NCBI GenBank assembly: GCA_029820565.1
Contig: JALGUR010000003.1
Location: 67,304 to 131,303, forward strand
From: Candidatus Zipacnadia bacterium
GTDB lineage: Bacteria; Armatimonadota; Zipacnadia; Zipacnadales; Zipacnadaceae
Length of the DNA: 64,000 bases
Direction: 5' to 3'
Part shown: one piece after another, positions 1 through 64,000 of the stretch
How positions within the stretch are numbered: position 1 is the stretch's first letter
How the letters are laid out: each line of letters starts with the position of its first letter
The notes under the pieces: model-generated
What the model was told of the DNA's origin: nothing
The model's input: only the letters and a program-made list of their open reading frames with translations
Database searches by the model: none
Translations under genes and position numbers: made by a program

Positions 1-125
1 CCCTAAAACGCCCGTGGAGGCCCCTATGCGGCCTGCCTTGACCCGGGGACGGGCGTTCTATTGGTAAAGTAACATAGGTGCGCTAAAGGGGGCTGCTGTT
101 CATCCGTGATAACGCGCGACAAGCA

Positions 126-295
126 GATAGCAAATGGATTGCGAAGCAGGACTTTCCGACTAATACAACAAACATTACAGCGCTATGGCGCACCTTGAGA
201 TAAGCGGCCAGGCGGCGGGGGGCTTGCCAGCGGGTCAATAGACTGTTATTATCAACATTGACAATTTTGCGCGCACTTACCCGCCGGCGGTCTTA
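126..295 (+). repeat. Paralogous ~165-bp upstream block, copy A
   Basis: Aligns by eye over ~165 bp (roughly 70% identity) with 1636..1797. Both lie directly upstream of small ORFs. Contains the ACCTTGAG...CAGG hairpin motif and a promoter-like element. Confidence 0.6.
224..252 (+). promoter_or_regulatory. Sigma70-like promoter (TTGCCA-17-TATTAT)
   Basis: TTGCCA at 224-229, 17-nt spacer, TATTAT at 247-252. The paralogous block at 1736-1764 has identical geometry. Confidence 0.5.
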
Positions 296-372
296 AGCGC
301 AGGCGGAGGGAGGAGCCGCGAAGGTCAGTGGAGTAGCACGCTTTGAATTCTACGCGGAAGGGGGGCAGTAGA

Positions 373-630
373 ATGAGCGAGATAGATGAAAAAGTACAGG
401 AGGCCCGGCGGATTATTCTGGAGTATATGCGCACAAAGTTTGGGTATACCCTGGAGGAGATGCTCCAAGACAAAGACCGCGTCACCGCGCAACGTATTGA
501 GCAGAGAACTGGCTTAGATGCAGCGGTCGTTCAGCAAGCATTAGACGGCCTCGTCGCTGAGGGCCTAATCTGCCAGAAGGAATGGCTCCCGCTGGGACAG
601 AAAATTTACTATGAGCCGCCCTGCGAGTAG
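373..630 (+). CDS. Small winged-helix-like DNA-binding protein (85 aa), family unknown
   Basis: ORF 343..630. ATG 373 follows the purine-rich GGAAGGGGGG. The segment TAQRIEQRTGLDAAVVQQALDGLVAEGLI resembles a wHTH recognition region. Confidence 0.5.
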   Translation: MSEIDEKVQEARRIILEYMRTKFGYTLEEMLQDKDRVTAQRIEQRTGLDAAVVQQALDGLVAEGLICQKEWLPLGQKIYYEPPCE

Positions 631-744
631 TAGCAATCACGTAGGGAAAGGAAACGGGCGCCGGACCTTGAGCTAACCGGCAAGTCGGGGGCGGAGGTTA
701 TCCAGCTAAAACAGGCCACTGACCTATGATAGGAGGCGAGAGTA

Positions 745-1104
745 ATGCGGGTGACTTACACTGTTGTGCTTATTCCGGAGGCGAAGGGCGGCTATGTGGT
801 AGAAGTGCCGGCCCTGCCCGGTTGTAGTACCTATGGCCAATCTCTCACCGAGGCTTTGATTAGGGCCGAAGACGCCATTGGGGGCTATTTGGCCGTATTG
901 CAGGAAGACGGCGATCCGGTGCCCCGTGAGGGGAAAGGCGTGACGGTAAGCCTGGGCGGCAAGCGGGAAGCAATATTGCGCAAGGTTAGCGTCGCCGTGC
1001 CGGCGGAGGCCCCTGGAGTAAGACTCATACCAGACCTTGAGATAAGCGGCCAGCCGCCCGTCGTACCGGTAGTCAGAGGCGGGGAGGTCCGGGCCACCGG
1101 CTGA
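745..1104 (+). CDS. HicB-like (UPF0150) antitoxin-fold protein, no HicA partner seen
   Basis: N-terminus YTVVLIPEAKGGYVVEVPALPGCSTYGQSLTEALIRAEDAI matches the HicB/UPF0150 pattern from memory. SD AGGAGG lies upstream. The C-terminal third overlaps repeat-motif copy 3. Confidence 0.6.
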   Translation: MRVTYTVVLIPEAKGGYVVEVPALPGCSTYGQSLTEALIRAEDAIGGYLAVLQEDGDPVPREGKGVTVSLGGKREAILRKVSVAVPAEAPGVRLIPDLEISGQPPVVPVVRGGEVRATG

Positions 1105-1215
1105 AGGCCTGGGCCCTGCGTCCCAAGGGCGGAGGTTGTTTGGGCCAACTGATAGATCAGCACAAGTGAATGCCGAGCCAAGTCAGCAGGTTGATGACCA
1201 AAGGAGGAAGCGAAG

Positions 1216-1629
1216 TTGAGAATTCCAAGCACGCCGCTTATGGGCGTTATTGTAATTAGTATGGCCTTAGTGGGGGGCTGTGGGCGGGGTGAGCGCGCAC
1301 CGACTGCGGAGGAGAAGGCGCCCCGGGGTCTGTTAGTGCCGGACATGGTGATGCTTGATGGTGGCAATCCTCGGTCGCCGCAGATTACCAATCAGTATCG
1401 CCAATTTGTGGTCGCCCTGGCCAAGCAAACAGCAACCAGCCAGAGCGAAGTGATAGATGAGGCGGCGCGGGTTAAGTATCTGCTTAGTGAGAAGCACGGC
1501 ATTGAAGTCTCGTATTGGAATGTTCTGCAGGGGGTGTGGACATCAATGCCATCCAGTGGTGGGTCCGGGCCATTTCGGGAATGGGCAGATAAGTGGATGG
1601 CAGCCGTTGTGGCCAGCCAGGGACAGTAG
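1216..1629 (+). CDS. Putative lipoprotein (137 aa)
   Basis: TTG start 7 nt after AAGGAGGA. Signal peptide with lipobox SMALVGGC. Confidence 0.5.
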   Translation: MRIPSTPLMGVIVISMALVGGCGRGERAPTAEEKAPRGLLVPDMVMLDGGNPRSPQITNQYRQFVVALAKQTATSQSEVIDEAARVKYLLSEKHGIEVSYWNVLQGVWTSMPSSGGSGPFREWADKWMAAVVASQGQ

Positions 1630-1635
1630 GTGGGG

Positions 1636-1797
1636 GATAGCAAGGGGATTGGCAGGCAGGATTCTGTGACTAACGCCGCAAACACTACAGCCGTATAGCA
1701 GACCTTGAGCTGAGCGTCAAGCAGGCGGCCGGGGCTTGGCATACGGGGAACAGACTGTTATTATTAACTTTGAGAGTTTTCTGCGGCTTGCCCGGCC
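1636..1797 (+). repeat. Paralogous ~165-bp upstream block, copy B
   Basis: Aligns with 126..295. Lies upstream of ORF 1852..2163. Confidence 0.6.
1736..1764 (+). promoter_or_regulatory. Sigma70-like promoter (TTGGCA-17-TATTAT)
   Basis: TTGGCA at 1736-1741, 17-nt spacer, TATTAT at 1759-1764. Paralogous to 224-252. Confidence 0.5.
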
Positions 1798-1851
1798 TTT
1801 GACCAGTGGGAAGGCCAAGACTATTTTGGCCGAACTAAGAGAGGAACACCG

Positions 1852-2163
1852 ATGAATACCGAGGCGACTGAGCAGGAGAAGAGCCAGGTTGAGGAGATTA
1901 TGGCGTGGGTGGCGGAGGCCCAGGCACTGGAGAAGGAGACCGCCCGCAAACTGCTGCACCGATACATCTGCGGCGGCCAGTGCGACTGGTATCAGACCAA
2001 GAGTGAGGCAGCCGGATTCCACAAGGGCGGCTTAACTGAGGCTGAGAAGGCAACTGTGCAAAGCGCGGTCAGTGAGGTCCTGCCTGGGGCCAGCGAGGAG
2101 GAGGTCTGGTATGTGGTCCACGGGGTATTGTGCCCGGGCCACCCGCGTACCAGACCCTCGTAG
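1852..2163 (+). CDS. Hypothetical protein (103 aa)
   Basis: ORF with GAGAGGAA SD-like sequence upstream. No recognisable family. Confidence 0.4.
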   Translation: MNTEATEQEKSQVEEIMAWVAEAQALEKETARKLLHRYICGGQCDWYQTKSEAAGFHKGGLTEAEKATVQSAVSEVLPGASEEEVWYVVHGVLCPGHPRTRPS

Positions 2164-2302
2164 TCGAGGTAAACCGGTAGCCTGTAAGTAGAGTGCGCCT
2201 GCCCAATATTGAGATGGCCGTCAAGGCGGCGGCAGATTAGCCGACTGAGCCGTTAGCAGTTCTGATAGCAAGTAGCAAGTAAATCAGAAGGGAGCAAAGT
2301 AG

Positions 2303-2644
2303 ATGCGCAATGGGACAACAGCGTTGTTGATAATAATAGCAGTGGTTAGTATGGCCTTGGTTGTGGGGTGCGGAAAATCTAAGAAACCACCAGTTTCCCC
2401 ACCACCACTGCCGGCTGATGTCGCTCACGGGTTTGGGCCAGGGCCGTCGGGTCCACCCGGCTCCTATGGTACACCGGCTCCGCAGCCGAGTGCTCAGCAA
2501 CCCAAACCCCCGGAGGAGGCCGTACCGGCAGGTCCTACTTATCGCGAGCGCTATGCCCAGGGGGAATTGACCCCTGAAGAACGCCGCGACGAACGGGCGC
2601 TGCAGGAAATTGAGAAGCAGTTAGGCTATCCAGTTGGCCCGTGA
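2303..2644 (+). CDS. Putative proline-rich lipoprotein (113 aa)
   Basis: SD AAGGGAG upstream. Lipobox SMALVVGC is paralogous to the signal peptide of ORF 1216. Confidence 0.5.
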   Translation: MRNGTTALLIIIAVVSMALVVGCGKSKKPPVSPPPLPADVAHGFGPGPSGPPGSYGTPAPQPSAQQPKPPEEAVPAGPTYRERYAQGELTPEERRDERALQEIEKQLGYPVGP

Positions 2645-2779
2645 AGCCCGAGGCAATATGCTTATGGCTGGGGGTAGGCTAACCGTCAAAGGGGCGGGGT
2701 AACACCGATGAAGTGAGAAGCAAACGGAAAGGTCTGGTCAAGCCGACCAGGTTCAGAATCCTATTGAGAGGGAGACAAT

Positions 2780-3013
2780 ATGGAGGAAACAGGTGATAGC
2801 AAAGAAGAACAGTGGGCCAGAAGGCAACAGCAATTAGTTTGTCCGCTGCTATCGCTGCGGCCCCAGACGCTTGACGATTCGGTTCGGCGATTGGTAAAGG
2901 CCGCCGATCCTAACGCCTGTCTGGGTGGGAGGTGTGCCTGGTGGGACGAGGAGGCGGGCACCTGTGCTGTACTGACGTTGGCCCGGATCGTTAGAGCACA
3001 GAGTGCGAAATAG
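2780..3013 (+). CDS. Small Cys-motif protein (77 aa), hypothetical
   Basis: SD GGGAG lies 5 nt before the ATG. The motif CLGGRCAWWDEEAGTCAV resembles small Cys-motif proteins I recall from prophage regions; this is weak evidence. Confidence 0.35.
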   Translation: MEETGDSKEEQWARRQQQLVCPLLSLRPQTLDDSVRRLVKAADPNACLGGRCAWWDEEAGTCAVLTLARIVRAQSAK

Positions 3014-3210
3014 CTGGTGGGCCCGGCATTGGCACCGACCTCCCGGCGGCCGGTAGGACGGGCGGGACGCTCGCCGTACCGATACTGATGGGCGTAAAGG
3101 CTGCTGTTTTTCAGAAAAGAGCTTTTGGCGCAGTCGCGGGCAGGAGAATTGGTTAGTTGGGGCGAACTTATGTCCAGGTTCTGGCTTGTTACCACTTCAT
3201 TTGGGGAGCG

Positions 3211-4116
3211 ATGACTATGCGAACACATAAGGCGGTACTACTTGTGGCGGTGGTGGGGTTGGTGTTAGGGGCGTGCCGACCAGAAAGTCAGAAGCCAGCG
3301 AAACCGGCGCAGCCATCTGCGCAGATAAGCAATCAACAGCAACAGTTGATGGAGGAGATTCTGGGTTATCTGAAACAGAGCGGCAGTACTCTGGAGACTT
3401 TAGCGCGGGAAGTCCAGCGCCGTGAGACCTTGGAGCGAGTGCCCAGCGGGATAGAAAGATTGGGCACCGACGTGCGAGTAGCCAAGGCATTGGTGAGTGC
3501 GGCGCGCCGGGCAGCAACTGCCAAGTCCACCGAGAAAACCGCAGGGACTCTGGGTCGGTTGGGGCCGGTATTGGTGGGTCTGCGCAGTCAGATACCGGCC
3601 GCGCTAATCACTCAGCACCTGGAGCGAGCCCTGGTGGCCATTAGCACCTCTTCGGCGGAGGAAGCGGTTAATTTGGCTTCGGCTTACCTGCTGGGGGCAG
3701 TGGATGTGGCAATGAAAGCGCCGGCGCGACTGGTCCCTGACGTGATGAAGGATATCGAGAAAGCCAAGGCCCGTGTGGATGGCAACAACCTGACCAAGGG
3801 GGCCAACCAGATACTGACGATATTGGAGCGGCTGTCGGAGCACGAGAGCATCAGTCTGGTAGAGAAGGCTATCGGCGAGGGCCGTAGCGCCCAGGAGGCC
3901 GTAGCGCGGGAAGCCTGGCCGGTAGTTGCCGCCGAACTTGACCAACTTGACCGCCTACTGGCTGAACTTCAGGAGAAGATAGAAGGCGAAGTAACTGCAG
4001 TGGAGGCCGAAGAAGTGCCCGAGGCTGAGGAGGAAGAAATTACTCCCGAGCGAGTGGTACCGGAGGCCGAGGGGGCGATGGCCCCAATACCCGAGGCGGC
4101 TGCTCCTGCTGACTGA
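3211..4116 (+). CDS. Putative coiled-coil lipoprotein with acidic C-terminus
   Basis: ORF 3157..4116. Likely start is ATG 3211 or 3217 after GGGGAG. Lipobox LVLGAC. E/A-rich tail. Confidence 0.55.
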   Translation: MTMRTHKAVLLVAVVGLVLGACRPESQKPAKPAQPSAQISNQQQQLMEEILGYLKQSGSTLETLAREVQRRETLERVPSGIERLGTDVRVAKALVSAARRAATAKSTEKTAGTLGRLGPVLVGLRSQIPAALITQHLERALVAISTSSAEEAVNLASAYLLGAVDVAMKAPARLVPDVMKDIEKAKARVDGNNLTKGANQILTILERLSEHESISLVEKAIGEGRSAQEAVAREAWPVVAAELDQLDRLLAELQEKIEGEVTAVEAEEVPEAEEEEITPERVVPEAEGAMAPIPEAAAPAD

Positions 4117-4222
4117 TAAATATGGTCAACACACACAGTTGTCGGGGTAGTGGTCGGCACAAGGGCAATTGCAGTCTGCGGGCAAAGAGAAATAGCCTGA
4201 CGCCAGCCCGGTAGAATATATT

Positions 4223-4273
4223 GGGGCACCCTTCGGCAGGCTCAGGACAGAGAGGATGCCCCTCCCACAATAG
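4223..4273. repeat. REP-like element, family GGCACCCTTCGGCAGGCTCAGGACAG...GATGCCCCTCCCAC
   Basis: Near-identical cores at 32283..32332, 44799..44843 (opposite orientation) and 59703..59800. Confidence 0.6.
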
Positions 4274-4415
4274 TTGGTGAATCTGGTGCTGTAGGAGCGG
4301 CATCTCTGCCGCGAGGGACTTCGCTGGACGGATGCCTCTCTGACGATAGATTTTCGCAACAGGCTTAGCAGTCAAACCAACGAATTGCAGCAGTAGATAA
4401 GGAGTTCACCGATAG

Positions 4416-7400
4416 ATGCCAGCGCCGTTTGTCCATCTGCACGTCCACTCCGAATATAGTCTGTTAGACGGCGCTTGCCGTCTATCGCAGTTGGTAGAGC
4501 AGGTAGCCGGGTTGGATATGCCGGCGGTGGCCCTGACCGACCACGGGGTGATGTATGGGGCCATTGATTTCTACAAGCACTGCCGAGCCGCTGGGGTAAA
4601 GCCGATTATCGGCTGCGAGGTATATCTGGCCACGCGCACTCGTTTTGACCGCTCCACCGCTGAAGACCGGAATGCTTACCATCTGGTGCTGCTGGCTGAA
4701 AACCTCCAGGGGTATAAGAACCTGATGAAACTGGTCAGTGCCGCGCACCTGGAGGGCTTCTACTATCATCCCCGAGTGGACTTTGAACTCCTGGGCAACC
4801 ATAGCGAGGGTCTCATCGCCCTCAGCGGATGTCAGCAGGGCTTGATTGCCACTGATATACTCCAGGATAGATTGGCCGCGGCTCGCCAGCACTGTGAGTT
4901 GTTCAAGGAATTGTTCGGGCCGGACAATTTCTACCTGGAGTTGATGAACCACGGCCTGGCGGAGCAGCAGCGGGTAATTGCGGCCAAGTTGCGGCTGGCT
5001 GATGAACTTGACTTGCCCGTGGTGGCCACCAATGATGTCCACTACCTCAACCAGCAGGATGCTGAGGCCCACGATGTGCTGCTGTGCATCCAGACCCAGT
5101 CCACCTGCCAGCAGGCCAACCGATTGCGCTTCCCCGGCGACCAGTTCTATCTGAAGTCAGCGGGCCAGATGAACGAGGTGTTCGGCGAGATACCGGAGGC
5201 GCTGAGCAACACGCTGGAAATCGCTGACCGCTGCAATGTAGAGTTGGAGTTAGGCAATTTGATGCTACCCCATTTTGCCGTGCCCACGGGACACGACCTG
5301 AACAGTTATCTGCGGGAGTTGTGTGAGCAGAATATTGAGGTGCGCTATGGCTCACCGCGCCCCGAGGTAATTCAGCGACTGGATTATGAACTGGATGTCA
5401 TTGCCCAAACTAACTACGCAGGTTACTTTTTGATAGTGGCTGACTTCATACGAGAGGCCAAGGAGCGTGGTATCCTGGTCGGCCCAGGGCGTGGCTCAGC
5501 CACCGGTAGTATTGTGGCGTATCTGCTGGACATCAGCGAGATTGACCCGCTACGGTACGGGCTGATATTTGAGCGGATGCTCAACCCGGAGCGGGCCAGC
5601 CCGCCGGATATTGACTTGGACTTCCCCGATGACCGCCGGGAAGAGATCATTGAATATGTAAAGGAGAAGTATGGGCGGGAGCGGGTCGCACAGGTAGTTA
5701 CCTTCAATACGCTGGGGGCACGGGCGGCCATCCGTGATGTAGGCCGGGCTATGGAAGTTCCCTTGAAGAAAGTGGATACGCTGGCCAAGTTAGTGCCCTT
5801 TGGCCGGTCGCTTGACAATGCATTAAAGTTGGTTGCTGAGTTGGCTGAGGCGGTCCAGGAAGATGAGGAAACGGCCCGACTGCTGAGCACTGCCCAGAAT
5901 CTGGAGGGCCTGGCGCGACACGCCTCGGTGCACGCCGCCGCTGTGGTTATTGCTGATGCTCCGCTAACTGAGTATGTTCCCCTGCGCGGCGAGAAAGATG
6001 GCACGGTCACCACCCAGTACGCCATGGGGCCGATAGAGGACGTGGGACTGGTGAAGATGGATTTCTTGGGCCTTAAAACCCTTACCGTTATTCAGCGGAC
6101 TGTGGAGGCGGTGGCTGACAATCACGGGGTAGAAATTGACCTGCTCAACCTGCCCCGGGATGACCCCAAGACATACCAACTGCTGTGCGCAGGGGATACG
6201 GTGGCGGTATTTCAGTTGGAAAGTGAGGGGATGCGCAGCCTGCTGCGGCAGTTGCAACCGGAGCGGTTTGAGCACATAATCGCGGCCGTGGCCCTATATC
6301 GCCCCGGGCCGATGCAACATATTGACACCTACTGTGCCCGGCGTCACGGGGAGCCGGTGAAGTATCCGCACCCGGACCTGGAGCCAATTCTGGCCGAGAC
6401 CTATGGCATAATTACCTATCAAGAGCAAGTGATGGAGATTGCCTCGATCCTGGCCGAGTTCAGTATGCCTCAGGCGGAAGTGATTATGCGGGCTATGGGC
6501 AAGAAGGACCACGAGAAGATGGAGCAGATGAAGCCGCTATTTATGCAGGGGTGTGTTGATAACGACGTATCCCAAGGGACGGCCCGCGAAATCTACGCGC
6601 GGATGGAGAGTTTCGCCTCGTATGGCTTTAATAAATCTCACGCCGCGGCCTATGCCCTGGTGGCCTACTGGACGGCGTATCTGAAGGCCAACTATCCGGC
6701 GGAGTTTATGGCCGCCCATCTGTCCACGGTGATGGATAGCAGTGAGGATGTGGCTAAGGCGGTGACCGAATGTCGGCGGTTAGGGCTACAGGTGCGGCCG
6801 CCTTCGGTCAATCGCAGTCAAGCGCATTTCGCCGTAGAGGGCACTGAGATTCTATTTGGCTTGGCGGCTATCAAGAATTTGGGTACGCCTACCGCGGCGG
6901 CGATCGTGGGCGAGCGTGACAGTGACGGCCCCTACCTGGGCTTGGCTGATTTTTCTCGTCGGCTGCCCGCTGAGAAAGTATCTGTTGCTTCGGTCAAAGT
7001 GCTCATCCAGGTGGGAGCCTTTGACGAGTTTGGCCAGCGCAATAGTCTGCTGGCCGCGGCGGATAGTGTGTATGCGGCGGGCCAGAAATACCAGCAAGAC
7101 CAGGCCGTAGGGCAAAGTTCATTGTTCGGAGGCAGTCAGCCGGCCGCTGACCAGTGGCCCGAGCCGCCGCTGCCGGACGTGCCGGCTATGACCGAGGAGC
7201 AAGTACTGGGACTGGAGAAGGAACTGCTGGGCCTGTATCTGTCCAGCCACCCGCTGGTCAAGAACCAAGAGCGGGTAGAGCAGTGTACTACGGCGTCAAT
7301 TGAGGAGTTGACTGAATTCGCCGATGGCAGCCGAGTGGTGGTAGGCGGCGTCATCGCCGAAACCAAGCGCCACATTGACAAAAACGGCGACTTGATGATG

Positions 7401-8003
7401 TTCCTGACGCTGGAAGGGTTGGCCGAGCAGGTGGAAGTAACGGTGTTGGCCTCGGCCTACGAGACCTGCCAGGAGAATCTGGAAGAGGGTAACCTCGTGG
7501 TAATGGCGGCCCGCGTGGACCGGCAACTGTCCCGCTCGGGCAACGATGACGAGGTGAAACTCTTGGCTGACGACGTTGTACCGCTGGATGAAGCCCAACT
7601 GGTCTCGCCGCGGCAGAGAAAGCAAGCTGAGCAGGGTCGGCACGAGGAGGCGCGGGGATCCGCCGAACAAGCACCCCCACCTGCGGCCCCCCTCTCTATC
7701 CCCCCGCAAGCGGGGGGAGATAGGGGGGAAAGTCGGCGCACCGGCCCGGCGCCGGCCCCGCGCACGGTTATCATTGAATTGGACGGGCCCCAGACTGATG
7801 ACCACACGCTTGCTTCTCTGAAGGAGGTTATGCGTCGCTACCAGGGTCCACAGCCGGTAGTGCTGCGGTTTACCGGTAATGGCCAGCAGCGGCGGGTAGA
7901 CTTGGGCGAGAACTACACCGTCAACTGCAGCGAGGAATTCCCCATCCAGGTCCGCCGCCTGCCCGGAGTCCTTACGCTGTGGGAGGAAGAGACGGCGAAG
8001 TAA
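4416..8003 (+). CDS. dnaE: DNA polymerase III alpha subunit
   Basis: 1195 aa. PHP N-terminus (FVHLHVHSEYSLLDG), pol III alpha core motifs and an OB-fold region. AAGGAG SD upstream. Confidence 0.97.
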   Translation: MPAPFVHLHVHSEYSLLDGACRLSQLVEQVAGLDMPAVALTDHGVMYGAIDFYKHCRAAGVKPIIGCEVYLATRTRFDRSTAEDRNAYHLVLLAENLQGYKNLMKLVSAAHLEGFYYHPRVDFELLGNHSEGLIALSGCQQGLIATDILQDRLAAARQHCELFKELFGPDNFYLELMNHGLAEQQRVIAAKLRLADELDLPVVATNDVHYLNQQDAEAHDVLLCIQTQSTCQQANRLRFPGDQFYLKSAGQMNEVFGEIPEALSNTLEIADRCNVELELGNLMLPHFAVPTGHDLNSYLRELCEQNIEVRYGSPRPEVIQRLDYELDVIAQTNYAGYFLIVADFIREAKERGILVGPGRGSATGSIVAYLLDISEIDPLRYGLIFERMLNPERASPPDIDLDFPDDRREEIIEYVKEKYGRERVAQVVTFNTLGARAAIRDVGRAMEVPLKKVDTLAKLVPFGRSLDNALKLVAELAEAVQEDEETARLLSTAQNLEGLARHASVHAAAVVIADAPLTEYVPLRGEKDGTVTTQYAMGPIEDVGLVKMDFLGLKTLTVIQRTVEAVADNHGVEIDLLNLPRDDPKTYQLLCAGDTVAVFQLESEGMRSLLRQLQPERFEHIIAAVALYRPGPMQHIDTYCARRHGEPVKYPHPDLEPILAETYGIITYQEQVMEIASILAEFSMPQAEVIMRAMGKKDHEKMEQMKPLFMQGCVDNDVSQGTAREIYARMESFASYGFNKSHAAAYALVAYWTAYLKANYPAEFMAAHLSTVMDSSEDVAKAVTECRRLGLQVRPPSVNRSQAHFAVEGTEILFGLAAIKNLGTPTAAAIVGERDSDGPYLGLADFSRRLPAEKVSVASVKVLIQVGAFDEFGQRNSLLAAADSVYAAGQKYQQDQAVGQSSLFGGSQPAADQWPEPPLPDVPAMTEEQVLGLEKELLGLYLSSHPLVKNQERVEQCTTASIEELTEFADGSRVVVGGVIAETKRHIDKNGDLMMFLTLEGLAEQVEVTVLASAYETCQENLEEGNLVVMAARVDRQLSRSGNDDEVKLLADDVVPLDEAQLVSPRQRKQAEQGRHEEARGSAEQAPPPAAPLSIPPQAGGDRGESRRTGPAPAPRTVIIELDGPQTDDHTLASLKEVMRRYQGPQPVVLRFTGNGQQRRVDLGENYTVNCSEEFPIQVRRLPGVLTLWEEETAK
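7687..7728. repeat. Imperfect GC-rich palindrome inside the dnaE C-terminal linker
   Basis: CCCCCCTCTCTATCCCCCCG-caag-CGGGGGGAGATAGGGGGG. It encodes APLSIPPQAGGDRGES in frame. Confidence 0.55.
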
Positions 8004-8039
8004 TCAACAACCCAACGCTGAGAGAGGGAGCCGCTCACT

Positions 8040-8969
8040 ATGACGGAAGCCGACTTCGGCAGCAACCATATTAGCGTTGTAGAATCGCCGTGGGAAGCGA
8101 GATTCGTCTCGTTGGTGCGGTCCGTTGAAGAACAACTGATGATAGCTTCGCCATTTATCGCGCGCGGCGCCGTGGAGATTCTAACAAATGAATTGGGGAA
8201 GATGACTATCTCCAGGGATTTTCAACTAGTCCTTCTAGCCAATTTCAGCATCCCCAATTTAGCTAATGGCTCAGTTGACGCCGCCTCAATAGCTGACCTC
8301 ATGGCGTCAATACCGCATGTTCGTGTGCATCATCTACCGGGCCTGCATGCGAAAGCATACATAGCAGACCACCACACGGCGGTGGTCACGTCGGCGAATC
8401 TCACGATGGGTGGTTTGCGGAATAACGTCGAATACGGAGTCAAGATCAAACTTCAGCCTATCGTGCGCGCAATCAAGCAACACATGGAAAAATACGCAGA
8501 ACTGGGCGCCATATTGCCATTCGAGGAAGTGCGACGCTTCGGTTGTGCAGCCGCGGAACTCCGAGATTTGCGCAGGGAAGTAGAAGAATCTGGACGAAAG
8601 AGATTGCGGGAAGAACTGCAGCACCGGCTCGATGCAGCGAATCTACAGCTACTCCGGCGACGTGCTCACGAAGAGACTACGAATAGCATATTTGCGCCGA
8701 CCGTACTCTACATATTGCACGAAGGCCCTATGAAGACCGTGGATATAAATCGTAGAGTCCAGAGTATTCACCCTGATTTGTGTGACGATGCAATAGACAG
8801 AGTAATTGACGGCGTGCACTTTGGGAAAAAATGGAAGCACTACGTACGTAATGCCCAGCAGTATCTGAAACGCAACGGGCTTATTCGACGTGAAGGCAGG
8901 CATTGGATGTTGACGACTTTAGGCACACAAGAATTTGGTCTCATTATCTCTCGGGGAGAAAGTGTTTAA
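8040..8969 (+). CDS. PLD-family (single HKD) nuclease-like protein with C-terminal Mrr_N-like winged helix
   Basis: HKD motif HAKAYIADHHTAVVTSANLT (nt 8346-8405). Coiled-coil linker. The C-terminal segment (ILHEGPMKTVDINRRV...YLKRNGLIRREGRHWMLTTLG) resembles an Mrr N-terminal wHTH. GC is visibly lower than the flanks. Confidence 0.75.
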   Translation: MTEADFGSNHISVVESPWEARFVSLVRSVEEQLMIASPFIARGAVEILTNELGKMTISRDFQLVLLANFSIPNLANGSVDAASIADLMASIPHVRVHHLPGLHAKAYIADHHTAVVTSANLTMGGLRNNVEYGVKIKLQPIVRAIKQHMEKYAELGAILPFEEVRRFGCAAAELRDLRREVEESGRKRLREELQHRLDAANLQLLRRRAHEETTNSIFAPTVLYILHEGPMKTVDINRRVQSIHPDLCDDAIDRVIDGVHFGKKWKHYVRNAQQYLKRNGLIRREGRHWMLTTLGTQEFGLIISRGESV

Positions 8970-9025
8970 TTGGACATCGATTAGAAGATGCAAAAGGTCA
9001 GGTCAGACTGCTGGGAGGATCGCAA

Positions 9026-9409
9026 ATGGTCTACCTCAACTGCGCCAAAGATGCGCTGTGGTTAGTAGAGGTTACTGCAAACTACGACCTGTCAAATAGG
9101 GATAGAGATCTGATAGCAGAAATTGCGAGCGAAGAGGCCCGAAAGTCAAGAGGAGCCTACTCCTTTATTGTCCATGGCATTGTAGAAAGCAACACGAGTT
9201 CTACGCTCCTCGTGGAAGCCTGCCAGACGGCACTCAATAACCTACTATTGGTACTCTCCGATAATCTCGCCTATGATATCAGTTGGACTCGCTACGATAA
9301 AGAGAAATGGCAGGTGTTTCACGCCGCTGACGGAAGCCCGCGGCGGGCTAAGGTTTTGATAGATTTAGAGCAGATAGATGAAGAATTGCAGTATTATATC
9401 GAATTCTGA
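9026..9409 (+). CDS. Hypothetical 127-aa partner of the PLD-wHTH gene
   Basis: ORF 8903..9409. ATG 9026 lies 6 nt after GGGAGGA. No recognisable family. Same low-GC block. Confidence 0.5.
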   Translation: MVYLNCAKDALWLVEVTANYDLSNRDRDLIAEIASEEARKSRGAYSFIVHGIVESNTSSTLLVEACQTALNNLLLVLSDNLAYDISWTRYDKEKWQVFHAADGSPRRAKVLIDLEQIDEELQYYIEF

Positions 9410-9465
9410 GGGGGAACGCATAGGCCACAATAGTTATGTAGATTGCTATTAGTGGGGGAGGGCTT

Positions 9466-10785
9466 ATGGCTAATATTATTGACATAATTGATGCTCGGGA
9501 CGATGGCGGTTCGGCACTGCAGGCGCTGCGCGAGCGGTCGGTGGTTGAAGTGGCGGGGGAAATTGAACAGGATGTGCGCCGCATAGTGGAGGATGTGCGG
9601 GCGCGGGGCGATGCGGCCTTGATTGAGTATGAGCAGCAGTTTGACTGCCCTACTTTGACCGCCGAGCGACTGCAGGTGACGGATGAGGAGATTCAGGCCG
9701 CCTATCAACAGGTCTCTGATAAGCAATTAGGGGCGCTGCGCCGGGCCAAAAACAATGTCTACGAGTTTCACCTGCGCGCTCGGCCCGCCTCGTGGCTGGA
9801 CAATTTTGAAGGCGTATGGTTGGGCCAGCGGATAACCCCGATTGAGTCGGTCGGCATCTACGTGCCGGCGAGAAGCGCCCCGCTGCCCTCCACGGTGTAT
9901 ATGTGTGCTATGCCGGCGCAAGTAGCCGGTGTGGAGCGTCTGGTGATATGCACACCACCGCGCCGGGACGGCTCGGTGGACCCGCTGACCCTACTGGCCG
10001 CGGCCGAGTGTGACGTGGATGAGATATATCGGGCCGGTGGGGCCCAGGCGATTGCGGCGCTGGCCTTTGGCACGGAAAGCATCGCAGCGGTCAATAAAAT
10101 CGTCGGTCCGGGCAATCCCTGGGTGACCCTGGCCAAAAAGTATGTTTTCGGCGTGGTGGGGATTGACTCGTTAGCCGGCCCCAGCGAGATCCTGGTCATT
10201 GCGGATGAGACTGCCCAGCCGGCCCTGGTGGCCGCTGACCTGCTGGCTCAAGCCGAGCACACCGGGGATAATACAGTGGTGCTGCTCACTGATGCCGAAA
10301 GTCTGGCTGAGGAAGTGGGCGAAGAGTTGAGCAGGCAGATTCAGACTTTGGACCGGGGCGAACTGATGCGCCAGTCACTGAACGAATATGGGGCGATTGT
10401 GTTAGTGCGGGATCTGCACCACGCGGCCCAGTTAGCCACTGAGATTGCCCCCGAACATCTGCAACTTATGGTAGCCGACCCCTTTGCCCTGCTGGCGGAA
10501 GTAGACAACGCCGGTTGCATCTGTCTGGGGCCGCTGTCGGCCGTGGCATTGGGCGATTATGCCGCTGGGCCCAGCCATGTCCTGCCCACTATGGGCACGG
10601 CGCGTTTTTCTTCGGGGCTGTCCGTGGATGATTTTGTGAAAAAATCCTCATTGATTTATGCTACCCCACCGGGCCTGCGGCGCGTAGCGGATGACGCTGT
10701 TGAACTGGCCGAGGCCGAGGGCCTCTCCGCGCACGCCCAGGCCATCCGGCGCCGGCAAAGTGATGATACAACGACTTGCAGGTAG
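9466..10785 (+). CDS. hisD: Histidinol dehydrogenase
   Basis: 439 aa with typical HisD motifs (GPGNPWVTLAKK, AGPSEILVIADE, QAEH). Confidence 0.95.
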   Translation: MANIIDIIDARDDGGSALQALRERSVVEVAGEIEQDVRRIVEDVRARGDAALIEYEQQFDCPTLTAERLQVTDEEIQAAYQQVSDKQLGALRRAKNNVYEFHLRARPASWLDNFEGVWLGQRITPIESVGIYVPARSAPLPSTVYMCAMPAQVAGVERLVICTPPRRDGSVDPLTLLAAAECDVDEIYRAGGAQAIAALAFGTESIAAVNKIVGPGNPWVTLAKKYVFGVVGIDSLAGPSEILVIADETAQPALVAADLLAQAEHTGDNTVVLLTDAESLAEEVGEELSRQIQTLDRGELMRQSLNEYGAIVLVRDLHHAAQLATEIAPEHLQLMVADPFALLAEVDNAGCICLGPLSAVALGDYAAGPSHVLPTMGTARFSSGLSVDDFVKKSSLIYATPPGLRRVADDAVELAEAEGLSAHAQAIRRRQSDDTTTCR

Positions 10786-10885
10786 GCGGCCCATCGTTTA
10801 TAATCTCACTATTGGAGACTGTTGCCAGAGGTAATTGAGGAACGGTAGAGTAAGTTGTGGAAGTTGAGGCCGTAGCGCGGTACTC

Positions 10886-10920
10886 ATATCGGGGCAGAGA
10901 TGCCCCTCCTACAAGTTGTT
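10886..10920. repeat. REP-like hairpin ATATCGGGGCAGAGATGCCCCTCCTAC
   Basis: Near-identical to 60787..60815. Stem GGGGCA/TGCCCC. Lies in the hisD-hisB intergenic region. Confidence 0.6.
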
Positions 10921-10983
10921 GCAACAGTCAATGCCGCTGCCAGTCTGTCCCCATCTCAGCAGTACCCAAGTAGGTGAGGCTAA

Positions 10984-11574
10984 ATGTCACTGCGAACTGC
11001 CCAACTATCACGCGAGACTGCGGAAACTAACATCGAAGTGCAGATCAACCTGGACGGCTCCGGTGAAGGTGAGATAGACACCGGGGTGGGCTTTTTTGAC
11101 CATATGCTCTCGCAACTCGCCAAGCACGGCCGCTTTGACCTGAATATAGAGGCACGGGGAGACCTGGAGGTTGACGCCCATCATACGGTGGAAGATGTAG
11201 GGATAATCCTCGGTCAAGCCCTCAAGGAAGCAGTCGGGGATAAGCAGGGAATGGTACGCTTCGGGGCGGCCAGTTGCCCGATGGATGAGGCGCTGGTGGC
11301 GGCGGCGATTGATTTTGGCGGCCGCGGGCACCTGGAATATGGGCTGAAACTGCCTGTGGCGAACGTCGGCGATTTTGACACCGAATTAGTCCGCGAATTC
11401 TTCATAGCGGTGGCCCACAACGCCGGTATGAGCCTTCACCTGACCCAGCAGGCCGGCATCAATACGCACCACATAATTGAGTCGGCCTTCAAATCCTTCG
11501 CCCGCGCTCTGGATGAGGCGACCAGATTGGACGAGAGGATTAGTGGGGTGCCGTCCACGAAGGGCCAACTGTAA
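10984..11574 (+). CDS. hisB: Imidazoleglycerol-phosphate dehydratase
   Basis: 196 aa. RETAETNIEVQINLDG and GFFDHML motifs. Confidence 0.95.
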   Translation: MSLRTAQLSRETAETNIEVQINLDGSGEGEIDTGVGFFDHMLSQLAKHGRFDLNIEARGDLEVDAHHTVEDVGIILGQALKEAVGDKQGMVRFGAASCPMDEALVAAAIDFGGRGHLEYGLKLPVANVGDFDTELVREFFIAVAHNAGMSLHLTQQAGINTHHIIESAFKSFARALDEATRLDERISGVPSTKGQL

Positions 11575-11649
11575 AGGGCGCTGCCATCCTGAGATTGTGG
11601 GAAGTGGCTGATATAAGGTAGTCCTCCCCCGTGTTATAGGTGGTTAGTT

Positions 11650-12261
11650 GTGATTGCACTGATTGACTATGGAATGGGCAATTTGGGCAGTGTGGATAAG
11701 GCACTGCGGCGGGTCGGCGGCGAGGTGCAGATGACCAGTGACCCGCAGGTCATCAGCCAGGCGGCGGGCGTAGTGCTGCCGGGCGTGGGGGCCTTTGACG
11801 ACTGTATGGACGGCCTCCACAAGCGTGGGCTGGCCGAGGCGTTGCGCCAGATTATCCGGGCCGGCAAACCGTTCCTGGGCATCTGCCTGGGCCTGCAAGT
11901 GCTGTTTGACCGTAGTGAAGAAGGCGAGAACGAAGGGTTGGGGATTATTCCCGGCGAAGTGGTGCGCTTCAAGCATAATCTGAAGATACCGCAGATTGGC
12001 TGGAACCAAATCAATGTCCGAAGCCAGGCACCACACCTGGCAGGAATCAAAGACGGGGTGTGGGTCTACTTCGTCCACTCCTACTACGTGGTGCCTGAGG
12101 ATGAGTCAGTGATCGCTACGACTACCGACTACGGCTACGAATTCTGCTCGTCAATCTGGCGCGAGAATATCTTCGCCTGCCAGTTCCACCCCGAAAAAAG
12201 CCAGGACGTAGGGCTGAAGATACTGGAGAACTTCACGCAGTTTCTTGGGCAGACGCATTAG
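11650..12261 (+). CDS. hisH: Imidazole glycerol phosphate synthase, glutaminase subunit
   Basis: GTG start. IALIDYGMGNLGSV, GICLGLQ (catalytic Cys) and FHPEKS motifs. Confidence 0.95.
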   Translation: MIALIDYGMGNLGSVDKALRRVGGEVQMTSDPQVISQAAGVVLPGVGAFDDCMDGLHKRGLAEALRQIIRAGKPFLGICLGLQVLFDRSEEGENEGLGIIPGEVVRFKHNLKIPQIGWNQINVRSQAPHLAGIKDGVWVYFVHSYYVVPEDESVIATTTDYGYEFCSSIWRENIFACQFHPEKSQDVGLKILENFTQFLGQTH

Positions 12262-12288
12262 CCCTACTTTCGAGGAGGCCCGGTAGTT

Positions 12289-13896
12289 ATGCAGATAAGA
12301 AACTTGATTAAGTCAGTGGGTGAGGCCGAAGTCCGCCACATCCTGGAGGCACTCTGTGAGGGGCGGTATCGGTTCCACGCCGGCGTCAGTCTTTCGCAGA
12401 TATTTGATCCTGAGGAGCCTGGGTGGACGAAAGAGGAGAAGCGCATGATCTTCCTGAGCAATGTCGACTGGCTGGTTACGGATGACTCGCCTGAGGAGAA
12501 GCCGTTGTTGGCGATAGAGGTAGACGGCCCCCATCACAAGGAGGGTGAACAGCAGCGGAAAGACCGAACGAAAGATGCCATATTCGCTAAGGCGGGACTG
12601 CCTTTGTTACGACACACTACTGAGCAGGTGGGGACCAAAGTAACAGAGCGAGAGATCCGAAGATGGGTTCTAATGCACTTCTGGCTACCTCCGGTCCTTG
12701 AGGCAAGCGACGATCTTGCGGTAGACCTGAAGAACCTATCCCTAGCGTTGGCCGGTGCCCTATCTGACGAGGTCCTCGAGTTTCTCAGAGTCAGAGAAAG
12801 GTTCAATAGCCTCTTTTGGCCGGACGTCTTTGCCGATGAAATACGCAGCGACCAAGCCATGGACAGGGTGCGTGAACTTGCGTCTTTCGCCTCAAAATAC
12901 ACGTTCCCGGATATACCTACACCGGAAGAGACACTTCGGGCGGACCGCGTAGTGAAAGAGATTGCTCTGCAGTTCCCAGATGGCACGACGTTCCGTAGCG
13001 CGGCACAATGTTTGAACACTGAGAGCCTGTACCCTAATTGGGTTGCCTTCCAGCGCGGAGCTATTGATGTCATGAGCCACGCCATCGAAGCATACGAGGA
13101 CGGTTCCTTTCGCCCCGATCCAACGGCGGAGTTTCCTCCTGAGTCTGACGAAGCAACGGAATATGACATCTGGCGGGACTTTTCCGTAGACTGGCGCCGG
13201 TCGGTGGAAGACTTTACCTACCAAAGACTCCGCTCAATACGCCAAGACCTCGAAGGGCGACGCAACGAGGTGTGGCCCGTCTCGTCGAAGCGCGAGTTCT
13301 TTTACCCACCTGTTGCTGGACTCCAGTGCGCCCACCGATATTGTTTCCAAACAACGGATGCGCCAGAGCAACGAGTCGTTTACGGAGTTGCAGAGGTATT
13401 TCGGGACGATGTGCGACAGAAAGGCGCCGCTTCGCAGCTTCAGCTCGCCCGTGACGTTGCGAAATACGACGCGCTGGTTCAGATACTTGACCTGGTGAAT
13501 CCAGAGGTGGATGTACGCACGACTATCGCGCCGGATATCGCCGTACGCGAGAGCGACACTGAGACTGACCGGCAGCGGAAAGCGCGCCATATTTCCGGCT
13601 CGGACTACGACTTGGTGACGATCACCAGCGAAATCAAGCTTACCAACCCCAAGCAGGAACAGATTCGGCTCATCGCCACCCAGAAGGTGGAAGGTGAGGT
13701 GACTGAGGCCAGCGATGAGGCCAAGTTCAGCAAGTTGAGCGAGGAAAGCTTCGGCCTTAATCCCACCAGCCGGATCAAGTGGGATGTGAAGCTATCTGGT
13801 GGCGAGGAAAAGAGCTTGACCTATACCTACCAGGTTTATGTGAAAGACAACTCTGCTGGCAAACCACAAAGGCATGATAATAATCCCTGCGATTGA
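12289..13896 (+). CDS. 535-aa protein: DUF2726-like (PD-(D/E)xK-type) N-terminal domain plus large uncharacterised C-terminal region
   Basis: N-terminus has the pattern SVGEAEV...VSLSQIF...NVDWLVTD...[11 protein letters not shown]...[19 protein letters not shown]. This matches DUF2726 as I recall it. GAGGAGG SD upstream. The stop overlaps the hisA start by 23 nt. Confidence 0.7.
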
Positions 13897-14599
13897 CCTA
13901 TCTGAGGGCCAGGTGGTGCGGTTGCGGCAGGGGGATATGCGGCAAAAGACCGTGTATTCCGATGACCCTGCGGCGCAGGCGCAACTATGGGAACAGCAAG
14001 GGGCCGAAGTTATCCACATTGTGGACCTGGATGGGGCGATAAGTGGCTACCCGGCTAATCTGGATGGTGTGGAAAACATTGTGGAAAACGTGGGAGTTCC
14101 TGTGGAAATGGGCGGCGGGCTGCGGACTGCCGATGACGTGGCACAAGTACTGGCGATAGGAGTGCGCTGGGCCATAATGGGGACGGCGGCCCTGCGTGAC
14201 CGGCCTGAGTTGGAGGAGGCATTGGACCGGTTCGGCGAACGGATTATTGTCGGCATTGACGCCCGCGACGGCAAAGTAACCGTAGAAGGGTGGACCGAAG
14301 GCAGCGAGATAGATGCGGTCTTCCTGGCGCGGCAGATGGAAGAATTGGGCGTGGAGCGGCTCATCTGCACCGATATTGCCACTGATGGGATGCTGCAAGG
14401 CCCTAACCTGGCGGCGATGCGGACCCTGGCCGAGGCAGTGCAGATCCCCATTATCGCCTCCGGCGGGGTGAGCACTACCCAGGACATCCGCGCGTTGCGG
14501 GAGCTGGAACCGTTAGGGGTAATTGGCTGCATCATCGGACGGGCGCTCTATGACGGGACACTGTCTTTAGGTGAGGCGCTGGCCGCCGCTTCACAGTAG
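13874..14599 (+). CDS. hisA: ProFAR isomerase
   Basis: [22 protein letters not shown]-terminus and typical (beta/alpha)8 HisA motifs. Confidence 0.95.
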
Positions 14600-14613
14600 T
14601 TGTGCCTGTGGGC

Positions 14614-14642
14614 TTGACATCTGAGGGAGGGCAATGTATAAT
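14614..14642 (+). promoter_or_regulatory. Consensus sigma70 promoter of the TA cassette
   Basis: TTGACA at 14614-14619, 17 nt, TATAAT at 14637-14642. Lies just after the hisA stop. ATG 14653 is 11 nt downstream of the -10, so the leader would be near-leaderless. Confidence 0.7.
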
Positions 14643-14652
14643 ATAGGAACGT

Positions 14653-15006
14653 ATGGGAGATAAAGCAATGGAAACGAGGGCAAGGATCAGTGACAAGCGG
14701 TGGCTCAGTCCCCCAGAGGCGGCGGAGTACCTGGGGATAGCAGTGAGCACCTTGTACCGGTGGCGCACGGAGGGGCGCATACGATTTTATCAATTCGGGG
14801 AACGCGTGAGCCGGATTAAGCGCGATGAACTGGATGGCCTGGCGCGACCTCAGCCCTCTGAGGGTACGGCGGCTCTGCAGGAATGGCAGCAGCAAGCCGA
14901 GACGCTTTTTCGCGAACTATATGAGCAATATGGTGTTGGCGACGATTCTGCCGAGGTCATCCGTGAAGCCCGTGAGCAGCGCTCTCGGCAACTGGGCGGG
15001 CGATAG
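14653..15006 (+). CDS. Excisionase/MerR-type HTH protein, putative antitoxin
   Basis: WLSPPEAAEYLGIAVSTLYRWRTEGRIRFYQFG is an HTH_17-like motif. An alternative start is ATG 14668 after GGGAGA. The gene ends 4 nt before the PIN gene. Confidence 0.75.
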   Translation: MGDKAMETRARISDKRWLSPPEAAEYLGIAVSTLYRWRTEGRIRFYQFGERVSRIKRDELDGLARPQPSEGTAALQEWQQQAETLFRELYEQYGVGDDSAEVIREAREQRSRQLGGR

Positions 15007-15009
15007 CGC

Positions 15010-15456
15010 ATGGCGGAGCGCATCTGTCTGGACGCCAGTGTGGCCGCCAAATGGGTCTTTCCGGAGGTCCACTCCGAAGAGGCGAGGGAAATCCAGACGG
15101 ATGTAGCCGATGGGCGCACCCAGATAGTAGTGCCGGACAGTTTCTTTATTGAATGCGTCAGTGTGGTCTATCATAAACATCAGCAGAGCCTGGCCGATAT
15201 GGAGCAGGCCCAGGCGGCCCTCGGTGTACTGCGGCAGGTCCCGGCCAACGTGACGGCGATCCGCGACGTCTCTCACCAGACCATGACCCTGGCCGAACGT
15301 CTAAACATCACTGTCTGGGACGCTGCCTATCTGGCTGTCGCTGAACATCACAACTGCGACTTGTGGACCGCCGATAAAAAACTTGCCCGGCAGACACAAC
15401 CGCACTTTGATTGGGTGAAGCTGCTGGGCACTGATGAATGGACTGAAGCGAGGTGA
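15010..15456 (+). CDS. vapC: PIN-domain ribonuclease toxin (VapC-like)
   Basis: Carries the typical acidic residues (ICLDASV..., [22 protein letters not shown]). 148 aa. Tightly coupled to the upstream HTH gene. Confidence 0.85.
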
Positions 15457-15463
15457 CGTTATT

Positions 15464-16246
15464 ATGTTAGCCAAGGTGGACGAAGGTCGCGTGGTTAAAG
15501 GTATAAAGTATGTGGACCATGTGGACGCCGGCGACCCGGTGGAGCAGGCCCAAGAATATGACCGCCAGGGGGCCGATGAACTGGTCTTTCTGGACATCAC
15601 CGCCTCTGTGGAAGGGCGGGAGATAGTGCTGGATATGGTCAGGCGGGCGGCGGAGTGTATCTTTATACCGCTGACCGTCGGGGGAGGTATCCGGACTGTT
15701 GAGGATATTCGCCAGGTTCTTAAGGCGGGCGCGGACAAGGTCTCTATGATGACGGCAGCGGTGCAGAATCGGGACCTGGTCAATGAGGCAGCAGGGCGCT
15801 TTGGCAACCAGTGCATTGTGGTCGCTATTGACGCCCAGCGTGTGCCGCGCGAGGGACGGGATGACTCGGATTTGGGGTATGCTCCCGACGAAGAGATTGA
15901 ATGGAAAGTATGGACGCACGGGGGGCATAAACCTACTGAGGTCGACGCACTGCAATGGGCCGGGGAGGCGGCCGCGCGTGGGGCGGGGGAGTTGCTGGTT
16001 ACCTCAATGGATGCCGATGGAACCAGGGCGGGCTATGATATAGAACTGCTGCGGCGCATCTCGCAAGAAGTGAGCATTCCGGTCATTGCCTCGGGGGGCG
16101 CGGGTAACATTGACCATATGTATGAGGCGCTCACCGCCGGCCAGGCGGATGCGGTGTTAGCGGCCAGCATCTTCCATTTCCGCCAATACACCGTCGGGCA
16201 GGTCAAAGAAGAATTGGCTGAGCGGGGCATTACCGTGCGCCGGTAG
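15464..16246 (+). CDS. hisF: Imidazole glycerol phosphate synthase cyclase subunit, atypical N-terminus
   Basis: ATG 15464 lies 8 nt after GAGGTGA. The protein is HisF-like throughout ([30 protein letters not shown]). It starts [13 protein letters not shown] and lacks the canonical RIIPCLD segment. Confidence 0.88.
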
Positions 16247-16251
16247 AGAGA

Positions 16252-16638
16252 GTGATTATGATGGACTTGTCGGCCCTGGAGTTTGATCAAAAAGGCTTGA
16301 TACCCGCAGTTATCTGTGACCATCAGAGCAACGAAGTGCTGATGGTAGGTTATATGAACGAGGAGGCGGTCCAGCGTACTGTGGCGAGCGGCCAGACTTG
16401 CTTCTGGAGCCGTTCGCGACAGCAGTTTTGGGTAAAAGGTGAGCACTCAGGGCACAAGCAGTACGTCAAGTGGATTCGTTTAGACTGTGATGGCGACTGC
16501 CTGCTAATCGGCGTGGAACAGGTGATAGGCGCTTGCCACCTGGGCTATCGCAGCTGCTTCTTCCGCGAACTGCGGGAGGACCGCTGGGAAGTAGTTGCTG
16601 ATAAGGTCTTTGACCCGGATGGAGTTTATGAGAACTGA
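16252..16638 (+). CDS. hisI: Phosphoribosyl-AMP cyclohydrolase
   Basis: GLIPAVICD..., [17 protein letters not shown] and CDGDCLL motifs. HisI domain only, no HisE. Confidence 0.92.
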
Positions 16639-19543
16639 GCAGGGCTCGGTATACAGTGGCCTAAGAGGCGCCGGCCTGGTAGTATGGGGCTTGGTGGTGG
16701 GACTGGCAATGGTCGCGACGATCTGCGCGGCCCAGGTAGAGCCCTCTCGCGCTGAGCAGGCTCAGGTGTGGCTGGAGTACGGAGTGGGACAGGCTCAGCA
16801 GGGCGACTACCAGAGCGCTGTTGAAGCACTCAAACGGGCTATCCAAATTGACCCTACGTTTCAGCCGGCTTACTACAATCTGGGTCTGGTTCTATACCAA
16901 GTGGGCAAGTCGGCGCCGGCGGCTCACTACTTCCAGGAAGCCCTCAAGTTATCTCCCACTGACTTACAGGCGCAGCGGGGCCTGGGGCTGGCCTACATTG
17001 CCCAAGAGAAGTACGACCGCGCGGCGCAACTATTTCAGGACCTGCTACGGACTACTCCTGATGATGTAACGGTGAAATTGCAACTGGGCCGCTGCTATCT
17101 GGCTCAGGGCAAGCCCCGCCAGGCTATCCCCCTGCTTGAGGAGGCCGCGGCAGCGCGCCCGGATCAGCCGCAGGTGCACCTGTATCTGGGGCAGGGCCTG
17201 GCTGCTGCTAAGAGAGTAGTGGAGGCTGAGATGAGCCTGGGCCGGGCTCTGAAATTGCAGCCTGATCTTGAGCCGGCTAAACTGGTGCTACTTAAATTAT
17301 ACATAGATGCGGGCCGATTCATTTCAGCCCAGCCGCTGGTTGAGGAACTGCTGGCGGACCATCCCCAGGACCGGGACTTACTGCTGGCTCAGATTAAGAT
17401 TTACGAAGGGTTAGGCCTGGACCGCGAGAGGCGTAAGGCGGAGGAGGCGCTGCTGGCAGTACTGCCGGCCCAGCAGGCGGTCGCCGGGCGAACGCAACTC
17501 GCGGCGCAATACTTTGCGGCCGGCCGCTATGAACAGGCTCTGAACCAACTTGATAAGGCACGTACGTTTCGCCCCCATGACCCCGAAATTGCTGAGGCGA
17601 TGGCCCAATGCCATCTGAAACTGGGCCAACCCCAGCGCGCTGTTGAACTCCTGGAGGATCGGTCCAAATATGAGGGAGGTAGCGTTGGCATATTTGTTAC
17701 TCTGGGCGACGCTTATGCCACTCAAAGTCAATACGAGAAAGCCCTGAGTGCGTACCAACAGGCGCTGACGATTGACCGCGACTTGCCAGTGGCCCTGGAG
17801 GGAGCGGCCCAGGCAAGTGGGAAACTGGGCAAGTCAGAGCAGACGGTCCAATATCTACGGCGCATTGTGGCAATTGTGCCCGATAGTGATCACCAGCGCC
17901 TGCGGTTAGCCGATCAACTAACCCTGGTGGGCGAATGGGGCGAGGCAATGCGGCAGTATGTAGCGGTTACCGCCGAAGGCTGCGATGAGAAATTAGTGGT
18001 GGAGAGCCTATCGCGGCTCATTTTGCTGGCAACTCAAACGGGTAATACAGCCTTTGAGATGCAACTGCGGCAACAGCGCCAGCAACTCACTGCGGAGGAC
18101 CCTGATAGCCGCCTGATTCAACTTATGAACCAGCAAGATAGCGGGGAGAAGCGTGAGCAGCAGTTGCGCGAGATGCTGGCGGAGCACCCTGAGAATCCCG
18201 ACTTGAAGGTAGCCCAGGCGGCCCTATTGATGAAGGCAGGTGAAAGTCAGCAGGCCGCAGCGATACTTGAAGAGGTGTTGACCGAGCAGCCGCTGCACGG
18301 GCCGGCCAATTATCTGCAGGCCCAGGTGCATCTGCGTCAGGACCAGCCGGCCACTGCCTTTGACTTTCTCAAGCGGGCTATCCTGGCTCAACCCAGCGCC
18401 CGCCGGGCTTATGAGGATTTGCTAATCTGTGCCGAAGCGACTGGGCAGTTGCCCGCCGCTACCGATTTTCTGACGGCGGTGCTGGCAGATGCTATCAGTG
18501 CCGGAGAGATGCCCGAAGGCGCGGTGAAGACCTTGCTTATGTCCCTAGCAGCCGCCTACCAGCGACAGGACGGGGCCGAGCGGGCGGCTCGGGAGTTAGC
18601 CAGACTCTCGGACGCCTATCCCCAGCGGCCAATTATGGCAATAGCAGCGGCCCGCACCCTGGTGGCCGCCGACCAAATCACCCAAGCCGTCAAGTATTAT
18701 TCGCGAGCGGCGCGTGTGCCGCGGTATGTTGATGCTTTGGTGGAGGCTACTGAAGTGCTGCTGGATAGCAGGCCCGCCGCGGCGGCTAAACCGGCTACCC
18801 AGTATCTGGCTCGGGTAGCCGGGGACGAGCAGGCAATGGCTTGGGTAGCGGAACTGCTGGTTAGGGGCCAGTCCATAGAGTCTGAGGAAAAAGAGGCGGT
18901 GCGGCGGCTGTTACACAGCCAGCCGGGCACGGCCGCCTACCAGTTTGCCCAAGTGGACCTGGCTGAGGTATTGGGGCAACTGCCCCAGGCTGAGGCCAGA
19001 TTAGCGGCCCGAGTGGCAACCCAACCGCAGAATACTGCTACCGCTGCGGGCTTGGCTTATGCCCTATGGCGGCAAGGGCGAGCGACTGAAGCCCTAATGC
19101 GACTGGATACGGTGTCTGCCTGCGGTGAACCTGCCGTGCAGGCTCTGAGGGCCAGCGTCTTGGCGGAACTCGGTCAGACTCAGCCGGCTGTAGAGGTGGC
19201 GTCAGAAGTGCTACTGGCTGCTCCGGGCCAGCCGCAGGTTTCGCTCCTGAGGGCGAGATTGCTTGCAGAGGATGAGGCTTACGAAGAGGCTTTGTGGGAA
19301 TATTGCCAAGTGTTGGCGAGGGAGCCAACTACTAAGGCGGCAGTCACGGGCGTGACGGAGTTGGCCAGAGGCCGGGACGTGGAACTATCTGTGATACTGA
19401 CAGCGCTGAGTCAGGTCTATGCGGTTTGCCCGCAGCCGGGGGTGATACGAGAATTGGCCGCGGGTCTGGGCGACCAGGAACTGATACACAAGTGGCTGGC
19501 CACACATCCGCAGGTAGCGGAACAAAGGGCAATTAGCCAGTAG
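16628..19543 (+). CDS. Large TPR-repeat protein with N-terminal membrane anchor or signal
   Basis: ORF 16595..19543. ATG 16628 follows GGATGGAG and overlaps the hisI stop. TPR-like A/L/Y-rich repeats run throughout. Confidence 0.8.
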
Positions 19544-19554
19544 ACGGAAGGGGT

Positions 19555-21834
19555 TCAGCGGGCGGTGTAAATGTGCACCTCGTGGGGGGCGAAACTATCC
19601 TGGAAACTGCCGTCAGCGCTGGCGGGCAACTGATAGCTTTCAAACATTGTCTGGAGGGCCTGGCCCGCAGCGGCTGGCACCTGAAAATGGCAGACCAATC
19701 CCTGATCAGAGGTATTGACTGCTACTACATACAGACCTTCGTTGTACTGCCATGTCGCCAGATGTAAGGCCCCTTCAGCGGCGGCGGGCAGGAGCGTGCG
19801 CTGCCCGTTTAAGATGACGGGGGCCAGCCACTGCAGTTGTCGGTTCAGGCGAGGGAAAGCCTGCCAGAGTTCGGGCGCATCCTGAGGCAGGTTAAAGGCC
19901 CTGGTACCGGGATAGGCCGGTATCTGATAACCGTAGTAGATAAGCCCCTTGGCCCCATGCATCAAGGCCAGGTAGGTCATAGCCCGCAGTTCGGCAACCG
20001 TAGGCGCCCGTCCCGGGCCCTGGATGTCCAGGGCAGCATCGCTGTACCAGCCGGGGCCGGAGGCCTGAATGGCCGCCCAGACTGGCTTGGAGTCCGCGAC
20101 GGCTTGCTGGGCGGCATTCAGTATTTGCCCGACACCAGTTACGGGCGAGGCAGGTATGGGCAGCGACCAGCCGACCACTATATCGCAGAAATCGCTGTAT
20201 AATTTCAGCAGTGATGGGGAGCTAAGCGCCATTAGGGTCGGATGGTGGGGACTGACTTGCTGCAAGCCCTGGTATAACTGCTCCATCGCGGCAGGCGGAA
20301 CTGACCTCTGATCGGGCCGGGCCAACACGTACCAACCCAACAGTGCCGGGTCATTGCCGAACTTGTCCTGAAGATTCTGCCAAAAGTCGCTCCCCGGCGG
20401 CGAGCCCGTGGCGCTGCTCAAGGTAGGTGAGGCGACCAGCAGTGATAGACCTAACTCATTGGCCTTCTCGGCCAAAGTGGAACTGGTCCGGCGAGAAGGA
20501 ACCACGACAAAGTTAAACCCGGCGGAGGCTATTGGGGATAGATTTTCAGGTTGCATTACGTGGTACAGGCCGCGGGGCAGTACGCGCGTACCATTTATGC
20601 ATAGGCTATTGTGGACATCGTAGCCCACTTCGCTGGGGGAGGGAGAGAGCCGGCGGACGGGCAGTTTTGTGGTATACCGACGGCTCGGCGTAAATTCGGC
20701 GGCCAGGCTCACCGTGTAATCCCCGGTCAGCATCGCCTTAAGAGGGAGTTTGATAGTGAAGCGGTTGGGGGTAGGTCGTTGGATGGCGTCACTGTCCTCA
20801 GTGACGTGGAGGTCCAGGGCGGCGATGCGGGCGGAGAGTTGGGCGGTTTTGGCTATTCGCTCAGTAGCGTTTATTCGGCCGGCGATCTCGAGGAACTGGA
20901 TGGGGATGCTACTGAGTATGGTCTGGCGAAAGGCAGGCTGGCGGCAGTGAGCCTCGATCAGTCCGGCGACGCCAATTTGCTGATGTTCGTATATGTCCCC
21001 GGTAGTAGGATCACTAACGATAATTTGCAGGTGGTGAGAGCGCTGCAGGGCGAAGCGGTACGGTATTGATAATAGCCCCTGCCCGTCGGCAGCGATGGTG
21101 GCCTGGCGCTGGGTGTGTATGCCCCGGCCGTCCTCGTCCTGGGCGATGAGCACAGCCTGGACCTGGCGGACGCGGTCAGTATGGTTGGTCAGGCGCAGAG
21201 TAGTGCGAAGCCTATCAGGAAACTCGTGGAGAATACCGGCTTCCTGGATTTGGGCCGATAGTTGATCCGGATAGGGACGCAGTGCCGCCTGGTCAATATA
21301 GAGGCGCCCGCGGCCTGTAACGCGCACCACGACTATGACCTGCTGCGTCCCCACAACTGGCTCAAAATACCATGACAACAGATTCCAATCCTGGGAGCGG
21401 GGAATAGGTTGGACTTCGGCTTGGAGGTAAGGTGTCTGCCACTCGCGCTGGTGGAAGTCCTGGCCAAAGGTAATTAGGGCGACCTCGGCCTGCGGCTGCT
21501 CATGCGTCCGGGCGTGACAAGTGAACAGCAGTCGGTCAGTGGGTAGATGACCAACGTCTATCGGGGTGCAGAACACGCCGAGTAGCGTGGGCTGAAGCCG
21601 TCCCTCCAGCACCAGGCACTTCTCACTTTGGTAGCCGCCGCCAATCAGTTTGGCCTCGCCCTCGGGCGTCCCGCCCGGGCTACGGGTGAACCAATTAGCA
21701 GCGCCACCGTGCTCGTCGGGCCGCTCAAAATCGCCGTTGAGCAGCAGATTGTCGGCAGCTACGGGTGAGACTACCGCTGTCAGCAGGATGAAGACTGCCA
21801 GACGCACTCCTAAAACTGGATGCCGAGTCATCAT
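19555..21834 (-). CDS. Secreted 759-aa protein, possibly carbohydrate-binding or glycosidase-like
   Basis: Signal peptide. NLLLNGDFE is a CBM-like N-terminal motif. The function call is weak. Confidence 0.6.
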   Translation of the reverse strand: MMTRHPVLGVRLAVFILLTAVVSPVAADNLLLNGDFERPDEHGGAANWFTRSPGGTPEGEAKLIGGGYQSEKCLVLEGRLQPTLLGVFCTPIDVGHLPTDRLLFTCHARTHEQPQAEVALITFGQDFHQREWQTPYLQAEVQPIPRSQDWNLLSWYFEPVVGTQQVIVVVRVTGRGRLYIDQAALRPYPDQLSAQIQEAGILHEFPDRLRTTLRLTNHTDRVRQVQAVLIAQDEDGRGIHTQRQATIAADGQGLLSIPYRFALQRSHHLQIIVSDPTTGDIYEHQQIGVAGLIEAHCRQPAFRQTILSSIPIQFLEIAGRINATERIAKTAQLSARIAALDLHVTEDSDAIQRPTPNRFTIKLPLKAMLTGDYTVSLAAEFTPSRRYTTKLPVRRLSPSPSEVGYDVHNSLCINGTRVLPRGLYHVMQPENLSPIASAGFNFVVVPSRRTSSTLAEKANELGLSLLVASPTLSSATGSPPGSDFWQNLQDKFGNDPALLGWYVLARPDQRSVPPAAMEQLYQGLQQVSPHHPTLMALSSPSLLKLYSDFCDIVVGWSLPIPASPVTGVGQILNAAQQAVADSKPVWAAIQASGPGWYSDAALDIQGPGRAPTVAELRAMTYLALMHGAKGLIYYGYQIPAYPGTRAFNLPQDAPELWQAFPRLNRQLQWLAPVILNGQRTLLPAAAEGALHLATWQYNEGLYVVAVNTSDQGLVCHFQVPAAAGQALQTMFESYQLPASADGSFQDSFAPHEVHIYTAR

Positions 21835-21850
21835 TTGTGTCCTCCTCAGA

Positions 21851-22837
21851 TTAGCACAAATCCATACCTATCTTAACCAATTCGCCACCGCTGGCCTGAT
21901 TCCTTCGCACGTCCCCCTGCGGCGGTGGAACGGCCAAGTATATATATCGGGTCAGCCCGCCCTTGGTAACCGGGGCGCGGCGGTGTATGCGCAGCCCCAG
22001 ATTGGAGAGCAGTTCGTCCTGAGGTCGGCCCGTCACGATAGCCATTCGCCTGACCTGAGATTTCAGATTGACGAGTATCTCGGTGTACAGCTTAGAATCA
22101 ACCGCTGAGGAATGGCCGTAGGGAAAATCCACCACGGCGGCATCAAATCTGCCGGGGATGGTGCGCGCATCGCTGACCACGATGTTAGCAGGCAGATTCA
22201 GAGCCCTCAGATTCTCGGCAGCCAGGCCGGCCAGTTTCTTGTTGATCTCCGCGCCCACGGCCCGCACCCCCATAGCCAGCGCCTCGGCAACTACAGTGCC
22301 TACCCCACAGCAGGGGTCAAGCAGCAAGTCGCCGGGCGCAACCACCAGATTGACCAGGGCCCGGGCCATCTGAGCGGGCAGGGCATTGGAGTAATCATGA
22401 GGGCGCTGGGACTGGTGGTGCCAGCCCTGGTCACTGCGCGAGATAATCGGCCCGAAGCGCCAGCAGCCCGGGCTCAGTACCACCGCCAGGGGCGTGCGGG
22501 GATTATCCAGGTTGGGATGACCGCAGATACAATCAGCGAGGGCTTTGACGATTTCGCTGGGGCTGGCCGGCACTTTAGGGGCGGGACGGTACACCTCAAT
22601 CCGGAAATCCTCATACTCCGGTTGCAAGTCGCCGACTTTATTTACTAATTCGTCTAAATTAGGCGCGGCGGCCACTTGTTGGGCGCAGAGGCGCGTATAG
22701 GCGGCCCGGCTCACATCTACGCCGGCCAGTCCGACGCCTACCCGGCCTGGCGCTGAGCAGCCGGCCAGCACAGCCAGTTCGGCGGTGGCTAACTGTAAGT
22801 ATTGGTCCGGGCCGGTTAATAAATAGAAACAGGACAC
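21851..22837 (-). CDS. SAM-dependent (RNA/DNA N-) methyltransferase, UPF0020/Trm11-like
   Basis: LLDPCCGVGTVVAEA (SAM motif I) and VVDFPYG (motif IV, the (D/N)PPY class). Confidence 0.75.
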   Translation of the reverse strand: MSCFYLLTGPDQYLQLATAELAVLAGCSAPGRVGVGLAGVDVSRAAYTRLCAQQVAAAPNLDELVNKVGDLQPEYEDFRIEVYRPAPKVPASPSEIVKALADCICGHPNLDNPRTPLAVVLSPGCWRFGPIISRSDQGWHHQSQRPHDYSNALPAQMARALVNLVVAPGDLLLDPCCGVGTVVAEALAMGVRAVGAEINKKLAGLAAENLRALNLPANIVVSDARTIPGRFDAAVVDFPYGHSSAVDSKLYTEILVNLKSQVRRMAIVTGRPQDELLSNLGLRIHRRAPVTKGGLTRYIYLAVPPPQGDVRRNQASGGELVKIGMDLC

Positions 22838-22928
22838 TTGTTCTATGATCCTTTTGGGGGTATTATGGTCAGTGTAACTGGTTCAGGTTAGTATCATAAC
22901 ACAGACAGAATCTTTATAGAAGGGGATA

Positions 22929-23987
22929 TTGATGAACGGATATGAACGAATAATGGCGGCTATGGCAGTGCGGGAGCCGGATCGGGTGCCGATTTTTGAA
23001 GTACTGATTCACAAGAATGTCTGGACTGCGCTGTGCCCCCAGGCCCAAAGCAAGGCAGATTTTGAAGAAATAATGGACTTTGATGGCGTCTGTTGTGGCG
23101 GACAGTTCAAAGCCGTCCAGGAGCAGGGAGACTATTATACCGATGAATGGGGTGTGATGTACAAGCGCGGTGGGCTGGAGGACGTAAATCACCCCGTCCA
23201 GGCCCCGCTTGAAAGCATTGACGACCTGCGCAACTATTCTCCGCCCGACCCCGACGCTCCCTGGCGGTTGGGCAAGTTGCCTGAGTTGGTCCAGCGCTTC
23301 GGCGGTCGGCGAGCGATAATATTCCACCTACGGACGGCGTTTATGGACTCAGCCTATCTGATGGGGCTGGATAAAATGCTGATGAACTTCCTGCTTGATG
23401 CGGAATTTGTCAATGCTGTTATGGACGTGGTCCTGGCGACCAATATGCGGATTGTTCGTAACGCTATCCGGGCCGGCGCTGATGTCATTTTGGTGGGCGA
23501 TGACTACGCTGCCAATGAAGCGCCCTTGATGTCGCCGGACAATTTCCACGAGTTTATTTTTCCGCGGTTGCGACGGATGGTGGAGATGGTCCACGAAGAA
23601 GGCGCCTATTTCATTAAACACTCTGACGGCAATCTTTGGCCGATTTTGGATGATATATTGGCGACTGGGACTGATGGACTCAATCCTATTGAACCGCAGG
23701 CGGGGATGGATATGGGCGAGGTCAAGCAGTACTGCGGCGACCGGGTCTGCCTAAGCGGGAATATTGACTGCGGCCACCTGCTGCCCCACGGCACTGTTGA
23801 GCAAGTGCGCCAGGCGGTAATTGATTGTATCAGAGAAGGCGCGCCCGGCGGCGGGTTCATTATGCACTCGTCCAACAGCATTCATTCCTCGGTGAACCCC
23901 GAAAACTACCGGGCGATGATTGAGGCGACGAGAGAATATGGAAAGTATCCCCTAACACTGCCGGAGGAAAATATTCTGGGAAGATAG
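22929..23987 (+). CDS. Uroporphyrinogen-decarboxylase (URO-D/MtaA-like) family protein
   Basis: 352 aa. The N-terminus ERIMAAMAVREPDRVPIFE and the overall pattern are typical of the URO-D/MtaA family. Confidence 0.8.
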   Translation: MMNGYERIMAAMAVREPDRVPIFEVLIHKNVWTALCPQAQSKADFEEIMDFDGVCCGGQFKAVQEQGDYYTDEWGVMYKRGGLEDVNHPVQAPLESIDDLRNYSPPDPDAPWRLGKLPELVQRFGGRRAIIFHLRTAFMDSAYLMGLDKMLMNFLLDAEFVNAVMDVVLATNMRIVRNAIRAGADVILVGDDYAANEAPLMSPDNFHEFIFPRLRRMVEMVHEEGAYFIKHSDGNLWPILDDILATGTDGLNPIEPQAGMDMGEVKQYCGDRVCLSGNIDCGHLLPHGTVEQVRQAVIDCIREGAPGGGFIMHSSNSIHSSVNPENYRAMIEATREYGKYPLTLPEENILGR

Positions 23988-24222
23988 AAAACTCTCAACA
24001 AGCCCTTGACCGCCGCGGCCGAGTGTGATCTATCATAAACTTGGCAGTGAAGTTGGGGACGGATTAACTTAAGCGCCTGGCGTTCAGACTAACAGTGTGT
24101 AGATAGCGGGATGAGAATGTATGATACTTTCTCTGTCTCTTGATAAGACGTCCCTGTAAGTTAGCAATAGCCTCAAGGGCCGATTCTCCGCCTGAGGGGC
24201 ACAAGTCCGTGGATAGCCTGCC

Positions 24223-24256
24223 ATCCGCGTCCTGCGTACAAGGGGCGCGGATTTTT
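24223..24256 (+). terminator. Hairpin plus T-run (possible rho-independent terminator)
   Basis: ATCCGCG (24223-24229) pairs with CGCGGAT (24246-24252), followed by TTTT. The 16-nt loop is large. Confidence 0.4.
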
Positions 24257-24360
24257 GTTGGGGGCTGAAGTCTCAACTATCGGCCAGGAGGGATAATTGG
24301 ACAAGCAGCTAAATTATCTTAGTAGTTGCGGCTTAGCCGCTACATTATCTGCAAAGAGAG

Positions 24361-25638
24361 GTGAGTACTATGTATGTACGCGTGTTAGGGCTGGCAGCGG
24401 TGATAGCCGTTAGTTGGCTGCTGATAGCTATGGGGTCAGCGGGGGCGGAGCGCCCCGCCATTGGCAAGCCGCCCCCGGAAGGGGTAGTGGAATTAGTGGG
24501 AGTGGGAGGTATTAGTCACAGCCTGGTGGACCTAAAAGATGGCTCCTTAATGCTTGTGGGAGGCGGTAGCTACCGGTTGTCCACAGATGGGGGCTTGACC
24601 TGGGGCGAGTCCCAGTCTCTGGGTGAAGGCATCTCGGGTAACGGTATCCTGCGACTCCAATCGGGCGTCCTGGCTCTGACCAGTGGTCCCCGAATCTGGT
24701 TGTCAGAGGACGAAGGCAAGACCTGGAGACAGGGCACGGACACCTTCCCCCAGATGCTAAGCGGTCCGTACAACTTCTATGATGAGATGATACAGCTCAA
24801 GAGCGGCCGGCTGGTTTACCCCTATTACGCCTCCTATTCGGGCAGGCACCCTGAGTTGCTTTACGAGGAATCTTCTGCCTACGGCACGTGGCGAGGTCAA
24901 CGCATGCAAATAGAAGGCCATGGCCACCTGCCAGAAATCTATGTTACCCTTATCAGCTACTCCGATGATGAGGGCCAGAACTGGACTCTTTCTGAGGGCG
25001 ATTGGGGTAAGCCCAACGCCCTCATGGGCTGGTTTGACGCCGAGGGCCTGCCTACCGGCTACCGGGGAGTGACCGGTTGTGGGGAAGCTACGGTGGCAGA
25101 GACTAGCGATGGCCGAGTTTTATTGTTCGCTCGCCCCACGGTAAACCGCATTGTCTACAGCTACAGCACCGACGGCGGTGAGAGCTGGTCAGCAGTGTTG
25201 CCTACACAGCTAGCGAACTCTATCTCGCCGCCGCGACTGAGGCGCATCCCGCAGACTGGGGACCTGATGTGTGTATGGAACCAAGTCTCAGCAGAGGAGA
25301 TTCGGCGGGGCTACCGGCGTGGGCGGCTTTCGGTGGCCATATCGAAAGATAGCGGGGCCACCTGGCAAAACTTCAAGACCATTGAAGTAAGCGAGGGACT
25401 AAGAGACATAGCGCGTATCCCTCCTGAGTACCCGGTTAAGCTAGTGCGAGCCCGCGATGACGTGGGTCAGTTGCCTGATGGCTGGGCCTACTTCCACTAT
25501 GCCAATGTCTGCTTTGCCGGGGATAAAGTCTATATTATGTACAGTCGCGGCAGCGCCTTGTTAGGTATCGCCGAACAGAACCTGAAGAAGCAGGAACAGG
25601 TCACTCGCATCTACCCGTTGGAGTGGTTCTATCAGTAA
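24361..25638 (+). CDS. BNR/Asp-box repeat exo-alpha-sialidase-like protein, secreted
   Basis: Five Asp-boxes (STDGGLTW, SEDEGKTW, SDDEGQNW, STDGGESW, SKDSGATW). Signal peptide. Confidence 0.8.
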   Translation: MSTMYVRVLGLAAVIAVSWLLIAMGSAGAERPAIGKPPPEGVVELVGVGGISHSLVDLKDGSLMLVGGGSYRLSTDGGLTWGESQSLGEGISGNGILRLQSGVLALTSGPRIWLSEDEGKTWRQGTDTFPQMLSGPYNFYDEMIQLKSGRLVYPYYASYSGRHPELLYEESSAYGTWRGQRMQIEGHGHLPEIYVTLISYSDDEGQNWTLSEGDWGKPNALMGWFDAEGLPTGYRGVTGCGEATVAETSDGRVLLFARPTVNRIVYSYSTDGGESWSAVLPTQLANSISPPRLRRIPQTGDLMCVWNQVSAEEIRRGYRRGRLSVAISKDSGATWQNFKTIEVSEGLRDIARIPPEYPVKLVRARDDVGQLPDGWAYFHYANVCFAGDKVYIMYSRGSALLGIAEQNLKKQEQVTRIYPLEWFYQ

Positions 25639-25695
25639 GAAAATTGGCGGTGGGCTTAGATAGACATTAGCATAGCCGCGCCTGTGTTATTTATC

Positions 25696-26784
25696 CTAAA
25701 GTTCACCGAACGCGGCGGCCACGGCCGGGTGACTGATCTCGCCAGCGGCGACATTGACGCCTCGGGCCAGGGCAGAATCATCGCTAATAGCCTGGTCCAG
25801 ACCCCGGTTGGCGATTTTGCGCACGTGGGGCAGCGTAGCATTGGTCAGGGCAAAGGTGGAGGTGCGGGGTACGGCCGCCGGCATATTAGGCACACCATAA
25901 TGCACCACATCATACTTCAGATACGTGGGCTGGGCATAAGAAGTGGGTACGATGGTCTCCACGCAGCCGCCCTGGTCTACGGCTACGTCAATGATTACCG
26001 CGCCCGGCTTCATATTCTGAACCATTTGTTCGGTGACGATTTTCGGAGCCAAGGCTCCTGGAATCAGGACTGAGCCGATCAGCAGGTCGGCATAGGAGGT
26101 GGACCGGGCCACGTTGTAGGGATTGGAGTAGACGGTGACGACGGTGCCGTGCATAATGTCGTCCAAGTACTTGAAGCGGTCGTGGTCAATATCCAGAATG
26201 GTAACCTGCGCGCCTATCCCTAGGGCCGTCTTGGCCGCGTTAAGCCCCACGGTGCCGCAACCAACAATGACTACCTCAGCCGGCGGCACACCCGGCACTC
26301 CCCCTAACAGCACTCCGCGACCGCCCTGATGCTGAGCCAGGTAGTGGGCGCCGATTTGCACGGCCAACTTGCCAGCCACTTCGCTCATCGGTATCAACAG
26401 GGGCAAACTGCCGTCATCGGCCTGTACAGTCTCATATCCCAATGCCGTAATGTTGCTGTCCAACAGGGCTTCGGTCAGTTCGGGGTCGGAGGCCAGATGC
26501 AGATAGGTAAATAGACATAGGTCCTCGCGCAAGTACCCATACTCGGCGGGCAAGGGTTCTTTAACCTTCAGAATCATCTCGGCCCGCTGCCACGCCTCAG
26601 CGGCGCTGTCCAGGAGTTGGGCACCAGCGGCCTGATATTCAGTGTCCGTCATGCCGCTGCCTTGCCCCGCGCCGCTCTGGAGCAGTACCGTATGCCCCTC
26701 GGTTACCAGTTGATGTGTCCCCGCGGGAGTTATCGCAACGCGATTTTCGCCTTGCTTGATCTCGGTTGGGACACCGATAATCAT
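25696..26784 (-). CDS. ald: Alanine dehydrogenase
   Basis: MIIGVPTEIKQGENRVAITP N-terminus. NAD motif VVIVGCGTVG. ATG 26784 lies 5 nt after AGGTGG. Confidence 0.93.
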   Translation of the reverse strand: MIIGVPTEIKQGENRVAITPAGTHQLVTEGHTVLLQSGAGQGSGMTDTEYQAAGAQLLDSAAEAWQRAEMILKVKEPLPAEYGYLREDLCLFTYLHLASDPELTEALLDSNITALGYETVQADDGSLPLLIPMSEVAGKLAVQIGAHYLAQHQGGRGVLLGGVPGVPPAEVVIVGCGTVGLNAAKTALGIGAQVTILDIDHDRFKYLDDIMHGTVVTVYSNPYNVARSTSYADLLIGSVLIPGALAPKIVTEQMVQNMKPGAVIIDVAVDQGGCVETIVPTSYAQPTYLKYDVVHYGVPNMPAAVPRTSTFALTNATLPHVRKIANRGLDQAISDDSALARGVNVAAGEISHPAVAAAFGEL

Positions 26785-26800
26785 TGCTACCACCTACGAT

Positions 26801-26830
26801 CCGTTGTAGGAACGACATTCCTGTCGCGAC
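26801..26830. repeat. REP-like hairpin GTAGGAACGACATTCCTGTCGCGAC
   Basis: Same family as 60761..60785 and the three tandem units at 36818..36954 (opposite orientation). Stem GCGACA/TGTCGC. Confidence 0.6.
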
Positions 26831-26842
26831 CGGCACAGCAAA

Positions 26843-26863
26843 GTAGTCTTGCCAGAAGACTAC
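26843..26863 (-). terminator. Possible terminator hairpin after tyrS
   Basis: 8-bp stem GTAGTCTT/AAGACTAC with a 5-nt loop, followed on the minus strand by a weak TTTG. Confidence 0.4.
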
Positions 26864-26870
26864 CCGGCAG

Positions 26871-28127
26871 CTATTCACTCAGAATTATCTTGGCAAACCG
26901 GCGCTTGCCGACTCGCAGGATATCGCCAGTGTTGACTGCGACCTGCGCGGTTTCGTCAGTCAATATCTCACCGTTAATACTTACCGCGCCGTCGCGGATA
27001 AGGCGGCGTGCTTGAGAGTTACTCTCGGCGAAACCGACCGTGACTATTAGTTTGACTAACCAGATCTTCCCCTCAGAGAAATCGTCAGGCGCTAAAGATA
27101 ACTCGGGTATCTCTGACGGCAACTGCTGCTCGGCGAAAACGCGGTCAAACTCGGCCCGCGCCGCAGCGGCGGCCCCTGCGGAGTGGTAGATGGTCACCAC
27201 CGCCTCGGCCAGATCGGCCTTGACCTGGCGGGGATGCAGTTCGCCAGCCGCCGTTGCCTGCTGCATTTGGGCGACCTCGGCCGAAGTCTTATCCAGGAGC
27301 AATTCGTGATACTGGGACATAAGTTCGTCCGGAATGGACATCAATTTGCCGAACATCTCACCCGGCGGCTCGGTGATGCCTATGTAGTTGCCCAGCGACT
27401 TGCTCATCTTCTGGTGGCCGTCAGTGCCCACTAACAGCGGCCAGGTCAGCACCACCTGCGGCGTCATCCCGTAGGCACGCATAATATCCCGCCCTACCAG
27501 CAGGTTAAAGAGCTGGTCACTGCCGCCAATCTCCACATCGGCCTGGACCGCCACCGAGTCGTAGGCCTGAATGAACGGGTAAAGCATCTCCAGTATGGAG
27601 ATGGGAATACCGTCATCTATGCGCAGCGTAAAGTCGTCCCGCTCTAACATCCGCGCTACTGTGTAGTGAGAAGCCAGGGAGAGCAAATCGGCGGCGTTCA
27701 TTTCGGCGAACCACTGGCTGTTGTAGACAATTTCGGCCTGCTCTACATCCAAGATTTTGCCGACCTGCGCGACGTAGGTGGCGGCATTATGCTTGATTTC
27801 CTCTTCACTGAGAATAGGGCGCGTCTTAGTGCGGCCGGAAGGGTCGCCAATGCGCCCGGTGTAGTCGCCTATGATGAATACCACCTGATGGCCCAATTCC
27901 TGGAATTGCTTCAACCGGCGCAACGGGACGCTGTGGCCCAGGTGTAAATCGGGGGCGCTGGGGTCGGCACCGTACTTTATGCGCAGGGGCCGGCCCTCGT
28001 TCAGTTTCGCCAGAAGTTCCTCGCGCACCACCACATTGGTGGCACCTTTGATTAGTATCTGTAGTTGTTCTTCCGGGGTCATTGTCAATTTGTCGCGCAC
28101 CACCTCTGATTTCACCAGGCGCAGCAC
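26871..28127 (-). CDS. tyrS: Tyrosine--tRNA ligase with C-terminal S4 domain
   Basis: HLGH and KMSKS motifs. The start is either GTG 28127 (SD AAGAGGAA) or ATG 28082. Confidence 0.93.
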   Translation of the reverse strand: MLRLVKSEVVRDKLTMTPEEQLQILIKGATNVVVREELLAKLNEGRPLRIKYGADPSAPDLHLGHSVPLRRLKQFQELGHQVVFIIGDYTGRIGDPSGRTKTRPILSEEEIKHNAATYVAQVGKILDVEQAEIVYNSQWFAEMNAADLLSLASHYTVARMLERDDFTLRIDDGIPISILEMLYPFIQAYDSVAVQADVEIGGSDQLFNLLVGRDIMRAYGMTPQVVLTWPLLVGTDGHQKMSKSLGNYIGITEPPGEMFGKLMSIPDELMSQYHELLLDKTSAEVAQMQQATAAGELHPRQVKADLAEAVVTIYHSAGAAAAARAEFDRVFAEQQLPSEIPELSLAPDDFSEGKIWLVKLIVTVGFAESNSQARRLIRDGAVSINGEILTDETAQVAVNTGDILRVGKRRFAKIILSE

Positions 28128-28132
28128 ACCGA

Positions 28133-28663
28133 CTATTCCTCTTTCAGGAAATTATATGTCCTTTTGCCTTTTTTCAATAGCCTAAACAATCCGCCATTTG
28201 TCAGCCGCGATACTATCTTATTTTCCTTCAGATGGTGGTCAGTGAAGGATAGGATTCCATCAGGCTTTAATACTCGATGTAACTCTTGTAGTACTCCATT
28301 CGGGTCACCTAAGTCGTGGAGTATATCGTATAATAAGGCTACATCTACGGCATTATCTGGCAATCCAGTTTTGCAATCAGAGCAAATGGTCTCCACATTG
28401 GTCAGTTGCTTTCTGGAAGCGATGCGCTGCACCATCTCGATGGCCAGTGGATGGATGTCCAGGGCATAGATTTTCCCTGACTCGCCCACCAATTCTGCCA
28501 GGGGGATGATATAAGTGCCGGGGCCGCAGCCATAGTCCAGCACATGAAACCCCGCCTCTATCCCTGCCTCTTGCAATATATTCATGCGAGGTAAGAAAAA
28601 GTCGCGAAACCTATAGCACAAAGACATAAGCCTAAAATGAAGATTGGGTTCAGGTTTATCCAT
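28133..28663 (-). CDS. Class I SAM-dependent methyltransferase
   Basis: VLDYGCGPGTY motif I. 176 aa. Confidence 0.85.
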   Translation of the reverse strand: MDKPEPNLHFRLMSLCYRFRDFFLPRMNILQEAGIEAGFHVLDYGCGPGTYIIPLAELVGESGKIYALDIHPLAIEMVQRIASRKQLTNVETICSDCKTGLPDNAVDVALLYDILHDLGDPNGVLQELHRVLKPDGILSFTDHHLKENKIVSRLTNGGLFRLLKKGKRTYNFLKEE

Positions 28664-28712
28664 GCTATGCTCCAGCCCTGTGCGCTATTTCCTTGTGGCT
28701 CTATATCTCCAC

Positions 28713-28741
28713 ATCATAACTGGGGACATTACACCTGTCAA
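28713..28741 (-). promoter_or_regulatory. Sigma70 promoter of the methyltransferase-tyrS-ald operon
   Basis: Minus strand: TTGACA (28741-28736), 17 nt, TATGAT (28718-28713). Confidence 0.6.
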
Positions 28742-29005
28742 AGTCTTATTCCACTGGGCGGAGTACGAGATGCACTAAACTTGGTGCGGAGCTGTATGAG
28801 TTTAGGGGCGTCATTACTCCTCACGTCGGCATGTAGGAACACGGGAAGGGATAACCGAGCCTGTCCCACTGGTAGCATTGGTGGGATTAGCGGCACCCCA
28901 ACCTGGGTAGGACAGGCGTCTCGTTTATGGTGAGCTTGTCGAACTGCCTGTCTGCCAACGCGACGGACGGGACGCCCGTCGTACCGCGCCCAATCGGCCG
29001 AACGA

Positions 29006-29791
29006 CTACTCTGCCGCTATGGCTGTGGCAGTAATGGTAATCTTGATCTTCCGGCCACAGTCGGGGCAGGTGATAATGAAACTGAAACTGCCCTCACCAA
29101 TTGTGGCCGGTTCGCCGGCCACCGTAACCGGGGGTATAGTGATGTGCACTTCCTCGGCGGGTGGCGTAACGACCTCAGCAGGGGCCTCAGGCGGCGCTTC
29201 AGCGGGAGCCTCAGCCGGGACCTCGGCGGGAGGGGCCTCCACTGGCTCAGGTGGCAGGGGAATAATCTCAACTGCCTCGGTGGGAGGTACTTCCTCACCG
29301 ATGACTATCTGGGCAATAAGATTATCGGCTGAGAAGTCAGCCCCGGCCAGGGGGAAAGCATGTATGGACGGTCCGCCTTCAATGCTGACCTCACTGGCGT
29401 GTAGCAGCCAGGTAGGTTGGCCGACTATGGTCTCCCCCGCCTGGGTAGTGACGGTGAGCTGCTGAATCTTCCACTGCGGCTGCTCCTCGGTGCCTTCATT
29501 GGCCCAGGTGGCCTCCACCGAGGCCAGGTCAGCGGCGGCGACACTATGCTCGGTGTCGTCTATCTGGATGGTGAAGGCGCCGCCGTCAGGCAGCAGTGTA
29601 CCGATGCCCGCGCCCGGGACTACGCCCAATTCCGCAATCCGGATTAGCCCACTGAGGGCCTGGCCGCTGCGCAGGTACACCGTACCCATAAGCCGCAGGG
29701 CTTCCTCCTCGGTCTGGGCACAGACACTGACCGCCACGCCCACCAGCAACACCACCAGCATCACTACAGTCGTCTTTCTCATAACTCTCAC
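29006..29791 (-). CDS. Secreted hypothetical protein with P/E/A-rich linker and C-terminal CPDC motif
   Basis: Signal peptide MRKTTVVMLVVLLVGVAVSVCA. PEA repeats. No family recognised. Confidence 0.55.
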   Translation of the reverse strand: MRVMRKTTVVMLVVLLVGVAVSVCAQTEEEALRLMGTVYLRSGQALSGLIRIAELGVVPGAGIGTLLPDGGAFTIQIDDTEHSVAAADLASVEATWANEGTEEQPQWKIQQLTVTTQAGETIVGQPTWLLHASEVSIEGGPSIHAFPLAGADFSADNLIAQIVIGEEVPPTEAVEIIPLPPEPVEAPPAEVPAEAPAEAPPEAPAEVVTPPAEEVHITIPPVTVAGEPATIGEGSFSFIITCPDCGRKIKITITATAIAAE

Positions 29792-29823
29792 CTTCCTTAT
29801 AAAGTCAGTTTGATGTGTAGTGG

Positions 29824-30834
29824 CTAAACCAATTTACCGCGGCGCATACGCAGCATTTCCACAAAGGCTTCCACGCGCAGTTTGTTGCGGCCGTCCAAGG
29901 GCGCGGGGCGGTCGCCCTCCAGGCTCAGTACCGGGCAGCTAATTCGCGGCTTTATCAATAAGTCCTCTATCTGCCGGAAGCAGAATGTCTGAGTGTAGTG
30001 AATTACGCCGTCCAAACGGCGCAATTGCACCTGCCGATTTACATCAGTAATGCGCCCGAAGACATCGTACGGATAAGTGTAGCGCTGATATTGGGTTACC
30101 AGGTCTTCGTCCAGTCCATCTATCATGGTAAACTGACGCTGGGTTTCGTTGAATACCACCTGCGCGCCCAGGCTTGCGGTGAACTCATACAGGTCGGTTA
30201 TTATGGGCGGCACGCCCATAAAGCCTAACCTCAGTGGTGGATTTGCCGCGGGCCGCCGCGCGGCCTCTTCGTAAAACTGCTTGGCCTCCTTATAGAACGA
30301 TTCTACCTCACCGTTGAAGTCACTGCAACAGACCTGATAGTAATGGTTCTCGGCTCCGGCAACTTTTCCCTCCTTCCAGGTCAACTCGTCAATCTTAGCG
30401 CACAGTTGGCGGACGGGCCGCAGTTCCTCGCGAGTCTGCTCGACTTGCTCCCAATTCACGCCAAAGTAGTCCATAAAGCGCTGAATCTGCGCTTGAAGCA
30501 GTTGCCGGTCGCGATCGTAAGGATAGGCAAAGGGGATAATGTCCACGCCGGCGGCCTGTAAGGTCTCCATCAGGGCATGGGTCTGGCTGCAATCGCCCTG
30601 AGTTACGGCTACCACCTGCTTAATGCCTCGGCGCAGCGCTACCGCGTATATCCCCTTAATCCAGCCACAGGCGTTGCGGGGATAGCCATCAAGTTCCGCC
30701 TGGGCGACCAGAGACTCGGGCTCGGGGTCGGTAATGAAGACGTTGTTCAGGTCAACCGGTGTCGCGCCGGCTGCCAGGAGTACCTCCACCGGAATTGTCG
30801 TCGTCAGACCTACTTCAGACATCTTGGGGCTCAC
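29824..30834 (-). CDS. 2-hydroxyacyl-CoA dehydratase / benzoyl-CoA reductase (HgdB/BcrC-like) family protein, single short subunit
   Basis: N-terminus GLTTTIPVEVLLAAGATPVDL and the overall pattern are typical of the HGD-D family (from memory). The start GTG 30834 overlaps the radical-SAM gene stop (GTGA); ATG 30822 is an alternative. Confidence 0.78.
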   Translation of the reverse strand: MSPKMSEVGLTTTIPVEVLLAAGATPVDLNNVFITDPEPESLVAQAELDGYPRNACGWIKGIYAVALRRGIKQVVAVTQGDCSQTHALMETLQAAGVDIIPFAYPYDRDRQLLQAQIQRFMDYFGVNWEQVEQTREELRPVRQLCAKIDELTWKEGKVAGAENHYYQVCCSDFNGEVESFYKEAKQFYEEAARRPAANPPLRLGFMGVPPIITDLYEFTASLGAQVVFNETQRQFTMIDGLDEDLVTQYQRYTYPYDVFGRITDVNRQVQLRRLDGVIHYTQTFCFRQIEDLLIKPRISCPVLSLEGDRPAPLDGRNKLRVEAFVEMLRMRRGKLV

Positions 30835-31649
30835 TTAACCTGCAATATTCGGTGGCACTGCGGAATTATGCGCACATCGTCTAATAATTCGCTGCACAAC
30901 TGCTGCCACTGCAATAGCGTCGCGGAGTCGGGCGGCCGGCAGTCGCCAACTGGTGTGACCGGCTGCAGCACGACCAGTGTGTCTCTGTCTACCTGAGTGA
31001 TAATGCGGCAAGCCTCCAACAATTCCTTCGTAGTCACACTATCGGTGAGTACAATCTTCACAAAACAGTTGGTCTGCTGGGCAACTTGCAGGAATTCACC
31101 AAACACCACGGCTGGCACTGGCTCAACCATAGTAGAAGGCAACTTGAAATCCATCGCCACCCAGTCAATGTTATTTATAACCGCGTTGAGCGCTTGAGCC
31201 AAATGTCCGGCGGTCTCCAGATAGACCTTATGACCTGCCTGATGCAGACGCTCAGACAGGGCGGCTACGAAGTCTGGATAAAGCAGCGGCTCACCGCCGG
31301 TCAGGCTGATGGAATGACAAGTCTCGCCGCGTGTAGTGACCAATTCTTCTACCAATCCCCGCAGAGCTTCCACACTGAGCGGATTATCGCATCGGGTGAA
31401 TTCTTCGCTCCCAGGGACTTGCTGAACGTGGCACGGCCCGCAAACGGCGCGTGCCGCCGGTGTGTCGCAATACCGGCAGGTCAAGTCGCAGCCGCGGAAT
31501 CTGATGAAGACCTGGCACACCCCCAGCAGCGGCCCTTCCCCCTGAACGGAGCAAAAGACTTCGTAGATGGGTGCCGTCAGCCGCGCCACTCTACGGCACT
31601 CCCCTGACCTTGTGGCAGGCCGCCTCACAGGATTCCATCTCCGCGACAT
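30831..31649 (-). CDS. QueE-like radical SAM protein
   Basis: YEVFCSVQGEG and FIRFRGCDLTCRYCDTP (CxxxCxxC) motifs. The likely true start is GTG 31589, which has GGGGAG 9 nt upstream and lies 1 nt after the upstream stop. Confidence 0.85.
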   Translation of the reverse strand: MSRRWNPVRRPATRSGECRRVARLTAPIYEVFCSVQGEGPLLGVCQVFIRFRGCDLTCRYCDTPAARAVCGPCHVQQVPGSEEFTRCDNPLSVEALRGLVEELVTTRGETCHSISLTGGEPLLYPDFVAALSERLHQAGHKVYLETAGHLAQALNAVINNIDWVAMDFKLPSTMVEPVPAVVFGEFLQVAQQTNCFVKIVLTDSVTTKELLEACRIITQVDRDTLVVLQPVTPVGDCRPPDSATLLQWQQLCSELLDDVRIIPQCHRILQVK

Positions 31650-32148
31650 AGGCTGCCATTATCTCGGGTGCTATCTCTTCAGGGACTATTCCCAACTCGT
31701 CGAGCCCGATGGCGGGCACGGGGGCATCAGTGGGGTCAATATTCAAGGCAAAATGAATAAGCGTAGAGACTGGCGAAGCCGTAGCAATTGATACCGAGAG
31801 TTTGCGGTCTTCAACAAATAGATCATCACCACTGCGGCGCAGGGGTAAGTCAGGCTGGCGGTCGCGCAGTATCTCGCCGGTCAGGCAAATCAGCAGCCGC
31901 TGGCGCAAGATAGCCTGCGGGAGGCGGTCATCAAAATGCTCGGCAATGAAGTGTAGCATCAACGCGGCACGAATGCCTACTCCTCGCTGCACATCCTCCT
32001 GGTCAACCATATTTTCCAGCGCGACGCGGCAAGGCCCGATGAAACCGACGATGGCGTGACCGTCCAGGCCTATGGTCTGGGCAATCCAACCGGAGCGCAG
32101 TTCCTTGCCGGTGTAGGGTATCTGGTTTTCGGCCATTTGCCAGTGCAT
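31591..32148 (-). CDS. DUF366-like protein
   Basis: ORF 31591..32262. The N-terminal 38 codons overlap REP hairpins, so ATG 32148 is preferred. The pattern YTGKELRSGWI...MLHFIAEHF...GDDLFV...KLSVSIAT...IHFALN matches my memory of DUF366. Confidence 0.62.
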   Translation of the reverse strand: MHWQMAENQIPYTGKELRSGWIAQTIGLDGHAIVGFIGPCRVALENMVDQEDVQRGVGIRAALMLHFIAEHFDDRLPQAILRQRLLICLTGEILRDRQPDLPLRRSGDDLFVEDRKLSVSIATASPVSTLIHFALNIDPTDAPVPAIGLDELGIVPEEIAPEIMAAYVAEMESCEAACHKVRGVP

Positions 32149-32282
32149 GTCTCGGCAATCACGCACCCTCCTGTAGGAGGGCCATCCCTGGCCCGAGAGC
32201 GGTCCCGCCTTCGCTGTGAAAGGAGCTTCGGCGGGCAAGCGCGGCAAGGATGCCGCTCCCACAGCAGGAGAAGGAATGGGTC

Positions 32283-32332
32283 GGGGTACCCTTGCACAAG
32301 CTCAGGACAGGCAGGATGCTCCTCCCACAGCG
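32283..32332. repeat. REP-like element, same family as 4223..4273
   Basis: GGGGTACCCTTGCACAAGCTCAGGACAGGCAGGATGCTCCTCCCACAGCG. Further related hairpins lie at 32164-32195 and 32241-32268. Confidence 0.6.
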
Positions 32333-32358
32333 TAAGTTAATGCGTCATGCAAAGCGGG

Positions 32359-33798
32359 TTAGTTGATGACCTGGAGTTTCATCATATTGGTGGTGCCGGG
32401 AGTGCCGATGGGTGTGCCGGCAGTGATGACGATGACATCTCCGGACTTGACCAGTTCATTGTCCTTGGCCTGGCGCGTCACGTTGGCAATCATCTCGTCG
32501 GTGTTCTGGGCTGGCGGTATCAGCATGGGCCGTACCCCCCAGTATAAGTTGCAGCGGCGGGCGGTGGCCTCCAAGGGAGTGGCCGCGATTATGGGCACAC
32601 GGGGGCGGCACTTGGAGGCCAGGCGGGCAGTGGAGCCCGAGTGAGTGAAGGCGACGATAGCGGCAGCCCGCACGTCTTCAGCAGTCCGCGCCGCCGCCCG
32701 GCTGAGCGCATCAGCGAAGTCGAGAAACTCCTCGCCAGCCTCCGTTTTGGTGTGCAAGTGTGCCCCTTTCATCTGCTCCTGCTCGGCGGCGGCCGCAATG
32801 CGCCGCATCATCTGCACCGACTCGACGGGATATTGCCCAATGGCGGTTTCTCCCGAGAGCATTACGGCGTCAGTGCCGTCAAATATAGCATTAGCTACGT
32901 CGGAAGCCTCGGCTCGGGTGGGTCGCGGGCGTTCCCGCATTGAGTCCAACATCTGGGTAGCAGTTATGACCGGCTTGCGCAACTCGGAGCAGGTGGCGAT
33001 GATACGCTTCTGCAGAATCGGAACTTGCTCAGGCGGCAGTTCCACCCCCAAATCGCCACGGGCTACCATAACTGCATCGGCAGTCTGCACTATCTCGGCC
33101 AGTTCATCCAAAGCCTCGGGCTGTTCCAATTTGGCGATGACGGGAAGATCGCGGTCGGCGGCGCTGATTATCTGTTTTATCTCGCGTATATCTTCAGCCG
33201 ACCTGACAAAACTAAGAGCGACATAGTCAAACTCGTGGCTCAGGATGAACTCCAAATCTATCCGGTCCTTTTCAGTCAACGCCGGAGCGCTCACTAAAAC
33301 ACCGGGCAAGTTTATTCCCTTGTGCTCGCCCAATTGGCCGCCGATGATTACCGCGCAGCGCACTTGGGTGGCCGTAGTGTCTATCACCTGCAATTCGAGT
33401 AGCCCGTCATCGAGAAGAATACGGTTGCCGGCCTGGACGTCCTGGGGCAGTTGCTGGTGGGTAGTAGATACCCGCGAACTATCTCCGGGCACGGGCTGGG
33501 TGGTTATTATGAACTCTTCGCCCGGCCTCAAGGTGACCGGCTTACCACCGTGCAGCAGGCCGGTGCGAATTTTAGGCCCCTGCAGGTCCCCAATCACACC
33601 AATGTGTGTGTCATTGTCAGCGGCAAGCTTACGGAGTTTCTGGAGCCGGGCCAGATGCCGGGTGTGGTCGCCGTGGGAGAAGTTAAAGCGGGCCAGGTCC
33701 ATACCGGCCTCAATCAGCCGGCCAATAGTCTCTTCGTCTTGCGAGGCGGGGCCCAGCGTGCAGACAATTTTGGTGGGCGTCTGGGTTGTCATTACCAT
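32359..33798 (-). CDS. pyk: Pyruvate kinase
   Basis: 479 aa. TKIVCTLGPAS, MDLARFNFSHG and VARGDLGVE motifs. Confidence 0.96.
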   Translation of the reverse strand: MVMTTQTPTKIVCTLGPASQDEETIGRLIEAGMDLARFNFSHGDHTRHLARLQKLRKLAADNDTHIGVIGDLQGPKIRTGLLHGGKPVTLRPGEEFIITTQPVPGDSSRVSTTHQQLPQDVQAGNRILLDDGLLELQVIDTTATQVRCAVIIGGQLGEHKGINLPGVLVSAPALTEKDRIDLEFILSHEFDYVALSFVRSAEDIREIKQIISAADRDLPVIAKLEQPEALDELAEIVQTADAVMVARGDLGVELPPEQVPILQKRIIATCSELRKPVITATQMLDSMRERPRPTRAEASDVANAIFDGTDAVMLSGETAIGQYPVESVQMMRRIAAAAEQEQMKGAHLHTKTEAGEEFLDFADALSRAAARTAEDVRAAAIVAFTHSGSTARLASKCRPRVPIIAATPLEATARRCNLYWGVRPMLIPPAQNTDEMIANVTRQAKDNELVKSGDVIVITAGTPIGTPGTTNMMKLQVIN

Positions 33799-33879
33799 TT
33801 GTCCTGAGGGTACGGCTCGTTGTTACAGGATTAGTGGACTTCTGTGCGATAATACACAGTTCCCGTAAGTATGCAGGCG

Positions 33880-33908
33880 TTTACACCCCGGCACAGATGT
33901 GCTATAAT
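33880..33908 (+). promoter_or_regulatory. Sigma70 promoter (TTTACA-17-TATAAT)
   Basis: TTTACA at 33880-33885, 17 nt, TATAAT at 33903-33908. Lies about 90 nt upstream of ATG 33998. Confidence 0.6.
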
Positions 33909-33997
33909 CCTACTAAATTCAGATACTACTAAACATAGCGGGCCCTGTCAACTGCGAGGCTCATTCCAACCGCCCCCGGCGGCAGGAGGAAAGGTCT

Positions 33998-34636
33998 ATG
34001 ACTGAAGAGATTAGTGCTGAAGAACTGTGGGAAGAGACGCGCCACGCGCTGCAGCAGGGAGACATAAATCGGCCCCTGTGGGAAGCAGCTGCCGCGGTAC
34101 GCCCTATAACTGTGGACCAAGATACCCTGATACTGGGATTGCCACCCGCTGAGCGGCAACATGCCAGTTACCTGGAGACGGCAGTCAACAAGTCGCGTAT
34201 TCAGCAGATATTTGAGTCCCTGGTCGGCCGCCGCCTGGACCTCCGTGTCATTTCGGGCACCACGGAGCAGGATTGGGAGCGACTCAGACAAAGGGAGCAA
34301 GGCTCAATGGATGCAACTGCCGCCCGGGCACGGGCGCAGGTGACGGGTCGCGGCGCACTGAATGCCTGGCGCGAAGGGGGCCAGGAAGTTAGTGCGCTGT
34401 TGAAGGGAACTCGGGCGCGGGCCGGTAGTATGCACTTAGCCCAGTCGTTGATTAAGGCGTTGCCGCTTATTTGGCAAACCGAACAGGAGGCCCGCCAACA
34501 GGAAGCGGCGGCTGAGGATATGCATAGCCAGCAACTGGACAGCATTCTGGAGCGGGTCGCCACGTACTGTAACCTACCGGCTCCAGTAGTGGCTCTGGAA
34601 TATCTCCGATACCGTTCAGCAAAAGACAAAATGTAG
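33998..34636 (+). CDS. Hypothetical protein with DnaA-N / DnaX-C-like N-terminal pattern
   Basis: AGGAGGAAAGG SD upstream. The N-terminal ~95 aa (LWEETRHAL...PLWEAAAAVRPITVDQDTLILGLPP...IQQIFESLVGRRLDLRVI) follow the DnaA domain I-like pattern. No ATPase domain is present. Confidence 0.55.
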   Translation: MTEEISAEELWEETRHALQQGDINRPLWEAAAAVRPITVDQDTLILGLPPAERQHASYLETAVNKSRIQQIFESLVGRRLDLRVISGTTEQDWERLRQREQGSMDATAARARAQVTGRGALNAWREGGQEVSALLKGTRARAGSMHLAQSLIKALPLIWQTEQEARQQEAAAEDMHSQQLDSILERVATYCNLPAPVVALEYLRYRSAKDKM

Positions 34637-34733
34637 GGACGGATGTCCACGGGATCCTCCACCCGTAGCGGTAGAGGGCGTAAATGCAATAAAAAACAGC
34701 GGGCGGAAGGTGCTTCGCACTTCCGCCCCTACA
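34632..34733 (+). repeat. ~100-bp MITE-like element with terminal inverted repeats TGTAGGG...CCCCTACAG (copy X)
   Basis: Homologous to the reverse complement of 51832..51928. The right hairpin GGCGGAAGGTGCTTCGCACTTCCGCC is nearly identical between copies. Confidence 0.7.
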
Positions 34734-34748
34734 GACGGCGCAGCAAAC

Positions 34749-36728
34749 ATGGCACTACGAAACCAATCGGCAGTAGCTGATAAGACTATAGCAGTGAAGT
34801 CATCCCTGTGGTATTGTCTATTCCCTCTCATTCTCTGTCTGATTGCTACGGCCTCAAGTGTGGCGTCAGCAGCGCCTACTGTGTCGGTCGTCGCTATCAA
34901 TGGGCGGACTGTGCCCTGTCAGCCGCCCGGAATCTGGCAACAGGATACTGTGTACCTGCCCGATGAGTTTCTGCGCCGGTTCTTGGGCATCCAGGTCATC
35001 AAAGACGCCGAGACGAGTAGTTGGCTGCTGCGAGCCTATGGTAAGACGCTACGGGTGCGGCCAGAGGAAACTGTATGCCGACTGGGCTATGAGGTATTGG
35101 AAACGTCAGCCGCGCCCCAACTTCGCCAGGAGCATCTGTATATCCCGTTGGGATTGGTAACTGAAGTCTTTGCCATTAGCCTCGCGAAGGACGAGGAACT
35201 TGAGCGTGGCGGTGACGTCCAACTGAGCGTGGCCCGGGCAGATGTAACTGACGTCAGATGTGGCTCGCATCCGGACAGAGCGCGGATAGTAATAGACCTG
35301 ACCGGGCCGGCTACTTACCTGTGGGGAATCGAAGACAGTACGGTACTTGTGGACATCGCGGGACGGCCGCAGGCGTCTGAGGGCCAGAGCCGTCTGCGCT
35401 TGCTCACCTTTGATGACGAATTGGTCACTCGCGTCAGCCAGTCGGTTACCGCCGATGGGTTTCATCGCATCGTTATTAGCCATAATAGTCCGGGTCCGGC
35501 CCATATCTTTACATTGACGGGACCTGACCGGATTGTTGTAGACATACCACGTCCTACTCCACCAACTCCGACTGAACCCGACACTGAACCTTCCCAACTT
35601 CAGCCGAAGCCGCTAATGTGGCAGGTTCGTAATTTCGGTACTCCCCGAGGGCCGGTGCAAGTTTATGTATTGAAAGTTGCTCCCCAGGAGGTGCGTCCGG
35701 CGCTGGCCGGGGTCACGGTCCACCAGCGTCGCTCCGTGCTGAGTATTGCTGGTCGGGAAGGGGCCCAGGCGGCCGTCAATGGCGGGTTTTATGCCCGGCA
35801 GGGTCTGCCGTTGGGCCTGGTGATGATTGATAGGGAGTGGATCAGGCCGCCACTACTGCGCCGGACTGCTTTGGGGATAACCTCTGATGGCGAGGTGCTG
35901 ATGGACAACTTGAGATTTGATGGTCGCCTCTATTTCAAAGGGCATGGCTATTTGCAACTGGACGGTCTTAATGAGGGCCACACCGATACCGATGGCGTGG
36001 CGGTATATAATAAGTGGTGGGGAAGACAACTGATAGGAAGCAACAGTTGCACCCGCTTAGCTGTCTCGGCTTCAGCAGGGGATGGGGAACTGGGCACTGG
36101 AAACAGCGACGGCACTGAAGCAGCAGATAATGAAGCCCAGGAAGAGGGTGACGGCCAGGATTCGGGATTATCATACTGCTGCCAGGGGGTAGTTGTGGCG
36201 AAGGCGAGTGACGGTGACGCGGTGGAAATTCCGCCTAATGGCTTTGTCATTTCGGGACGAGGCAAGCATGCTGAACTACTGGCCCGAATCGAGCCTGGAG
36301 AACAGGTGACTCTGAAACTTAATACTAAGCCGGCCTGGGAAGAAGTCTACCACGCTCTGGGGGCAGGCCCGAGACTGGTTAGAGATGGTAAGATTAGCAT
36401 AACTGCGCGTGCCGAGCGGTTTCGTCAGGATGTCACCAAGGGAATCTGCCCGCGCACCGCGGTCGGAGTTACCAAGCAGGGCGAACTACTGTTGGTAGCA
36501 GTAGAACCGGCGCCGGGCAGTGCGGCCCGAGGCATGAGTCTGGAAGAGGTGGCTACCACAATGCTGAAATTGGGAGCGTTACAGGCTATGAACCTGGATG
36601 GGGGCGGGTCTACTACGGTGGTGGAAGGCGACCGTGTCCTGAACCATCCTGCTGACGGCTGGCTGCGGCCAGTATCTAATGCCCTGGTGGTTATTGCCCC
36701 GCCACAACAGCCGGCCAGCAATGAGTAG
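34749..36728 (+). CDS. Phosphodiester glycosidase (NAGPA/DUF2233) family protein with N-terminal stalk and AMIN-like regions
   Basis: AVNGGFY and AMNLDGGGSTT motifs. Signal or anchor sequence. ATG 34749 is preferred because 34710-34748 overlaps a repeat. Confidence 0.78.
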   Translation: MALRNQSAVADKTIAVKSSLWYCLFPLILCLIATASSVASAAPTVSVVAINGRTVPCQPPGIWQQDTVYLPDEFLRRFLGIQVIKDAETSSWLLRAYGKTLRVRPEETVCRLGYEVLETSAAPQLRQEHLYIPLGLVTEVFAISLAKDEELERGGDVQLSVARADVTDVRCGSHPDRARIVIDLTGPATYLWGIEDSTVLVDIAGRPQASEGQSRLRLLTFDDELVTRVSQSVTADGFHRIVISHNSPGPAHIFTLTGPDRIVVDIPRPTPPTPTEPDTEPSQLQPKPLMWQVRNFGTPRGPVQVYVLKVAPQEVRPALAGVTVHQRRSVLSIAGREGAQAAVNGGFYARQGLPLGLVMIDREWIRPPLLRRTALGITSDGEVLMDNLRFDGRLYFKGHGYLQLDGLNEGHTDTDGVAVYNKWWGRQLIGSNSCTRLAVSASAGDGELGTGNSDGTEAADNEAQEEGDGQDSGLSYCCQGVVVAKASDGDAVEIPPNGFVISGRGKHAELLARIEPGEQVTLKLNTKPAWEEVYHALGAGPRLVRDGKISITARAERFRQDVTKGICPRTAVGVTKQGELLLVAVEPAPGSAARGMSLEEVATTMLKLGALQAMNLDGGGSTTVVEGDRVLNHPADGWLRPVSNALVVIAPPQQPASNE

Positions 36729-36817
36729 GGCTATGGGGCCCGCAGGCGGGCAGGCGACGGCGTGGGCTACGCTGCTGTGGGAGGGCCATCCTTGGTCCGA
36801 CTGCGGTGGTGGCACAT

Positions 36818-36954
36818 AACTGCAGTCGCGACAGGAATGTCGCTCCTACGAAGTTATAGCAACAACTGCAGTCGCGACAGGAATGTCGCTCCTACGAGGT
36901 TATAGCAACAACTGCAGTCGCGACAGGAATGTCGCTCCTACGAGGTTATAGCAA
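36818..36954. repeat. Tandem repeat, 3 x 46 bp
   Basis: Units begin at 36818, 36864 and 36910: AACTGCAGTCGCGACAGGAATGTCGCTCCTACGA(A/G)GTTATAGCAAC. Each contains the GCGACA/TGTCGC hairpin. There are no unique spacers. Confidence 0.85.
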
Positions 36955-36956
36955 AA

Positions 36957-37151
36957 TGTAGGGGCGAATGTACCTAAGCACATCCGCCTGCGTCTGGTCA
37001 GAGCAAGGATGCCCTTCCCACTGTGGATGATCGGTGGGCCGGGCTCGGTGCGCCGCCGTGACCTTGACGCGTAGGCGAGGTTCTCTAACCTCGCTCCGTT
37101 GTAAGTATTGACCAAGGGGGCAGGAGTTGGCTGCAATTTCCGCCCCTACAG
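36957..37151. repeat. ~195-bp element bounded by TGTAGGGGCG...CGCCCCTACAG inverted termini (copy Z)
   Basis: Same termini as copies X and Y. Internal hairpins (GGCGAATGT/ACATCCGCC, GGCGAGGTT/AACCTCGC). Confidence 0.55.
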
Positions 37152-37236
37152 GCGTCGCCGGCGATACAAGCCGGCAGGCACAGCAAGGACGCCCCGGGGA
37201 CACCTGATGGGGGCTATAGTGCGTTTATCTATATGA

Positions 37237-40035
37237 GTGCGAACGATGGATAGCCGAAGGTTAGTGAAACTCTGCGGCCTGGCGCTGATAGTATTACTCA
37301 CCGGCTGTGGCCGGTGGGGGGCGGCTCGTCATAACCGCCAGCATTATGCGCTTACCGAAAAAGAACTGGTTACTGCGTACCCTTGGTTAGACGAGTTTAT
37401 TCCCGCCTGGCAACAGGAGGTCGACTTTGCGGCCGGCAATATCCCCGGCTACTCAGACTTGGGTTGTTTCCCCGTGGGCAATGGTTACGTCTTTGCCTAC
37501 GAAGGACTGAAGTATCCTCTGGGCACTATAGACAATATCATCGGCCCTGAATATCAAAAATCGGGCGGCTTTTTCGGCGAAGTCATACCTGCACTTGTAG
37601 TCCACAATCACCCCGTCGCCTGGAGCCAGCAGAGCATAAAATGGATAAAGCCAGCGGGCATTGTCACCATCCATTCCGTTGCGGAAAGTGGCTTGGGTTT
37701 GACCACCTATGACTTCGCCTGTGCCGACTTGCCTGCTTTGGTGAGAGTAGTGGTGGCGACGAACAATGGCGAGAGACCTCAGCCCTCGGTGGCCGTGGCC
37801 CTGACTTTCACCACGCCTGCCGCCGAAGAAATTGCCGGTGATATTCTTATCACTCGCGGGGACCGGCGCATGCGCTGTGGAGCTCTGGGCACCAAGGCCA
37901 TTGTCAGCGAGGAAGTTGTGATCCCTGAATTACCCGCCGAATTGGAGCGGCAGATTCGTCCGACTACATTGGGAGATATAGGCACCTCGTGGCGATGTGA
38001 ATTGGGGGCGCTTGAACCTGGAGAGAGTGTGGCCAAACTAACATATCTCATATTCAGCACTTCCCCGACTGACGAGCAAGACACATTGAATCAAATCTCA
38101 CGGCGCGGCTTTGACCTGCTTGACGATGCCCATCAGTACTGGTGCGACTGGCACAATCGTACCACTTGCGTGGAATGCTCGGATGAGAAAGTGGCGGCGC
38201 TACTGGATATTGAAAAATATCTGTGTGCGATTCAGCAGGCCTACGAAGGTGGCTTCTCGCCTATGGATGGCTACAGTTACACGTGGGTTCGCGACAGCAA
38301 TGGGCCCATCCGCTATCTGCTGGCCTGCGGGGAGTTTGAAGCCGTCAAGCGGCACCTGGAATATCATTTCAAGGGCTGTGCCCAGCAGCAGCGTATCGGC
38401 AATAATCTGCCCCTGGACCTGCAATTTGAGGAGGAGACTGTTCAGCCGGATTGGAGCGAGGTGCCAGTAGACCGGGCCGAGGTGCCCAGTTTTGTCATAT
38501 TACAGCACTACTGGTATTATAAATACACTGGCGACCTGGACTTGATAGAAAGACACTGGCCCTATTTGGTCCGCTGTCTGAAGGGCCAGCAGGTAGACGA
38601 GCGCGGTACGCTGCCCTTCCACGGCGATGAGACCTACCGCTTCCCCGGCTATCAATTATTCAACGCCGGCCGCGACGCCAGTGACTATGTCAGCCTGGAA
38701 GCCTGCTCGGCGGATTCGGCCTTTGAGTATGTGGCCGCCGCGGAGGCCCTGGCGCGGATGGCCACTGCTCGCGACAGAAGTGATGAAGCCCAGGAATATC
38801 AAGGCTCGGCCCGATCAGTGCGACGGGCCACCGAGCGGCTCTATTGGCAGGGGCAGGTGGACGACGGTTTCTATGCCCCGGCGATGTCGGACTTCTCCTC
38901 TCAGGTGCACCGCTATCCCTTTGCGCCGATCAATATGCGCCCGCTATGGATAGGGTATGCCGAGGCTGACGAGCGTCAGGAAAGTAACGTGCTCAATGCC
39001 CTCAAGTATTTGTGGAAAGAGGAAGGCACGGTCACTCTCACGCCCTCCTTTGGCTACTATGTGCCCATGACTGTCGGCTATGTGCTGTACAATCTGGCCG
39101 AAATTGGGCATCCATCGGCCCGGCGAGCTCTGGAGGGGGTCCTCCGTGCTGCGGAATGCTCTGGTGGCTACGCCGAGATGAATGAGCCCAATGACCGACC
39201 CAGTGATGAGGTCTGGGGTCAAAACCGTGTCCGGCCCTGGGAAGGCGGCATCAATGCCCAGGCGATATTGCATTATCTGACCGGCCTTAAGGCTGATGCG
39301 CCTCAGGCCAAGGTCTCCTTGCGTCCCTGGATGCCGCAGTCGTGGGAGTGGCTGAAGGTCAGTAATCTGCGCGTCGGCGACTTCCGCCTGCGCCTGGAAG
39401 TGGACCGGCAGCGCTGTGTGGTAACGCGGGACGATGATAGTGACAAGGTTCTGACCCTGGACCTGACTGTGCCGCTGTACGGCAAACTGTCCCGGTTGGC
39501 CGGCAATTGGCAGGAGCATTCGGGTCGCCAAGCGGCGTCCTTTAGCCGCTACGGGCAGCATTGGGTGCGCATTGACCATATAGAACTGGAGCCCCATGGG
39601 ACGGTGAGCGTGCTCCCGGAGTATGCCCGGGAACTGCTGATGCCCGAGACAACACTGCCTGAGGCGATGCCCTTTGAATACGGTCCGCCTGAAATCAGCG
39701 GCTCGGCCCAGGTGCTGCTGCTCACATGGAGCAAAGAGACCGCCGAGGAATACCGCAACGAATACGGCTCGCGCCTGGCGACGCTCGATACGAAGATAGC
39801 CTTCCCGCCGGAGTTTCTGCGGGCGGCGCTGGTGAGGGCTGATGGCTCGCGCCGCGTGGATACAGTAATTCTGGACGTGAGCGAGTATTCGGGAGCTTTC
39901 AAACGGCCAGGGTTCTGGCAGGACGGGCCGGGTGGCAAAATACTGGCCGAGTTCAAAGAGGCCGGTGGGGAGGTCTTAAAGCCGAAGATTGTCCGCCAGA
40001 TGCCCCGCTCCCCGTGGGGCCTACAACGGAAATAG
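37237..40035 (+). CDS. Large lipoprotein with GH15-like (alpha/alpha)6 glycoside hydrolase region
   Basis: Lipobox LLTGC. YSYTWVRDS is a GH15-type WxRD motif. The family call is moderate. Confidence 0.7.
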   Translation: MRTMDSRRLVKLCGLALIVLLTGCGRWGAARHNRQHYALTEKELVTAYPWLDEFIPAWQQEVDFAAGNIPGYSDLGCFPVGNGYVFAYEGLKYPLGTIDNIIGPEYQKSGGFFGEVIPALVVHNHPVAWSQQSIKWIKPAGIVTIHSVAESGLGLTTYDFACADLPALVRVVVATNNGERPQPSVAVALTFTTPAAEEIAGDILITRGDRRMRCGALGTKAIVSEEVVIPELPAELERQIRPTTLGDIGTSWRCELGALEPGESVAKLTYLIFSTSPTDEQDTLNQISRRGFDLLDDAHQYWCDWHNRTTCVECSDEKVAALLDIEKYLCAIQQAYEGGFSPMDGYSYTWVRDSNGPIRYLLACGEFEAVKRHLEYHFKGCAQQQRIGNNLPLDLQFEEETVQPDWSEVPVDRAEVPSFVILQHYWYYKYTGDLDLIERHWPYLVRCLKGQQVDERGTLPFHGDETYRFPGYQLFNAGRDASDYVSLEACSADSAFEYVAAAEALARMATARDRSDEAQEYQGSARSVRRATERLYWQGQVDDGFYAPAMSDFSSQVHRYPFAPINMRPLWIGYAEADERQESNVLNALKYLWKEEGTVTLTPSFGYYVPMTVGYVLYNLAEIGHPSARRALEGVLRAAECSGGYAEMNEPNDRPSDEVWGQNRVRPWEGGINAQAILHYLTGLKADAPQAKVSLRPWMPQSWEWLKVSNLRVGDFRLRLEVDRQRCVVTRDDDSDKVLTLDLTVPLYGKLSRLAGNWQEHSGRQAASFSRYGQHWVRIDHIELEPHGTVSVLPEYARELLMPETTLPEAMPFEYGPPEISGSAQVLLLTWSKETAEEYRNEYGSRLATLDTKIAFPPEFLRAALVRADGSRRVDTVILDVSEYSGAFKRPGFWQDGPGGKILAEFKEAGGEVLKPKIVRQMPRSPWGLQRK

Positions 40036-40062
40036 GGCAATTACGCCATAAACGACATTTGC

Positions 40063-40097
40063 GGGGAACCCCTCTTTTGAAAAAGAGTGGCTTCCCC
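40063..40097. terminator. Hairpin between convergent genes (possible bidirectional terminator)
   Basis: GGGGAA...CTCTTTTGAAAAAGAG...TTCCCC is a nested palindrome between the GH15-like (+) and RDD (-) stops. Confidence 0.45.
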
Positions 40098-40189
40098 ACA
40101 CCCCTCCGCAGAAAACTTTCAAATCGTAGGAGAACCGGGCGCGGCCGGATTATGGTTGCGCTCTGTCCACTGCCCACTATCTGTGTCGT

Positions 40190-40738
40190 CTACGGCGTGT
40201 ATATCACCCGCGTGTCCACGATCTGGTCGTGCCAGCCGCGGTACTCGGGGTTGAAGGCCACCGAGAGGAACATCAAGGAGCACGTGCAGTTACCCAAAAT
40301 ACCTTTGATAAGGTAGCGGGCCAGGGCAATGCCATAACCGATGGGGCTACCATCAGCCCGCACAATCTTAATGTGCACTGCCATCTTGCCCAGGGTGGCC
40401 CCCCAGGTGCCATTCATAATTACATAGTACAGCAGCCCTATGCCCGCAGGCAGAAACTGAGCCATAATCATAAACGGATCCGCTGGTGTATCCGCCGCCA
40501 ATCCCTCCCAAATTGCGGATCCTCCGGCAAGGCCAAACACTACCAGTCCACTAGGCACCATCAATATCAGCCCGTCAATCAAGGCAGCGGCCACGCGGAT
40601 CCAGAAGCCCGCATTGTTGAACTGCATAGGAACGGCGGGGCTCAGCGGCGGTGGTGGAGCGGGCCGGACCGCAACGGGTGGCACGGGTGGTGCGGGTGGC
40701 GCAGGTCTGCCTTCGGCTGGCTGGCGCAGCGGGGGCAC
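40190..40738 (-). CDS. RDD-family membrane protein with Pro-rich N-terminus
   Basis: FWIRVAAALIDGLIL...RADGSPIGYGIALARYL...WHD is the RDD pattern. Apparent GTG start, with an in-frame TGA two codons upstream. Confidence 0.8.
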   Translation of the reverse strand: MPPLRQPAEGRPAPPAPPVPPVAVRPAPPPPLSPAVPMQFNNAGFWIRVAAALIDGLILMVPSGLVVFGLAGGSAIWEGLAADTPADPFMIMAQFLPAGIGLLYYVIMNGTWGATLGKMAVHIKIVRADGSPIGYGIALARYLIKGILGNCTCSLMFLSVAFNPEYRGWHDQIVDTRVIYTP

Positions 40739-40827
40739 TCTTCATCGAACGGCCCCAGGGCATATCCGCATTTGGGGCAAGTCCGTGGACGCGGCGGGGT
40801 GGTCTCACTATTACTCACAGTTATCAC
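40642..40827 (-). other. Zinc-ribbon ORF, frame-shifted relative to the downstream RDD ORF
   Basis: CPKCGYALGPFDEECPRC zinc ribbon. It overlaps the RDD ORF by 97 nt in a different frame. It looks like the detached N-terminal module of a zinc-ribbon-RDD fusion. Confidence 0.5.
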
Positions 40828-40868
40828 CTTCTTCGCTCATCCCCTCCCGTCTGGGTTTCGGTGAGGGG

Positions 40869-42068
40869 TTAGGGGCGAGATAGTGACGCCGATGGCCAGA
40901 GTGGCGCCGGTGTGCTGGTCACGCCTAAAGTCAGGTAGGGCAAGTAGTCGTCAGCGAACTGCTGGTTATAGTTGAATACCACGAAGCCAGAGGCGCCGGC
41001 GCCCCGGGCGATGAGGATTTGGTCCACCAGTTGCTGCGGGCCATCAAACTGGCAAGCATCACTAAACGGGCCCAAGCCCGCCACCAGTGGTACCTGACCC
41101 GCCACCAGTTCCTGTTGCTGCCGCAGCCAGCCGGTGAATCTCATTATATCGGCAGTATAATTCATAGGGCAGATAAAATCAACCAGACCTTGCTGCGCCC
41201 ACGCGGTTGCATCCTGGCCGAATCTTTCTTTGGCTGACGGCCAGTCAGGAAAGGCAGCGGCTGATACAGCAATGTGGGGCCGGATAGACTTGACCGCCGT
41301 CGCAATCTCGGCCACCAGGCTGGTAATTTGCTGCTGGCGCCACTGAATGAAGGCATCTTTATAGGGCCCTGAGATTACCTCCTGCGGCCACCTCACCCCT
41401 GGCCCCTCTCCGTTGCGGAGAGGGGAATGGGGTGAAGCCCCAAAAGTATCATGAATGAACTTACGCCGGCAATGCTCACAATAGCAGCAGTCACGGTGGG
41501 GATAACGAATATAGTCAAGTTGCAATCCCGCCACGGGATAATTGCGCACTATCTCCAAGGCCACGCCTATTAACTGCTCGCGATTATAAGGATTGGTAGG
41601 ACATAGCCAGGGGAGAGTATCACCGCCGGAGGTGCGCATCAGGCGGCCCTGGGCGGCGAGCCGCGCTTTAGTCTGCTCGGAAGCAAACAACGCCTCCAGC
41701 ACCAGCATACGGGCGTGGACCTGAATGCCATACTTGTAGCCGGCGGTGGTGGCTTCAGCGAGATAATCGTGTGAGGCGGCTTTCTCCGAAACTGGCAGTA
41801 TATGGCTGGGATAATAAGCCACTCCGGCACTACACATATAGGGAAAGACCGCGTTGAAGTTGGCTTGATGAAGACTCTGGATAGTCTGCTCCCAGTTGGG
41901 GATGCCATAGTAGTGGGCCCATACGGCGCGCAACTCGTAGGTATAGGCAGGACGCAGGCCGGGAGAGGCTGCTAAAGTGACTGAGAGGGGTAGAGTGCAA
42001 GTCAACAGGCTCAACGCAGCGACAAGTGAACAGTGCCTTAGTTGTGGGGACAAGGAGAATATGTTCAT
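40869..42068 (-). CDS. GHL10/UPF0748 (YngK/YddW-like) glycoside-hydrolase-like protein, secreted
   Basis: ELRAVWAHYYG...ANFNAVFPYMCSAGVAYYPS pattern. Signal peptide from ATG 42068; the longer ORF to 42191 overlaps the ABC gene. Confidence 0.75.
   Translation of the reverse strand: MNIFSLSPQLRHCSLVAALSLLTCTLPLSVTLAASPGLRPAYTYELRAVWAHYYGIPNWEQTIQSLHQANFNAVFPYMCSAGVAYYPSHILPVSEKAASHDYLAEATTAGYKYGIQVHARMLVLEALFASEQTKARLAAQGRLMRTSGGDTLPWLCPTNPYNREQLIGVALEIVRNYPVAGLQLDYIRYPHRDCCYCEHCRRKFIHDTFGASPHSPLRNGEGPGVRWPQEVISGPYKDAFIQWRQQQITSLVAEIATAVKSIRPHIAVSAAAFPDWPSAKERFGQDATAWAQQGLVDFICPMNYTADIMRFTGWLRQQQELVAGQVPLVAGLGPFSDACQFDGPQQLVDQILIARGAGASGFVVFNYNQQFADDYLPYLTLGVTSTPAPLWPSASLSRP
41393..41435. repeat. 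43-bp nested palindrome inside the GHL10-like CDS
   Basis: TCACCCC-tgg-CCCCTCTCC-gttgc-GGAGAGGGG-aat-GGGGTGA. It encodes SPHSPLRNGEGPGVR in frame. Confidence 0.7.
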
Positions 42069-42099
42069 ATTGCAGTCTGAACAGTGGCCCGGGCCTCGA

Positions 42100-43920
42100 T
42101 TAGGTGGAACGGGCTGGCTGGCCGTCCTTAGCGGCGTACTCGTCCATTTTTCGTTGGGCCTGCTTAAACTGCACTTCACATAATTTCTCATACACTCCGC
42201 CGGCTGTGGCTAACTCGGCATGAGTGCCCTCTTCGACTATTTCCCCTTCGTCCAGTACCAGGATGCGGTCGGCATTGATCACCGTAGAGAGCCGATGAGC
42301 GATAATGAAAGTAGTGCGGTTTTGCATCAGATGCTCTAAGGCCTCTTGGATGAGGGCCTCGGACTCCGAGTCCAGGTCGGAGGTAGCTTCGTCCAAGATA
42401 AGTATGCGCGGATTGCCTAAAATAGCGCGAGCAATGGTGATACGCTGGCGCTGGCCGCCGGACAGACGGGCGCCGCGCTCCCCGACCCGGCTCTCGTAGC
42501 CGTCGGGGAATTCCATAATAAAATCGTGAGCGTTAGCAGCAATAGCGGCTTGCACTACCTCTTCATCGGTAGCGTCGGGTTGGCCATACTTTATATTCTC
42601 GCGCAGAGTCCCGGCGAATAAGAAACTCTCCTGCATCACCATTCCTATTTGCTGGCGCAGGTTGGTCAGAGAGATGTCTCTGAGGTCGTGGCCGTCAATC
42701 AGTATTTGGCCCGAGGTAGGGTCATAGAATCGGGGTATCAGGTGGACCAGGGTGGTCTTACCGCCCCCGGAAGGCCCGACCAGCGCAATGACCTCGCCGG
42801 GTTGAGCCACCAAGTTAATGTCCCTCAGCACCGGCTCGGTAGGTTCGTACGCAAAGTCTATATGACGCATCTCCACTTTGCCCTTTACCGTGCGCAGTCG
42901 TATCGGCTCCTTGGCTTCCTGGACACTGGGCACGGTATCCAGGCTTTCGAAGATGCGTTCCACGGCGGCGGTGGCCCAATTGATGATATCACTAATGTAA
43001 ACCAGGAGAATAACAGGTCCATACAACATTCCCACATACGCGCGAAACGCCACCAACATCCCAATGGTCAAGTCACCAATGTAAAGAATATGGTAACAGC
43101 CCATGGCCAATATCGCTAAATTGGCCGCTTGAGTAATAAAATTAGCATTGACGCGGAGGATAGTACGCCAGCGGCCCAGGTTAATATTGAGGGATATGCT
43201 CTGGCGAATTTCCTTCACGAAGCGGCGGGCTTCCCATTGTTCCCGGGCAAATGACTTGATAACGCGAATCCCGGAGATGGATTCGGAGAGGGTAGCGTAG
43301 ACCTGCGAGTACTGGTTGCGGGCCTCATGCGCGAGGTGTCGGATGCGACGGCGCAACAGCATAAAGTTAAGCATGTATATGGGCAGAGCTACCGTGGCGA
43401 CTATAGCCAATTGCCAATTTATGCTATACAATATAATCAGTGCCACCACTATTGTGACGAAGTTAGTTATAATCTCGACAAGTTGATCACTGAGAATGCT
43501 TTGTACGGCCTCCACGTCGTACAACACTCGGGCCATAATCCAGCCGCTGGGGTTAGTCTCAAAGTATCGCAAGGAGAGCCGCTGGATATGGCGAAACAGG
43601 CGCTGGCGGATATCAAAAACGATGCGGTTGCCGACCACCAGGAGCAATAAGCCACGCGCGTAGCTGACCATCCACTGAGCCAGGTATATTCCGCCCAGTA
43701 CTGAACAGATAACAGTTATAAAGTGAGTAATCTCAGGACGAGCCCCCGGCTTCTGGGCTGAACTCAGGGCATAGAAAACTGTCAATTTGTCTATTATCAC
43801 GCCGAATATGAGCGGCAACAGCATACCTAACCCGGTGGCCAGAAATACCAGCAACACTGCCGTAACTATTTGCCACTTATAGCGCCGCCCAAATTGTAGT
43901 AGTCTAATGAATAACGACAT
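42100..43920 (-). CDS. ABC transporter, fused permease/ATPase (MsbA-like exporter)
   Basis: Six-TM N-terminal half. Walker A GPSGGGKTT, signature LSGGQRQR, Walker B ILILDEATS. Confidence 0.95.
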   Translation of the reverse strand: MSLFIRLLQFGRRYKWQIVTAVLLVFLATGLGMLLPLIFGVIIDKLTVFYALSSAQKPGARPEITHFITVICSVLGGIYLAQWMVSYARGLLLLVVGNRIVFDIRQRLFRHIQRLSLRYFETNPSGWIMARVLYDVEAVQSILSDQLVEIITNFVTIVVALIILYSINWQLAIVATVALPIYMLNFMLLRRRIRHLAHEARNQYSQVYATLSESISGIRVIKSFAREQWEARRFVKEIRQSISLNINLGRWRTILRVNANFITQAANLAILAMGCYHILYIGDLTIGMLVAFRAYVGMLYGPVILLVYISDIINWATAAVERIFESLDTVPSVQEAKEPIRLRTVKGKVEMRHIDFAYEPTEPVLRDINLVAQPGEVIALVGPSGGGKTTLVHLIPRFYDPTSGQILIDGHDLRDISLTNLRQQIGMVMQESFLFAGTLRENIKYGQPDATDEEVVQAAIAANAHDFIMEFPDGYESRVGERGARLSGGQRQRITIARAILGNPRILILDEATSDLDSESEALIQEALEHLMQNRTTFIIAHRLSTVINADRILVLDEGEIVEEGTHAELATAGGVYEKLCEVQFKQAQRKMDEYAAKDGQPARST

Positions 43921-43972
43921 TGCCGGTCACACAACTCCTGTCATTCACTTACTTGCGCAGCCAATTGGAAGT

Positions 43973-44000
43973 ATTATAGCCATCCACAGAGGTTTGTCAA
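43973..44000 (-). promoter_or_regulatory. Sigma70 promoter of the ABC exporter gene
   Basis: Minus strand: TTGACA (44000-43995), 16 nt, TATAAT (43978-43973). Confidence 0.6.
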
Positions 44001-44048
44001 ACGTCGTAGGTAAGCCGAATTGGGGTTAAGTTAGTCGGCAAATAAATT

Positions 44049-44071
44049 AGGGACACTGCGCGGCAGTGTCC
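44049..44071 (-). terminator. Rho-independent terminator after the response regulator gene
   Basis: 10-bp perfect stem GGGACACTGC/GCAGTGTCCC with a 3-nt loop, followed on the minus strand by TAATTTATTT. Confidence 0.7.
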
Positions 44072-44148
44072 CCAGCGAAGCTTTCAATATCATATTGGTC
44101 GGCAGGCTATGCGCCGCTCGGCGCACTCGCGGGCAACTCGGCCGCCGG

Positions 44149-44565
44149 CTACACCTCCCAGACGGGCTCCTCGTCATAGCCCCCGCCCGGCTCTTCCAGG
44201 CTCTGGAAGATGCGCTCGACGAAAGTGAGCAACTCCCGAGGGTTAAATGGCTTGGTCAGATATGAACTGACTCCCGAGGACCAGCCCTTGAATATATCGG
44301 CGTCCTGGGCCTTAGCCGTAAGCATTATTATCGGAATGTCTTTGGTGGCGTCATCAGCCTGGAGTTTCTTAAGCACCTCAAAACCGTCCATGCGGGGCAT
44401 CATAACGTCTAAGATAAGCATATCTGGTCTCTCTTGGGCCAGCATCTCCAGAGCCTCTATCCCATCGTAAGCCACGGCCACCTCGTAACCTGCTCTCTCC
44501 AGGTTCACTTGCACTAACCGTACAATGTGACGCTCGTCATCAACTACTAAAATTTTCCTGGCCAT
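44149..44565 (-). CDS. Single-domain response regulator (CheY-like receiver)
   Basis: KILVVDDE..., DMLILDVMMP and LTAK motifs. 138 aa. Confidence 0.92.
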   Translation of the reverse strand: MARKILVVDDERHIVRLVQVNLERAGYEVAVAYDGIEALEMLAQERPDMLILDVMMPRMDGFEVLKKLQADDATKDIPIIMLTAKAQDADIFKGWSSGVSSYLTKPFNPRELLTFVERIFQSLEEPGGGYDEEPVWEV

Positions 44566-44649
44566 CTTGGCTGTGTCCTCCTTAACCAGACACCACAGTC
44601 AGTGCCGTGGGCGGGGCCTGACTGGCCCCTGGCGTCTCAAGTTGATATC

Positions 44650-44679
44650 ATTATAGCACAATGGCCCTTCTGTTGTCAA
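44650..44679 (-). promoter_or_regulatory. Sigma70 promoter of the response regulator gene
   Basis: Minus strand: TTGACA (44679-44674), 18 nt, TATAAT (44655-44650). Confidence 0.5.
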
Positions 44680-44708
44680 ATGTATCAAAGGCTTTTTTTT
44701 GATAGCCC

Positions 44709-44737
44709 TTGACAACTTTCCAAAGCTGGAATATAAT
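44709..44737 (+). promoter_or_regulatory. Consensus sigma70 promoter of DUF1559 gene 1
   Basis: TTGACA at 44709-44714, 17 nt, TATAAT at 44732-44737. Confidence 0.7.
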
Positions 44738-44760
44738 AACCCTGTGTGAACAGCAATATT

Positions 44761-44782
44761 AAGGAGGTGAATGCTTTCCTGA
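44761..44782 (+). promoter_or_regulatory. Leader element: 10-nt SD AAGGAGGTGA plus mini-ORF ATG-CTT-TCC-TGA
   Basis: 19 of 21 nt are identical to the leader of the second DUF1559 gene (60850..60830, minus strand). Confidence 0.55.
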
Positions 44783-44798
44783 GAGCAGAGAGGTCACG

Positions 44799-44843
44799 GT
44801 AGGGGGGACACCCTCCTGTCCTGAGCCTGCCGAAGGGTGCCCG
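44799..44843. repeat. REP-like element (family of 4223..4273, inverted) inside the DUF1559 leader
   Basis: GTAGGGGGGACACCCTCCTGTCCTGAGCCTGCCGAAGGGTGCCCGG is the reverse complement of the 4223 family core. Confidence 0.6.
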
Positions 44844-44933
44844 GCTTGTCCGCCGAAGCTGGATGAGCAGCGCAGGCGCGATGGCTGATGAAGCCGAGTA
44901 CTCAAAACACACACCAAAGAGGAGTTGAGCAAA

Positions 44934-45584
44934 ATGCTGAGTAAGCGACGTGGTTTTACGTTGATCGAGCTGCTGGTGGTGATTGCGATAATCGCAATCC
45001 TGGCAGCGATCCTGTTCCCGGTCTTTGCCCGGGCGCGGGAGAAGGCGCGGCAGACCAGTTGTCTGAGCAACAGCAAGCAGATAATGCTGGGCTGCTTGAT
45101 GTACGCCAGTGACCATGACGACTATGTGCCGTTCCTCAATGGGCATCCGTACTACTGGTGGAACTTCGGTTGGCCTTGCATCGAACCCTACATCAGGAAC
45201 AACCAGATAATTTACTGTCCCTCGTTCGGGGGAGACCGGGTTGCTTATTGTAACCCCGAGTACCATCATCCCCGGACCCCTGACCAATGGAACGAGAGCT
45301 GGGTGCTAGCCTATAAATTCGCCGACTACCAGCACCCCGCCGAAAACGGTTGGTTATTCGAGGGGCACAATGATCCAATGACCGGCGGAAACGGTCCCGA
45401 GCTAGTCTGCCTGTTCTGCTGGCACTGGGGTGAGTGGTACTGCATGATATGCGAGCGCCACAACGGGGGCGGCAACATCGCCTTCGTTGACGGGCACGCC
45501 AAATGGCAAGATGCGCAGGCGTTGTACGATGCGGGGATGGCCGACGAGGAATGGGCCAGGCGGATGTATGGCCACGACTTCTGA
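44934..45584 (+). CDS. Prepilin-type N-terminal cleavage/methylation domain protein, DUF1559 family
   Basis: [44 protein letters not shown]-terminal [13 protein letters not shown] motif. The ORF is open from TTG 44925. Confidence 0.88.
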
Positions 45585-45813
45585 TAATAGGGCATCGGCA
45601 AAGACCTGAGAGCAGCATAGGGAGCCGAGTACAAGGGCCATTATGCCTGATTACCCGAGTGATCGGGTCCAAAAAGGTTGCGGCGCCTGGGTGTTCGAAT
45701 ATTGAAACTCAACCGCATGGCCGTGGCTTGCCTTGCCTTTTCGTGTTCGTGCGCTTCAGGCGCATCAAGGACATGGGCGATGCTGTACAATGCGAGGCAG
45801 GTGATAAGGAGGT

Positions 45814-46158
45814 TTGAAAATGCGCGAACGCTTGCTGTTATGCCTTGCCGCCTCTGCGATGGTCTTGGCGGCCTGCACCGGGTCGATCCCCGACTACGAG
45901 AAGATAGGTGAGGAGCAATACTCAATGGGGTCTGACCCGAGGACGGGAGAAGCATTGCAGGGGCTAAGAGTCGCGGTCAGTACTTCAGATGTGGGGCGGG
46001 CGAAGGCTATAGCAGAGGACGTGGTTAAGCAAGTTGGCGGAGCCTACTACATGATAATCGTTCGCATTTACTCGGCGGGCGCCAGACCTGGCGAAGCCAG
46101 AGCCGAGCAGATATTCATCTGGTCAAGAGGCAGGGGCCTCAGAAAGGTCCGCCGCTAG
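45814..46158 (+). CDS. Putative small lipoprotein
   Basis: AAGGAGG SD upstream. Lipobox LAAC. Confidence 0.5.
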   Translation: MKMRERLLLCLAASAMVLAACTGSIPDYEKIGEEQYSMGSDPRTGEALQGLRVAVSTSDVGRAKAIAEDVVKQVGGAYYMIIVRIYSAGARPGEARAEQIFIWSRGRGLRKVRR

Positions 46159-46229
46159 CCTCATCTGCGTGGTGGCCATGGGACGCGCAGTGGCGCGAGA
46201 CGTGCAGGCTGGCGAGCACGGTTAATGGG

Positions 46230-47771
46230 CTACGAGAGGGACTGTTCGATCAGTTGCTGCCTGACGTCGAAGCTTCCTTCCAGTTGCCCATACAAGTGCT
46301 GGTACAATTCGTAATAACCTTCGTACAATTGTTGACACCGCGCATCAGGGGCTACTTCATCCACCACCCTGATAGTCGCTTGGCAGGCCTCGGCGACGGT
46401 ATTATAGGTGCCCACGCCAACCCCGGCCAGCAAGGCTACGCCAAACGCCGGCCCCTCGTCAACATTGATAGTGCAGTGGGGCTGACCGGTTATGTCGGCC
46501 TGGATCTGCCGCCACAACTGGCTGCGGGCCCCCCCACCCGAGGCTCTCACTTCGGTCATATCAGCGCCCATCTGTTTGATTATCTCCAGCGAATCCCGCA
46601 GGCCGAAGGCCACGCCCTCCATCACGGCGCGAATGATGTGCGCCTTGGTATGGCGCAGGGTCAGGCCGAAAAACACGCCGGTGGCGTTAGGGTTGGGATA
46701 AGGGGTGCGCTCGCCGGTCAGGTAGGGCAGGAACAACAATCCTTCGCTTCCCGGCGGCACGGTGCGGGCCGCCGCAGTCATATACTCATAGGGATCGCGA
46801 CCGGTAGAGACGGCGACAGCCTGCTCATCGGCGCAGAGCGTATCGCGCAGCCAGCGAAACGACCCGCCCGCGGATAGCATCACGCCCATCACGTGCCATT
46901 TGCCGGGCACCGCGTGGCAGAAGGTGTGGGTGCGCAACTCCTCGTCCATCAGCGGCTCGTCCAGATAGGCAAACACCACCCCTGAGGTGCCTACCGTGGA
47001 GGAAACTACGCCGGTCGCCACAATCCCGTTGCCCACTGCTCCCGCGGCCTGGTCACCGCCCCCGCCGACCACCGGGGTGCCGGCTTTCAGTCCGGTCAAT
47101 TCCGCTGCTTGGGGCGTAATGGTGCCGGTGACTTCGGGCGATTCATACACTTTGGGCAACAATTCCAGGGGCAAATCAATCCGGTTCAGGATCAATTCTG
47201 ACCAGCGCCGCTGGGGGACGTTAAAAAGCGAAGTGCCCGAAGCGTCGCTGACTTCGCTGGCATACTCGCCGGTGAGCCGCAAACGGATGTAATCCTTGGG
47301 CAGCAGGACCTTGCGCAGGCGGGCATAGTTGTCCGGCTCCTCCTGGCGCAGCCAGATGATCTTGGGCGCGGTGAAACCGGTCAGCACCGGGTTGCAGGTC
47401 TCCTTGACTATGTCGGCCTCGCCGACGGTTTCGGTAATCCACTCACACTGGGCCGCCGTGCGCTGATCGCACCAGAGAATGGCGGGCCGGATCACCTCAT
47501 CGGCCTCGTCCAGGAATACCGAGCCGTGCATCTGTCCGGATAGGCCAATCCCCTCTACTTCTTCGCCGGAAACCCCAGCATTACTCAGGACCATTCTAAT
47601 AGCCTCCACTGTTGCCGCCCACCACTGCCGAGGGTCTTGTTCGGCCCAGTTGGGCCGGGGCGTGGACAGGGGATACTCTACTAACGCCCGCGCCACTATC
47701 TGGCCGACTTCGTCAATCAGCAGCGCTTTGGTCCCCGTAGTGCCGACATCAAAACCAAGAGAATAACCCAC
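46230..47771 (-). CDS. xylB: FGGY-family carbohydrate kinase, xylulokinase-like
   Basis: LGFDVGTTGTKALL N-terminus and FGGY signature regions. 513 aa. Confidence 0.85.
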   Translation of the reverse strand: MGYSLGFDVGTTGTKALLIDEVGQIVARALVEYPLSTPRPNWAEQDPRQWWAATVEAIRMVLSNAGVSGEEVEGIGLSGQMHGSVFLDEADEVIRPAILWCDQRTAAQCEWITETVGEADIVKETCNPVLTGFTAPKIIWLRQEEPDNYARLRKVLLPKDYIRLRLTGEYASEVSDASGTSLFNVPQRRWSELILNRIDLPLELLPKVYESPEVTGTITPQAAELTGLKAGTPVVGGGGDQAAGAVGNGIVATGVVSSTVGTSGVVFAYLDEPLMDEELRTHTFCHAVPGKWHVMGVMLSAGGSFRWLRDTLCADEQAVAVSTGRDPYEYMTAAARTVPPGSEGLLFLPYLTGERTPYPNPNATGVFFGLTLRHTKAHIIRAVMEGVAFGLRDSLEIIKQMGADMTEVRASGGGARSQLWRQIQADITGQPHCTINVDEGPAFGVALLAGVGVGTYNTVAEACQATIRVVDEVAPDARCQQLYEGYYELYQHLYGQLEGSFDVRQQLIEQSLS

Positions 47772-47826
47772 AATTGCTCCCTCCTATTATGCCGTGAGTA
47801 ACCGAACGTATCTGGGAGTAGCGAAG

Positions 47827-48201
47827 CTACTCAGCCTTTTCTATGTTGACTGCCGTGCCGGATGGGACGGCTTTGAGCACCGTCGGATCGCCTTCAATCT
47901 TCCCGAATACCGTGACGGGACTGGCCGGCCGGATCTCATCGCCGCGGCTCATGGGGGTAGGCCCAAAGAAAATGCAGAAAGCCGAGCCGGGTGGCCAGTA
48001 GCCCAGATCTCCCAGTTCAACTACCTCCTGGCCCTGTTCGCCACCCGCGTCCACGGGGATCTCAAAGTATATCTCATCCCCCCAGGTCTGGGCGGAGCCC
48101 TCAATGGGTAGGGCCTCCCAGATTAGGTTGGCAGTGTTGGTGTGATTCAGTTCCGCGGTGACGGTTACCTCTCCGGCGGTTATTTGGATGCGTCTGGCCA
48201 T
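47827..48201 (-). CDS. Cyclophilin-like fold protein (DUF3830-type)
   Basis: 124 aa. The pattern TAELNHTNTANLIWEALP...GDLGYWPPGSAFCIFFG is typical of this family, from memory. Confidence 0.7.
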   Translation of the reverse strand: MARRIQITAGEVTVTAELNHTNTANLIWEALPIEGSAQTWGDEIYFEIPVDAGGEQGQEVVELGDLGYWPPGSAFCIFFGPTPMSRGDEIRPASPVTVFGKIEGDPTVLKAVPSGTAVNIEKAE

Positions 48202-48250
48202 TGCTTATTTCTCCTTGGTGACAACTGCCATTGATACGGATAGCAAACAG

Positions 48251-49600
48251 CTACTCGGGCTGTGGTCGCAAATCATACATAGCAATGCCGGCCAGGGGCT
48301 TGGGATAGAAGTATGTGCCCTTCTGTGGCATATAGTCGCCGGCCTGTGCCACCTCAATGACCTCCTGGACCTGAGGCGGATTGATCAACAACGCCAGGGC
48401 CGACTCGCCGGTGTCAACCAACCCAATCGCTTCCTCAGCGCTGGTGGTGAACAATATATTCTTCTGGCTCTCAGCATAGCGCCCGCTGAGTCCGAGCAGC
48501 CTTTCAATGATGATATTATGTAAAACCGCCAGGTCCAGATTGCGCCATGCGGCCGAGCGCTCCAGCGCGAAGTTACCCAGTGAGGCAGCACCCCGGGGTA
48601 AGGTGAGCAGCGCGATCTGGTCCTCGCCGCTGTATAGTCCAAAGACATGATTATCATGGCCCAGGTCGCGCATTTCCCGCAGCACCGCCGCCAGAGCCCC
48701 GCAGCGCTCGTCGGGGGCGCCACGCAGGGCTCGGTGGCTCACTGTGAACAGCCCGCCCCCAGGGTCCCGAAAGTACTTGAAAGAATCCACGGGCACCTCT
48801 CGTATCACGCGGTGCGAGGGCAGGATAGTAAGCGGCTGAGTCTCCCAGTTGCACAGGAACATGGTAGTATATTCGCAGGGCGCCTCCGGCCATGAGCCAT
48901 GAGTGTCTCGCATCTGGTCCCGATAGTTCAGGGCAGCCTGATAGCGGTGATGGCCGTCCGCGATGATGATTTGCTTATTCGCCATCACTGCCGCAATGCC
49001 CTCCACTACCTCGGGTGCGTTGACTACCCACATACGATGCCCTATACCTTCATCGTCGCTAACCTCAAACAGAGGATCCCGAGGCAGGGCGGAGTTCAGC
49101 AGGTGGTCAACAGTACCCTTGGGGTCTGAGAACAGGCCGAAAATCTGGCTGAAGGTACACTGACAGGCGCGCATCAGACCCAGCCGGTCGGTCTTAACCG
49201 CCGGCCGTATCTGTTCGTGGGGCAGCACCACGCGCTCATGGTAGTCGTGGATCTTGACTGCCGCTATGCAGCCTTGCCGCTTAGTTCGTCCTTCCAGCGG
49301 GGCGTCATATTCCTGTTCGTAGACATAAACCGCAGGCGCCTGCTCCTGAATCAATACGTCTTCCTTGCGCCAGCGCTCCAGATCCTCAGCCGCGCGCGGA
49401 TGCCGGGACAGGTAGGCATCGGACACCAGTGGGGCCTGGCCCAGGGTAAGATGAACGACATTATAGGGACTGCGCACACAGTAGTCGGCGTGTTGCCCTT
49501 CGCCGATGACATCGTAGGGAGGTGCTAACACGCTGGCCATATTGTTTATTTTGTCCGGGTTGTAGCGCCAGGCACGAAAAGGTCTGATGGTGGCCATCAA
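48251..49600 (-). CDS. DUF1015 family protein
   Basis: IRPFRAWRYNP...LAPPYDVI N-terminal signature. 449 aa. Confidence 0.85.
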   Translation of the reverse strand: MMATIRPFRAWRYNPDKINNMASVLAPPYDVIGEGQHADYCVRSPYNVVHLTLGQAPLVSDAYLSRHPRAAEDLERWRKEDVLIQEQAPAVYVYEQEYDAPLEGRTKRQGCIAAVKIHDYHERVVLPHEQIRPAVKTDRLGLMRACQCTFSQIFGLFSDPKGTVDHLLNSALPRDPLFEVSDDEGIGHRMWVVNAPEVVEGIAAVMANKQIIIADGHHRYQAALNYRDQMRDTHGSWPEAPCEYTTMFLCNWETQPLTILPSHRVIREVPVDSFKYFRDPGGGLFTVSHRALRGAPDERCGALAAVLREMRDLGHDNHVFGLYSGEDQIALLTLPRGAASLGNFALERSAAWRNLDLAVLHNIIIERLLGLSGRYAESQKNILFTTSAEEAIGLVDTGESALALLINPPQVQEVIEVAQAGDYMPQKGTYFYPKPLAGIAMYDLRPQPE

Positions 49601-49709
49601 AGGTGTCCAATTTTTTCTTTACACTTGTGCAGCTAGCCAGGGAATTCACCGCCGGAGCGGCCAAATTGCTGAGCGACACACTATAATGGGGTGAACACTA
49701 CGCGGAATC

Positions 49710-50908
49710 CTACTTGGGCGGTAGAGCCCAGCGGACAACCTCCAAGTGGGTCCCGTTGTCCGCGCCCCGGTAGGTGTAGCAGGAGACGAGAGCGCCATCG
49801 GCTAATTGTATCGTGTTGCCAAAGCCCCCGCCCTGGTTCCCGCCCCAGGGGGTCTTGCCTTCTATGATGATGCGGTCGGAGTGGAAATCTCAGGTCTCCC
49901 CGTCATCGTGGCTGAGGATCGCTTGTAACCCAATCGGATAAAACACGGCCCGCTGCGTGAACGTCATCAACAGCCGACCGTCCTGCAGGCGGATGACCCG
50001 GGGGTAATGCATGCCATAATCGCCATGGTCGCGCAGGTCACTCCAGGTCTGGCCGTTGTCGGTGGACTCGCAGCGCAGCATCCGGTCAATCCCGTCGCCG
50101 CCACTGGGCACGGCTCGGCCATCTTCCATAGGATACATCGGGCTGGGTGGTCCGCAGCGGATGAAGTGCAGCAGTTTGCCGGATTGGGCGCGGAAGGTGA
50201 AATCCTCGCTGAAGAACCCATCAAAGTTATCATAGGGCCGGCCGTGGTAGGTACCCATCTTCACCGGTGGGGCCGACTTGTCCCAGGTGGCCCCGCCATC
50301 GCGGGAGACCCACACATAGCCCAGGTTCGTTTGATTGCACGCCACGCCGAAAAGCAGCGTGCCGTCGGGCAATTCCACTACATTGCGGGAAGCCGTGCTG
50401 CCGGCCCTTTCTGGGAAGCCCTCGGGACCGATGCGGGTCCGTTCCCAGGTGAAGCCATACCGTCAGAGGTACAGGTGAGCCACTGTTCGCGCCCGATGAG
50501 GTCGGTGATCTCGGTGCGTTCTGACCAGGTCCGGCCACCGTCGGATGATCGCCACGTGCCGGTCCACTCGCGTAACTTGCCCTCAACTCGCTCGCCGAAC
50601 AGGGCGACCATCACCAGTTCCCCGCTGGGCAGCAGGGCCATACTGGGTTTGTAGGCCGGGCCGACTATGATGCGCTCGGCCGGTAATTTCCAGGTGCCCA
50701 GAGTTCGCGGGTTATTGACGCGAATGGGTAATGAGGTGTAGGTTTCCATAGTGTTCGCCTCCGCTTTCGGTAGAGTGTTACGACGCAGAGAAATGCCGCC
50801 CAGCAAGGCGGTCGCTCCTAACCCCGCCGCCCAGCCGGTATACTTCAGAAAGTCCCGCCGCCCCATCAGCTGCTCGTGGCCGTTCTCGTCCGGTTTGCCT
50901 GGCTTCAC
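49710..50908 (-). pseudogene. BNR/Asp-box sialidase-like gene with Tat signal, disrupted by a frameshift and an in-frame TGA
   Basis: Tat motif GRRDFLKY. Asp-boxes SSDGGRTW, SRDGGATW, STDNGQTW, and SHDDGET followed by TGA (49892-49890) where Trp is expected. The frame switches near 50455-50465. The reading frame continues to TAG at 49712-49710. Confidence 0.75.
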
Positions 50909-50963
50909 GCGAATGGCCTCCTATAACGTCGCCTTAATCTCCCCAAGAATATGGAGTAATACC

Positions 50964-51785
50964 TCACACAAACTGGCTGAGATGCTCCTTACCCTGGGCA
51001 AAGCCCGCTTCGCGGCCCCAGGCGCGGTCTTCGTGCTCGATGCTCAGCACCCCGTCATAACCGTTGTCTCGCAGCCTGCTGACGTATATTCCCCAATCAA
51101 TCTCGCCAAAGCCGGGGATTACAAATCGCCACCAGCCATCGGTCCGGTTGCCCACATAGGCCCTTTTGTGAGCAACAACCTCGGTGTCTTTGGCGTGGGT
51201 GTGGAAGATTCTATCCGCAAATTCTTCCACCGCGGCCAGATAGTCAATGTCTTGCAAGACCAGATGGGAGGGATCGAAATTTAGCCCCAGATTATCGTCG
51301 GGGACCAGTTCAAACAGTCTATCCCACTGACCCAGGTGCATAATATTAGTGGCAAACCAGTTCTCCAGGGCTATGTTGATACCGGCATCGGCCGCTTGGG
51401 CACAAAGCTTCCGCAGAAACGGCGCGGCCAACTGCTCCAGGGCCTGCTCGCGACTCATTCCCGCCGGCGGCAAGCCGCCATTGCAGCATAACACATCGGT
51501 GCCCGCCTTCGGGCAGGCCTCAACCAGGTCCAGCACCCATTGTTGATTGTGTTCGCGCACGGATTCGTCAGCCGGGGTGATGTCAATGTAGGCAGCCAGG
51601 CTGCTGAGCGACAAGCCGGCGGCACGGATGCGCGCCGCCAGACTTTCCACTGCGTGGATATCAAAATGCTGACAATCCTCGGCAGCCCACACTTCCAGGT
51701 ATTCAATGCCGACCTGATGGGCGCAATCAATTACGGTATCCAGGCTGTCACCAGAGAATGGTGCGGTTAGCATTCCTACGTGCAT
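50964..51785 (-). CDS. Sugar phosphate isomerase/epimerase (xylose isomerase-like TIM barrel)
   Basis: 273 aa. The pattern is typical of the AP_endonuc_2 family (FDPSH..., HAKD, SIEHED). Confidence 0.82.
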   Translation of the reverse strand: MHVGMLTAPFSGDSLDTVIDCAHQVGIEYLEVWAAEDCQHFDIHAVESLAARIRAAGLSLSSLAAYIDITPADESVREHNQQWVLDLVEACPKAGTDVLCCNGGLPPAGMSREQALEQLAAPFLRKLCAQAADAGINIALENWFATNIMHLGQWDRLFELVPDDNLGLNFDPSHLVLQDIDYLAAVEEFADRIFHTHAKDTEVVAHKRAYVGNRTDGWWRFVIPGFGEIDWGIYVSRLRDNGYDGVLSIEHEDRAWGREAGFAQGKEHLSQFV

Positions 51786-51831
51786 AGCGTCTCTCTCCTT
51801 CGGTTAGTACGATAGTAGATGGCTTGCCTTC

Positions 51832-51928
51832 TGTAGGGGCGGAAGTGCGAAGCATCTTCCGCCCGCCGTTACTTACGCCCACCTCACTGCCACCACGGGC
51901 GGATGATCCTGCGGACATCCGCCCCTAC
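51832..51928 (-). repeat. ~100-bp MITE-like element with TGTAGGGG...CCCCTAC termini (copy Y)
   Basis: Its reverse complement aligns with 34632..34733. Hairpins GGCGGAAG.../...CTTCCGCC and GGCGGATG/CATCCGCC. Confidence 0.7.
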
Positions 51929-51940
51929 GATCGCGCCGCT

Positions 51941-53086
51941 CTATTCCTGCCAGGCCATCAATATTCCAACTATCTGCCGGACGGTGAAGCCCAGCAACCC
52001 GCGAGCCGTCTGGGGGTCCATAGCCTGCGCCAGACTGATGGGCCCATTAATGCAGGAGAACAGGGCGGTGAAACCGCATTCGTACAACTCGCCCGCCTCC
52101 GGGTCAACGCTTCCCCCAATGCCAATAACCGCAATACCCAGTTCTTTGCCTATTTGGGCCGGGGCGCTGGGGGCTTTGCCAAAGGCCGTCTGGCGGTCAA
52201 TGCGGCCCTCGCCGGTAATTATCAGGTCAGCGCCCTGGGCCTTCTCGCGCAGCCTTACGGCTTCTACAACAATCTGAACACCTGGCTCCAAGGAAGCATC
52301 GGCAAAAGGCACCAGCCCGGCTCCCAGCCCGCCGGCGGCGCCGGCTCCGGGTATTTCGGCCACTGACTTGCCAATGGCTTTCTCCAACACTTTAGCGTAA
52401 TGACGCAGTCCGGCGTCCAAGGCTTGCACCTGGGCCGGGGTAGCGCCCTTCTGGGGGGCATATACATACGCCGCTCCCTGAGGGCCATATAAAGGATTGT
52501 CAACATCACAGGCGACCCGCACCTGACAATCTGCCAGGCGACTGTCCAATGCTGAGATGTCAATATAGGCAATGTCCTTCAGACGCCCACCGCTGACTCG
52601 CGGTATCGGTTGCCCTTGTTCGTCTAAGAACCGCGCTCCCAGGGCCTGAGCCATTCCCGCGCCGCCGTCGTTGGTAGCACTGCCGCCGATGCCCACAATT
52701 AACTGCTGGCAGCCCTGGTCAAGCGCCGCCTTTATCAACTGCCCGGTTCCGTAGGTAGTAGTGTGCAGCGGATTGCGGTATTCTTGGGGCACCAGCGGCA
52801 AACCCGACGCGGCAGCCATCTCAATAACCGCCGTCTGCCCGTCACCCAGGATGCCGAAGGTGGCTGTCACCGGCTCGCCCCGCGGTCCTTCTACTTGCTG
52901 GCTAATGAACTTGCCGCCGGTGGCCTGCACCAGGGCATCCACCGTTCCCTCGCCACCGTCAGCCAGGGGCACCGATATTACCTCGATTTCACTGCTAACA
53001 GCCTTAATTCCAGCGCTGAGGGCGGCACTGACTTCTGCCGCAGGTAAACAGCCCTTAAATGAATCAGGCGCTACTACGATTTTCAT
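51941..53086 (-). CDS. Glycerate kinase
   Basis: MKIVVAPDSFKG N-terminus (ATG 53086). VPLADGGEGT and TGEG motifs. Confidence 0.9.
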   Translation of the reverse strand: MKIVVAPDSFKGCLPAAEVSAALSAGIKAVSSEIEVISVPLADGGEGTVDALVQATGGKFISQQVEGPRGEPVTATFGILGDGQTAVIEMAAASGLPLVPQEYRNPLHTTTYGTGQLIKAALDQGCQQLIVGIGGSATNDGGAGMAQALGARFLDEQGQPIPRVSGGRLKDIAYIDISALDSRLADCQVRVACDVDNPLYGPQGAAYVYAPQKGATPAQVQALDAGLRHYAKVLEKAIGKSVAEIPGAGAAGGLGAGLVPFADASLEPGVQIVVEAVRLREKAQGADLIITGEGRIDRQTAFGKAPSAPAQIGKELGIAVIGIGGSVDPEAGELYECGFTALFSCINGPISLAQAMDPQTARGLLGFTVRQIVGILMAWQE

Positions 53087-53333
53087 AATACAGTAATCAG
53101 TGGACAGGAACGAAAGCAACGGAAGCAAAAACAGGAACGGCATCTAACGGCAGACGACGGGACGGCAACAGTAGACGGCACGAGCGCCGCTCCTATAGAC
53201 AACACCGGCAATGCGAGCCGGGCTTTTATTAGGGTGTATGGCGGGACGGAAGTTGGTGCCAACTTCTACCTGCCGTTATCTGCCGTTAACTGGTCACTGT
53301 CGCCTGGCTACTGTTCACTGATTCCTGCCGCTA

Positions 53334-54266
53334 TTACAGCTCGGCCCACATGCGCCGGAAAGTGCGCTGGGTCTGGGCTACTACCAGGTCCGGGTCCTCA
53401 TCGGCGACCGGCTTGACCTCGAAACTGACAATCGGCTTGTCGGTAGGCACCTGGGCCTGGAAGTAACCCACGTAGATGAGGCTTTCCATATACTCCTGCA
53501 ACTCAGCCACATCATTCTCCCCGCCCGGGTAGCCAAAGTGCGGGTGCATATCGCCATAAGCCGGATCTTCCTTGTCAGCCATCATGCAATTGCCGGCATG
53601 GACGTGAATAAGATACTCGCTGGCCTGACTGAGGCAGTCGCTGGGCGACTCGTCCAGCAGAGGCAGGTGAGAGAGGTCAATGAGCAGGCCAAAGTTATCT
53701 ACCTGCTGACGGATTCGCTTGGCCACCTCAACCGCGCGGGGGGTAGGCCCAATCAGGCACTTCTTATCTATCTTGTCATCAAAGGCCTCCAGCGAAATCC
53801 AGGACCGATAGTCGGTGGCCTGGCTCTGGGCGTAGCGGCACAGTTCCACCAGGGAGTCGACCAGCAAGTCCATCTGCCGGCTGCGCTCGTCATCAGTGTC
53901 CGGGTCCGGCCCGCTGAGCACGGCGGTGATTTTGGCCTGCAGTTCGTAGGCCGCATCAATGGATTTTTTTACCTCGTCCACGGCCGCCTGCCGACCCTGA
54001 TCATCGGGGTCGTTGAGGCTCAACTTGGCTCCCAGTAGATTCGGCTGAGCAGCCATCCCGTACGATATTCCGCTCTGCTCGGCGATGGCCAGTAGTTCGG
54101 CGTGGATACCAGGTTGGTCCACGCGCTTGACTTCCAGAACATCAAAGAAGTCGCCGCTGGCCAGTCTGCGGATGGTCTCCTGAACCGCGGGTGGCTCGGT
54201 CGCCTGCGGGTACGCCATAAAGTGAACCAGTCCGATGTCCATTAACTGTCGCCACGATTGTGTCAT
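53334..54266 (-). CDS. Sugar phosphate isomerase/epimerase-like TIM barrel protein
   Basis: ORF 53334..54506. ATG 54266 is preceded by GGAGGG. The upstream 80 codons look non-coding. Confidence 0.78.
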   Translation of the reverse strand: MTQSWRQLMDIGLVHFMAYPQATEPPAVQETIRRLASGDFFDVLEVKRVDQPGIHAELLAIAEQSGISYGMAAQPNLLGAKLSLNDPDDQGRQAAVDEVKKSIDAAYELQAKITAVLSGPDPDTDDERSRQMDLLVDSLVELCRYAQSQATDYRSWISLEAFDDKIDKKCLIGPTPRAVEVAKRIRQQVDNFGLLIDLSHLPLLDESPSDCLSQASEYLIHVHAGNCMMADKEDPAYGDMHPHFGYPGGENDVAELQEYMESLIYVGYFQAQVPTDKPIVSFEVKPVADEDPDLVVAQTQRTFRRMWAEL

Positions 54267-54420
54267 TGTAATAACCCTCCTAGGTATCCTTAAAGTTTTT
54301 CGAAATAGGCGGAATCGCCAAGATAGCATAAATGAGGCCCACGGTAGGCACCCCGTTCCGCCGGACCCGCACCCGCTGCCGCAACGCTGGCCTATGTCTC
54401 TCATCCACGACGGTAACCCA

Positions 54421-55476
54421 TCATTCTTCCTGGGCAGATGGTCCGATCTTGCCGATGAGCAGGTACGGCGACCGGATCTTGTGAAGCTGTTCCCCGCCGG
54501 CCCCATACAGAATGTTGTTCTTTAGTACAAAGAAGATCTCGACCACCGCGCGGGGCATCGGTTGAAGCGACTCGTAGCTGTCCTCCTGCGTATCATACAA
54601 GAAGACCGCCGCACTGGTGCCGTAGTCGGAGCCGTGAACCTTTCCATCCTCCGCCGAGGCTATGTACGGGCCGAAGATCAGGATGTAGCGGTCGTCATAC
54701 GCAAGAGCGGTTTGGGCCCGGCAGGGGAAGGGGACACGGCGGATCCGTGTCCACGTGTCGGCGGTGATGTCATACTTGTACGCATCGTCGACATTATACG
54801 CTGGTTCCTTGTCAGTCCGATAGCCGCCGAATACGTAAAGATTGCCGCCGCAAGCAGCAGCAGCAAAATGGCTAGTCGGGGGCCCGGGCATGGGGGTTAG
54901 CGTTTGCCAGTTAGCGTCCAGATTGTGAGTGTCCAGGGCATAGAGAGCATTAGACATTTGGGTTAGGCCATAGTCTCTGGAGCCACCCACGGCATAGATG
55001 ACACTGCCCACTGCTGCACCCATGGTAAATACCGCTGGTTCAGGCAAAGAAGGCCCTCGCGACCACTCGAACCTCGGCTCTCCTTCCTCTGTATTCGCCA
55101 CCCGTGAAAGTATGTAGCCATTCGCGATGGGCGTGAAGTCCTGCCCGCAGCCGCCAAAGGTATACATTTTCCCCTCCACCACAACACTGAGCGCGTAGGC
55201 CAAGTCGCGCGGCAGATCCGGCCCCATGCGCCAGATGCCAGTCTGGACGTCATAGAGCTGTGTCCATCTCAGAAACCGCTTCGCTTCCATCGTATGCCAG
55301 AAGGTCCCGCCGGCAAGGATCAATGTGTCACCGATCATCCCGGTCATTCCACCGGCGGTGGGCTGAAGCATATTGGGGCCCTGCGACCATGCGATGGATA
55401 GAGGCGCTTCGGCGTGCCCCGCCCCGCCCACCAGAGTCAAACTGGCAGCAAATAGGATATAAAGACACTTGTACAT
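54421..55476 (-). CDS. Secreted Kelch-repeat beta-propeller protein, possibly NanM-like mutarotase
   Basis: Signal peptide. Repeated GG...Y.FGG Kelch motifs. The NanM analogy is an inference from architecture and the sialidase neighbours. Confidence 0.7.
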   Translation of the reverse strand: MYKCLYILFAASLTLVGGAGHAEAPLSIAWSQGPNMLQPTAGGMTGMIGDTLILAGGTFWHTMEAKRFLRWTQLYDVQTGIWRMGPDLPRDLAYALSVVVEGKMYTFGGCGQDFTPIANGYILSRVANTEEGEPRFEWSRGPSLPEPAVFTMGAAVGSVIYAVGGSRDYGLTQMSNALYALDTHNLDANWQTLTPMPGPPTSHFAAAACGGNLYVFGGYRTDKEPAYNVDDAYKYDITADTWTRIRRVPFPCRAQTALAYDDRYILIFGPYIASAEDGKVHGSDYGTSAAVFLYDTQEDSYESLQPMPRAVVEIFFVLKNNILYGAGGEQLHKIRSPYLLIGKIGPSAQEE

Positions 55477-55700
55477 TGCAGTTATTCCCCTGCGAAATTG
55501 TTCACACAGCTATTATCCGAGATTCCCCGTTTAGCGTTTGCTTACCCTTGTATTTTTCCAGTCTGTCAGAAATTCCTTCTCCGGCTCGCGATGTATGCAC
55601 GAAAGCCCGGAATTTGCAGGCTTTCCCGAGGCCTTGAGCCCGAACTGACCGACCTTTGCGGCTTTCGAGGATAGCAGCCGCAGTACTCCCTGGGCATAAG

Positions 55701-56528
55701 TTAGAAGCCCATGTCCTGGGCCATATCGCCGGCGGCCTTGACCCAGGCGTGCTGCGGATCATCGTGCGGCGCCATGCGGCGCTCAGTGACACCGGCCATC
55801 ATCCATAGATAATACAGTTGATAGCCAGGAGCCGCCGCGACTGGATGATAGCCGCCGGGTATCAATACGCTATCCCCATTTCCGACTGCGTAGGTCTCAT
55901 CCACACTGCCATCATCGGTGTATATGCGCTGAATGCCGAAGCCCTGCGGCGGATTGGTGCGGAAGTGATAGATTTCTTCCATATTCACCTCAAAGGGGTA
56001 ATTATCCTCCTCGTGTTTGTGGGGCGGATAACTGGACCAGTTGCCCGGCGGGTTGAAGGTCTCACCAATCAGCAGGCGCTGGGCCCCAGGGACATTGGCG
56101 CCGATGATATTATGTATTCGTCGTCGCCAGTTCCAGTTACCTGCCTGGTTGATTTGCACTTGGTCGGGTATGATTATCTGAGCGGGCGCGGTGCTGTCCG
56201 AGGGTGCTGTGCAGACCGCTACCTCCGCTGTGCTGTCGGCCAATAGACTCACGGAACTGTTAGGTGGCAGGTAGGCACCGGCCGGCTTGCCCGCGAAAAC
56301 CGAAGTTCTGCCGCCTAAATTAGGATACTCCTGGCCGTCTACAACCAATGTGATTACTCCGCTGAGAATAACCAGCCCCATCTCGGTCTGGTCAGTCTGC
56401 ATCTGGTGGGCATCGCCTGCGCCGAGACGCAGGATGGAAAAACTAAGTAGTCGCAATTCGCCACTACCCGCTTCGTAAATGACATTTTCAGTCTGGTCTA
56501 ATTGTTGCTTAATCAAGTAATCTGGCAT
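55701..56528 (-). CDS. iolB: 5-deoxy-glucuronate isomerase (IolB/KduI-like cupin)
   Basis: YPPHKHEEDNYPFEVNMEEIYHF motif. ATG 56528 follows GGGAGGAG. Confidence 0.8.
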   Translation of the reverse strand: MPDYLIKQQLDQTENVIYEAGSGELRLLSFSILRLGAGDAHQMQTDQTEMGLVILSGVITLVVDGQEYPNLGGRTSVFAGKPAGAYLPPNSSVSLLADSTAEVAVCTAPSDSTAPAQIIIPDQVQINQAGNWNWRRRIHNIIGANVPGAQRLLIGETFNPPGNWSSYPPHKHEEDNYPFEVNMEEIYHFRTNPPQGFGIQRIYTDDGSVDETYAVGNGDSVLIPGGYHPVAAAPGYQLYYLWMMAGVTERRMAPHDDPQHAWVKAAGDMAQDMGF

Positions 56529-56619
56529 AAATACTCCTCCCTTTATGATTGTATTTCTTCGGGAGGCAACAATATCCCTCTTGGGCAAGTAGATATTGCG
56601 CAGTTATTCCTGCCTGGCA

Positions 56620-56648
56620 TTGACAGGTGAATGACTGCTCACTATAAT
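56620..56648 (+). promoter_or_regulatory. Consensus sigma70 promoter of ribB
   Basis: TTGACA at 56620-56625, 17 nt, TATAAT at 56643-56648. ATG 56658 is only 9 nt past the -10. Confidence 0.65.
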
Positions 56649-56657
56649 GACGGTGGT

Positions 56658-57269
56658 ATGAAGCCCGGTAGAATACACGAAATAATTGAGCACTTCCGCA
56701 GGGGCGGATTTGTGGCACTGCTGGACGCTCCCGACCGGGAGGGCGAGGCCGACCTACTCCAGGCCGCCGAATTCGTCAGCGGTGAGAGTTTGAATTTTAT
56801 GGCCCACCACGCTCGCGGGCTGGTGACTGTAGCCATAACTGCTCAACGATTGCAGGAGTTGGAAATACCACTGATTGAGCCGCGCTTCGCCAGCGATAAT
56901 ACCCCTGGCTTCGCAGTGCCGGTTGACTACAAGCCAGCCACCACGACGGGGGTGTCAACTTTTGACCGGGCGGCGACCATCGGTGCCTTAATTGATCCCC
57001 AGACCGCCCCGGAAGATTTTGCCCGGCCCGGTCATGTCTTTCCGCTGGCGGCGGCCGAACACGGTTTGGCCCAGCGCGCTGGCCACACCGAAGGTGCTGT
57101 GGCGCTGGCCCGCTTGGCCCATCTGTACCCGGCGGTGGTTATGTGCGAAATAATGGCCCCGGATGGGCATATGGCCGCCGGGGAGAGCCTGAGTGGGTTT
57201 GTTGATGCGCACCAGATTCCTCTGGTCACTGTGCAACAAGTGCAGCGGACCGCGCAGGCTGCTGAATAA
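56658..57269 (+). CDS. ribB: 3,4-dihydroxy-2-butanone 4-phosphate synthase
   Basis: GGFVALLDAPDREGEADLLQAAE and GHTEGAV motifs. ATG 56631 lies inside the promoter spacer, so 56658 is preferred. Confidence 0.88.
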   Translation: MKPGRIHEIIEHFRRGGFVALLDAPDREGEADLLQAAEFVSGESLNFMAHHARGLVTVAITAQRLQELEIPLIEPRFASDNTPGFAVPVDYKPATTTGVSTFDRAATIGALIDPQTAPEDFARPGHVFPLAAAEHGLAQRAGHTEGAVALARLAHLYPAVVMCEIMAPDGHMAAGESLSGFVDAHQIPLVTVQQVQRTAQAAE

Positions 57270-57409
57270 CCTGCGGGAATATAGCCGGGAACCCTGACTT
57301 GAAAAGTGGGTACCTTTGGGTGCGTCTTCTTGGTCAGCTGAGATACGGACTTGCTAACGGGAGCCGTCAGGGGCTGATGGCCAGGCCGAAAGGTAGCACC
57401 CGTTGTGGG

Positions 57410-59536
57410 CTACGGTTTGAGGATTTCTCTGAGTTGCAGAATCTTCTGACATAGTTCCCCGCGGATTTGCTGAAGGTCACCATCTATATCGAGATCTTTT
57501 AGCCAGATTCGAATTCCGGCAACCTTTTCTGTGGCAACGCCTGTTTGCTCCGCCTCATCCAGCAGGTTCTGCAGGAGAGTTACATATCGCACGTCGTCTA
57601 CGCCTTCGCGGAATCCTTCCCACTGCAGAGTGTCTACGACTCCCGAAGAGGTGGGATAAGCCATTATCAATCTAAAGCCGGCGTCAAAATCGTTCCAGAT
57701 ATGCCCCGAACCCTCGTGCTGGTAGGCATAGTCCATAGCCCCCGAGTATCCCGCCTTCCATAGAGCCAGTCCGTAGTGGTCCCGGTAGGTGTACGGGAGG
57801 GGCTGGCCGTACTGGGGATTAGCGTAAGAGTACATCCGAAATCCCCGCGCCTTTACCTTGGCCGCTAATCGAGGATGGAACTCTCCTTGGTCTATCCCGT
57901 GTACGTTAGGAGCATCCAGAATATCCCCCACGAGCGGGAAAAAATCGTAGGGGTAGACGGCGGCAAAGACTTTCAATCCCGCCTTATGGGCGTTGACAAA
58001 GGCGTTTCTTTGCTGTTTCAGTCGTTCACCCGACGCTTCGTCCGGGCCGTAGACATAGACTTCTCCGAACCCAAACTTCTTAGCTGCCGCCAACAGTTCA
58101 GACAAGCCGGCACCCGAATAGGGGCTGTAGCCGCAGGTGAAGAGCCGCTCCTCGCTCAAGCCCGCCCGTTCGCGTATTTGCAGGTACCTTTCCAGCCGCT
58201 CGCCGCCTTGATAGGCAATGGGGTTTATGACGCCATGGTCTTTCATGTTTCTGAACTCGGCGGCCAACTGCGGTTCGGTTTTCCGTTCCGAGGAGATGAC
58301 CGGCACATTATCCCCTTTCAACTTGCCTCGGTAATAGTGAGAATACTCGAGGCACGGCGCCGGAAGCCTAAAAGGCAGCACGCTTAGCGTCATGGGAATG
58401 GTCCGGGCCGGTGCGTTTGCCGGTTCTATGTGTATGCTGCCCTGGTAATCGCCGGGGAGCCCCTCGGGTGGGACATAGACAGTTATCCAGAACTGCTTAG
58501 GCTGCAGCGCCGGAATGTCCACAGGCAGTAGCGCCGGGGCATCCTCAATGATAAACTCTGGCTTCAGTGACCGGTTGATCCTGTTAATACTGTAATAGCG
58601 CGTCCGACCTTCCAGATTGGTAGCCCGCAACTGCTGTTTGCACCTGTCGGCATCGACGCGCACCAGTTCGTCATCATGCAGAAGCAGTTCCGAGGTTAAT
58701 GCGGGCCCTAAGCCACCCGACCGAAACCAGCACTTTACTGCAAGTACATCGAGCGATGATATCGTATGGTCACCATTTTTCAGTGGCGAGACGCTCACCT
58801 TGACGTCCCTTAGTTGTTTTCCTGCCAGGATCACGAAACTGGCCGGTTCAAATTCATCCTGGGCCGCAATGATTGCCATGCTCTCACGCTTGAGGCTCGC
58901 CGGTATCACGGCTGAGGAGGGCAGGATCTTCTCATTGGTTATCGGCTTTACGGGAATGACCTCGTAATCCCCGGCTATCTTGGGCTTGGAGACAGCCGGC
59001 TGGGGCTGCGCGCGCAGCGGGAGGCTGGTTACCTCAAAATCGTCCACATATATGACTACATGGGTGTTTGCGAAACGACCGCCCCGCGGACGCACATATA
59101 CGGCTAGTCCCTCCATATGGAGAAGCTGCAACGACTGGAGCTCTTTCTTCTTCTTGGCTTTGAAGACGTGTCCGCTGGTCCCGCGAGCCGGATTCTTGTA
59201 GGCGTAACCCAACTCAACACTCGCCTCGCCCTTCGCACAGACTTTCCCGGTGAACTTCAGGGGCTGGGTGAAGGGAAAATCCACCGGCAGCCACCAATAG
59301 GCATAATGGCCTTTGGGAATCGTTACATCTAACTTGAAAGAACGCTTCCCGCTGGCAGCCTTGTCCTCGCTGATTCCCGCGTAGTGGGTTTCTATCTCGC
59401 CGGCGTTTGTCGCCCAGTGCTCCAGCGGGGTGTATTGCTCCCCTTCAAAACCCTCCTTTATCAGGACTTCAGCGTGGAGCGACGTGGCCACAGTGCCAGC
59501 AGCCAGCACGGCCAAAACTATCAGGAGTTTGCGCAT
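57410..59536 (-). CDS. Secreted 708-aa protein with DUF4091/GH123-like C-terminal region
   Basis: Signal peptide. The C-terminal pattern LQWEGFREGVDDVRYVTLL is typical of DUF4091, from memory. Confidence 0.6.
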   Translation of the reverse strand: MRKLLIVLAVLAAGTVATSLHAEVLIKEGFEGEQYTPLEHWATNAGEIETHYAGISEDKAASGKRSFKLDVTIPKGHYAYWWLPVDFPFTQPLKFTGKVCAKGEASVELGYAYKNPARGTSGHVFKAKKKKELQSLQLLHMEGLAVYVRPRGGRFANTHVVIYVDDFEVTSLPLRAQPQPAVSKPKIAGDYEVIPVKPITNEKILPSSAVIPASLKRESMAIIAAQDEFEPASFVILAGKQLRDVKVSVSPLKNGDHTISSLDVLAVKCWFRSGGLGPALTSELLLHDDELVRVDADRCKQQLRATNLEGRTRYYSINRINRSLKPEFIIEDAPALLPVDIPALQPKQFWITVYVPPEGLPGDYQGSIHIEPANAPARTIPMTLSVLPFRLPAPCLEYSHYYRGKLKGDNVPVISSERKTEPQLAAEFRNMKDHGVINPIAYQGGERLERYLQIRERAGLSEERLFTCGYSPYSGAGLSELLAAAKKFGFGEVYVYGPDEASGERLKQQRNAFVNAHKAGLKVFAAVYPYDFFPLVGDILDAPNVHGIDQGEFHPRLAAKVKARGFRMYSYANPQYGQPLPYTYRDHYGLALWKAGYSGAMDYAYQHEGSGHIWNDFDAGFRLIMAYPTSSGVVDTLQWEGFREGVDDVRYVTLLQNLLDEAEQTGVATEKVAGIRIWLKDLDIDGDLQQIRGELCQKILQLREILKP

Positions 59537-59702
59537 AGTCCATCTCCGCGTTTGGTTTACTTAGACTGTTGCGAAAGATACTCATACATTATAGCAGAGG
59601 GGGTGCTGTCAAGGGACGGTTGTGTTAGAATCATCGCGAGGTGTGGGAACTTCTTCAGTGCGAGAACGAATTGCGTAAGTCCTCGTGGGCCAAACCGTAC
59701 AT

Positions 59703-59800
59703 ATATCGGGGCACCCTCGGACAGGCTCAGGACAAGGCAGTTTGACAAGCTCACTGTAAACGGGATGCCCCTGCCCCGGGGTTTTGCAACAGTCTCCTAC
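59703..59800. repeat. Composite REP-like element (families of 10886 and 4223)
   Basis: ATATCGGGGCACCCTCGGACAGGCTCAGGACAAGGCAG...GGGATGCCCCTGCCCC...CTCCTACG. Confidence 0.5.
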
Positions 59801-59957
59801 GATCTACGAGCACTCCTCGGCAGGTACGCACGGGCTAAGGCGGACCCAAACCATCCGAGTCCCTATGTACCATCACCGTCCGTGCGTACCTGCTATCCAC
59901 GCAATGGGCCTATTTCCCATGTGCCGTGGTAGGCACAGCCGGGCAGACTTGCATTAG

Positions 59958-60665
59958 TTAGCCTGAATACCCAGAGTGCCCCCACAGAATCTGGTCAGCC
60001 TGGTACTCGGCATTGGCAGGGTCGCCCGTCTCATACCCGTCGTAGAAGGAGGCCTGGCTCAGCCACTTGGCGTGGCCATCTATAAAGGCATGGTTGCCGC
60101 CCCCATTGTGGTCGTTGCAGACGCATAAGGTCGAACTGGCGGACGGTGGATAACCCCCACACCATGGGCACATCACAAAGGACATCCCCCACCCCCAACC
60201 GGTACCGCTCCAGTGACCCAAGCTCTGGGTATCTGCTTCAAACAGCCAGGCGGTCTGGCCCGGATAGTCGTAGGCGTCGAATAGACGCGTCGGACCCTCA
60301 CCTGCCGACCGGTTGGCGTAGTCATAGTACTGGCGGCCATACGTGGCACTCAGCCCCCGCGCATGGTCCGGACTGAGAACCGGGCATACGAAAAGCTGGT
60401 CGTTTCTCACGTACGGCAGCAGGCCGCCGTAGATTGTAGTATACGGTGGGAAGTGAACGTGGGGCATGTGCCCATCGTAGTCACTGGCGTACATCAGCCC
60501 GGCCAGAGCGATTTGCTTGATGTTGCTCAAGCACGCAGTCTGGCGGGCTTTCGCCCGCGCCCTTGCGAACACGGGAAACAGAATGGCCGCCAGGATTGCG
60601 ATAATCGCAATCACCACCAGCAATTCTATCAACGTAAATCCACGTCGCTTGCTAATCATTGTCAT
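59958..60665 (-). CDS. Prepilin-type N-terminal cleavage/methylation domain protein, DUF1559 family (second copy)
   Basis: [58 protein letters not shown] motif. Confidence 0.88.
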
Positions 60666-60760
60666 TACCTCCTTGGAATTGTCTTCTGTCTCGTATGAGG
60701 CAGAAGAGTCTGGTACGGCTTACGACTTGTATTGTTCTGCTTACGGCTGTCTCTCACCGT

Positions 60761-60815
60761 TGTAGGAGCGACATTCTTGTCGCGATTATATCGGGGCAGG
60801 GATGCCCCTCCTACG
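60761..60815. repeat. Composite REP element with GTAGGAG...CTCCTAC termini inside the DUF1559 leader
   Basis: TGTAGGAGCGACATTCTTGTCGCGA (family of 26801) fused to TTATATCGGGGCAGGGATGCCCCTCCTACG (family of 10886). Confidence 0.65.
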
Positions 60816-60825
60816 TTGTAATTGG

Positions 60826-60850
60826 TTACCAGGCAAGCACTCACCTCCTT
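60826..60850 (-). promoter_or_regulatory. Leader element: AAGGAGGTGA plus mini-ORF GTG-CTT-GCC-TGG-TAA
   Basis: On the minus strand, the SD is at 60850-60841 and the mini-ORF at 60840-60826. Matches the leader at 44761-44782. Confidence 0.55.
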
Positions 60851-60901
60851 GGGTTAGTCTATTTGGGTAAAGGCATACACCACATACCCTTTATAATTTA
60901 T

Positions 60902-60930
60902 ATTCTACTCGTTTGCGGCGAGTATGTCAA
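60902..60930 (-). promoter_or_regulatory. Sigma70 promoter of DUF1559 gene 2
   Basis: Minus strand: TTGACA (60930-60925), 17 nt, TAGAAT (60907-60902). Overlaps the 3' end of the EamA gene. Confidence 0.6.
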
Positions 60931-61865
60931 GTGGTGTGCGGAGAATGTTTCGCCGGGTAGCGGGCCAGGTAGACACCCCCCAGAGTCACGGCTATTCCCA
61001 CAAACTGAACTATCGCCAGCCGTTCGTGCAGGAAAATGGCGGCAGCCAACACAGCCACTATGGGCTGAAGATACTGATAAACCGCCGTGTGGGCCGGGCT
61101 CGTCAACTTGATACTTCGATACCACATCAAAAAGGCGTACACCGACCCCAGCAACACCACGTACGCCAGGCAGAGCCAGTGAATAGTCCCGAGAGTAGAC
61201 CACGGTCCCGCTAATACCTGCCTCAGACCCAAAGGTACGATGACGATATTAGCAATGCAGGTGCACAGAGCGATGACCATAAGAGTTCCGTGCCGCTGCA
61301 TGAGGCCCTTGCTGATTACCATAAATAGTCCGTACAGCAGCGCCGACAGCACCATTATCATATCGCCGGCAACGGAGTTGGTGAACTGACCAGCCCGGCT
61401 GCTACTGCCCAGGACTATCAAAGCCACCCCGCCCAGGGCGGTGAGGATGCCGAGCCAGTTGCGCAAGCATATCGCCTCCAGCCCCAGTGTGGCTACTAAC
61501 AGTGCCGTCCAGACCGGTGCGGTGCTTATAATAAGGGCCCCTTCACTGGCGCTAGTCAGACTTAGAGCATAGAGAAAACTCATCAGTTGTATACCCATCA
61601 ATACTCCGGTTCCCAGCAGGGGCCAGAAGTCAGTTGACAGAGCCTGATGAATTCGGCGGCCCAGCAGTAGTAGTATGGCGACCAACAGCACACTGGCACA
61701 GCAGGTGCGGATGCACTGCAGCGCGGCGGGGGAAAAATCAGAGAGCAAAAACTTCTGGGCTACCGCCGAACCGCCCCAGACGACGGTCGCCGACAGGGCG
61801 CCCCAATCTATGGATGGAACGGTAGACTCGGTGGATTGGCGTGTCTCGTCGCAATTACCTGACAT
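60927..61865 (-). CDS. EamA/DMT-family transporter
   Basis: Ten predicted TM segments. Two EamA-like halves. Confidence 0.85.
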   Translation of the reverse strand: MSGNCDETRQSTESTVPSIDWGALSATVVWGGSAVAQKFLLSDFSPAALQCIRTCCASVLLVAILLLLGRRIHQALSTDFWPLLGTGVLMGIQLMSFLYALSLTSASEGALIISTAPVWTALLVATLGLEAICLRNWLGILTALGGVALIVLGSSSRAGQFTNSVAGDMIMVLSALLYGLFMVISKGLMQRHGTLMVIALCTCIANIVIVPLGLRQVLAGPWSTLGTIHWLCLAYVVLLGSVYAFLMWYRSIKLTSPAHTAVYQYLQPIVAVLAAAIFLHERLAIVQFVGIAVTLGGVYLARYPAKHSPHTT

Positions 61866-61956
61866 TAGGGGCCTTGCTATCCTTCTGAGAAGTTGGGAGG
61901 CAAGATTGGCGGACAGTTGGGGTTAGTAATGCCTCGCGCATCAGTCAGATGTCAGA

Positions 61957-63297
61957 CTACGTCTGAGGCGGGTGGAGAGGTATCTTGCAACGGATGGTAG
62001 TGCCTACTCCTTCTTCACTTTCTACTGCCACGGTGCCCCCGTGGGCATCCACCACATTTTTGACAATACGAGTGCCCAGGCCCGTGCCCATTGGCTTAGT
62101 ACTGATGGCGTCATCGGTGAAGAGTTTAGCCTTGACGTCTTCGGGCATTCCCGACCCGGAGTCCGCGCACTCCAGGATGAGGCAGTTGCCGTCGGGGAAT
62201 TCGCCCTCAGATTGGCCTTTTACGCGGAAAGTGATGGTGTCGCCAGGCTCACATGCATCCATAGCATTGAAGATAAGATTGTAGATAGCATTATAGATTT
62301 GCTTGGCGTCTACCATAGCCGTCGGCACTTCGTGGGGCGCTTCAATACTAACTGTGATCCCTTCTTTGTCGGCTTGGACAGCCAGCAGGTGGCCCACTCG
62401 CTGGGCAATGGGGACTACCTCAGTCAGTTCGAAATGCGGCTCAGCCACTATCCCCTTGACGGCCGCGGCAATCTCGGCCATGCGCTGCTGGACAGCGTTG
62501 CAGCCCTCCAACATGATCTCAATCATCTCGGGATACAGTTCGCGCAGTTCGGCCATCGTCTCAGCAATTTGCTGCGTCTCACTGTCCGGGCAGGTCAGTT
62601 GCTCCAGGCCTTCATCAAACTGTTGATAGACGTCGTCGGCCACCAGTTGTAGCGTCTCGGCACCGGTCATTGTTGGCGTAATCATATTCTTTACGTCGTG
62701 GCTGATATCTCCGATAAATCGTACCACCGTCGCCAGCCGGGCTTCTTCGTGCAGCCGGGCCGTCTCAATAGCTGCAGCAATCTGCGCGGCCATAATCTCT
62801 ATCAGGGTGACGTCATGCTCATCGAAGGGACCGCCGCGCTTGTTCAATACTTGCATTACCCCTATCGGTTGGCCTTCTACTGACTTCAGAGGGACGGTCA
62901 CCATATTGGTGGTTATGAAGCCGACTTCCTCGCCTACCTCCCGCAAATGAGCCTTCTCTTTACTTACATCCGCCGAAACGCTGCTTTCTGCGGTCTGGTA
63001 GACTTGTCCGGCTATGCCCTGGTCCGGTTCTAATTCCATCCCCATCAACTCTTCGGCCTTTTCGCCCACTACGTACTCAAAGACTAATTTGTCCTTGTCC
63101 GCATCGTAAAGCAATATGGAACCAGCGTCGGCCTCGGCGACCTCCAGACTAATATCCAAGGCCTCCTGGACCAATTCCGTGGTTTTGGTAATGGCGCTGA
63201 GGCCGGCGGCTATGCGCCGGGCCGCATCCAACTGGCGCTCCAGTTCCGATATCTGACGACGAAGATTATGTATACTGGTAGTTTGGTTATCTTTCAC
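61957..63297 (-). CDS. GAF-domain sensor histidine kinase
   Basis: GAF-like N-terminus. H-box FIGDISHDVKN. N, G1 and G2 boxes (NLIFNAMDA, DSGSGM, GTGLG). Confidence 0.88.
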   Translation of the reverse strand: MKDNQTTSIHNLRRQISELERQLDAARRIAAGLSAITKTTELVQEALDISLEVAEADAGSILLYDADKDKLVFEYVVGEKAEELMGMELEPDQGIAGQVYQTAESSVSADVSKEKAHLREVGEEVGFITTNMVTVPLKSVEGQPIGVMQVLNKRGGPFDEHDVTLIEIMAAQIAAAIETARLHEEARLATVVRFIGDISHDVKNMITPTMTGAETLQLVADDVYQQFDEGLEQLTCPDSETQQIAETMAELRELYPEMIEIMLEGCNAVQQRMAEIAAAVKGIVAEPHFELTEVVPIAQRVGHLLAVQADKEGITVSIEAPHEVPTAMVDAKQIYNAIYNLIFNAMDACEPGDTITFRVKGQSEGEFPDGNCLILECADSGSGMPEDVKAKLFTDDAISTKPMGTGLGTRIVKNVVDAHGGTVAVESEEGVGTTIRCKIPLHPPQT

Positions 63298-63408
63298 TCG
63301 CTAAAATCTCCCAAGTCCCCGGCTGTCGTCAACAGAGTTGCCTGGTCCCATGTTGAGCGCCTGGGGTGAATAGGTTGCCAGTATTCGCGATACGATTGCA
63401 GAATTCCC

Positions 63409-64000
63409 CTAACGAGGGCTGGGCAGCCGCGCCGGTCGCCGAGGCGCGACCTGAGCTGCGATAGCAGCGGCCCGTTTGGCCTGCTCCTCGTGGCCAGCCT
63501 GCTTGAGAGCCTGGGCGAACCGCAGCCAGATGGTGTGATTGAACGGATGAGCCTGGGCCGCATGGTACAATTCGGTCAATCCCTGTCCCTCCTCGCCCAT
63601 CAGGACCAACGCCCAGGCCGCGACAGCCTCGGCAGTGCCATCGCCCGGCTCAAGTTCTTGGGCCTCTTTGGCCAGTTCACGGGCCTCCTGGAGGTGCCGC
63701 TTCTGCTGGGTTAGCAGCATCGCCAGTCGCAACTTGGCCGGGGCCAGGTCGTCTTGGGCTTTGATGGCTGTGCGGTACTGCTCTTCAGCCTCCGCCAGTC
63801 GGTCAGTCAACTGGAGGATGTCGCCATAGGCAAAATGACTGGAGGCTTCTTGCGGGGCTAATTTGACGGCATTAGCTGCTGCCTTGAGCGCCCCCTGTAG
63901 GTCGCCGGTGGCCTTGTAGGCAGTAACTAAGTTCAGACAGGCCACCGTCAGGTCGGGATCAAGTTCCAAGGCTTTACGAAAATCCGCAATGGCTTTCGGC
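63409..64000 (-). CDS. TPR-repeat protein, 5' end beyond the window
   Basis: The frame stays open to nt 64000 (…AIADFRKALELDPDL). TPR-like repeats. Confidence 0.7.
   Translation of the reverse strand, partial: PKAIADFRKALELDPDLTVACLNLVTAYKATGDLQGALKAAANAVKLAPQEASSHFAYGDILQLTDRLAEAEEQYRTAIKAQDDLAPAKLRLAMLLTQQKRHLQEARELAKEAQELEPGDGTAEAVAAWALVLMGEEGQGLTELYHAAQAHPFNHTIWLRFAQALKQAGHEEQAKRAAAIAAQVAPRRPARLPSPR

Follow-up and report, generated by a model that had tools for sequence, protein, structure and literature searches.

Single-HKD PLD chains, as in Nuc and BfiI, dimerise to form one metal-independent active site. The combination of a PLD nuclease with a winged helix (PLD-wH) was described in 2024 by Helbrecht et al. 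as a candidate class of m6A-dependent type IV endonucleases (PMC11037411). In that study the PLD-wH enzyme CbaI showed Dam-dependent toxicity and Aba4572I was toxic in Dam- cells too, the enzymes could not be purified, on their own the cloned genes either could not be expressed in E. coli or were toxic to it, and the neighbourhood of Aba4572I was given as 'MTase - PLD-wH - hypothetical - hypothetical' (PMC11037411); the two hypothetical genes were not analysed there, and truncation of the adjacent methyltransferase was not reported. The conflict of methyl-specific nucleases with methyltransferases is an established concept (PMC2993543), and the DpnI and DpnII cassettes occupy the same chromosomal site, where they are swapped by recombination through their flanks (PMC3573125, PMC3812788).

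The locus studied here is a block of two genes, A and B, between dnaE and hisD, in a stretch of DNA of 64 kb that was analysed as a whole (the window). Gene A is of the PLD-wH kind, matching the proteins of Helbrecht et al. in architecture and neighbourhood: like Aba4572I and CbaI it carries a PLD nuclease at the N-terminus and a winged helix at the C-terminus of one chain, is of a type found in Anaerolineae/Chloroflexi-type uncultured bacteria and is proposed to be modification-dependent, and the neighbourhood of Aba4572I (amino-MTase, PLD-wH, two hypothetical genes) equals the order M'-A-B1-B2' that we found at loci such as L084. This likeness is one of architecture and neighbourhood, not of sequence alignment, and the Aba4572I/CbaI set had been chosen for a DpnI-like methyl-pocket motif, none of which was found in A by sequence. 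The window copy also differs from both enzymes in that it is without a methyltransferase and its partner gene is fused. The first-pass annotation had taken the block for an unrecognised kind, which has to be withdrawn because PLD-wH proteins had already been described; what is new here is B1 and the pattern of R-M invasion.

Position and base composition of the block

The two genes and their junctions are arranged as follows.

8004..8039, no strand: left junction, a 36-nt spacer from the dnaE stop to the start of gene A
8040..8969, + strand: gene A, a predicted PLD–winged-helix nuclease, apparently intact (ORF, 309 aa)
9026..9409, + strand: gene B, a chimeric ORF with B1 fused to a B2 tail (two-part tblastn)
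9410..9465, no strand: right junction, a 56-nt spacer ahead of hisD

GC content is 0.503 in gene A and 0.471 in gene B compared with 0.588 in dnaE and 0.608 in hisD, bearing out the lower GC from which the first-pass annotation had suggested horizontal acquisition, and GC3 is 0.53 in both genes against 0.67-0.74 across the six flanking genes, which marks the two-gene block as foreign to its host. A foreign origin of gene A is also indicated by its relatives, which are scattered over more than ten bacterial phyla and the archaea at ~40% identity, with a patchy distribution and with different neighbours in each genome; horizontal acquisition of gene A is thus supported. No matches to gene A were obtained in the plasmid, phage and viral-contig collections searched. 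The left junction showed neither a methyltransferase remnant nor a repeat, the right junction neither a terminator nor a flanking direct repeat, and no direct repeats, terminators or promoters flanking the insert exceeded the shuffled expectation. Avoidance of GATC or CGATCG, considered as a trace of restriction, was not informative, since many palindromes are depleted in the window and CGATCG is no outlier among them. The dnaE-his operon carries two further selfish-type inserts, DUF2726 and HTH_17-PIN.

Genes A and B are read in the same direction as dnaE and the his operon, a promoter or terminator of their own was not seen, and their transcription would ride on that of the co-directional dnaE-his genes. 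This arrangement might be expected of a nuclease with a housekeeping or accessory task, for example in DNA uptake, repair or chromatin, that has no role in conflict and whose location between dnaE and his reflects its function; one of the structural matches of gene A, TrmBL2, is a chromatin protein containing a PLD-like domain. Such a role is nevertheless very improbable in our view: the base composition is foreign, the distribution is patchy with neighbours that differ in every genome, the same operon has taken up the two other inserts, and the catalytic residues are conserved.

Domain architecture and conservation of gene A

The following features were assigned within gene A.

8070..8519, + strand: PLD catalytic domain, residues 11-160 (Foldseek matches)
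8346..8405, + strand: HKD motif, H103-x-K105-x4-D110-x6-T-S118-x-N120 (read from the sequence)
8520..8666, + strand: helical hairpin linker, residues 161-209 (AlphaFold2 model)
8679..8954, + strand: C-terminal winged helix, residues 214-305 (AlphaFold2 secondary structure and invariant columns)

That gene A encodes a single-HKD PLD nuclease with a fused winged helix, as the first-pass annotation had proposed, is supported by its match to Pfam PLDc_2 (E 7.9e-10; 39.1 bits with a cut-off of 27 bits) and by the domain layout of the AlphaFold2 model (pLDDT 93.9). The complete HKD motif reported there was confirmed at nt 8346-8405 (HAKAYIADHHTAVVTSANLT), and its residues H103, K105, D110, S118 and N120 are (nearly) invariant across 120 homologues. 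The modelled PLD domain has a Nuc-like fold: Foldseek matched Nuc (1byr; E 1.4e-6, TM 0.76 on the target) and NucT (6ehi; E 4e-7), with further matches to SauUSI (7clg), Zucchini, BfiI (2c1l) and TrmBL2, and SauUSI 7clg is also the best sequence-level PDB match. The stretch following the motif, described at first as charged and coiled-coil-like, is indeed helical, but it is modelled as a hairpin of two helices (residues 161-184 and 187-209, pLDDT >90).

The C-terminal domain is a winged helix with the invariant signature HPDLCDD...FGKKWKH..R..Q and 17 invariant positions. The winged helix of the initial description is borne out by the model, while the match to Mrr_N itself (E 1.6e-3, 19.0 bits) stays below the Pfam cut-off of 29.5 bits and only 5/120 family members reach E < 0.01. 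The Mrr_cat PD-(D/E)XK domain is absent according to Pfam, a DpnI-type domain gave no Pfam match at E <= 1, and the winged-helix profile matched no solved structure by sequence, DpnI included; the sub-threshold Mrr_N score and this missing match count against the reading of gene A that we prefer below. Among 1.84 billion representative proteins, this type of winged helix (about 270 clusters at 50% identity) occurs almost exclusively at the C-terminus of PLD proteins of ~280-300 aa, with almost no other architectures.

Gene A keeps all 24 residues that are invariant across the 120 homologues, departs from the family at 4 of 67 columns conserved at >=90%, and evolves under purifying selection in its relatives (dN/dS 0.09-0.18). 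From its sequence, it is probably still active as a stand-alone modification-dependent nuclease.

Assignments to DISARM DrmC, Zorya ZacB and Mokosh MkoB were rejected, as these matched the PLD core only, far below the family cut-offs (NF038319 for DrmC, 62 bits with a cut-off of 133 bits), and the partner genes of these systems are missing. DISARM partner genes (drmA, drmB, drmMI/MII) were found neither beside gene A nor among the recurrent neighbour families of its relatives, and outside the PLD domain PADLOC matched no defence system.

Known enzymes share parts of this architecture. Mrr, too, stands alone as a nuclease, reads DNA through a winged helix and has a solitary, patchy distribution; however, its domain order is reversed, it has a PD-(D/E)XK domain instead of PLD, and the similarity is weak, below the Pfam threshold and limited to the five members mentioned. 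BfiI and NgoFVII combine a single-HKD PLD domain that needs dimerisation with a separate C-terminal DNA-binding domain, which is B3-like, in contrast to the winged helix of A, and their cognate methyltransferase is intact, whereas that beside A is truncated in 21/23 loci. SauUSI is a modification-dependent (type IV) enzyme with a PLD nuclease domain, but at 953 aa it is ATP-dependent and contains a helicase and another reader domain, whereas A is without an NTPase. The DpnI cassette of Streptococcus pneumoniae (dpnC + dpnD) resembles A-B1 in uniting a methyl-dependent winged-helix nuclease with a second gene, and in occupying the site of an alternative conventional R-M cassette (DpnII). It differs in that DpnI has a PD-(D/E)XK nuclease, not PLD, and in that DpnI and DpnII replace each other cleanly while A-B1 loci leave truncated M and R genes. 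To our knowledge, dpnD has no known function.

Chimeric structure of gene B

Three features of gene B and its start are of importance here.

9013..9019, + strand: Shine-Dalgarno-like GGGAGGA, 6 nt ahead of the gene B start (sequence)
9026..9301, + strand: B1-homologous part, residues 1-92 (B1 HMM, E 1.5e-38)
9311..9406, + strand: B2 3'-end remnant corresponding to B2 residues 186-217, in frame with B1 (tblastn)

The first-pass annotation had read gene B as a dedicated 127-aa partner starting at ATG 9026, 6 nt after GGGAGGA, and without a recognisable motif. Its start and length (127 aa) were confirmed, and it was without a family match in Pfam, NCBIfam and PADLOC, but the ORF is a fusion. A first protein search matched solely a 30-residue word, and the idea of a conserved 127-aa protein was therefore dropped; this word lies within the C-terminal tail of B2, normally a restriction-enzyme-like protein of 217 aa whose partner is an intact amino-methyltransferase, M. 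In tblastn against related loci, gene B gave two separate matches, each in a different adjacent gene, and with full-length B2 as query, q186-217 matched its end (72% identity, E 6e-9). Residues 96-127 thus are the tail of B2 (32 codons), and among 37 B1-family proteins only gene B exceeds 104 aa, the other 36 having 80-104 aa. As read from these matches, gene B is an in-frame chimera of a B1 of ~92 aa and the last 32 residues of B2, and the fusion would have arisen by deletion of the rest of B2. In the closest contextual homologue of the block (P0006), the gene downstream is unrelated to gene B.

B1 is predicted to adopt a ferredoxin-like beta-alpha-beta-beta-alpha-beta fold (pLDDT >90 at residues 10-90 in the AlphaFold2 model), whereas the final 19 residues of gene B fall below pLDDT 50. 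Against the PDB this fold gave generic ferredoxin-like matches, none at E <= 1e-3 and none to an antitoxin. The top fold matches, IS200/IS605 TnpA-like HUH proteins, were rejected (E > 1e-3, rmsd ~10 Å, no HUH/Tyr motif), and so was the possibility that B1 is the C-terminal, AdoMet-binding half that the truncated methyltransferase lacks, as no resemblance was seen by eye and the predicted topology is not Rossmann-like. In the window, the B1 part departs from its family at 3/17 conserved columns. It is acidic (pI 4.6) in a family that is basic (median 9.2), carries Y58S and is separated from A by a gap of 57 nt without overlap; these last traits suggest that gene B may be losing its function.

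In the relatives, B1 is rare. It directly follows A in 11/82 genome loci and lies directly 3' of A in most contexts examined, and its start overlaps the A stop wherever both ORFs were read out, L095 being the exception; an unrelated Cys-rich small protein takes its position in other clades. The expectation that the partner would be conserved next to A homologues is therefore borne out insofar as B1 is mostly tied to A, and not insofar as it follows A at only those 11 loci. B1 may be regarded as a small ferredoxin-like protein that would be translationally coupled to A in the relatives, and our guess is that it regulates the nuclease or is its partner in assembly. Cloning without such a coupled partner is a candidate explanation for the failed expression of PLD-wH genes, the second part of which is that the methyltransferase at their source loci is probably a truncated remnant.

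The coupling of the two genes could also be that of a toxin-immunity or abortive-infection pair, in which A is a non-specific nuclease toxin restrained by the small protein until infection or loss of the cassette. The overlap of the B1 start with the A stop, the persistence of intact A and B1 between decaying flanking genes, the unrelated small protein at the position of B1 in other clades, the toxicity or failed expression of PLD-wH genes alone in E. coli and the toxicity of Aba4572I without Dam (PMC11037411) would all agree with this. We consider it unlikely, however, because 35/82 loci are without a recognisable small partner (B1 or Cys-rich protein), so that A is tolerated by itself, B1 proteins as a family are basic with a generic ferredoxin-like fold and no antitoxin match, PADLOC found nothing beyond the PLD domain, and the broken methyltransferases would be left unexplained. 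A type II toxin-antitoxin system has a small partner that is always adjacent and of known antitoxin fold, which A and B1 do not show.

Methyltransferases beside gene A and the preferred reading

Between about a quarter and a third of the loci have a methyltransferase gene, or a fragment of one, beside A. An adjacent amino-methyltransferase was found at 23 genome loci; it is complete in two of these (L028, L031) and truncated in 21, at points that are clade-specific. The locus L066, at first counted as complete, was removed because its tblastn match crossed a stop codon into A, the methyltransferase ending at ~q245. In at least five clades A-type genes lie within or next to a methyltransferase gene that is broken, and many copies, that of the window included, lie at unrelated housekeeping junctions. 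The absence of a methyltransferase nearby, stated in the first-pass annotation, extends to the whole 64-kb window, in which two reference methyltransferases and a methyltransferase HMM detected no DNA amino-methyltransferase homologue. An intact linked methyltransferase, by which a conventional type II R-M system is recognised, is therefore missing from the window and present in 2/23 loci of the relatives.

We hold it moderately probable that the block is a horizontally acquired, decayed A-B1 cassette, and that A is a stand-alone modification-dependent nuclease of the PLD-wH kind; the modification-dependent (type IV-like) nuclease proposed at the outset is thus the reading best supported, by the neighbourhoods and by the likeness to PLD-wH proteins. 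Dependence on methylation is supported by the adjacent amino-methyltransferases, complete in so few loci, by the 35/82 A loci that are solitary among housekeeping genes, by the lack of an amino-methyltransferase homologue in the window, and by the Dam-dependent toxicity of CbaI and the MTase neighbourhood of Aba4572I (PMC11037411) together with the established conflict of nucleases and methyltransferases (PMC2993543). Moreover, the reader domain hardly varies between phyla, which is easier to reconcile with recognition of a fixed chemical mark than of varied sequences. The solitary loci have a second bearing: a predominance of A homologues in housekeeping contexts had been named beforehand as evidence against a defence module, and such contexts are partly seen.

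Under the preferred reading, two copies of A would dimerise through their single-HKD PLD domains, as inferred from Nuc and BfiI, to build one metal-independent active site, and the two conserved winged helices, carried on the helical hairpins, would read the DNA feature that licenses cutting. This licence would most likely be a base methylated by amino-methyltransferases (m6A or m4C), and A would be a type IV enzyme that acts like Mrr or DpnI with a PLD nuclease. If A is methyl-dependent, its family would be a type IV restriction class that is widespread among uncultured bacteria and archaea and cuts with a metal-independent PLD nuclease. Two observations count against methyl-dependence, namely the apparently complete methyltransferase beside A at L028 and the toxicity of Aba4572I in Dam- cells (PMC11037411).

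Alternatively, A might be the restriction enzyme of a lost methyltransferase in the manner of BfiI and NgoFVII, an orphan R-M remnant that is now inactive or silenced, since the RE_NgoFVII PLD domain is matched by 52/120 family members, methyltransferase genes or fragments are frequent neighbours and gene B is visibly decayed. This we judge quite improbable: A is full-length with all invariant residues and is under purifying selection in its relatives, it is the methyltransferase and not A that is broken in the 21 loci (the reverse of classical R-M tolerance), M is already partnered by B2 when intact, and a near-invariant reader domain is ill suited to diverse sequence specificities.

Truncated M and B2 genes around A and B1

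In the relatives, A-B1 is flanked by an M that lacks its 3' part and a B2 that lacks its 5' part (M' and B2' in the order given above). Along this decay series M is kept to q213, 120 or 49, or is absent, with motifs I-III always missing, and B2 is kept from q36, 84, 104, 121 or 165, and in the window from q186 to 217. The window would thus be the end of the series, with M gone, B2 reduced to its tail, and A and B1 kept intact; being so late and so degraded, it is of value chiefly for having pointed to the pattern. Breakpoints cluster in different lineages and differ by up to ~10 codons, for which reason an earlier wording of them as identical across lineages was softened. The truncated M and B2 flanks show a dN/dS of 0.02-0.13, which rules out that they are ancient neutral pseudogenes and, being unlike old pseudogenes, counts against the decay history; recent or repeated entry may explain these low values.

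For every truncated flank the nearest intact M-B2 locus is a different one: M' of L047 shares 92% identity with the intact L145 compared with 86% with L049 M', B2' of L049 shares 94% with both L124 and L143, and B2' of L094 shares 98% with L135. Together with the low dN/dS of the flanks, breakpoints within ~10 codons across lineages and the five or more clades with A-type genes at broken methyltransferases, this might point to a selfish, homing-like cassette, in which A cuts in or near amino-methyltransferase/R-M loci and repair copies A-B1 in, defence being secondary or absent. Ordinary homologous recombination through the flanks would give the same pattern with no role for A, the target genes are destroyed by the insertion, unlike in intron or intein homing, and many copies including that of the window are at unrelated housekeeping junctions, so that homing seems improbable to us. 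We also know of no homing role for PLD nucleases, which counts against it.

Beyond the preferred reading of A as a modification-dependent nuclease, we tentatively suggest, as a rather doubtful extension, that PLD-wH genes and their small coupled partners are 'R-M operon invaders', which land in or recombine into amino-methyltransferase/restriction operons and then spread. Entry would knock out the very methyltransferase whose mark A would attack, the truncated flanks would allow spread to more intact operons, and stand-alone genes as in the window would be the end state, so that a type IV versus type II warfare would be decided by insertional replacement; B1 would be required to tame or time the nuclease during the take-over. 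With A and its partner intact between a methyltransferase and a restriction gene broken at clustered points, these loci offer a tractable case of defence-system replacement.

B2 was recovered from metagenomes in 410 stretches. None of the best 80 of these contains A or B1; nearly all have a full-length B2 after an amino-methyltransferase, and M is full-length in 64, most of the others being cut by contig ends. Judged from these gene orders, M and B2 are a plain two-gene R-M-like pair, and B2 is an unannotated restriction-enzyme-like family.

The A-B block between dnaE and hisD

The block between dnaE and hisD has the low GC content that the first-pass annotation had described (0.47-0.52 over 8001-9400 vs 0.57-0.66 on both sides), and GC3 is 0.53 in A and 0.53 in B, compared with 0.67-0.74 in dnaE, hisD, hisB, hisH and hisA. 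Gene A is foreign to its host; this base composition and the patchy distribution of A make a housekeeping nuclease a very improbable interpretation. The two reading frames were recovered as annotated, with the ATG of gene B 6 nt after GGGAGGA.

Genes of the block (window positions)
end 8003, + strand: dnaE (gene call)
8040-8969, + strand: gene A, ORF of 309 aa
9026-9409, + strand: gene B, ORF with ATG at 9026, 127 aa
start 9466, + strand: hisD (gene call)

Gene A is a PLD nuclease with an essentially private winged helix

Gene A carries the annotated HKD motif (HAKAYIADHHTAVVTSANLT at nt 8346-8405) and matches PLDc_2 with 39.1 bits, above the Pfam cut-off of 27. PLDc_2 is matched by 120 of 120 members of the A family, and the PLD domain of the NgoFVII restriction enzyme by 52 of them. 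The AlphaFold2 model (alignment of 120 homologues; pLDDT 93.9, pTM 0.89) comprises three parts.

Domains of A in the AlphaFold2 model
residues 11-160: PLD alpha/beta domain
residues 161-209: hairpin of two long helices (the earlier 'coiled coil')
residues 214-305: winged helix

Motif and fold both identify A as a PLD-superfamily nuclease, and its description as a single-HKD enzyme with a winged helix is borne out. The nearest solved structures are PLD nucleases: Nuc (1byr, TM 0.76 on target), NucT, the type IV enzyme SauUSI, Zucchini and, lower in the list, BfiI; A shares PLD chemistry with BfiI, Nuc and SauUSI. Single-HKD PLD nucleases such as Nuc and BfiI work as dimers that share a single active site, which needs no metal and forms a covalent histidine intermediate.

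The C-terminus is modelled as a winged helix, as had been proposed, but its Mrr_N match stays sub-threshold (19 vs 29.5 bits), and the profile is matched in only 5 of 120 family members. A was rejected as an Mrr-family member on this ground and for want of Mrr_cat, as DrmC (62 bits vs a 133-bit cut-off, no DISARM partner genes recognised among the neighbours), and as the nuclease of a conventional R-M system (no intact cognate methyltransferase).

Among the 120 homologues, the winged helix and not the catalytic core is the most conserved part of A, its signature HPDLCDD...FGKKWKH..R..Q having 17 invariant positions. A phmmer search with this domain against 1.84 billion representative proteins found 270 proteins. 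Nearly all have ~280-300 aa and carry the domain C-terminally, or are fragments of proteins of this kind, so the reader domain is essentially private to the PLD–winged-helix architecture. Pfam and a structure-database profile search gave no detectable sequence link from it to DpnI or any solved structure, and searches of plasmid, phage and viral-contig collections returned no A homologue. The window A keeps every invariant residue of the family, deviates at 4 of 67 highly conserved columns (T67A, L69F, L225I and H237N) and, judged by its sequence, looks functional.

Gene B is a fusion of two neighbouring genes

Gene B had been noted as lacking any recognisable motif, and it had no match in Pfam, NCBIfam or PADLOC; a first search returned only proteins of 102-222 aa matching its last ~30 residues. 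When B was compared by tblastn with 80 genome loci carrying an A homologue, its matches fell into two parts: residues 1-~95 correspond to a ~92-aa gene (B1) with a start that overlaps the A stop, and residues 98-127 to the C-terminus of B2, the gene next after B1. B1 is a coupled neighbour of A, lying directly 3' of it in most contexts looked at (L095 excepted). A profile search of 5.8 billion proteins found just 37 B1 proteins, of which the window protein is the sole long one, the other 36 having 80-104 aa. The two-part match and this singular length indicate that gene B is an in-frame deletion fusion of B1 and the B2 tail, and not a dedicated 127-aa partner as annotated.

Make-up of gene B
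residues 1-92: B1
five residues: linker
nt 9311-9406, + strand: last 32 residues of B2 (72% identical to a full-length B2, E 6e-9)

One such deletion in three would be in frame by chance, so selection for the B2 tail need not be invoked. In the model, pLDDT drops below 50 over the final 19 residues of B. The B1 part has a confident predicted ferredoxin-like fold (beta-alpha-beta-beta-alpha-beta), for which a structure search returned only generic, non-significant neighbours. The window B1 is somewhat atypical, being acidic (pI 4.6 vs a family median of 9.2), carrying Y58S and starting 57 nt after A with no overlap of its stop. On a single short contig (L095:197-1308), B1 follows a 263-aa EcoRII-C-like (PD-(D/E)XK) nuclease and not a PLD-wH protein, which hints that B1 is able to serve nucleases other than A.

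M and B2 form a restriction–modification-like pair

Full-length B2 (217 aa; L091-L093, L096-L175) is highly conserved and lies directly 3' of an intact beta-class amino-methyltransferase, M (272-275 aa, N6_N4_Mtase, DPPF motif), the two genes overlapping or being a few nt apart. Scanning metagenomes yielded 410 stretches that encode B2. Among the best 80, full-length B2 follows such a methyltransferase in nearly all, M is full-length in 64 (most others are cut by contig ends), and A and B1 are absent. Therefore, M + B2 constitute a common two-gene R-M-like unit. No Pfam or NCBIfam family covers B2, and it has no PDB sequence match; its invariant residues E43, D74 and D82-x-K84 may represent a PD-(D/E)XK-like motif, and B2 is probably the restriction enzyme of M, from an uncatalogued type II family. 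At L163:456-3138 a 383-aa gene without assigned function lies between intact M and intact full-length B2, so genes can sit between the two with neither truncated.

Methyltransferases adjoining A are almost always broken

Of the 113 genome loci we examined 80, and of the 410 metagenome loci the best 80, using longest-ORF gene calls. With full-length M and B2 as tblastn queries, truncation was seen at every A-B1 locus, and in this series erosion has gone furthest in the window.

Portions retained at A-B1 loci
M: at most residues 1-213 of 275; otherwise 1-120, 1-49, 27-138, or nothing
B2: at best from residue 36-42; otherwise from 84, 104, 121 or 165; in the window 186-217

Even the longest truncated M (M') lacks the AdoMet-binding motifs I-III, ending …EEGDVV before a stop; intact genes read …EEGDVILDPFLGSGQ…. 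Partners of A are clade-specific in a neighbour-joining tree of A, and in other clades a second methyltransferase type (SPPF motif) is likewise mostly broken beside A. One arrangement has N-terminal methyltransferase fragments upstream of A and an MTaX1-HNH nuclease, mostly truncated, downstream of it, with a Cys-rich 'ERCDxC' protein either separating the fragment from A or following A. In L043, L056, L061 and L177, A is immediately followed by C-terminal fragments. The methyltransferase of L066 and L081 ends at ~residue 245, followed by A in the same frame. Among the 23 genome loci where an adjacent amino-methyltransferase was detectable, it is complete only in L028 and L031. A has none of these partners in 35 of 82 loci, standing alone between ordinary genes such as those for fumarase, holB, carbamoyl-phosphate synthase or AdoHcy hydrolase. 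That A is an orphan conventional restriction enzyme is improbable and contradicted by this pattern, because decay hits the methyltransferase and not A, and M has its own partner B2.

At least 22 loci have the Cys-rich protein (~71-80 aa, C..C...ERCDxC motif, outside any Pfam family) overlapping A at either its start or its stop. The protein lies upstream in L005, L007-L009, L013, L015-L017, L021-L024, L030 and L036, and downstream in L018, L022, L026, L032, L033, L048, L052, L064 and L070; it is a second small partner, unrelated to B1, in the position of B1 in the other clade. The MTaX1 + HNH_2 nuclease, 268 aa when complete and truncated in most cases, lies downstream of A in 19 loci (L006-L008, L014-L018, L022-L024, L026, L032, L048, L052, L055, L066, L070, L081) and probably served as restriction enzyme to the SPPF-type methyltransferase fragmented upstream. 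Another R-M-like set (SPPF methyltransferase, a 354-382-aa and a ~228-aa protein) contains A at three different places (L028:420-4131, L031:7628-10696, L043:6937-9564), and L028 is the sole locus with everything, methyltransferase included, apparently complete beside A. Several loci (L010:1722-3215, L020:6562-7992, L176:571-945 and L177:3-230), among them those of the closest relatives of the window A, have an Mrr_cat-type nuclease gene immediately before A; in L177 the methyltransferase after A lacks its first ~90 residues and has an internal stop.

Evolution of the truncated flanks

Between truncated copies of M' and of B2' (truncated B2), dN/dS is 0.02-0.13 with dS near or beyond, and often at, saturation, which rules out old neutral pseudogenes; the constrained copies include L047, L049, L058, L067 and L084, with essential motifs missing. 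A has a comparable dN/dS (0.09-0.18). By trees (all neighbour-joining) and nearest-neighbour identities, the closest relatives of the flanks are intact operons that differ from one composite locus to the next: M' of L047 shares 92% identity with intact M of L145 and 86% with M' of L049, both L049 flanks are closest to intact L143 and L124 (M 89%, B2 94%), and B2' of L094 is 98% identical to intact B2 of L135. Breakpoints fall within ~10 codons of one another without coinciding. The simplest account would be recent or repeated entry of A-B1 into M-B2 operons, or movement by recombination in homologous flanks, so that each flank would have spent most of its history as a working gene; alternatively, the low dN/dS may come from some function of the truncated proteins. 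A life style of A-B1 as an invader of R-M operons is a tentative idea. A homing-like selfish cassette with A as mobility nuclease could explain the clustered breakpoints and refreshed flanks, but plain recombination accounts for both too, and we regard homing as unlikely.

Relation to known systems and proposed function

Helbrecht et al. 2024 (PMC11037411; preprint 10.1101/2023.06.07.544091) described 27 'PLD-wH' fusions as candidate m6A-dependent type IV enzymes. A has the same architecture, and A-B appears to be a degraded member of this recently named class, the likeness being one of architecture and neighbourhood. The earlier reading of a foreign, type IV-like PLD–winged-helix nuclease is the best supported, but the system is not of an unrecognised kind. 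CbaI gave fewer colonies in Dam+ but not in Dam- E. coli, Aba4572I showed toxicity in either background, and over-expression and purification of either were unsuccessful (PMC11037411). The same study reported frameshifted methyltransferases beside DpnI-like wH nucleases, and at the Aba4572I locus an amino-MTase (predicted CGATCG), the PLD-wH gene and two hypothetical genes, where its authors worried about self-restriction (PMC11037411). This locus description, compared as such and not by sequence, fits M'-A-B1-B2' (e.g., L084); on that match self-restriction would cease to be a concern, as the methyltransferase would lack its AdoMet-binding motifs. As far as the searchable literature shows, the B1 family, the chimeric B, the unannotated M + B2 pair and the recurrence of PLD-wH genes inside truncated methyltransferase/restriction operons are new.

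Mutual incompatibility between methyl-specific nucleases and methyltransferases is established (PMC2993543). We lean slightly towards a reading of these gene neighbourhoods in which A would be a modification-dependent endonuclease, a winged-helix reader joined to a nuclease as in Mrr and DpnI, which would persist only where the methyltransferase marking the host genome is dead or absent, and which B1, or elsewhere the Cys-rich protein, would modulate. At the system level the closest analogue is the pneumococcal DpnI cassette, a nuclease accompanied by a second gene; at a single site, this cassette and the DpnII R-M cassette occur as alternatives (PMC3573125, PMC3812788). A toxin/immunity pair of A and its coupled small protein would suit the coupling of A and B1 and the toxicity of published PLD-wH enzymes cloned alone, but many A copies are solitary and we doubt it.

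Other features of the window

Many short palindromes are strongly depleted in the 64-kb window (CTAG O/E 0.12; AGCT, TCGA, GATC and CATG ~0.4-0.46), and several hexamer palindromes are absent, CGATCG being no outlier. DUF1559 and N_methyl proteins are encoded elsewhere in the window and were taken as a hint of a planctomycete host. The last ~200 codons of dnaE (7400-8003) are unusually GC-rich (0.655-0.66), with a low-complexity Pro/Ala/Gly/Arg-rich stretch and then a conserved-looking C-terminal segment. Two further insertions lie between his genes.

12289-13896, + strand: DUF2726 gene between hisH and hisA, 535 aa, N-terminal DUF2726 (Vsr/PD-(D/E)XK-like), E 1.9e-13
14653-15456, + strand: HTH_17 protein (117 aa) and PIN-domain protein (148 aa) between hisA and hisF, toxin-antitoxin-like pair

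The DUF2726 gene (GC 0.55, GC3 0.63, slightly under its neighbours) is a second nuclease-type insert of the dnaE-his operon. Co-directional selfish-type inserts, A-B, the DUF2726 gene and the HTH_17/PIN pair, thus occupy three dnaE-his junctions.

Follow-up and report, generated by a model that had tools for sequence, protein, structure and literature searches.

Probable entry of small, horizontally acquired genes at three junctions of a dnaE-his gene string in a Candidatus Zipacnadia population

Analysis of a 64-kb window (the whole stretch of DNA under study) from a Candidatus Zipacnadia bacterium indicates that small, horizontally acquired genes entered a conserved dnaE-his gene string at three of its intercistronic junctions and did so in four or more separate events. 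We give this reading, including the mechanism inferred below, a probability of roughly 75%; the gene identities, the boundaries and relative ages of the insertions and the polymorphism are its demonstrated part. Pfam scans placed dnaE, the three modules and the his genes up to hisI on the plus strand and found no hisC, hisG or hisE within the string, both as stated in the preliminary description of this DNA. The features are as follows.

4416 to 8003, + strand: dnaE (DNA polymerase III alpha), with Pfam PHP, DNA_pol3_alpha, finger and HHH_6 domains
8001 to 9454, no strand: PLD island, 1,454 bp, low GC, delimited by blastn and junction alignment against L165 and L166
8040 to 8969, + strand: predicted PLD (HKD) nuclease gene, 309 aa (PLDc_2, 7.9e-10; weak Mrr_N match)
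9026 to 9409, + strand: small ORFan on the PLD island, 127 aa, with a GGGAGGA Shine-Dalgarno before the ATG at 9026
9466 to 10785, + strand: hisD (Histidinol_dh, 9e-162)
10984 to 11574, + strand: hisB (IGPD; Pfam scan)
11650 to 12261, + strand: hisH (GATase domain; 70-79% identity to the hisH of relatives)
12289 to 13896, + strand: chimeric DUF2726 ORF, 535 aa (50.7 bits against a DUF2726 cut-off of 24.7)
13495 to 13845, + strand: 3′ fragment of a DUF4139 gene (its final 117 codons), in frame with the DUF2726 gene (match to P0123 of L161)
13874 to 14599, + strand: hisA, with MIIIPAIDL at its start (His_biosynth, 2.6e-79)
14614 to 14642, + strand: predicted consensus sigma-70 promoter, TTGACA-17-TATAAT, the sole 12/12 match within 7900 to 16800
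14653 to 15006, + strand: HTH_17 gene (excisionase-type HTH), putative antitoxin (HTH_17, 2.4e-12; TIGR01764)
15010 to 15456, + strand: PIN-domain gene (VapC-like), putative toxin (PIN, 5.4e-12)
15464 to 16246, + strand: hisF (Pfam scan; start by comparison with relatives)
16252 to 16638, + strand: hisI, PRA-CH only (Pfam scan)
16595 to 19543, + strand: TPR protein, conserved as the string's right flank (Pfam scan)

The Zipacnadia metagenome-assembled genome (MAG) L004 carries a clean orf319-dnaE-hisD-B-H-A-F-I-TPR string, and partial clean strings were found in L003, L089, L090 and L091. The dnaE-hisD adjacency is kept in L003, L004, L090, L162 and L165, and the TPR gene follows hisI in L001, L003-L006, L081, L085, L090, L091 and L162. 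These comparisons indicate that orf319-dnaE-hisDBHAFI-TPR is the ancestral order, old and co-directional in this Armatimonadota (Zipacnadia-related) lineage. The relative L162, ~82% identical to the window in amino-acid sequence over HisA/F/I, has the DUF2726 gene and the HTH-PIN pair at the same junctions and no PLD gene. L092, which is as close as L162, lacks the HTH-PIN pair, with hisA and hisF only 13 nt apart, and window, L162 and L092 form a trichotomy. Both the DUF2726 and HTH-PIN modules are common to the window population and only one relative; they are absent from more distant relatives, and no insert gene was detectable in 160 related his loci. The view of the preliminary description that the three insertions are unrelated and independent is supported by the clean string of L004 and the differing distribution of each module, which point to separate insertions of different ages.

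The arrangement is not an artefact of chimeric metagenome assembly, a concern raised in the preliminary description that can be regarded as effectively refuted. The window and L165 diverge unevenly, by 0-4% from gene to gene, which suggests a mixed-strain consensus or recombination, and contigs break at hisF and hisA. However, the hisH-DUF2726-hisA-HTH-PIN junctions of the window are found again in L165, L166 and L167, the four coming from three sister samples, and also in L162, L163 and L164 (assemblies from ENA, NCBI and Logan that represent a different species), and the PLD junctions are present in the window contig and L167. Chimeric assembly was rejected because junctions are shared by four assemblies of the population and three of the relative.

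The PLD island is a recent insert at the dnaE-hisD junction, where three allelic states occur among the sister samples. L167 (99.85% identical to the window) has the island, while L165 and L166, 98-99% identical to the window, have either 35 bp or a deletion at 8001-9454, the L166 allele being an in-frame dnaE-hisD fusion. The island stands in place of the 35 bp present in island-free strains, in which the dnaE reading frame is 9 codons longer. Its GC content is 0.47-0.51 and its GC3 0.53, against a background of 0.66 ± 0.04, whereas the GC3 of the other inserts is native-like. Only the GC content and the absence of the island from L162, L003, L004 and L090 favour a gain over a loss. A repeat scan revealed neither a target-site duplication nor terminal inverted repeats, and the island carries no integrase.

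The 309-aa PLD protein comprises a single-HKD, Nuc-like PLD nuclease domain (residues ~10-160), joined by a helical hairpin (161-209) to a winged helix at the C-terminus (214-304). The preliminary description had taken the winged helix-turn-helix (wHTH) for the second gene of a pair; it is a domain of the PLD protein itself, seen also in the AlphaFold model (pLDDT 93.7). The HKD motif (H103-x-K105-x4-D110) is intact, and H103, K105 and N120 are invariant in the family comparison. Foldseek returned Nuc (1BYR), NucT, Zucchini and SauUSI as top matches of the model, which superposes on Nuc at a TM-score of 0.76 relative to the target. The protein shares one HxK(x)4D motif with the single-HKD nucleases Nuc (pKM101), NucT and DISARM DrmC and with the nuclease domains of BfiI and SauUSI, and its profile matches SauUSI (7CLG) and BfiI (2C1L), which likewise join a nuclease to a separate DNA-binding domain. 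It differs from these in that its C-terminal module is an Mrr_N-like winged helix attached through a long helical hairpin, and in belonging to an uncharacterised family of more than 1,000 full-length homologues (40-53% identity), most of them in ordinary, varied and unrelated gene contexts. Matches to DrmC profiles fell below cut-off (NCBIfam DrmC, 62 against 133), and no helicase, methyltransferase or DISARM partner lies near the gene. The protein is a predicted stand-alone nuclease.

The second gene of the island is the ORFan, listed among the open reading frames as 8903-9409 with a TTG start; the ATG at 9026 is its most likely start, judging from the Shine-Dalgarno sequence, and the gene is also called with 127 aa in L167. 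It had no Pfam, PADLOC or NCBIfam match and only three partial matches (~30 residues each) in 5.8 billion proteins, and it was not found adjoining PLD homologues in the neighbourhoods compared.

The preliminary description had correctly placed a DUF2726-like gene between hisH and hisA, but the 535-aa ORF is a chimera: a DUF2726 (Vsr/DUF559-like) nuclease domain (~1-130) and a clade-restricted region (131-402), with the DUF2726 protein proper spanning residues 1-404, are followed by the end of a DUF4139 protein (403-519). The full 1-404 region has only three homologues among 1.84 billion representatives. At the same junction of L162, the 422-aa P0122 is 41% identical to the ORF, with the N-terminal domain ~85% conserved. 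The DUF4139 fragment matches residues 462-578 of P0123 from L161 (74% amino-acid and 79% nucleotide identity). It is absent from P0122, and the 140-aa fragment P0129 does not show it either, although a contig end may have shortened that fragment. No full-length DUF4139 gene was found within the window. The capture is a second event at the junction, specific to the window population. The ORF stops 23 nt inside hisA, whose product aligns with its relatives from residue 1.

At the hisA-hisF junction, the HTH_17 gene, which may start at the ATG at 14668, lies 3 nt 5′ of the PIN gene. The acidic quartet of the PIN protein (D8, E48, D104, D122) is invariant in the window, L165 and L162, and its closest solved structure is the PAE0151 PIN protein. 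As in VapBC type II toxin-antitoxin systems, a small DNA-binding protein precedes the PIN protein with its acidic quartet intact, a strong predicted promoter of its own lies just upstream and the phyletic spread is patchy. Unlike in classical VapBC, where antitoxins have AbrB, RHH or PHD folds, the putative antitoxin is an HTH_17 (excisionase/MerR-like) protein, and the cassette sits within an amino-acid biosynthesis operon with its promoter reading into hisF and hisI. The -35 box and the sequence downstream are conserved in L162, and no intergenic plus-strand terminator was found in a scan of the string. The hisF start is the ATG at 15464 (MLAK...), 7 nt past the PIN stop, with its Shine-Dalgarno sequence within the PIN 3′ end. 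Of the two internal inserts, which the preliminary description had overlapping or abutting the next his gene, the DUF2726 ORF overlaps hisA by 23 nt and PIN abuts hisF. In L162, PIN (81% identity) and HTH (73%) are as diverged as the flanking his genes. Between strains, synonymous and nonsynonymous differences stand at 6:5 in HTH and 8:11 in PIN, compared with ~3-5:1 in the his genes: selection on the toxin-antitoxin genes is weaker than on the his genes, though not absent.

It is improbable that the modules are functional operon parts inherited vertically, such as regulators of histidine biosynthesis or of replication, or accessory factors in these processes, and not selfish or defence inserts. 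The DUF2726 and HTH-PIN modules are kept at the L162 junctions with a divergence like that of neighbouring his genes, the DUF2726 N-terminal domain is well conserved there, and the cassette promoter could serve as an internal operon promoter. However, the informative junctions of L004, L003 and L089-L091 hold no module, the equally close L092 lacks HTH-PIN, and the PLD island is strain-variable and foreign in composition, with homologues in unrelated contexts. Furthermore, PIN, HKD nuclease and Vsr-like nuclease domains have no known tie to histidine synthesis. The preliminary description had considered vertically inherited core genes as the outcome against it; DUF2726 and HTH-PIN have been vertical since the window/L162 split, but they are clade-restricted and not core.

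Another explanation, in which the operon can carry junk since selection on histidine biosynthesis is relaxed, or the pathway is decaying, in the lineage, is very unlikely. In this contig hisF lacks 21 bp after 15475, an in-frame deletion of the seven codons RIIPCLD, a stretch that we take, by Thermotoga HisF, to include the catalytic Asp of strand beta-1, and the dnaE-hisD fusion of L166 would fit the same explanation. However, the his genes remain intact, with 76-88% identity to their L162 counterparts, and their synonymous to nonsynonymous ratio indicates purifying selection. The hisF of L167 is intact, the end of the L165 contig coincides with the deletion breakpoint, a sign of heterogeneous strains or faulty assembly at this site, and the apparent split of hisA in L162 is only a scaffold gap.

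The only other recognisable toxin-antitoxin-type gene in the window is a HicB-like antitoxin (745-1104), and a post-hoc estimate of all three modules falling within these 7 of ~55 junctions is ~0.002. Relatives carry Phd/ParE in a his junction of L005, a different Phd/ParE (29% identical) in L002 and PDDEXK_3 (PD-(D/E)XK nuclease) genes in L083 and L085. In a crude comparison, 12/59 his-type junctions were occupied against 0/19 neighbouring non-his junctions (one-sided p ~0.03; the sample is small, phylogenetically non-independent and subject to ascertainment bias). The safe harbour or hotspot of the preliminary description is plausible, the former as an effect of selection. A true integration hotspot, through a site feature or nucleases acting like free-standing homing endonucleases ("intronless homing"), is nevertheless unlikely. 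The hisH-hisA junction took at least two hits, by DUF2726 and afterwards by the DUF4139 fragment, dnaE-hisD varies among sister samples, relatives hold different toxin-antitoxin or nuclease genes, three cargo genes encode nuclease-fold proteins without partners, and the boundaries are clean between highly conserved genes with no integrase. Against this, scans of the junction sequences found no shared motif or repeats, nor any integrase, target-site duplication or terminal repeat as signs of a site-specific mechanism; a toxin-antitoxin pair is no homing element, the PLD-wHTH family occurs mostly in ordinary contexts, the enrichment statistic is weak, and survivorship under selection accounts for orientation and placement without targeting. 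Compared with free-standing homing endonucleases between conserved phage genes, homing activity here is purely speculative.

The preferred reading, successive entry filtered by selection, would run as follows. In the two older events, a VapBC-like type II HTH_17/PIN pair with its own consensus promoter would have entered hisA-hisF, and a nuclease-like DUF2726-domain gene hisH-hisA; the DUF2726 gene would later have acquired, in frame at its end, the 3′ part of a DUF4139 gene. Recently, the 1.45-kb PLD island with its ORFan would have replaced 35 bp at dnaE-hisD, and it still segregates, present in some co-occurring strains and absent from others. Entry would be by rare illegitimate recombination; within the population, homologous recombination in the flanks, which are conserved, would spread or remove the inserts. 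As the biosynthetic operon is essential, selection on it would let through only co-oriented, terminator-free inserts sparing translation initiation of the next his gene, which would lead to the observed placement of the hisF Shine-Dalgarno sequence in PIN and overlap of the DUF2726 ORF with the hisA start. Once in place, inserts would be transcribed by read-through. They would resist loss, since an imprecise deletion would harm a his gene; in the case of PIN, addiction would add to this. The state of L092 could be a clean loss, which would weaken the case for resistance to loss. The nuclease and toxin activities, co-transcription and retention ("safe harbour") are the part we infer.

Conserved dnaE and hisD flanking variable cargo in near-identical strains resemble defence or variable-gene hotspots; like these and phage homing endonucleases, equivalent junctions in relatives hold different cargo, and cargo that spreads by flanking homology can do so without an integrase. 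In contrast to defence hotspots, the sites are intercistronic spacers inside an operon, holding single small genes and not multi-gene islands. The preliminary description overstated the case as unusual: foreign ("alien") and ORFan genes are found in heterogeneous his operons (Fondi/Fani; PMC8305728, PMC10138114), and ORFans insert 3′ of native operon genes and use native promoters (Price, Arkin and Alm 2006; PMC1480536). The window shares with the former unrelated operon-strand genes between his genes, some kept at the same junction in relatives, and with the latter ORFans 3′ of native genes, presumably expressed from native promoters. It differs from both in that the cargo is specifically nuclease and toxin-antitoxin, three junctions are filled at once, and one insert is polymorphic among 98-99% identical strains, so that boundaries and age can be read directly. 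The dnaE-his case is thus a well-documented instance of a known habit, that of foreign genes lodging inside operons.

The ORF listing and Pfam scans bore out a dnaE-his string carrying three nuclease or toxin modules on the operon strand, as the preliminary description had it, with corrections to the gene models, and hisC, hisG and hisE are indeed absent from the string.

Genes of the dnaE-his string, in window positions (ORF listing and Pfam scans)
3157-4116, + strand, orf319
4416-8003, + strand, dnaE
8040-8969, + strand, PLDc_2 protein
ending at 9409, + strand, small ORF
9466-10785, + strand, hisD
10984-11574, + strand, hisB
11650-12261, + strand, hisH
12289-13896, + strand, 535-aa ORF with an N-terminal DUF2726 domain
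13874-14599, + strand, hisA
14653-15006, + strand, HTH_17 protein
15010-15456, + strand, PIN protein
ending at 16246, + strand, hisF
16252-16638, + strand, hisI (PRA-CH only)
ending at 19543, + strand, large TPR protein

The his genes are thus interspersed with non-his genes that share their strand, and no terminator intervenes; Fani and colleagues apply the name heterogeneous his operon to strings of this kind, in which "alien" (foreign) genes or ORFans are found (PMC8305728, PMC10138114). No convincing intrinsic terminator was found in any + strand intergenic spacer of the string, which, judged from sequence, would be compatible with read-through transcription. Both internal modules had been said to overlap or abut the next his gene. 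The DUF2726 ORF does extend 23 nt into hisA, which starts at 13874 (MIIIPAIDL), whereas the PIN gene only abuts hisF, whose true start is the ATG at 15464, 7 nt past the PIN stop, with its Shine-Dalgarno sequence within the end of PIN. Neither Rfam families nor tRNAs were found in the 64-kb window, and hence no attachment-site-like tRNA.

Upstream of orf319-dnaE, a run of small + strand genes (373-3013) comprises a MarR-like wHTH (373-630), a HicB-like antitoxin (745-1104) and four family-less ORFs. The HicB-like gene, for which no HicA partner was recognised, is the only other toxin-antitoxin (TA)-type gene recognised in the rest of the window; no TA families were detected in its other small ORF pairs (e.g., 45503-46158).

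HisA-anchored scans of genomes and metagenomes placed the window among MAGs of Candidatus Zipacnadia, a class described in PMC10290634, and Armatimonadota; an exact-sequence look-up of its HisA returned no match. In the Zipacnadia MAG L004, the string reads orf319-dnaE-hisD-B-H-A-F-I-TPR with zero extra genes, and the same backbone occurs in the related loci L003, L089, L090 and L091, some of which are without hisH and hisF. Both of these genes are missing from L001, L003, L006, L081, L089 and L090 (hisB-hisA-hisI), where the two imidazole glycerol phosphate synthase subunits seem to have been lost from the cluster, or never to have joined it, together. Two other loci (L086:2266-3501 and L088:2651-3898) encode, directly after hisA, a hisD-like gene just 40% identical to the window's hisD, which may be a paralogue or reflect a rearranged operon.

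The informative relatives were found solely through look-ups with the DUF2726 and PLD proteins, and not through the scan of 160 related his loci. One relative, L162, was located via its DUF2726 protein P0122; L163 and L164 are independent assemblies of it. The genes there run orf305-dnaE-hisD-hisB-hisH-DUF2726-hisA-HTH_17-PIN-hisF-hisI-TPR-orf757-MTase. Over HisA/F/I, L162 and the window are ~82% identical; individual genes compared with the window's own ORFs give 73-85%. An apparent disruption of hisA in L162 is not biological: the scaffold has a gap of Ns there, and the two ends overlap. The DUF2726 and HTH-PIN modules occupy the same junctions in L162, with HTH 73% and PIN 81% identical to those of the window, which indicates vertical descent with the operon since the two lineages split. 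The possibility that the modules are vertically inherited core genes therefore holds in part: these two have descended vertically since that split, but they are clade-restricted, and none of the insert genes was detected in L004 or in any of the 160 scanned loci. In L092, an equally close 1.5-kb fragment (84-85%), hisF lies 13 nt past hisA with no TA pair. The window, L162 and L092 form a monophyletic trichotomy (bootstraps 119/102/79 of 300, no rooting favoured), so the HTH-PIN pair was either gained after L092 branched or cleanly lost from L092. A chimeric assembly is excluded, because each junction is seen again in independent assemblies.

The PLD island at the dnaE|hisD junction, a PLD nuclease gene followed by a 127-aa ORFan, is absent from L162 and varies at the strain level within the population. 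The island spans 8001-9454 (1,454 bp), and L165 has 35 bp at the same place; in L166 even these 35 bp are gone and dnaE and hisD are fused in frame. Both are contigs from sister JGI samples, with 98-99% identity to the window on both island flanks, and L167, which comes from a third sister sample and is 99.85% identical to the window, has the island. With three alleles among strains 98-99% identical, dnaE|hisD behaves as a variable-gene hotspot, and since this insert is still segregating among near-identical strains, both the empty site and the precise limits of the insertion can be read off. In L166 (7100-7200, corresponding to window 7990-9470), deletion of the spacer together with the dnaE stop predicts a 1,643-aa DnaE-HisD fusion, either real or an artefact. 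A drop in GC to 0.47-0.51 is confined to 8001-9500, and the island's GC3 (0.53) is about 3 SD below that of the window genes (0.66 ± 0.04); by the same GC3 comparison the DUF2726 gene, the DUF4139 fragment it carries, HTH and PIN are native-like. Neither a target-site duplication nor terminal repeats were seen at the island, an integrase was likewise absent, and short matches at its ends were at chance level only.

Over 870-15475, divergence between the window and L165/L166 is strongly patchy: 0-0.3% in the DUF2726 chimera, ~4% in hisB, hisH, HTH and PIN, and 3.4% in orf319. This pattern suggests inter-strain recombination or a mixed-strain consensus. The window's hisF (15464-15500, breakpoint after 15475) is without 21 bp, the codons RIIPCLD, which are present in L167, L162 and L092; in Thermotoga HisF, the strand that they encode carries the catalytic Asp11. 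The intact L167 allele is 88% identical to L162 HisF. As the L165 contig ends exactly at the deletion breakpoint, either the population truly contains an inactive or variant form of hisF, or the assembly is at fault here.

The PLD and winged-helix parts of the island had been described as two genes, which was incorrect: an AlphaFold model (pLDDT 93.7, built on a 55-sequence alignment) and a weak Mrr_N match (19 bits vs a cut-off of 29.5) place the winged helix in the PLD protein itself. In the model, a nuclease domain (~residues 10-160) is joined through a helical hairpin (161-209) to the C-terminal winged helix (214-304). The PLDc_2 match (39.1 bits vs a cut-off of 27) includes an intact HxK(x)4D motif (HAKAYIAD, residues 103-110); across 55 homologues H103 and K105 never vary and D110 hardly does. 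The best Foldseek match to the model was Nuc (1BYR, E 2e-7, TM(target) 0.76), then NucT, Zucchini and the SauUSI nuclease domain, and a profile search with the protein also reached SauUSI and BfiI. The modelled nuclease domain has a single-domain Nuc-like fold, for which a dimer would be required to form one active site.

An assignment to DISARM DrmC was rejected (NF038319, 62 bits vs a cut-off of 133), the neighbours being dnaE, the ORFan and hisD with no DISARM partners adjoining. The protein is a solitary nuclease-wHTH with no methyltransferase beside it. The ORFan, whose likeliest start (9026) is preceded by a GGGAGGA Shine-Dalgarno sequence, matched no family, and a search of 5.8 billion proteins gave no real homologue; the idea of a two-gene "PLD + wHTH" system was likewise discarded, as orf127 is without relatives and does not stand beside PLD homologues.

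Proteins of the PLD-wHTH type gave more than 1,000 matches of ~290 aa with 40-53% identity over 90% of the length, and no tblastn match in plasmid and phage collections. Their contexts are varied: 3 nt past fumC, alone amid housekeeping genes, or between Uma2 and MTaX1/HNH genes. In L171-L174, contigs carrying the homologue P0047, the gene ends overlap a Uma2-family nuclease-fold gene on one side and an MTaX1/HNH_2 gene on the other; this small cluster of three genes is conserved across >10 contigs and may represent a defence module. The PLD-wHTH protein would be a stand-alone DNA endonuclease serving restriction or defence, possibly a modification-dependent (type IV) enzyme resembling Mrr or SauUSI, and its relatives constitute a large uncharacterised family (>1,000 members) resembling a solitary restriction- or defence-type nuclease.

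The 535-aa ORF between hisH and hisA is itself composite. Its DUF2726 domain (PF10881, residues 12-117) scored 50.7 bits against a gathering threshold of 24.7, and residues 1-404 match the 422-aa P0122 with 41% identity overall and ~85% in the first 130 residues. The 332 remote matches to the DUF2726 part are all limited to that domain: only the first ~115 residues correspond to the widespread nuclease-like domain, and for the remainder a search of 1.84 billion representative proteins gave three relatives. Residues 403-519 correspond to the final 117 residues of a DUF4139 protein, with 74% identity (79% at the nucleotide level). These last 117 DUF4139 codons sit in frame at the end of the DUF2726 gene (13495-13845), and no full-length DUF4139 gene is present in the window. 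The DUF4139 counterpart in another MAG (L161) is flanked by RtcB and a metallophosphatase; no donor closer than this gene was found. A PDB sequence search with the chimera gave no useful match.

The third module has the two-gene layout of a type II, VapBC-like TA cassette, with HTH_17 ending at 15006 and PIN, the putative toxin, starting at 15010 (3 nt apart), and the same pair is found in L162 and L165. The PIN domain match (46.8 bits, cut-off 23.6) has its acidic residues D8, E48, D104 and D122 invariant in the three orthologues (window, L165 and L162); an NCBIfam VapC subfamily model reached only 16.5 vs a cut-off of 73.6. The C-terminus of the HTH_17 protein, the putative antitoxin, is strongly conserved. 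Directly upstream of HTH_17 lies the sole perfect (12/12) sigma-70 consensus in 7900-16800 (TTGACA-17-TATAAT, 14614-14642), whose -35 box is kept in L162. This predicted promoter also points toward hisF and hisI, and a TA cassette whose consensus promoter might read into them is a point for follow-up.

Between strains, HTH and PIN are less constrained (synonymous:nonsynonymous 6:5 and 8:11) than the his genes (~3-5:1). Decay of the operon is unlikely, given this purifying selection on the his genes. An assignment to MADS was also rejected: the HTH_17 protein scored 23 bits vs the MAD1 cut-off of 80, and the mad2-like methyltransferase (21851-22837) lies 6 kb off on the other strand, in conserved backbone also found in L162. 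This 328-aa UPF0020/TIGR01177-type enzyme, whose mad2-like PADLOC match is below threshold, forms a pair with a 759-aa family-less protein (19555-22837, minus strand), and the pair is also present in L162.

Other his loci, among the Armatimonadota-like relatives, harbor different cargo.

Genes found at his junctions of related loci
L005, hisA/hisF, Phd/ParE pair
L002, directly upstream of hisA, a distinct Phd/ParE (29% identity)
L002, hisA/hisF, two URO-D genes and a sulfatase
L083 and L085, hisF/hisI, PD-(D/E)XK_3 (PDDEXK_3) nuclease
L001, hisB/hisA, TPR-like gene and FkbM methyltransferase
L088, hisH/hisA, 388-aa gene of unknown kind

In Planctomycetes, the opposite strand at hisH/hisA carries an HTH_3 pair together with part of a methyltransferase gene. 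The window has a URO-D-family gene 3.4 kb downstream of the operon (22929-23987), and the two of L002 lie at 11251-13691; the L002 arrangement may be a rearrangement pulling in neighbouring genes rather than a foreign insertion.

By hand count, ~12 of 59 his-type junction observations were occupied, representing ~10 independent events, six of them of TA or nuclease type. None of the 19 neighbouring non-his junctions of the same loci was occupied (one-sided Fisher p ~0.03), in a small and phylogenetically non-independent sample whose control junctions had been picked for being conserved, and the excess in his junctions is suggestive only. A targeted hotspot, including homing-endonuclease-like spread of solitary nucleases, is unlikely, no finding supporting it specifically. 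It is quite improbable that the solitary nuclease-fold genes (PLD-wHTH, DUF2726 and the PDDEXK_3 of relatives) spread as free-standing homing endonucleases, cutting the empty junction allele of related strains and being copied in by repair through the conserved dnaE or his flanks; if they did, bacterial chromosomes would contain homing sites at conserved operon junctions, which would then be targeted actively and not serve as passive safe harbours.

The best-supported reading is that an ancestral operon-like string took up inserts on at least four separate occasions, at different times. The earlier interpretation stands as far as separate insertions are concerned; its safe-harbour and hotspot part is something we can only infer. 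Selection would act as a filter, leaving those inserts that are co-oriented, terminator-free and sparing of downstream translation initiation, the behaviour described by Price et al. for ORFan genes entering operons (PMC1480536). A yefM-yoeB paper was set aside as precedent, as the phrase "histidine operon" occurs solely in its reference list. The safe harbour would consist of read-through expression, protection from deletion by flanking essential genes and, for PIN, addiction, a reasonable argument.

The dnaE-his case, instructive as it is, illustrates operon dynamics already known and does not amount to a novel type of system. With three junctions filled by four events, it offers a clean, datable natural case of small selfish or defence genes entering and persisting in an essential operon that stays functional. 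Three features are the most useful: the PLD island, present or absent from strain to strain and with its empty site known; the ORF fused from DUF2726 and DUF4139 parts; and the promoter that the TA cassette places inside the operon. If recurrent TA and nuclease occupancy of his junctions in this clade survived a controlled test, this would favour the view that operon interiors are refuges for addiction and defence genes through selection against deletion.

Follow-up and report, generated by a model that had tools for sequence, protein, structure and literature searches.

In the histidine operon of a Candidatus Zipacnadia bacterium, the hisH–hisA junction is occupied by a 535-codon gene, hereafter X, a name that covers the whole mosaic described below. 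On balance, we take X to be a real, selected, lineage-restricted accessory gene of the his operon in a small clade related to Candidatus Zipacnadia (Armatimonadota), and a mosaic of three parts: a nuclease-fold domain, an orphan fast-evolving segment, and a fragment captured in frame from the 3′ end of a DUF4139-like gene. Judging from the sequence, X most likely encodes a DUF2726/Vsr-like DNA endonuclease that is co-transcribed with the his genes and whose 3′ end carries the site of hisA translation initiation. If this reading is right, X represents a clearly dated bacterial domain accretion by in-frame gene-fragment capture, with two orthologues as the "before" state and the donor family identified. 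It is an example of gene-fragment capture and reveals no new class of system.

Anatomy of the gene at the hisH–hisA junction

The window, i.e., the whole 64,000-nucleotide stretch under analysis, carries X at 12289–13896 on the forward strand, as do all the features listed here. Its upstream neighbour is hisH (11650–12261), the glutamine amidotransferase subunit, 79% identical to the hisH of the related locus L001, which bears a Pfam GATase domain. The ATG of X at 12289 is preceded by a GAGGAGG Shine–Dalgarno sequence (12272–12278) that ends 10 nt 5′ of it. Residues 1–117 (12289–12639) form the DUF2726 nuclease domain (Vsr/DUF559-like PD-(D/E)xK), residues 118–402 (12640–13494) the orphan segment, and residues 403–519 (13495–13845) the captured fragment, after which the ancestral 3′ end of X, including the stop codon, resumes (13846–13896, as aligned with the end of the L001 orthologue) and holds the start of hisA (13874–14599), 23 nt inside X. 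Thus, both a long reading frame with its own strong Shine–Dalgarno sequence between hisH and hisA and the overlap of its last 23 nt (13874–13896) with the hisA start, as claimed in the original prediction, are found as described. Public collections contain a protein identical to X (P0051) and a variant that differs at 2 residues (P0001).

The N-terminal DUF2726 domain

The N-terminal ~110 residues had been ascribed to DUF2726, and the Pfam profile PF10881 indeed matches residues 12–117 well above its threshold (E = 1.9e-13; 50.7 bits against a cut-off of 24.7; profile positions 9–116 of 126). When aligned with six DUF2726 proteins from plasmids, both X and its L001 orthologue P0002 retain the residues conserved in the family (D60, P72, E77-x-D79, H82/H83, D92, K95, G103, and R108). 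The domain is 81% identical between X and L001, with pN of 0.114 and pS saturated at 0.79 (pN/pS ~0.14). Weak Pfam matches to DUF559 (E = 0.0057) and MTES_1575 (E = 0.001) were also recorded. According to PMC3424549, no DUF2726 member has a characterised activity, and X offers a compact, conserved, stand-alone representative of the family.

The AF2 model of residues 1–130 (pLDDT 82, pTM 0.78) contains helices at 12–23, 48–56, and 86–102 and strands at 28–34, 58–64, 72–78, and 106–109, i.e., an alpha-beta-alpha-beta-beta-alpha-beta topology, for which the reference is the restriction-endonuclease-like fold with its alpha-beta-beta-beta-alpha-beta core. The Foldseek search of BFVD with the domain ranks a "Restriction enzyme" and DUF2726 proteins of phages highest (E = 1.6e-3, probability 1.0), Vsr and DUF559 being also on the list. 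The PDB list is led by TnsA, EcoRI, BsaXI, AgeI, and DrdV, which are mostly PD-(D/E)xK enzymes, none of them significant (the best, TnsA, has E = 0.32). The proposed profile and structure checks therefore bore out the DUF2726 similarity through Pfam, with support from BFVD, but gave no significant PDB match for the N-domain. A homologue search with residues 1–130 alone returned nothing and missed even the near-identical P0001, which is ascribed to a word-index limit.

The orphan middle segment

No Pfam match at E ≤ 10 was obtained for the middle segment (residues ~118–402), and an exhaustive HMMER search over 1.84 billion representative proteins found it only in P0001, P0005, and P0002, plus one spurious repeat protein. 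Both orthologues occupy the same hisH–hisA site. The segment of X is 26% (tblastn) to 33% (MAFFT) identical to that of L001 and 56% identical to that of L088, diverging about five times faster than the nuclease domain. Its dN/dS is 0.27–0.34 (0.34 against L088), compared with 0.08–0.16 for the his genes, and its GC3 is 0.586 vs. 0.67–0.74 in the neighbouring genes. By these substitution ratios, the middle segment is under purifying selection on average. AF2 gives it a pLDDT of ~30, with low-confidence helices and two beta-beta-alpha units; a usable model of the segment was thus not obtained, and a regulatory or specificity-related role for it is conjectural. A duplicated dsRBD-like module was considered for these units and rejected, because hhalign assigns the two beta-beta-alpha blocks a probability of 0.15% and there is no Pfam match at E ≤ 10. 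The original view that the ~420 residues after the nuclease domain hold no nameable motif is right for residues ~118–402 and wrong for residues 403–519, whose homologues are the C-terminal ends of DUF4139-like proteins. Accordingly, this part of X is not one novel domain with a sensory or regulatory function: it consists of a fast-diverging orphan segment and a captured fragment absent from both orthologues.

The properties of the middle segment might suggest that X is the decaying relic of an old insertion, a functionless protein whose frame stays open only for ribosomes to reach the hisA start. The low identity to L001 in the face of 73–85% for the neighbouring genes, the deviating GC3, the toleration of a 117-codon foreign insertion, and the lack of a confident model all point this way. 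We nevertheless think this unlikely, for over the same divergence the N-domain has retained 81% identity, a pN/pS of ~0.14, and every family-conserved residue, and the dN/dS of the middle segment is well below 1, while a frame kept open for coupling only would not conserve amino acids.

The reading of X as a selected accessory gene has also to be weighed against a role in defence. X would then be a stand-alone anti-phage nuclease, its fast-evolving C-terminal part a sensor shaped by diversifying selection, and the his operon a small "defence island". DUF2726 has been described in fusions with presumed defence modules such as AbiJ-NTD3 (PMC3710099) and in the vicinity of mobile elements (PMC3424549). 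This operon has been a repeated landing site for conflict-type genes (an HTH_17–PIN pair and a PLD/DrmC-like gene), the middle segment diverges rapidly, and both differences between X and its sister strain are non-synonymous. However, the dN/dS values indicate purifying rather than diversifying selection on average, and part of the supposed sensor is a recent fragment insertion missing in the orthologues. The search of PADLOC-DB 2.0 gave no system match; its only hit, to DpdF, covers 44 residues in the nuclease core (E = 0.0026, 13.5 bits). There are no partner genes, the neighbours being his genes, and PHROG and phage tblastn searches are negative. X thus matches no known defence system, and the defence explanation seems to us rather doubtful. 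Neither was a type II toxin–antitoxin arrangement found: X is a single gene directly flanked by hisH and hisA.

The captured DUF4139-like tail

Residues 403–519 of X are 72–75% identical to the last 117 residues of the DUF4139-like proteins P0003, P0007, P0008, P0009, and P0010 (tblastn, BLASTP), one alignment showing 74% identity over 117 aa with a BLASTP E-value of 2e-53. These proteins align with X at residues 403–519 only, and in tblastn of P0003 and P0004 against the window, 13495–13845 alone matches; unambiguous homology extends from ~13507 (VDVRTT) to 13842 (VYV). The homology is defined by pairwise alignments: the PF13598 profile does not match X or the isolated tail at E ≤ 10, and P0003 itself falls below its cut-off (27.7 vs. 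31.8 bits). The full-length DUF4139/MuiA-like architecture, i.e., a signal peptide and a ~580-aa body, is not present in X, which has the last 117 residues only. AF2 predicts seven strands over residues 418–519, in keeping with the beta-sandwich look noted earlier for the last ~100 residues; the pLDDT, as 10-residue block means, is 63–85 over 421–480 and 491–520 and 45 for 481–490. A Foldseek search of the whole protein against PDB produced weak beta-sandwich matches only, e.g., to CBM3 and ApaG, and phmmer of X against PDB sequences produced nothing.

Neither orthologue has the tail. P0002 (422 aa) matches X over residues 1–404 and then passes directly into the hisA-overlapping end, while P0005, at L088, aligns with residues 275–403 and is directly followed by hisA. 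At the left junction, TGGATGT is common to the window and the L088-type end, and the DUF4139 genes read GTGGACGTG there. At the right junction, the window has GTG directly followed by AAAGACAA, as against GGGAAAGACAAAG in L001; the 3′ end of X aligns with the end of the L001 gene, ...GKDKDTGDNNPRH and stop (AAAGACAA...GATAATAATCCC). The converse order of events, in which X was inserted into a DUF4139 gene already lying between hisH and hisA, was rejected, because both orthologues lack the tail and the ancestral 3′ end of X resumes after the fragment. DUF4139-like genes, moreover, sit in unrelated contexts, e.g., RtcB–DUF4139–metallophosphatase, which counts against a pre-existing copy at this junction.

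The genome has a full-length DUF4139-like gene of its own (P0009, which probably shares a contig with P0051, since both list a longest contig of 155,790 bp). Recent copying from this gene was rejected as the source of the tail, as P0009 is 72% identical to the tail and 86% identical to P0003. The dS between the tail and P0003/P0008 is 0.84–0.92, against 0.45 between P0003 and P0008, with dN/dS constant. From these identities and this gap in dS it follows that the tail either came from a copy that was more divergent or was captured long ago. The dN/dS of the tail against three family members is 0.16–0.19, and the tail bears neither a stop codon nor a frameshift. Altered family-invariant positions number 3 of 36 in X (G447S, H454P, and R465Q) and 0–1 in other members. 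The tail may be a neutral passenger, too young for decay.

Distribution and residence in the his operon

X has been found in only three lineages and at one locus (1.84 billion representative proteins and a metagenome scan); for further family members, the metagenome scan re-found the L002 contig and nothing else. At L001, where housekeeping proteins are 73–85% identical to those of the window, the order is dnaE–hisD–hisB–hisH–X–hisA–HTH–PIN–hisF–hisI. All three close lineages have X, which is missing only where the hisA of the relatives is at most 71% identical, the site being rearranged there. In these more distant relatives, hisH and hisA adjoin or have other genes between them, and the nearest genomes without X (L006 and L007) carry other genes at the site. 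The comparison of his operons suggested in the original prediction thus identifies X as variably present, that is, accessory, and not universally conserved at hisH–hisA. No flanking or terminal repeats were found around X, and phage tblastn and PHROG searches with X gave no match. X does not appear to be mobile now: it was found at one locus only, and the amino-acid divergence of its nuclease domain is about that of the host genes.

Two other genes or gene pairs were observed in the same operon. The HTH_17–PIN pair between hisA and hisF in the window forms a module distinct from X and is served by a consensus promoter of its own. Between dnaE and hisD lies a strain-specific PLD/DrmC-like gene, one end of which resembles Mrr_N.

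Overlap with hisA

The start of hisA is placed at the ATG at 13874 because the conserved N-terminus MIIIPAIDL begins there; the same N-terminus is found at L001 (with a GTG start) and at L088. In all three lineages with X, hisA initiation lies inside the 3′ end of X. The Shine–Dalgarno sequence of hisA is weak or absent in the window and L001, while at L088 it is good (GGGAGGGG) and the overlap is only 4 nt, so the dependence on coupling is not uniform. No terminator-like sites were found flanking X, two weak ones lying inside it (one per strand), and the scanned region contains 5 such sites, fewer than the 6.6 expected from shuffles. No promoter of X's own was detected, and no notable promoter separates X from the his genes. 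The hisF of the window appears to lack 7 codons, including that of the catalytic Asp, through a 21-nt deletion at 15475/15476; if real, this loss would weaken the premise of an essential operon in this strain. As to the suggestion of a selfish element that has made itself hard to lose, the hisA start inside the 3′ end of X fits it without proving it; X does not appear to be mobile now.

The zero-diversity tract

Three strain haplotypes (the window, L086, and L087) show no differences over 1464 nt (12445–13908) in surroundings that are ~3% divergent. With 80 differences in 9466–12444, ~39 would be expected in the tract and none was seen (Poisson P about 8e-18). The right end of the tract differs between L086 and L087. 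The X genes of the window and of its sister strain differ at two positions only, both non-synonymous (E49A and R52D). The haplotypes co-occur and were assembled from the metagenomes of sibling samples; the same pattern could therefore be produced by contigs that mix strains, by ordinary homologous recombination, or by a sweep.

The tract could be read as a recent homing footprint, with X as a free-standing homing endonuclease or gene-conversion drive that cuts X-less hisH–hisA junctions or alleles and spreads by co-conversion. The Vsr/DUF559/DUF2726 group does include a homing endonuclease of a group I intron (PDB 3r3p; PMC3424549), the weak fold matches include 3r3p and a phage "Group I intron protein", X is placed between two conserved genes, the spacers being minimal, and the tract combines zero differences with ~3% divergent flanks and a right end that is not the same in L086 and L087. 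Such a drive is nonetheless improbable in our estimation. One site in three lineages, a divergence of X at least as large as in the host genes, and saturated pS speak for long vertical residence; no empty site was seen among close relatives, and the nearest genomes without X, L006 and L007, have other genes there; and, given the sibling-sample origin of the haplotypes, chimeric contigs, recombination, or a sweep could have left the tract.

A bolder version has only a slim chance of being correct, namely that X is an "addictive" nuclease embedded in the operon, and that its newest allele acquired a folded beta-sandwich domain from the end of a foreign or paralogous DUF4139-like gene and was recently carried through the co-existing strains, either by gene conversion or in a gene-specific sweep. 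If true, the tract would mark a process at hisH–hisA, homing-like or positively selected, that is still active, and X would be a chromosomal bacterial analogue of phage free-standing homing endonucleases, caught in the act of accreting a domain.

Proposed explanation

The explanation we favour, that of a selected, lineage-restricted accessory gene, can be put as follows. The X protein would be a DNA endonuclease, co-transcribed with the his genes, whose variable middle, and now also the beta-sandwich tail, may modulate target choice or partner binding. Translation of hisA would depend on ribosomes translating X, given the weak or absent Shine–Dalgarno sequence of hisA in the window and L001 and its GTG start in L001. 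Under such dependence, clean loss of X and insertions with early stops would be selected against, which would account for a captured fragment that keeps the frame and has no stop codon. In this lineage only, X carries an in-frame insertion of ~112–117 codons derived from the 3′ end of a gene for a DUF4139-like secreted protein, the copy ending one or two codons before the donor stop and sitting just upstream of the ancestral last 17 codons of X; the fragment was probably brought in by illegitimate recombination of the microhomology type. Overlapping the start of a biosynthetic gene downstream would thus constrain which insertions survive, namely in-frame and stop-free ones, and an accessory nuclease-fold gene would persist through its interlock with hisA.

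Comparison with known systems

The nuclease-fold domain is common to X and the DUF2726 proteins of plasmids and phages, e.g., a 279-aa protein of an Enterobacter IncC plasmid (WP_308982249.1) and an 890-aa Variovorax protein, with 30–36% identity and the shared pattern VD...P...iEvD..yH...D..K...G.pllR. However, DUF2726 is C-terminal in the six plasmid proteins examined, while in X it is N-terminal and followed by the orphan segment. Unlike the plasmid and phage genes, X is chromosomal, lies in a biosynthetic operon, and appears to be translationally interlocked with hisA.

Vsr, DUF559 proteins, and I-Bth0305I (PDB 3r3p) belong to the same PD-(D/E)xK structural group as DUF2726 (PMC3424549), but none of them gives a significant sequence or structure match with X (for 3r3p, E = 3.2). 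In contrast to Vsr and I-Bth0305I, X has no cytosine methyltransferase alongside, no intron context, and 400 extra residues.

In the DUF4139-like (PF13598, MuiA-like) secreted proteins, e.g., P0003 and P0009, the last 117 residues are the homologue of the X tail, with the same predicted beta-sandwich. X lacks their signal peptide and first ~460 residues, and the tail is now part of a presumably cytoplasmic protein with a nuclease domain.

Finally, other cassettes are found at his junctions: the HTH_17–PIN pair of the window, a RelE/HigB-like and XRE pair in Thermoguttaceae (L068 and L072), and a DNA methyltransferase (L082). Like X, they have landed at junctions that flank hisA and consist of small conflict- or addiction-type genes. 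Those of Thermoguttaceae and L082 are on the opposite strand and the HTH–PIN pair has its own consensus promoter, whereas X lies on the operon strand, has no detected promoter of its own, and overlaps the start of hisA.

Overlap of X with hisA

Gene X, a mosaic of 535 codons, and hisA are interlocked. The open reading frame originally predicted between hisH and hisA is real: it runs from an ATG at 12289 to 13896 on the plus strand, encodes 535 aa, and is preceded by a Shine–Dalgarno sequence, GAGGAGG, read at 12272–12278 (plus strand), while hisH ends upstream at 12261. The 23-nt overlap claimed for the two genes is confirmed as well. The hisA start is at 13874, inside X, and not further downstream, because the conserved N-terminus MIIIPAIDL begins at this ATG; in other HisA enzymes, this stretch bears the catalytic Asp. 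Sequence comparison reveals the same arrangement of the hisA start in related loci. The Shine–Dalgarno sequence of hisA is weak or absent in the window and in L001, a locus with an X orthologue where hisA starts with GTG; on L088, a contig with another orthologue, it is good.

A site scan of the region found neither a terminator-like nor a strong promoter-like site between X and the his genes, which suggests that X is co-transcribed with them. Ribosomes translating X may be needed, at least partly, for initiation on hisA, and loss of X as well as stop-bearing insertions would then be penalised because of this dependence.

Mosaic structure of X

X is a three-part mosaic of an N-terminal DUF2726 domain (N-domain, residues 1–117), an orphan middle segment (about 118–402), and a DUF4139-like tail (403–519); the large novel sensor domain proposed earlier does not hold, its region consisting of the orphan segment and a piece captured from another gene. 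Among 5.8 billion clustered proteins, only four matched X: P0001, a variant with two different residues; P0002, a 422-aa DUF2726 protein with 41% identity over 76% of X; and P0003 and P0004 (about 580 aa), which match only the last 22% of X with 74% and 66% identity, respectively. In pairwise alignments, residues 1–405 of P0002 correspond to residues 1–404 of X, and the last 117 residues of P0003 align gap-free with residues 403–519 (BLASTP E = 2e-53). Both P0003 and P0004 have signal peptides and are assigned to DUF4139 in precomputed Pfam data, P0003 falling just under the Pfam cut-off (27.7 vs. 31.8 bits). X as a whole protein is not a member of DUF4139, and no full-length DUF4139-like copy was found in the window, where P0003 and P0004 have tblastn matches at 13495–13845 only.

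Beyond the tail fragment, X resumes with a 17-codon end, which overlaps hisA and aligns at the DNA level with the 3' end of the P0002 gene, GKDKDTGDNNPRH. Short strings are shared at both tail junctions. At the left one, TGGATGT is common to the window and L088, and the DUF4139 genes read GTGGACGTG there; at the right one, the window has GTG followed across the junction by AAAGACAA vs. GGGAAAGACAAAG in L001. The copied piece ends one or two codons before the donor stop (...VYVRV stop or ...VYVR stop). That the fragment is in frame and ends just short of this stop would follow from the proposed dependence of hisA on X translation. A search for flanking repeats and other hallmarks of mobile elements was negative.

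In the AF2 model of full-length X, built on a six-sequence alignment, block-mean pLDDT is 70–86 over residues 31–80, and pLDDT is about 30 over residues 111–410. The tail is modelled as a seven-strand beta-sandwich with block means of 63–85, except for one block of 45, and a Foldseek comparison of full-length X with the PDB gave weak beta-sandwich matches only. The variable C-terminal part may affect targeting or partner binding. X is a neat example of how a gene fragment can be captured and a gene interlocked with an operon.

Orthologues and phylogenetic distribution

The gene for P0002 occurs in L001, L002, and L003, where the order dnaE-hisD-hisB-hisH-X-hisA-HTH_17-PIN-hisF-hisI-TPR is the same as in the window and the housekeeping proteins are 73–85% identical to those of the window. 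An exhaustive HMMER search of 1.84 billion representative proteins with X residues 118–404 matched P0001, P0002, and a fragment named P0005 that is 56% identical; the sole further match was a spurious one to a eukaryote-like repeat protein. P0005 lies on the 577-nt contig L088 and ends with ...ILDLLDEESLDVGGDAT, after which hisA follows at once with an ATGA overlap. X is therefore present in three lineages, always between hisH and hisA, and since two of the three lack the DUF4139-like tail, the tail is by parsimony a derived insertion in the lineage of the window.

The his loci of relatives were collected by a HisA scan with one genome per species, the nearest ones belonging to MAGs labelled Candidatus Zipacnadum/Zipacnadia and Armatimonadota. 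Three of these loci (L009, L010, and L014) have hisH adjoining hisA without X. In L006, hisB and hisA are separated by genes for an FkbM-type methyltransferase and a TPR protein (4028–5938), with no hisH there, and in L007 a ParE-like toxin gene immediately precedes hisA (5629–5958). The his operon is thus also interrupted in L006 and L007, the closest relatives without X; in L007, two URO-D-like genes and a sulfatase gene lie between hisA and hisF (7251–11295). In 39 of 80 distant loci, hisH precedes hisA on the same strand, with a gap of at most 300 nt in 31 and a larger one in 8 of the 39. The larger gaps carry unrelated cargo: a RelE/HigB-like and XRE-antitoxin pair, a DNA methyltransferase, a secreted protein, or an LRR protein. 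The pair (a 105-aa RelE/HigB-like ORF and a 157-aa XRE-type HTH ORF) is on the minus, opposite strand in two Thermoguttaceae MAGs (L068, 2697–3511; L072, 5173–5990), and the methyltransferase-like gene with an SPPY motif is on the minus strand in a Pirellulales MAG (L082, 4096–5481), all named by eye.

As relatives lack X or hold other genes at this place, X is an accessory gene restricted to one clade, and the hisH-hisA junction is a recurrent landing site. The original interpretation is supported in part: the accessory nature of X stands, in view of its absence from more distant relatives. X does not belong to any defence system catalogued in PADLOC; its biological role may be defence, repair, or purely selfish.

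Origin of the tail

The tail is 72–75% identical to the best of the 46 DUF4139-like family members recovered with P0003 as a query. P0051, which is identical to X, and the full-length DUF4139-like P0009 probably reside on one contig, since both list a longest contig of 155,790 bp. P0009 is 72% identical to the tail and 86% identical to P0003. Substitution rates over the tail were computed with DNA of three family members: dS is 0.84 for X and P0003, 0.92 for X and P0008, and 0.45 for P0003 and P0008, with a constant dN/dS of 0.16–0.19. A recent copy of the resident P0009 gene is ruled out because of the 72% identity and the dS of 0.84–0.92. Either the source of the tail was a copy that is more divergent, in another organism or a paralogue since lost, or the capture is old and the tail has been kept under purifying selection within X. 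Of 36 positions that are invariant in 23 family members, three are changed in the tail (G447S, H454P, and R465Q), where most members have changed 0–1, and this points to at most a mild relaxation of constraint.

A frameshift divides the resident full-length DUF4139-like gene of a sibling sample into ORFs of 445 and 124 aa (P0055 and P0056, P0009 cluster). The 124-aa piece begins 10 residues before the start of the X tail homology, which is probably a coincidence.

Strain variation and selection

Contigs L086 and L087 from two sibling samples are 98–99% identical to the window. They differ from it at 80 of 2979 positions over hisD-hisH (49 synonymous and 17 non-synonymous codons) and at 11–18 positions per 300 nt in the HTH-PIN pair, and have no differences at all over 12445–13908, where about 39 are expected (P ~ 8e-18; 4e-7 at a 1% background). 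Near-identity extends to about 14149 in L087 and 14792 in L086. Within X, no more than two codons are changed, both non-synonymously and both where the tract begins on its left side (E49A and R52D). The tract fits a recent recombination or sweep of the tail-bearing allele through the strain mixture. The same signature could also arise from chimeric metagenome contigs, and we therefore regard it as a lead, not as an established result.

As judged by pN and dN/dS, the N-domain of X is under strong constraint and the middle segment under weak constraint. Between the window and L001, the N-domain has 81% amino acid identity and a pN of 0.114, similar to the 0.08–0.14 of the his genes (pS saturated, 0.79), and the middle segment has 33% (MAFFT) or 26% (tblastn) identity, a pN of 0.465, and a pS of 0.77. 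Between the window and L088, which is closer than L001, dN/dS is 0.34 over the 129 codons that close the middle segment and 0.04 for the adjacent hisA codons.

For the same genome pair (window and L001), pS of X over 12289–13500 (0.77–0.79, saturated) exceeds that of the flanking his genes (0.46–0.62), and GC3 of the middle segment is 0.586 vs. 0.67–0.74 in its neighbours; either an earlier split of the alleles or a weaker constraint on codons could account for both.

Other features of the his region

A toxin–antitoxin-like pair, HTH_17 (14653–15006) and PIN (15010–15456), lies between hisA and hisF, as it does in L001. It is directly preceded by a perfect sigma-70 consensus promoter, TTGACA-17-TATAAT (12/12, 14614–14642), whereas no strong promoter-like site lies between X and the his genes.

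hisF actually starts with the ATG at 15464 (region 15464–15500), which is preceded by GAGGTGA, and not with the ORF-finder ATG at 15434. HisF of the window begins with MLAK joined directly to VDEGRVVKG, so that the seven residues RIIPCLD, present in L001, L007, L009, L010, and L014 (MLAKRIIPCLDV..GRVVKG), are absent. In other HisF enzymes, these residues make up strand beta-1, which bears the catalytic Asp. The deletion junction coincides exactly with the end of contig L086 (...ATGTTAGCCAAG). Either 21 nt have really been lost in frame, which probably inactivates HisF, or the assembly is at fault.

Between dnaE and hisD, the window has a strain-specific insertion of 1.45 kb (8001–9454) with a low GC of 0.46–0.50, which L086, L087, and L001 lack. 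One product is a 309-aa protein of the PLD family (PLDc_2, E = 8e-10) with an Mrr_N-like C-terminus, which is DrmC-like in PADLOC and NCBIfam below the cut-off; an overlapping 168-aa ORF had no matches. The dnaE-hisD junction has three alleles: the PLD insertion in the window, a longer dnaE end in L086 (about 7130–7180), and a deletion in L087 (about 7125–7200), called as a 1643-aa in-frame DnaE-HisD fusion that may be an assembly artefact. In hisA of L001, a segment of about 100 nt (9456–9558) repeats residues 116–133 and splits the gene call, with only a 116-aa product called; either hisA is disrupted in L001 or the segment is an assembly artefact.

The DUF2726 domain

X belongs to DUF2726 both by profile and by motif, and the recognition of its N-terminus as a putative nuclease fold in the original prediction stands. 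Residues 12–117 match the Pfam family PF10881 (E = 1.9e-13, 50.7 bits vs. a cut-off of 24.7), with sub-threshold matches to the related families MTES_1575 and DUF559. When X is aligned with six DUF2726 proteins from plasmids, the conserved residues D60, E77-x-D79, H82/H83, D92, K95, and R108 are seen to be intact. The N-domain modelled alone (pLDDT 82, pTM 0.78) alternates helices and strands as expected. A structure search found no significant match among solved structures, the non-significant list being headed by PD-(D/E)xK enzymes (TnsA, the best, E = 0.32; I-Bth0305I, E = 3.2). Among predicted viral structures, the N-domain best matches a “Restriction enzyme” and phage DUF2726 proteins (E = 1.6e-3, probability 1.0); Vsr, DUF559, and a group I intron protein come next.

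The X product is probably a DNA endonuclease of the Vsr/DUF559/DUF2726 type. These three families have been placed in one group by Steczkiewicz et al. (PMC3424549), who list the function of DUF2726 as unknown and find it often near mobile elements. The domain has also been described in a fusion with AbiJ-NTD3 (Anantharaman et al., PMC3710099). In the six plasmid proteins DUF2726 is C-terminal, whereas in X it occupies the N-terminus.
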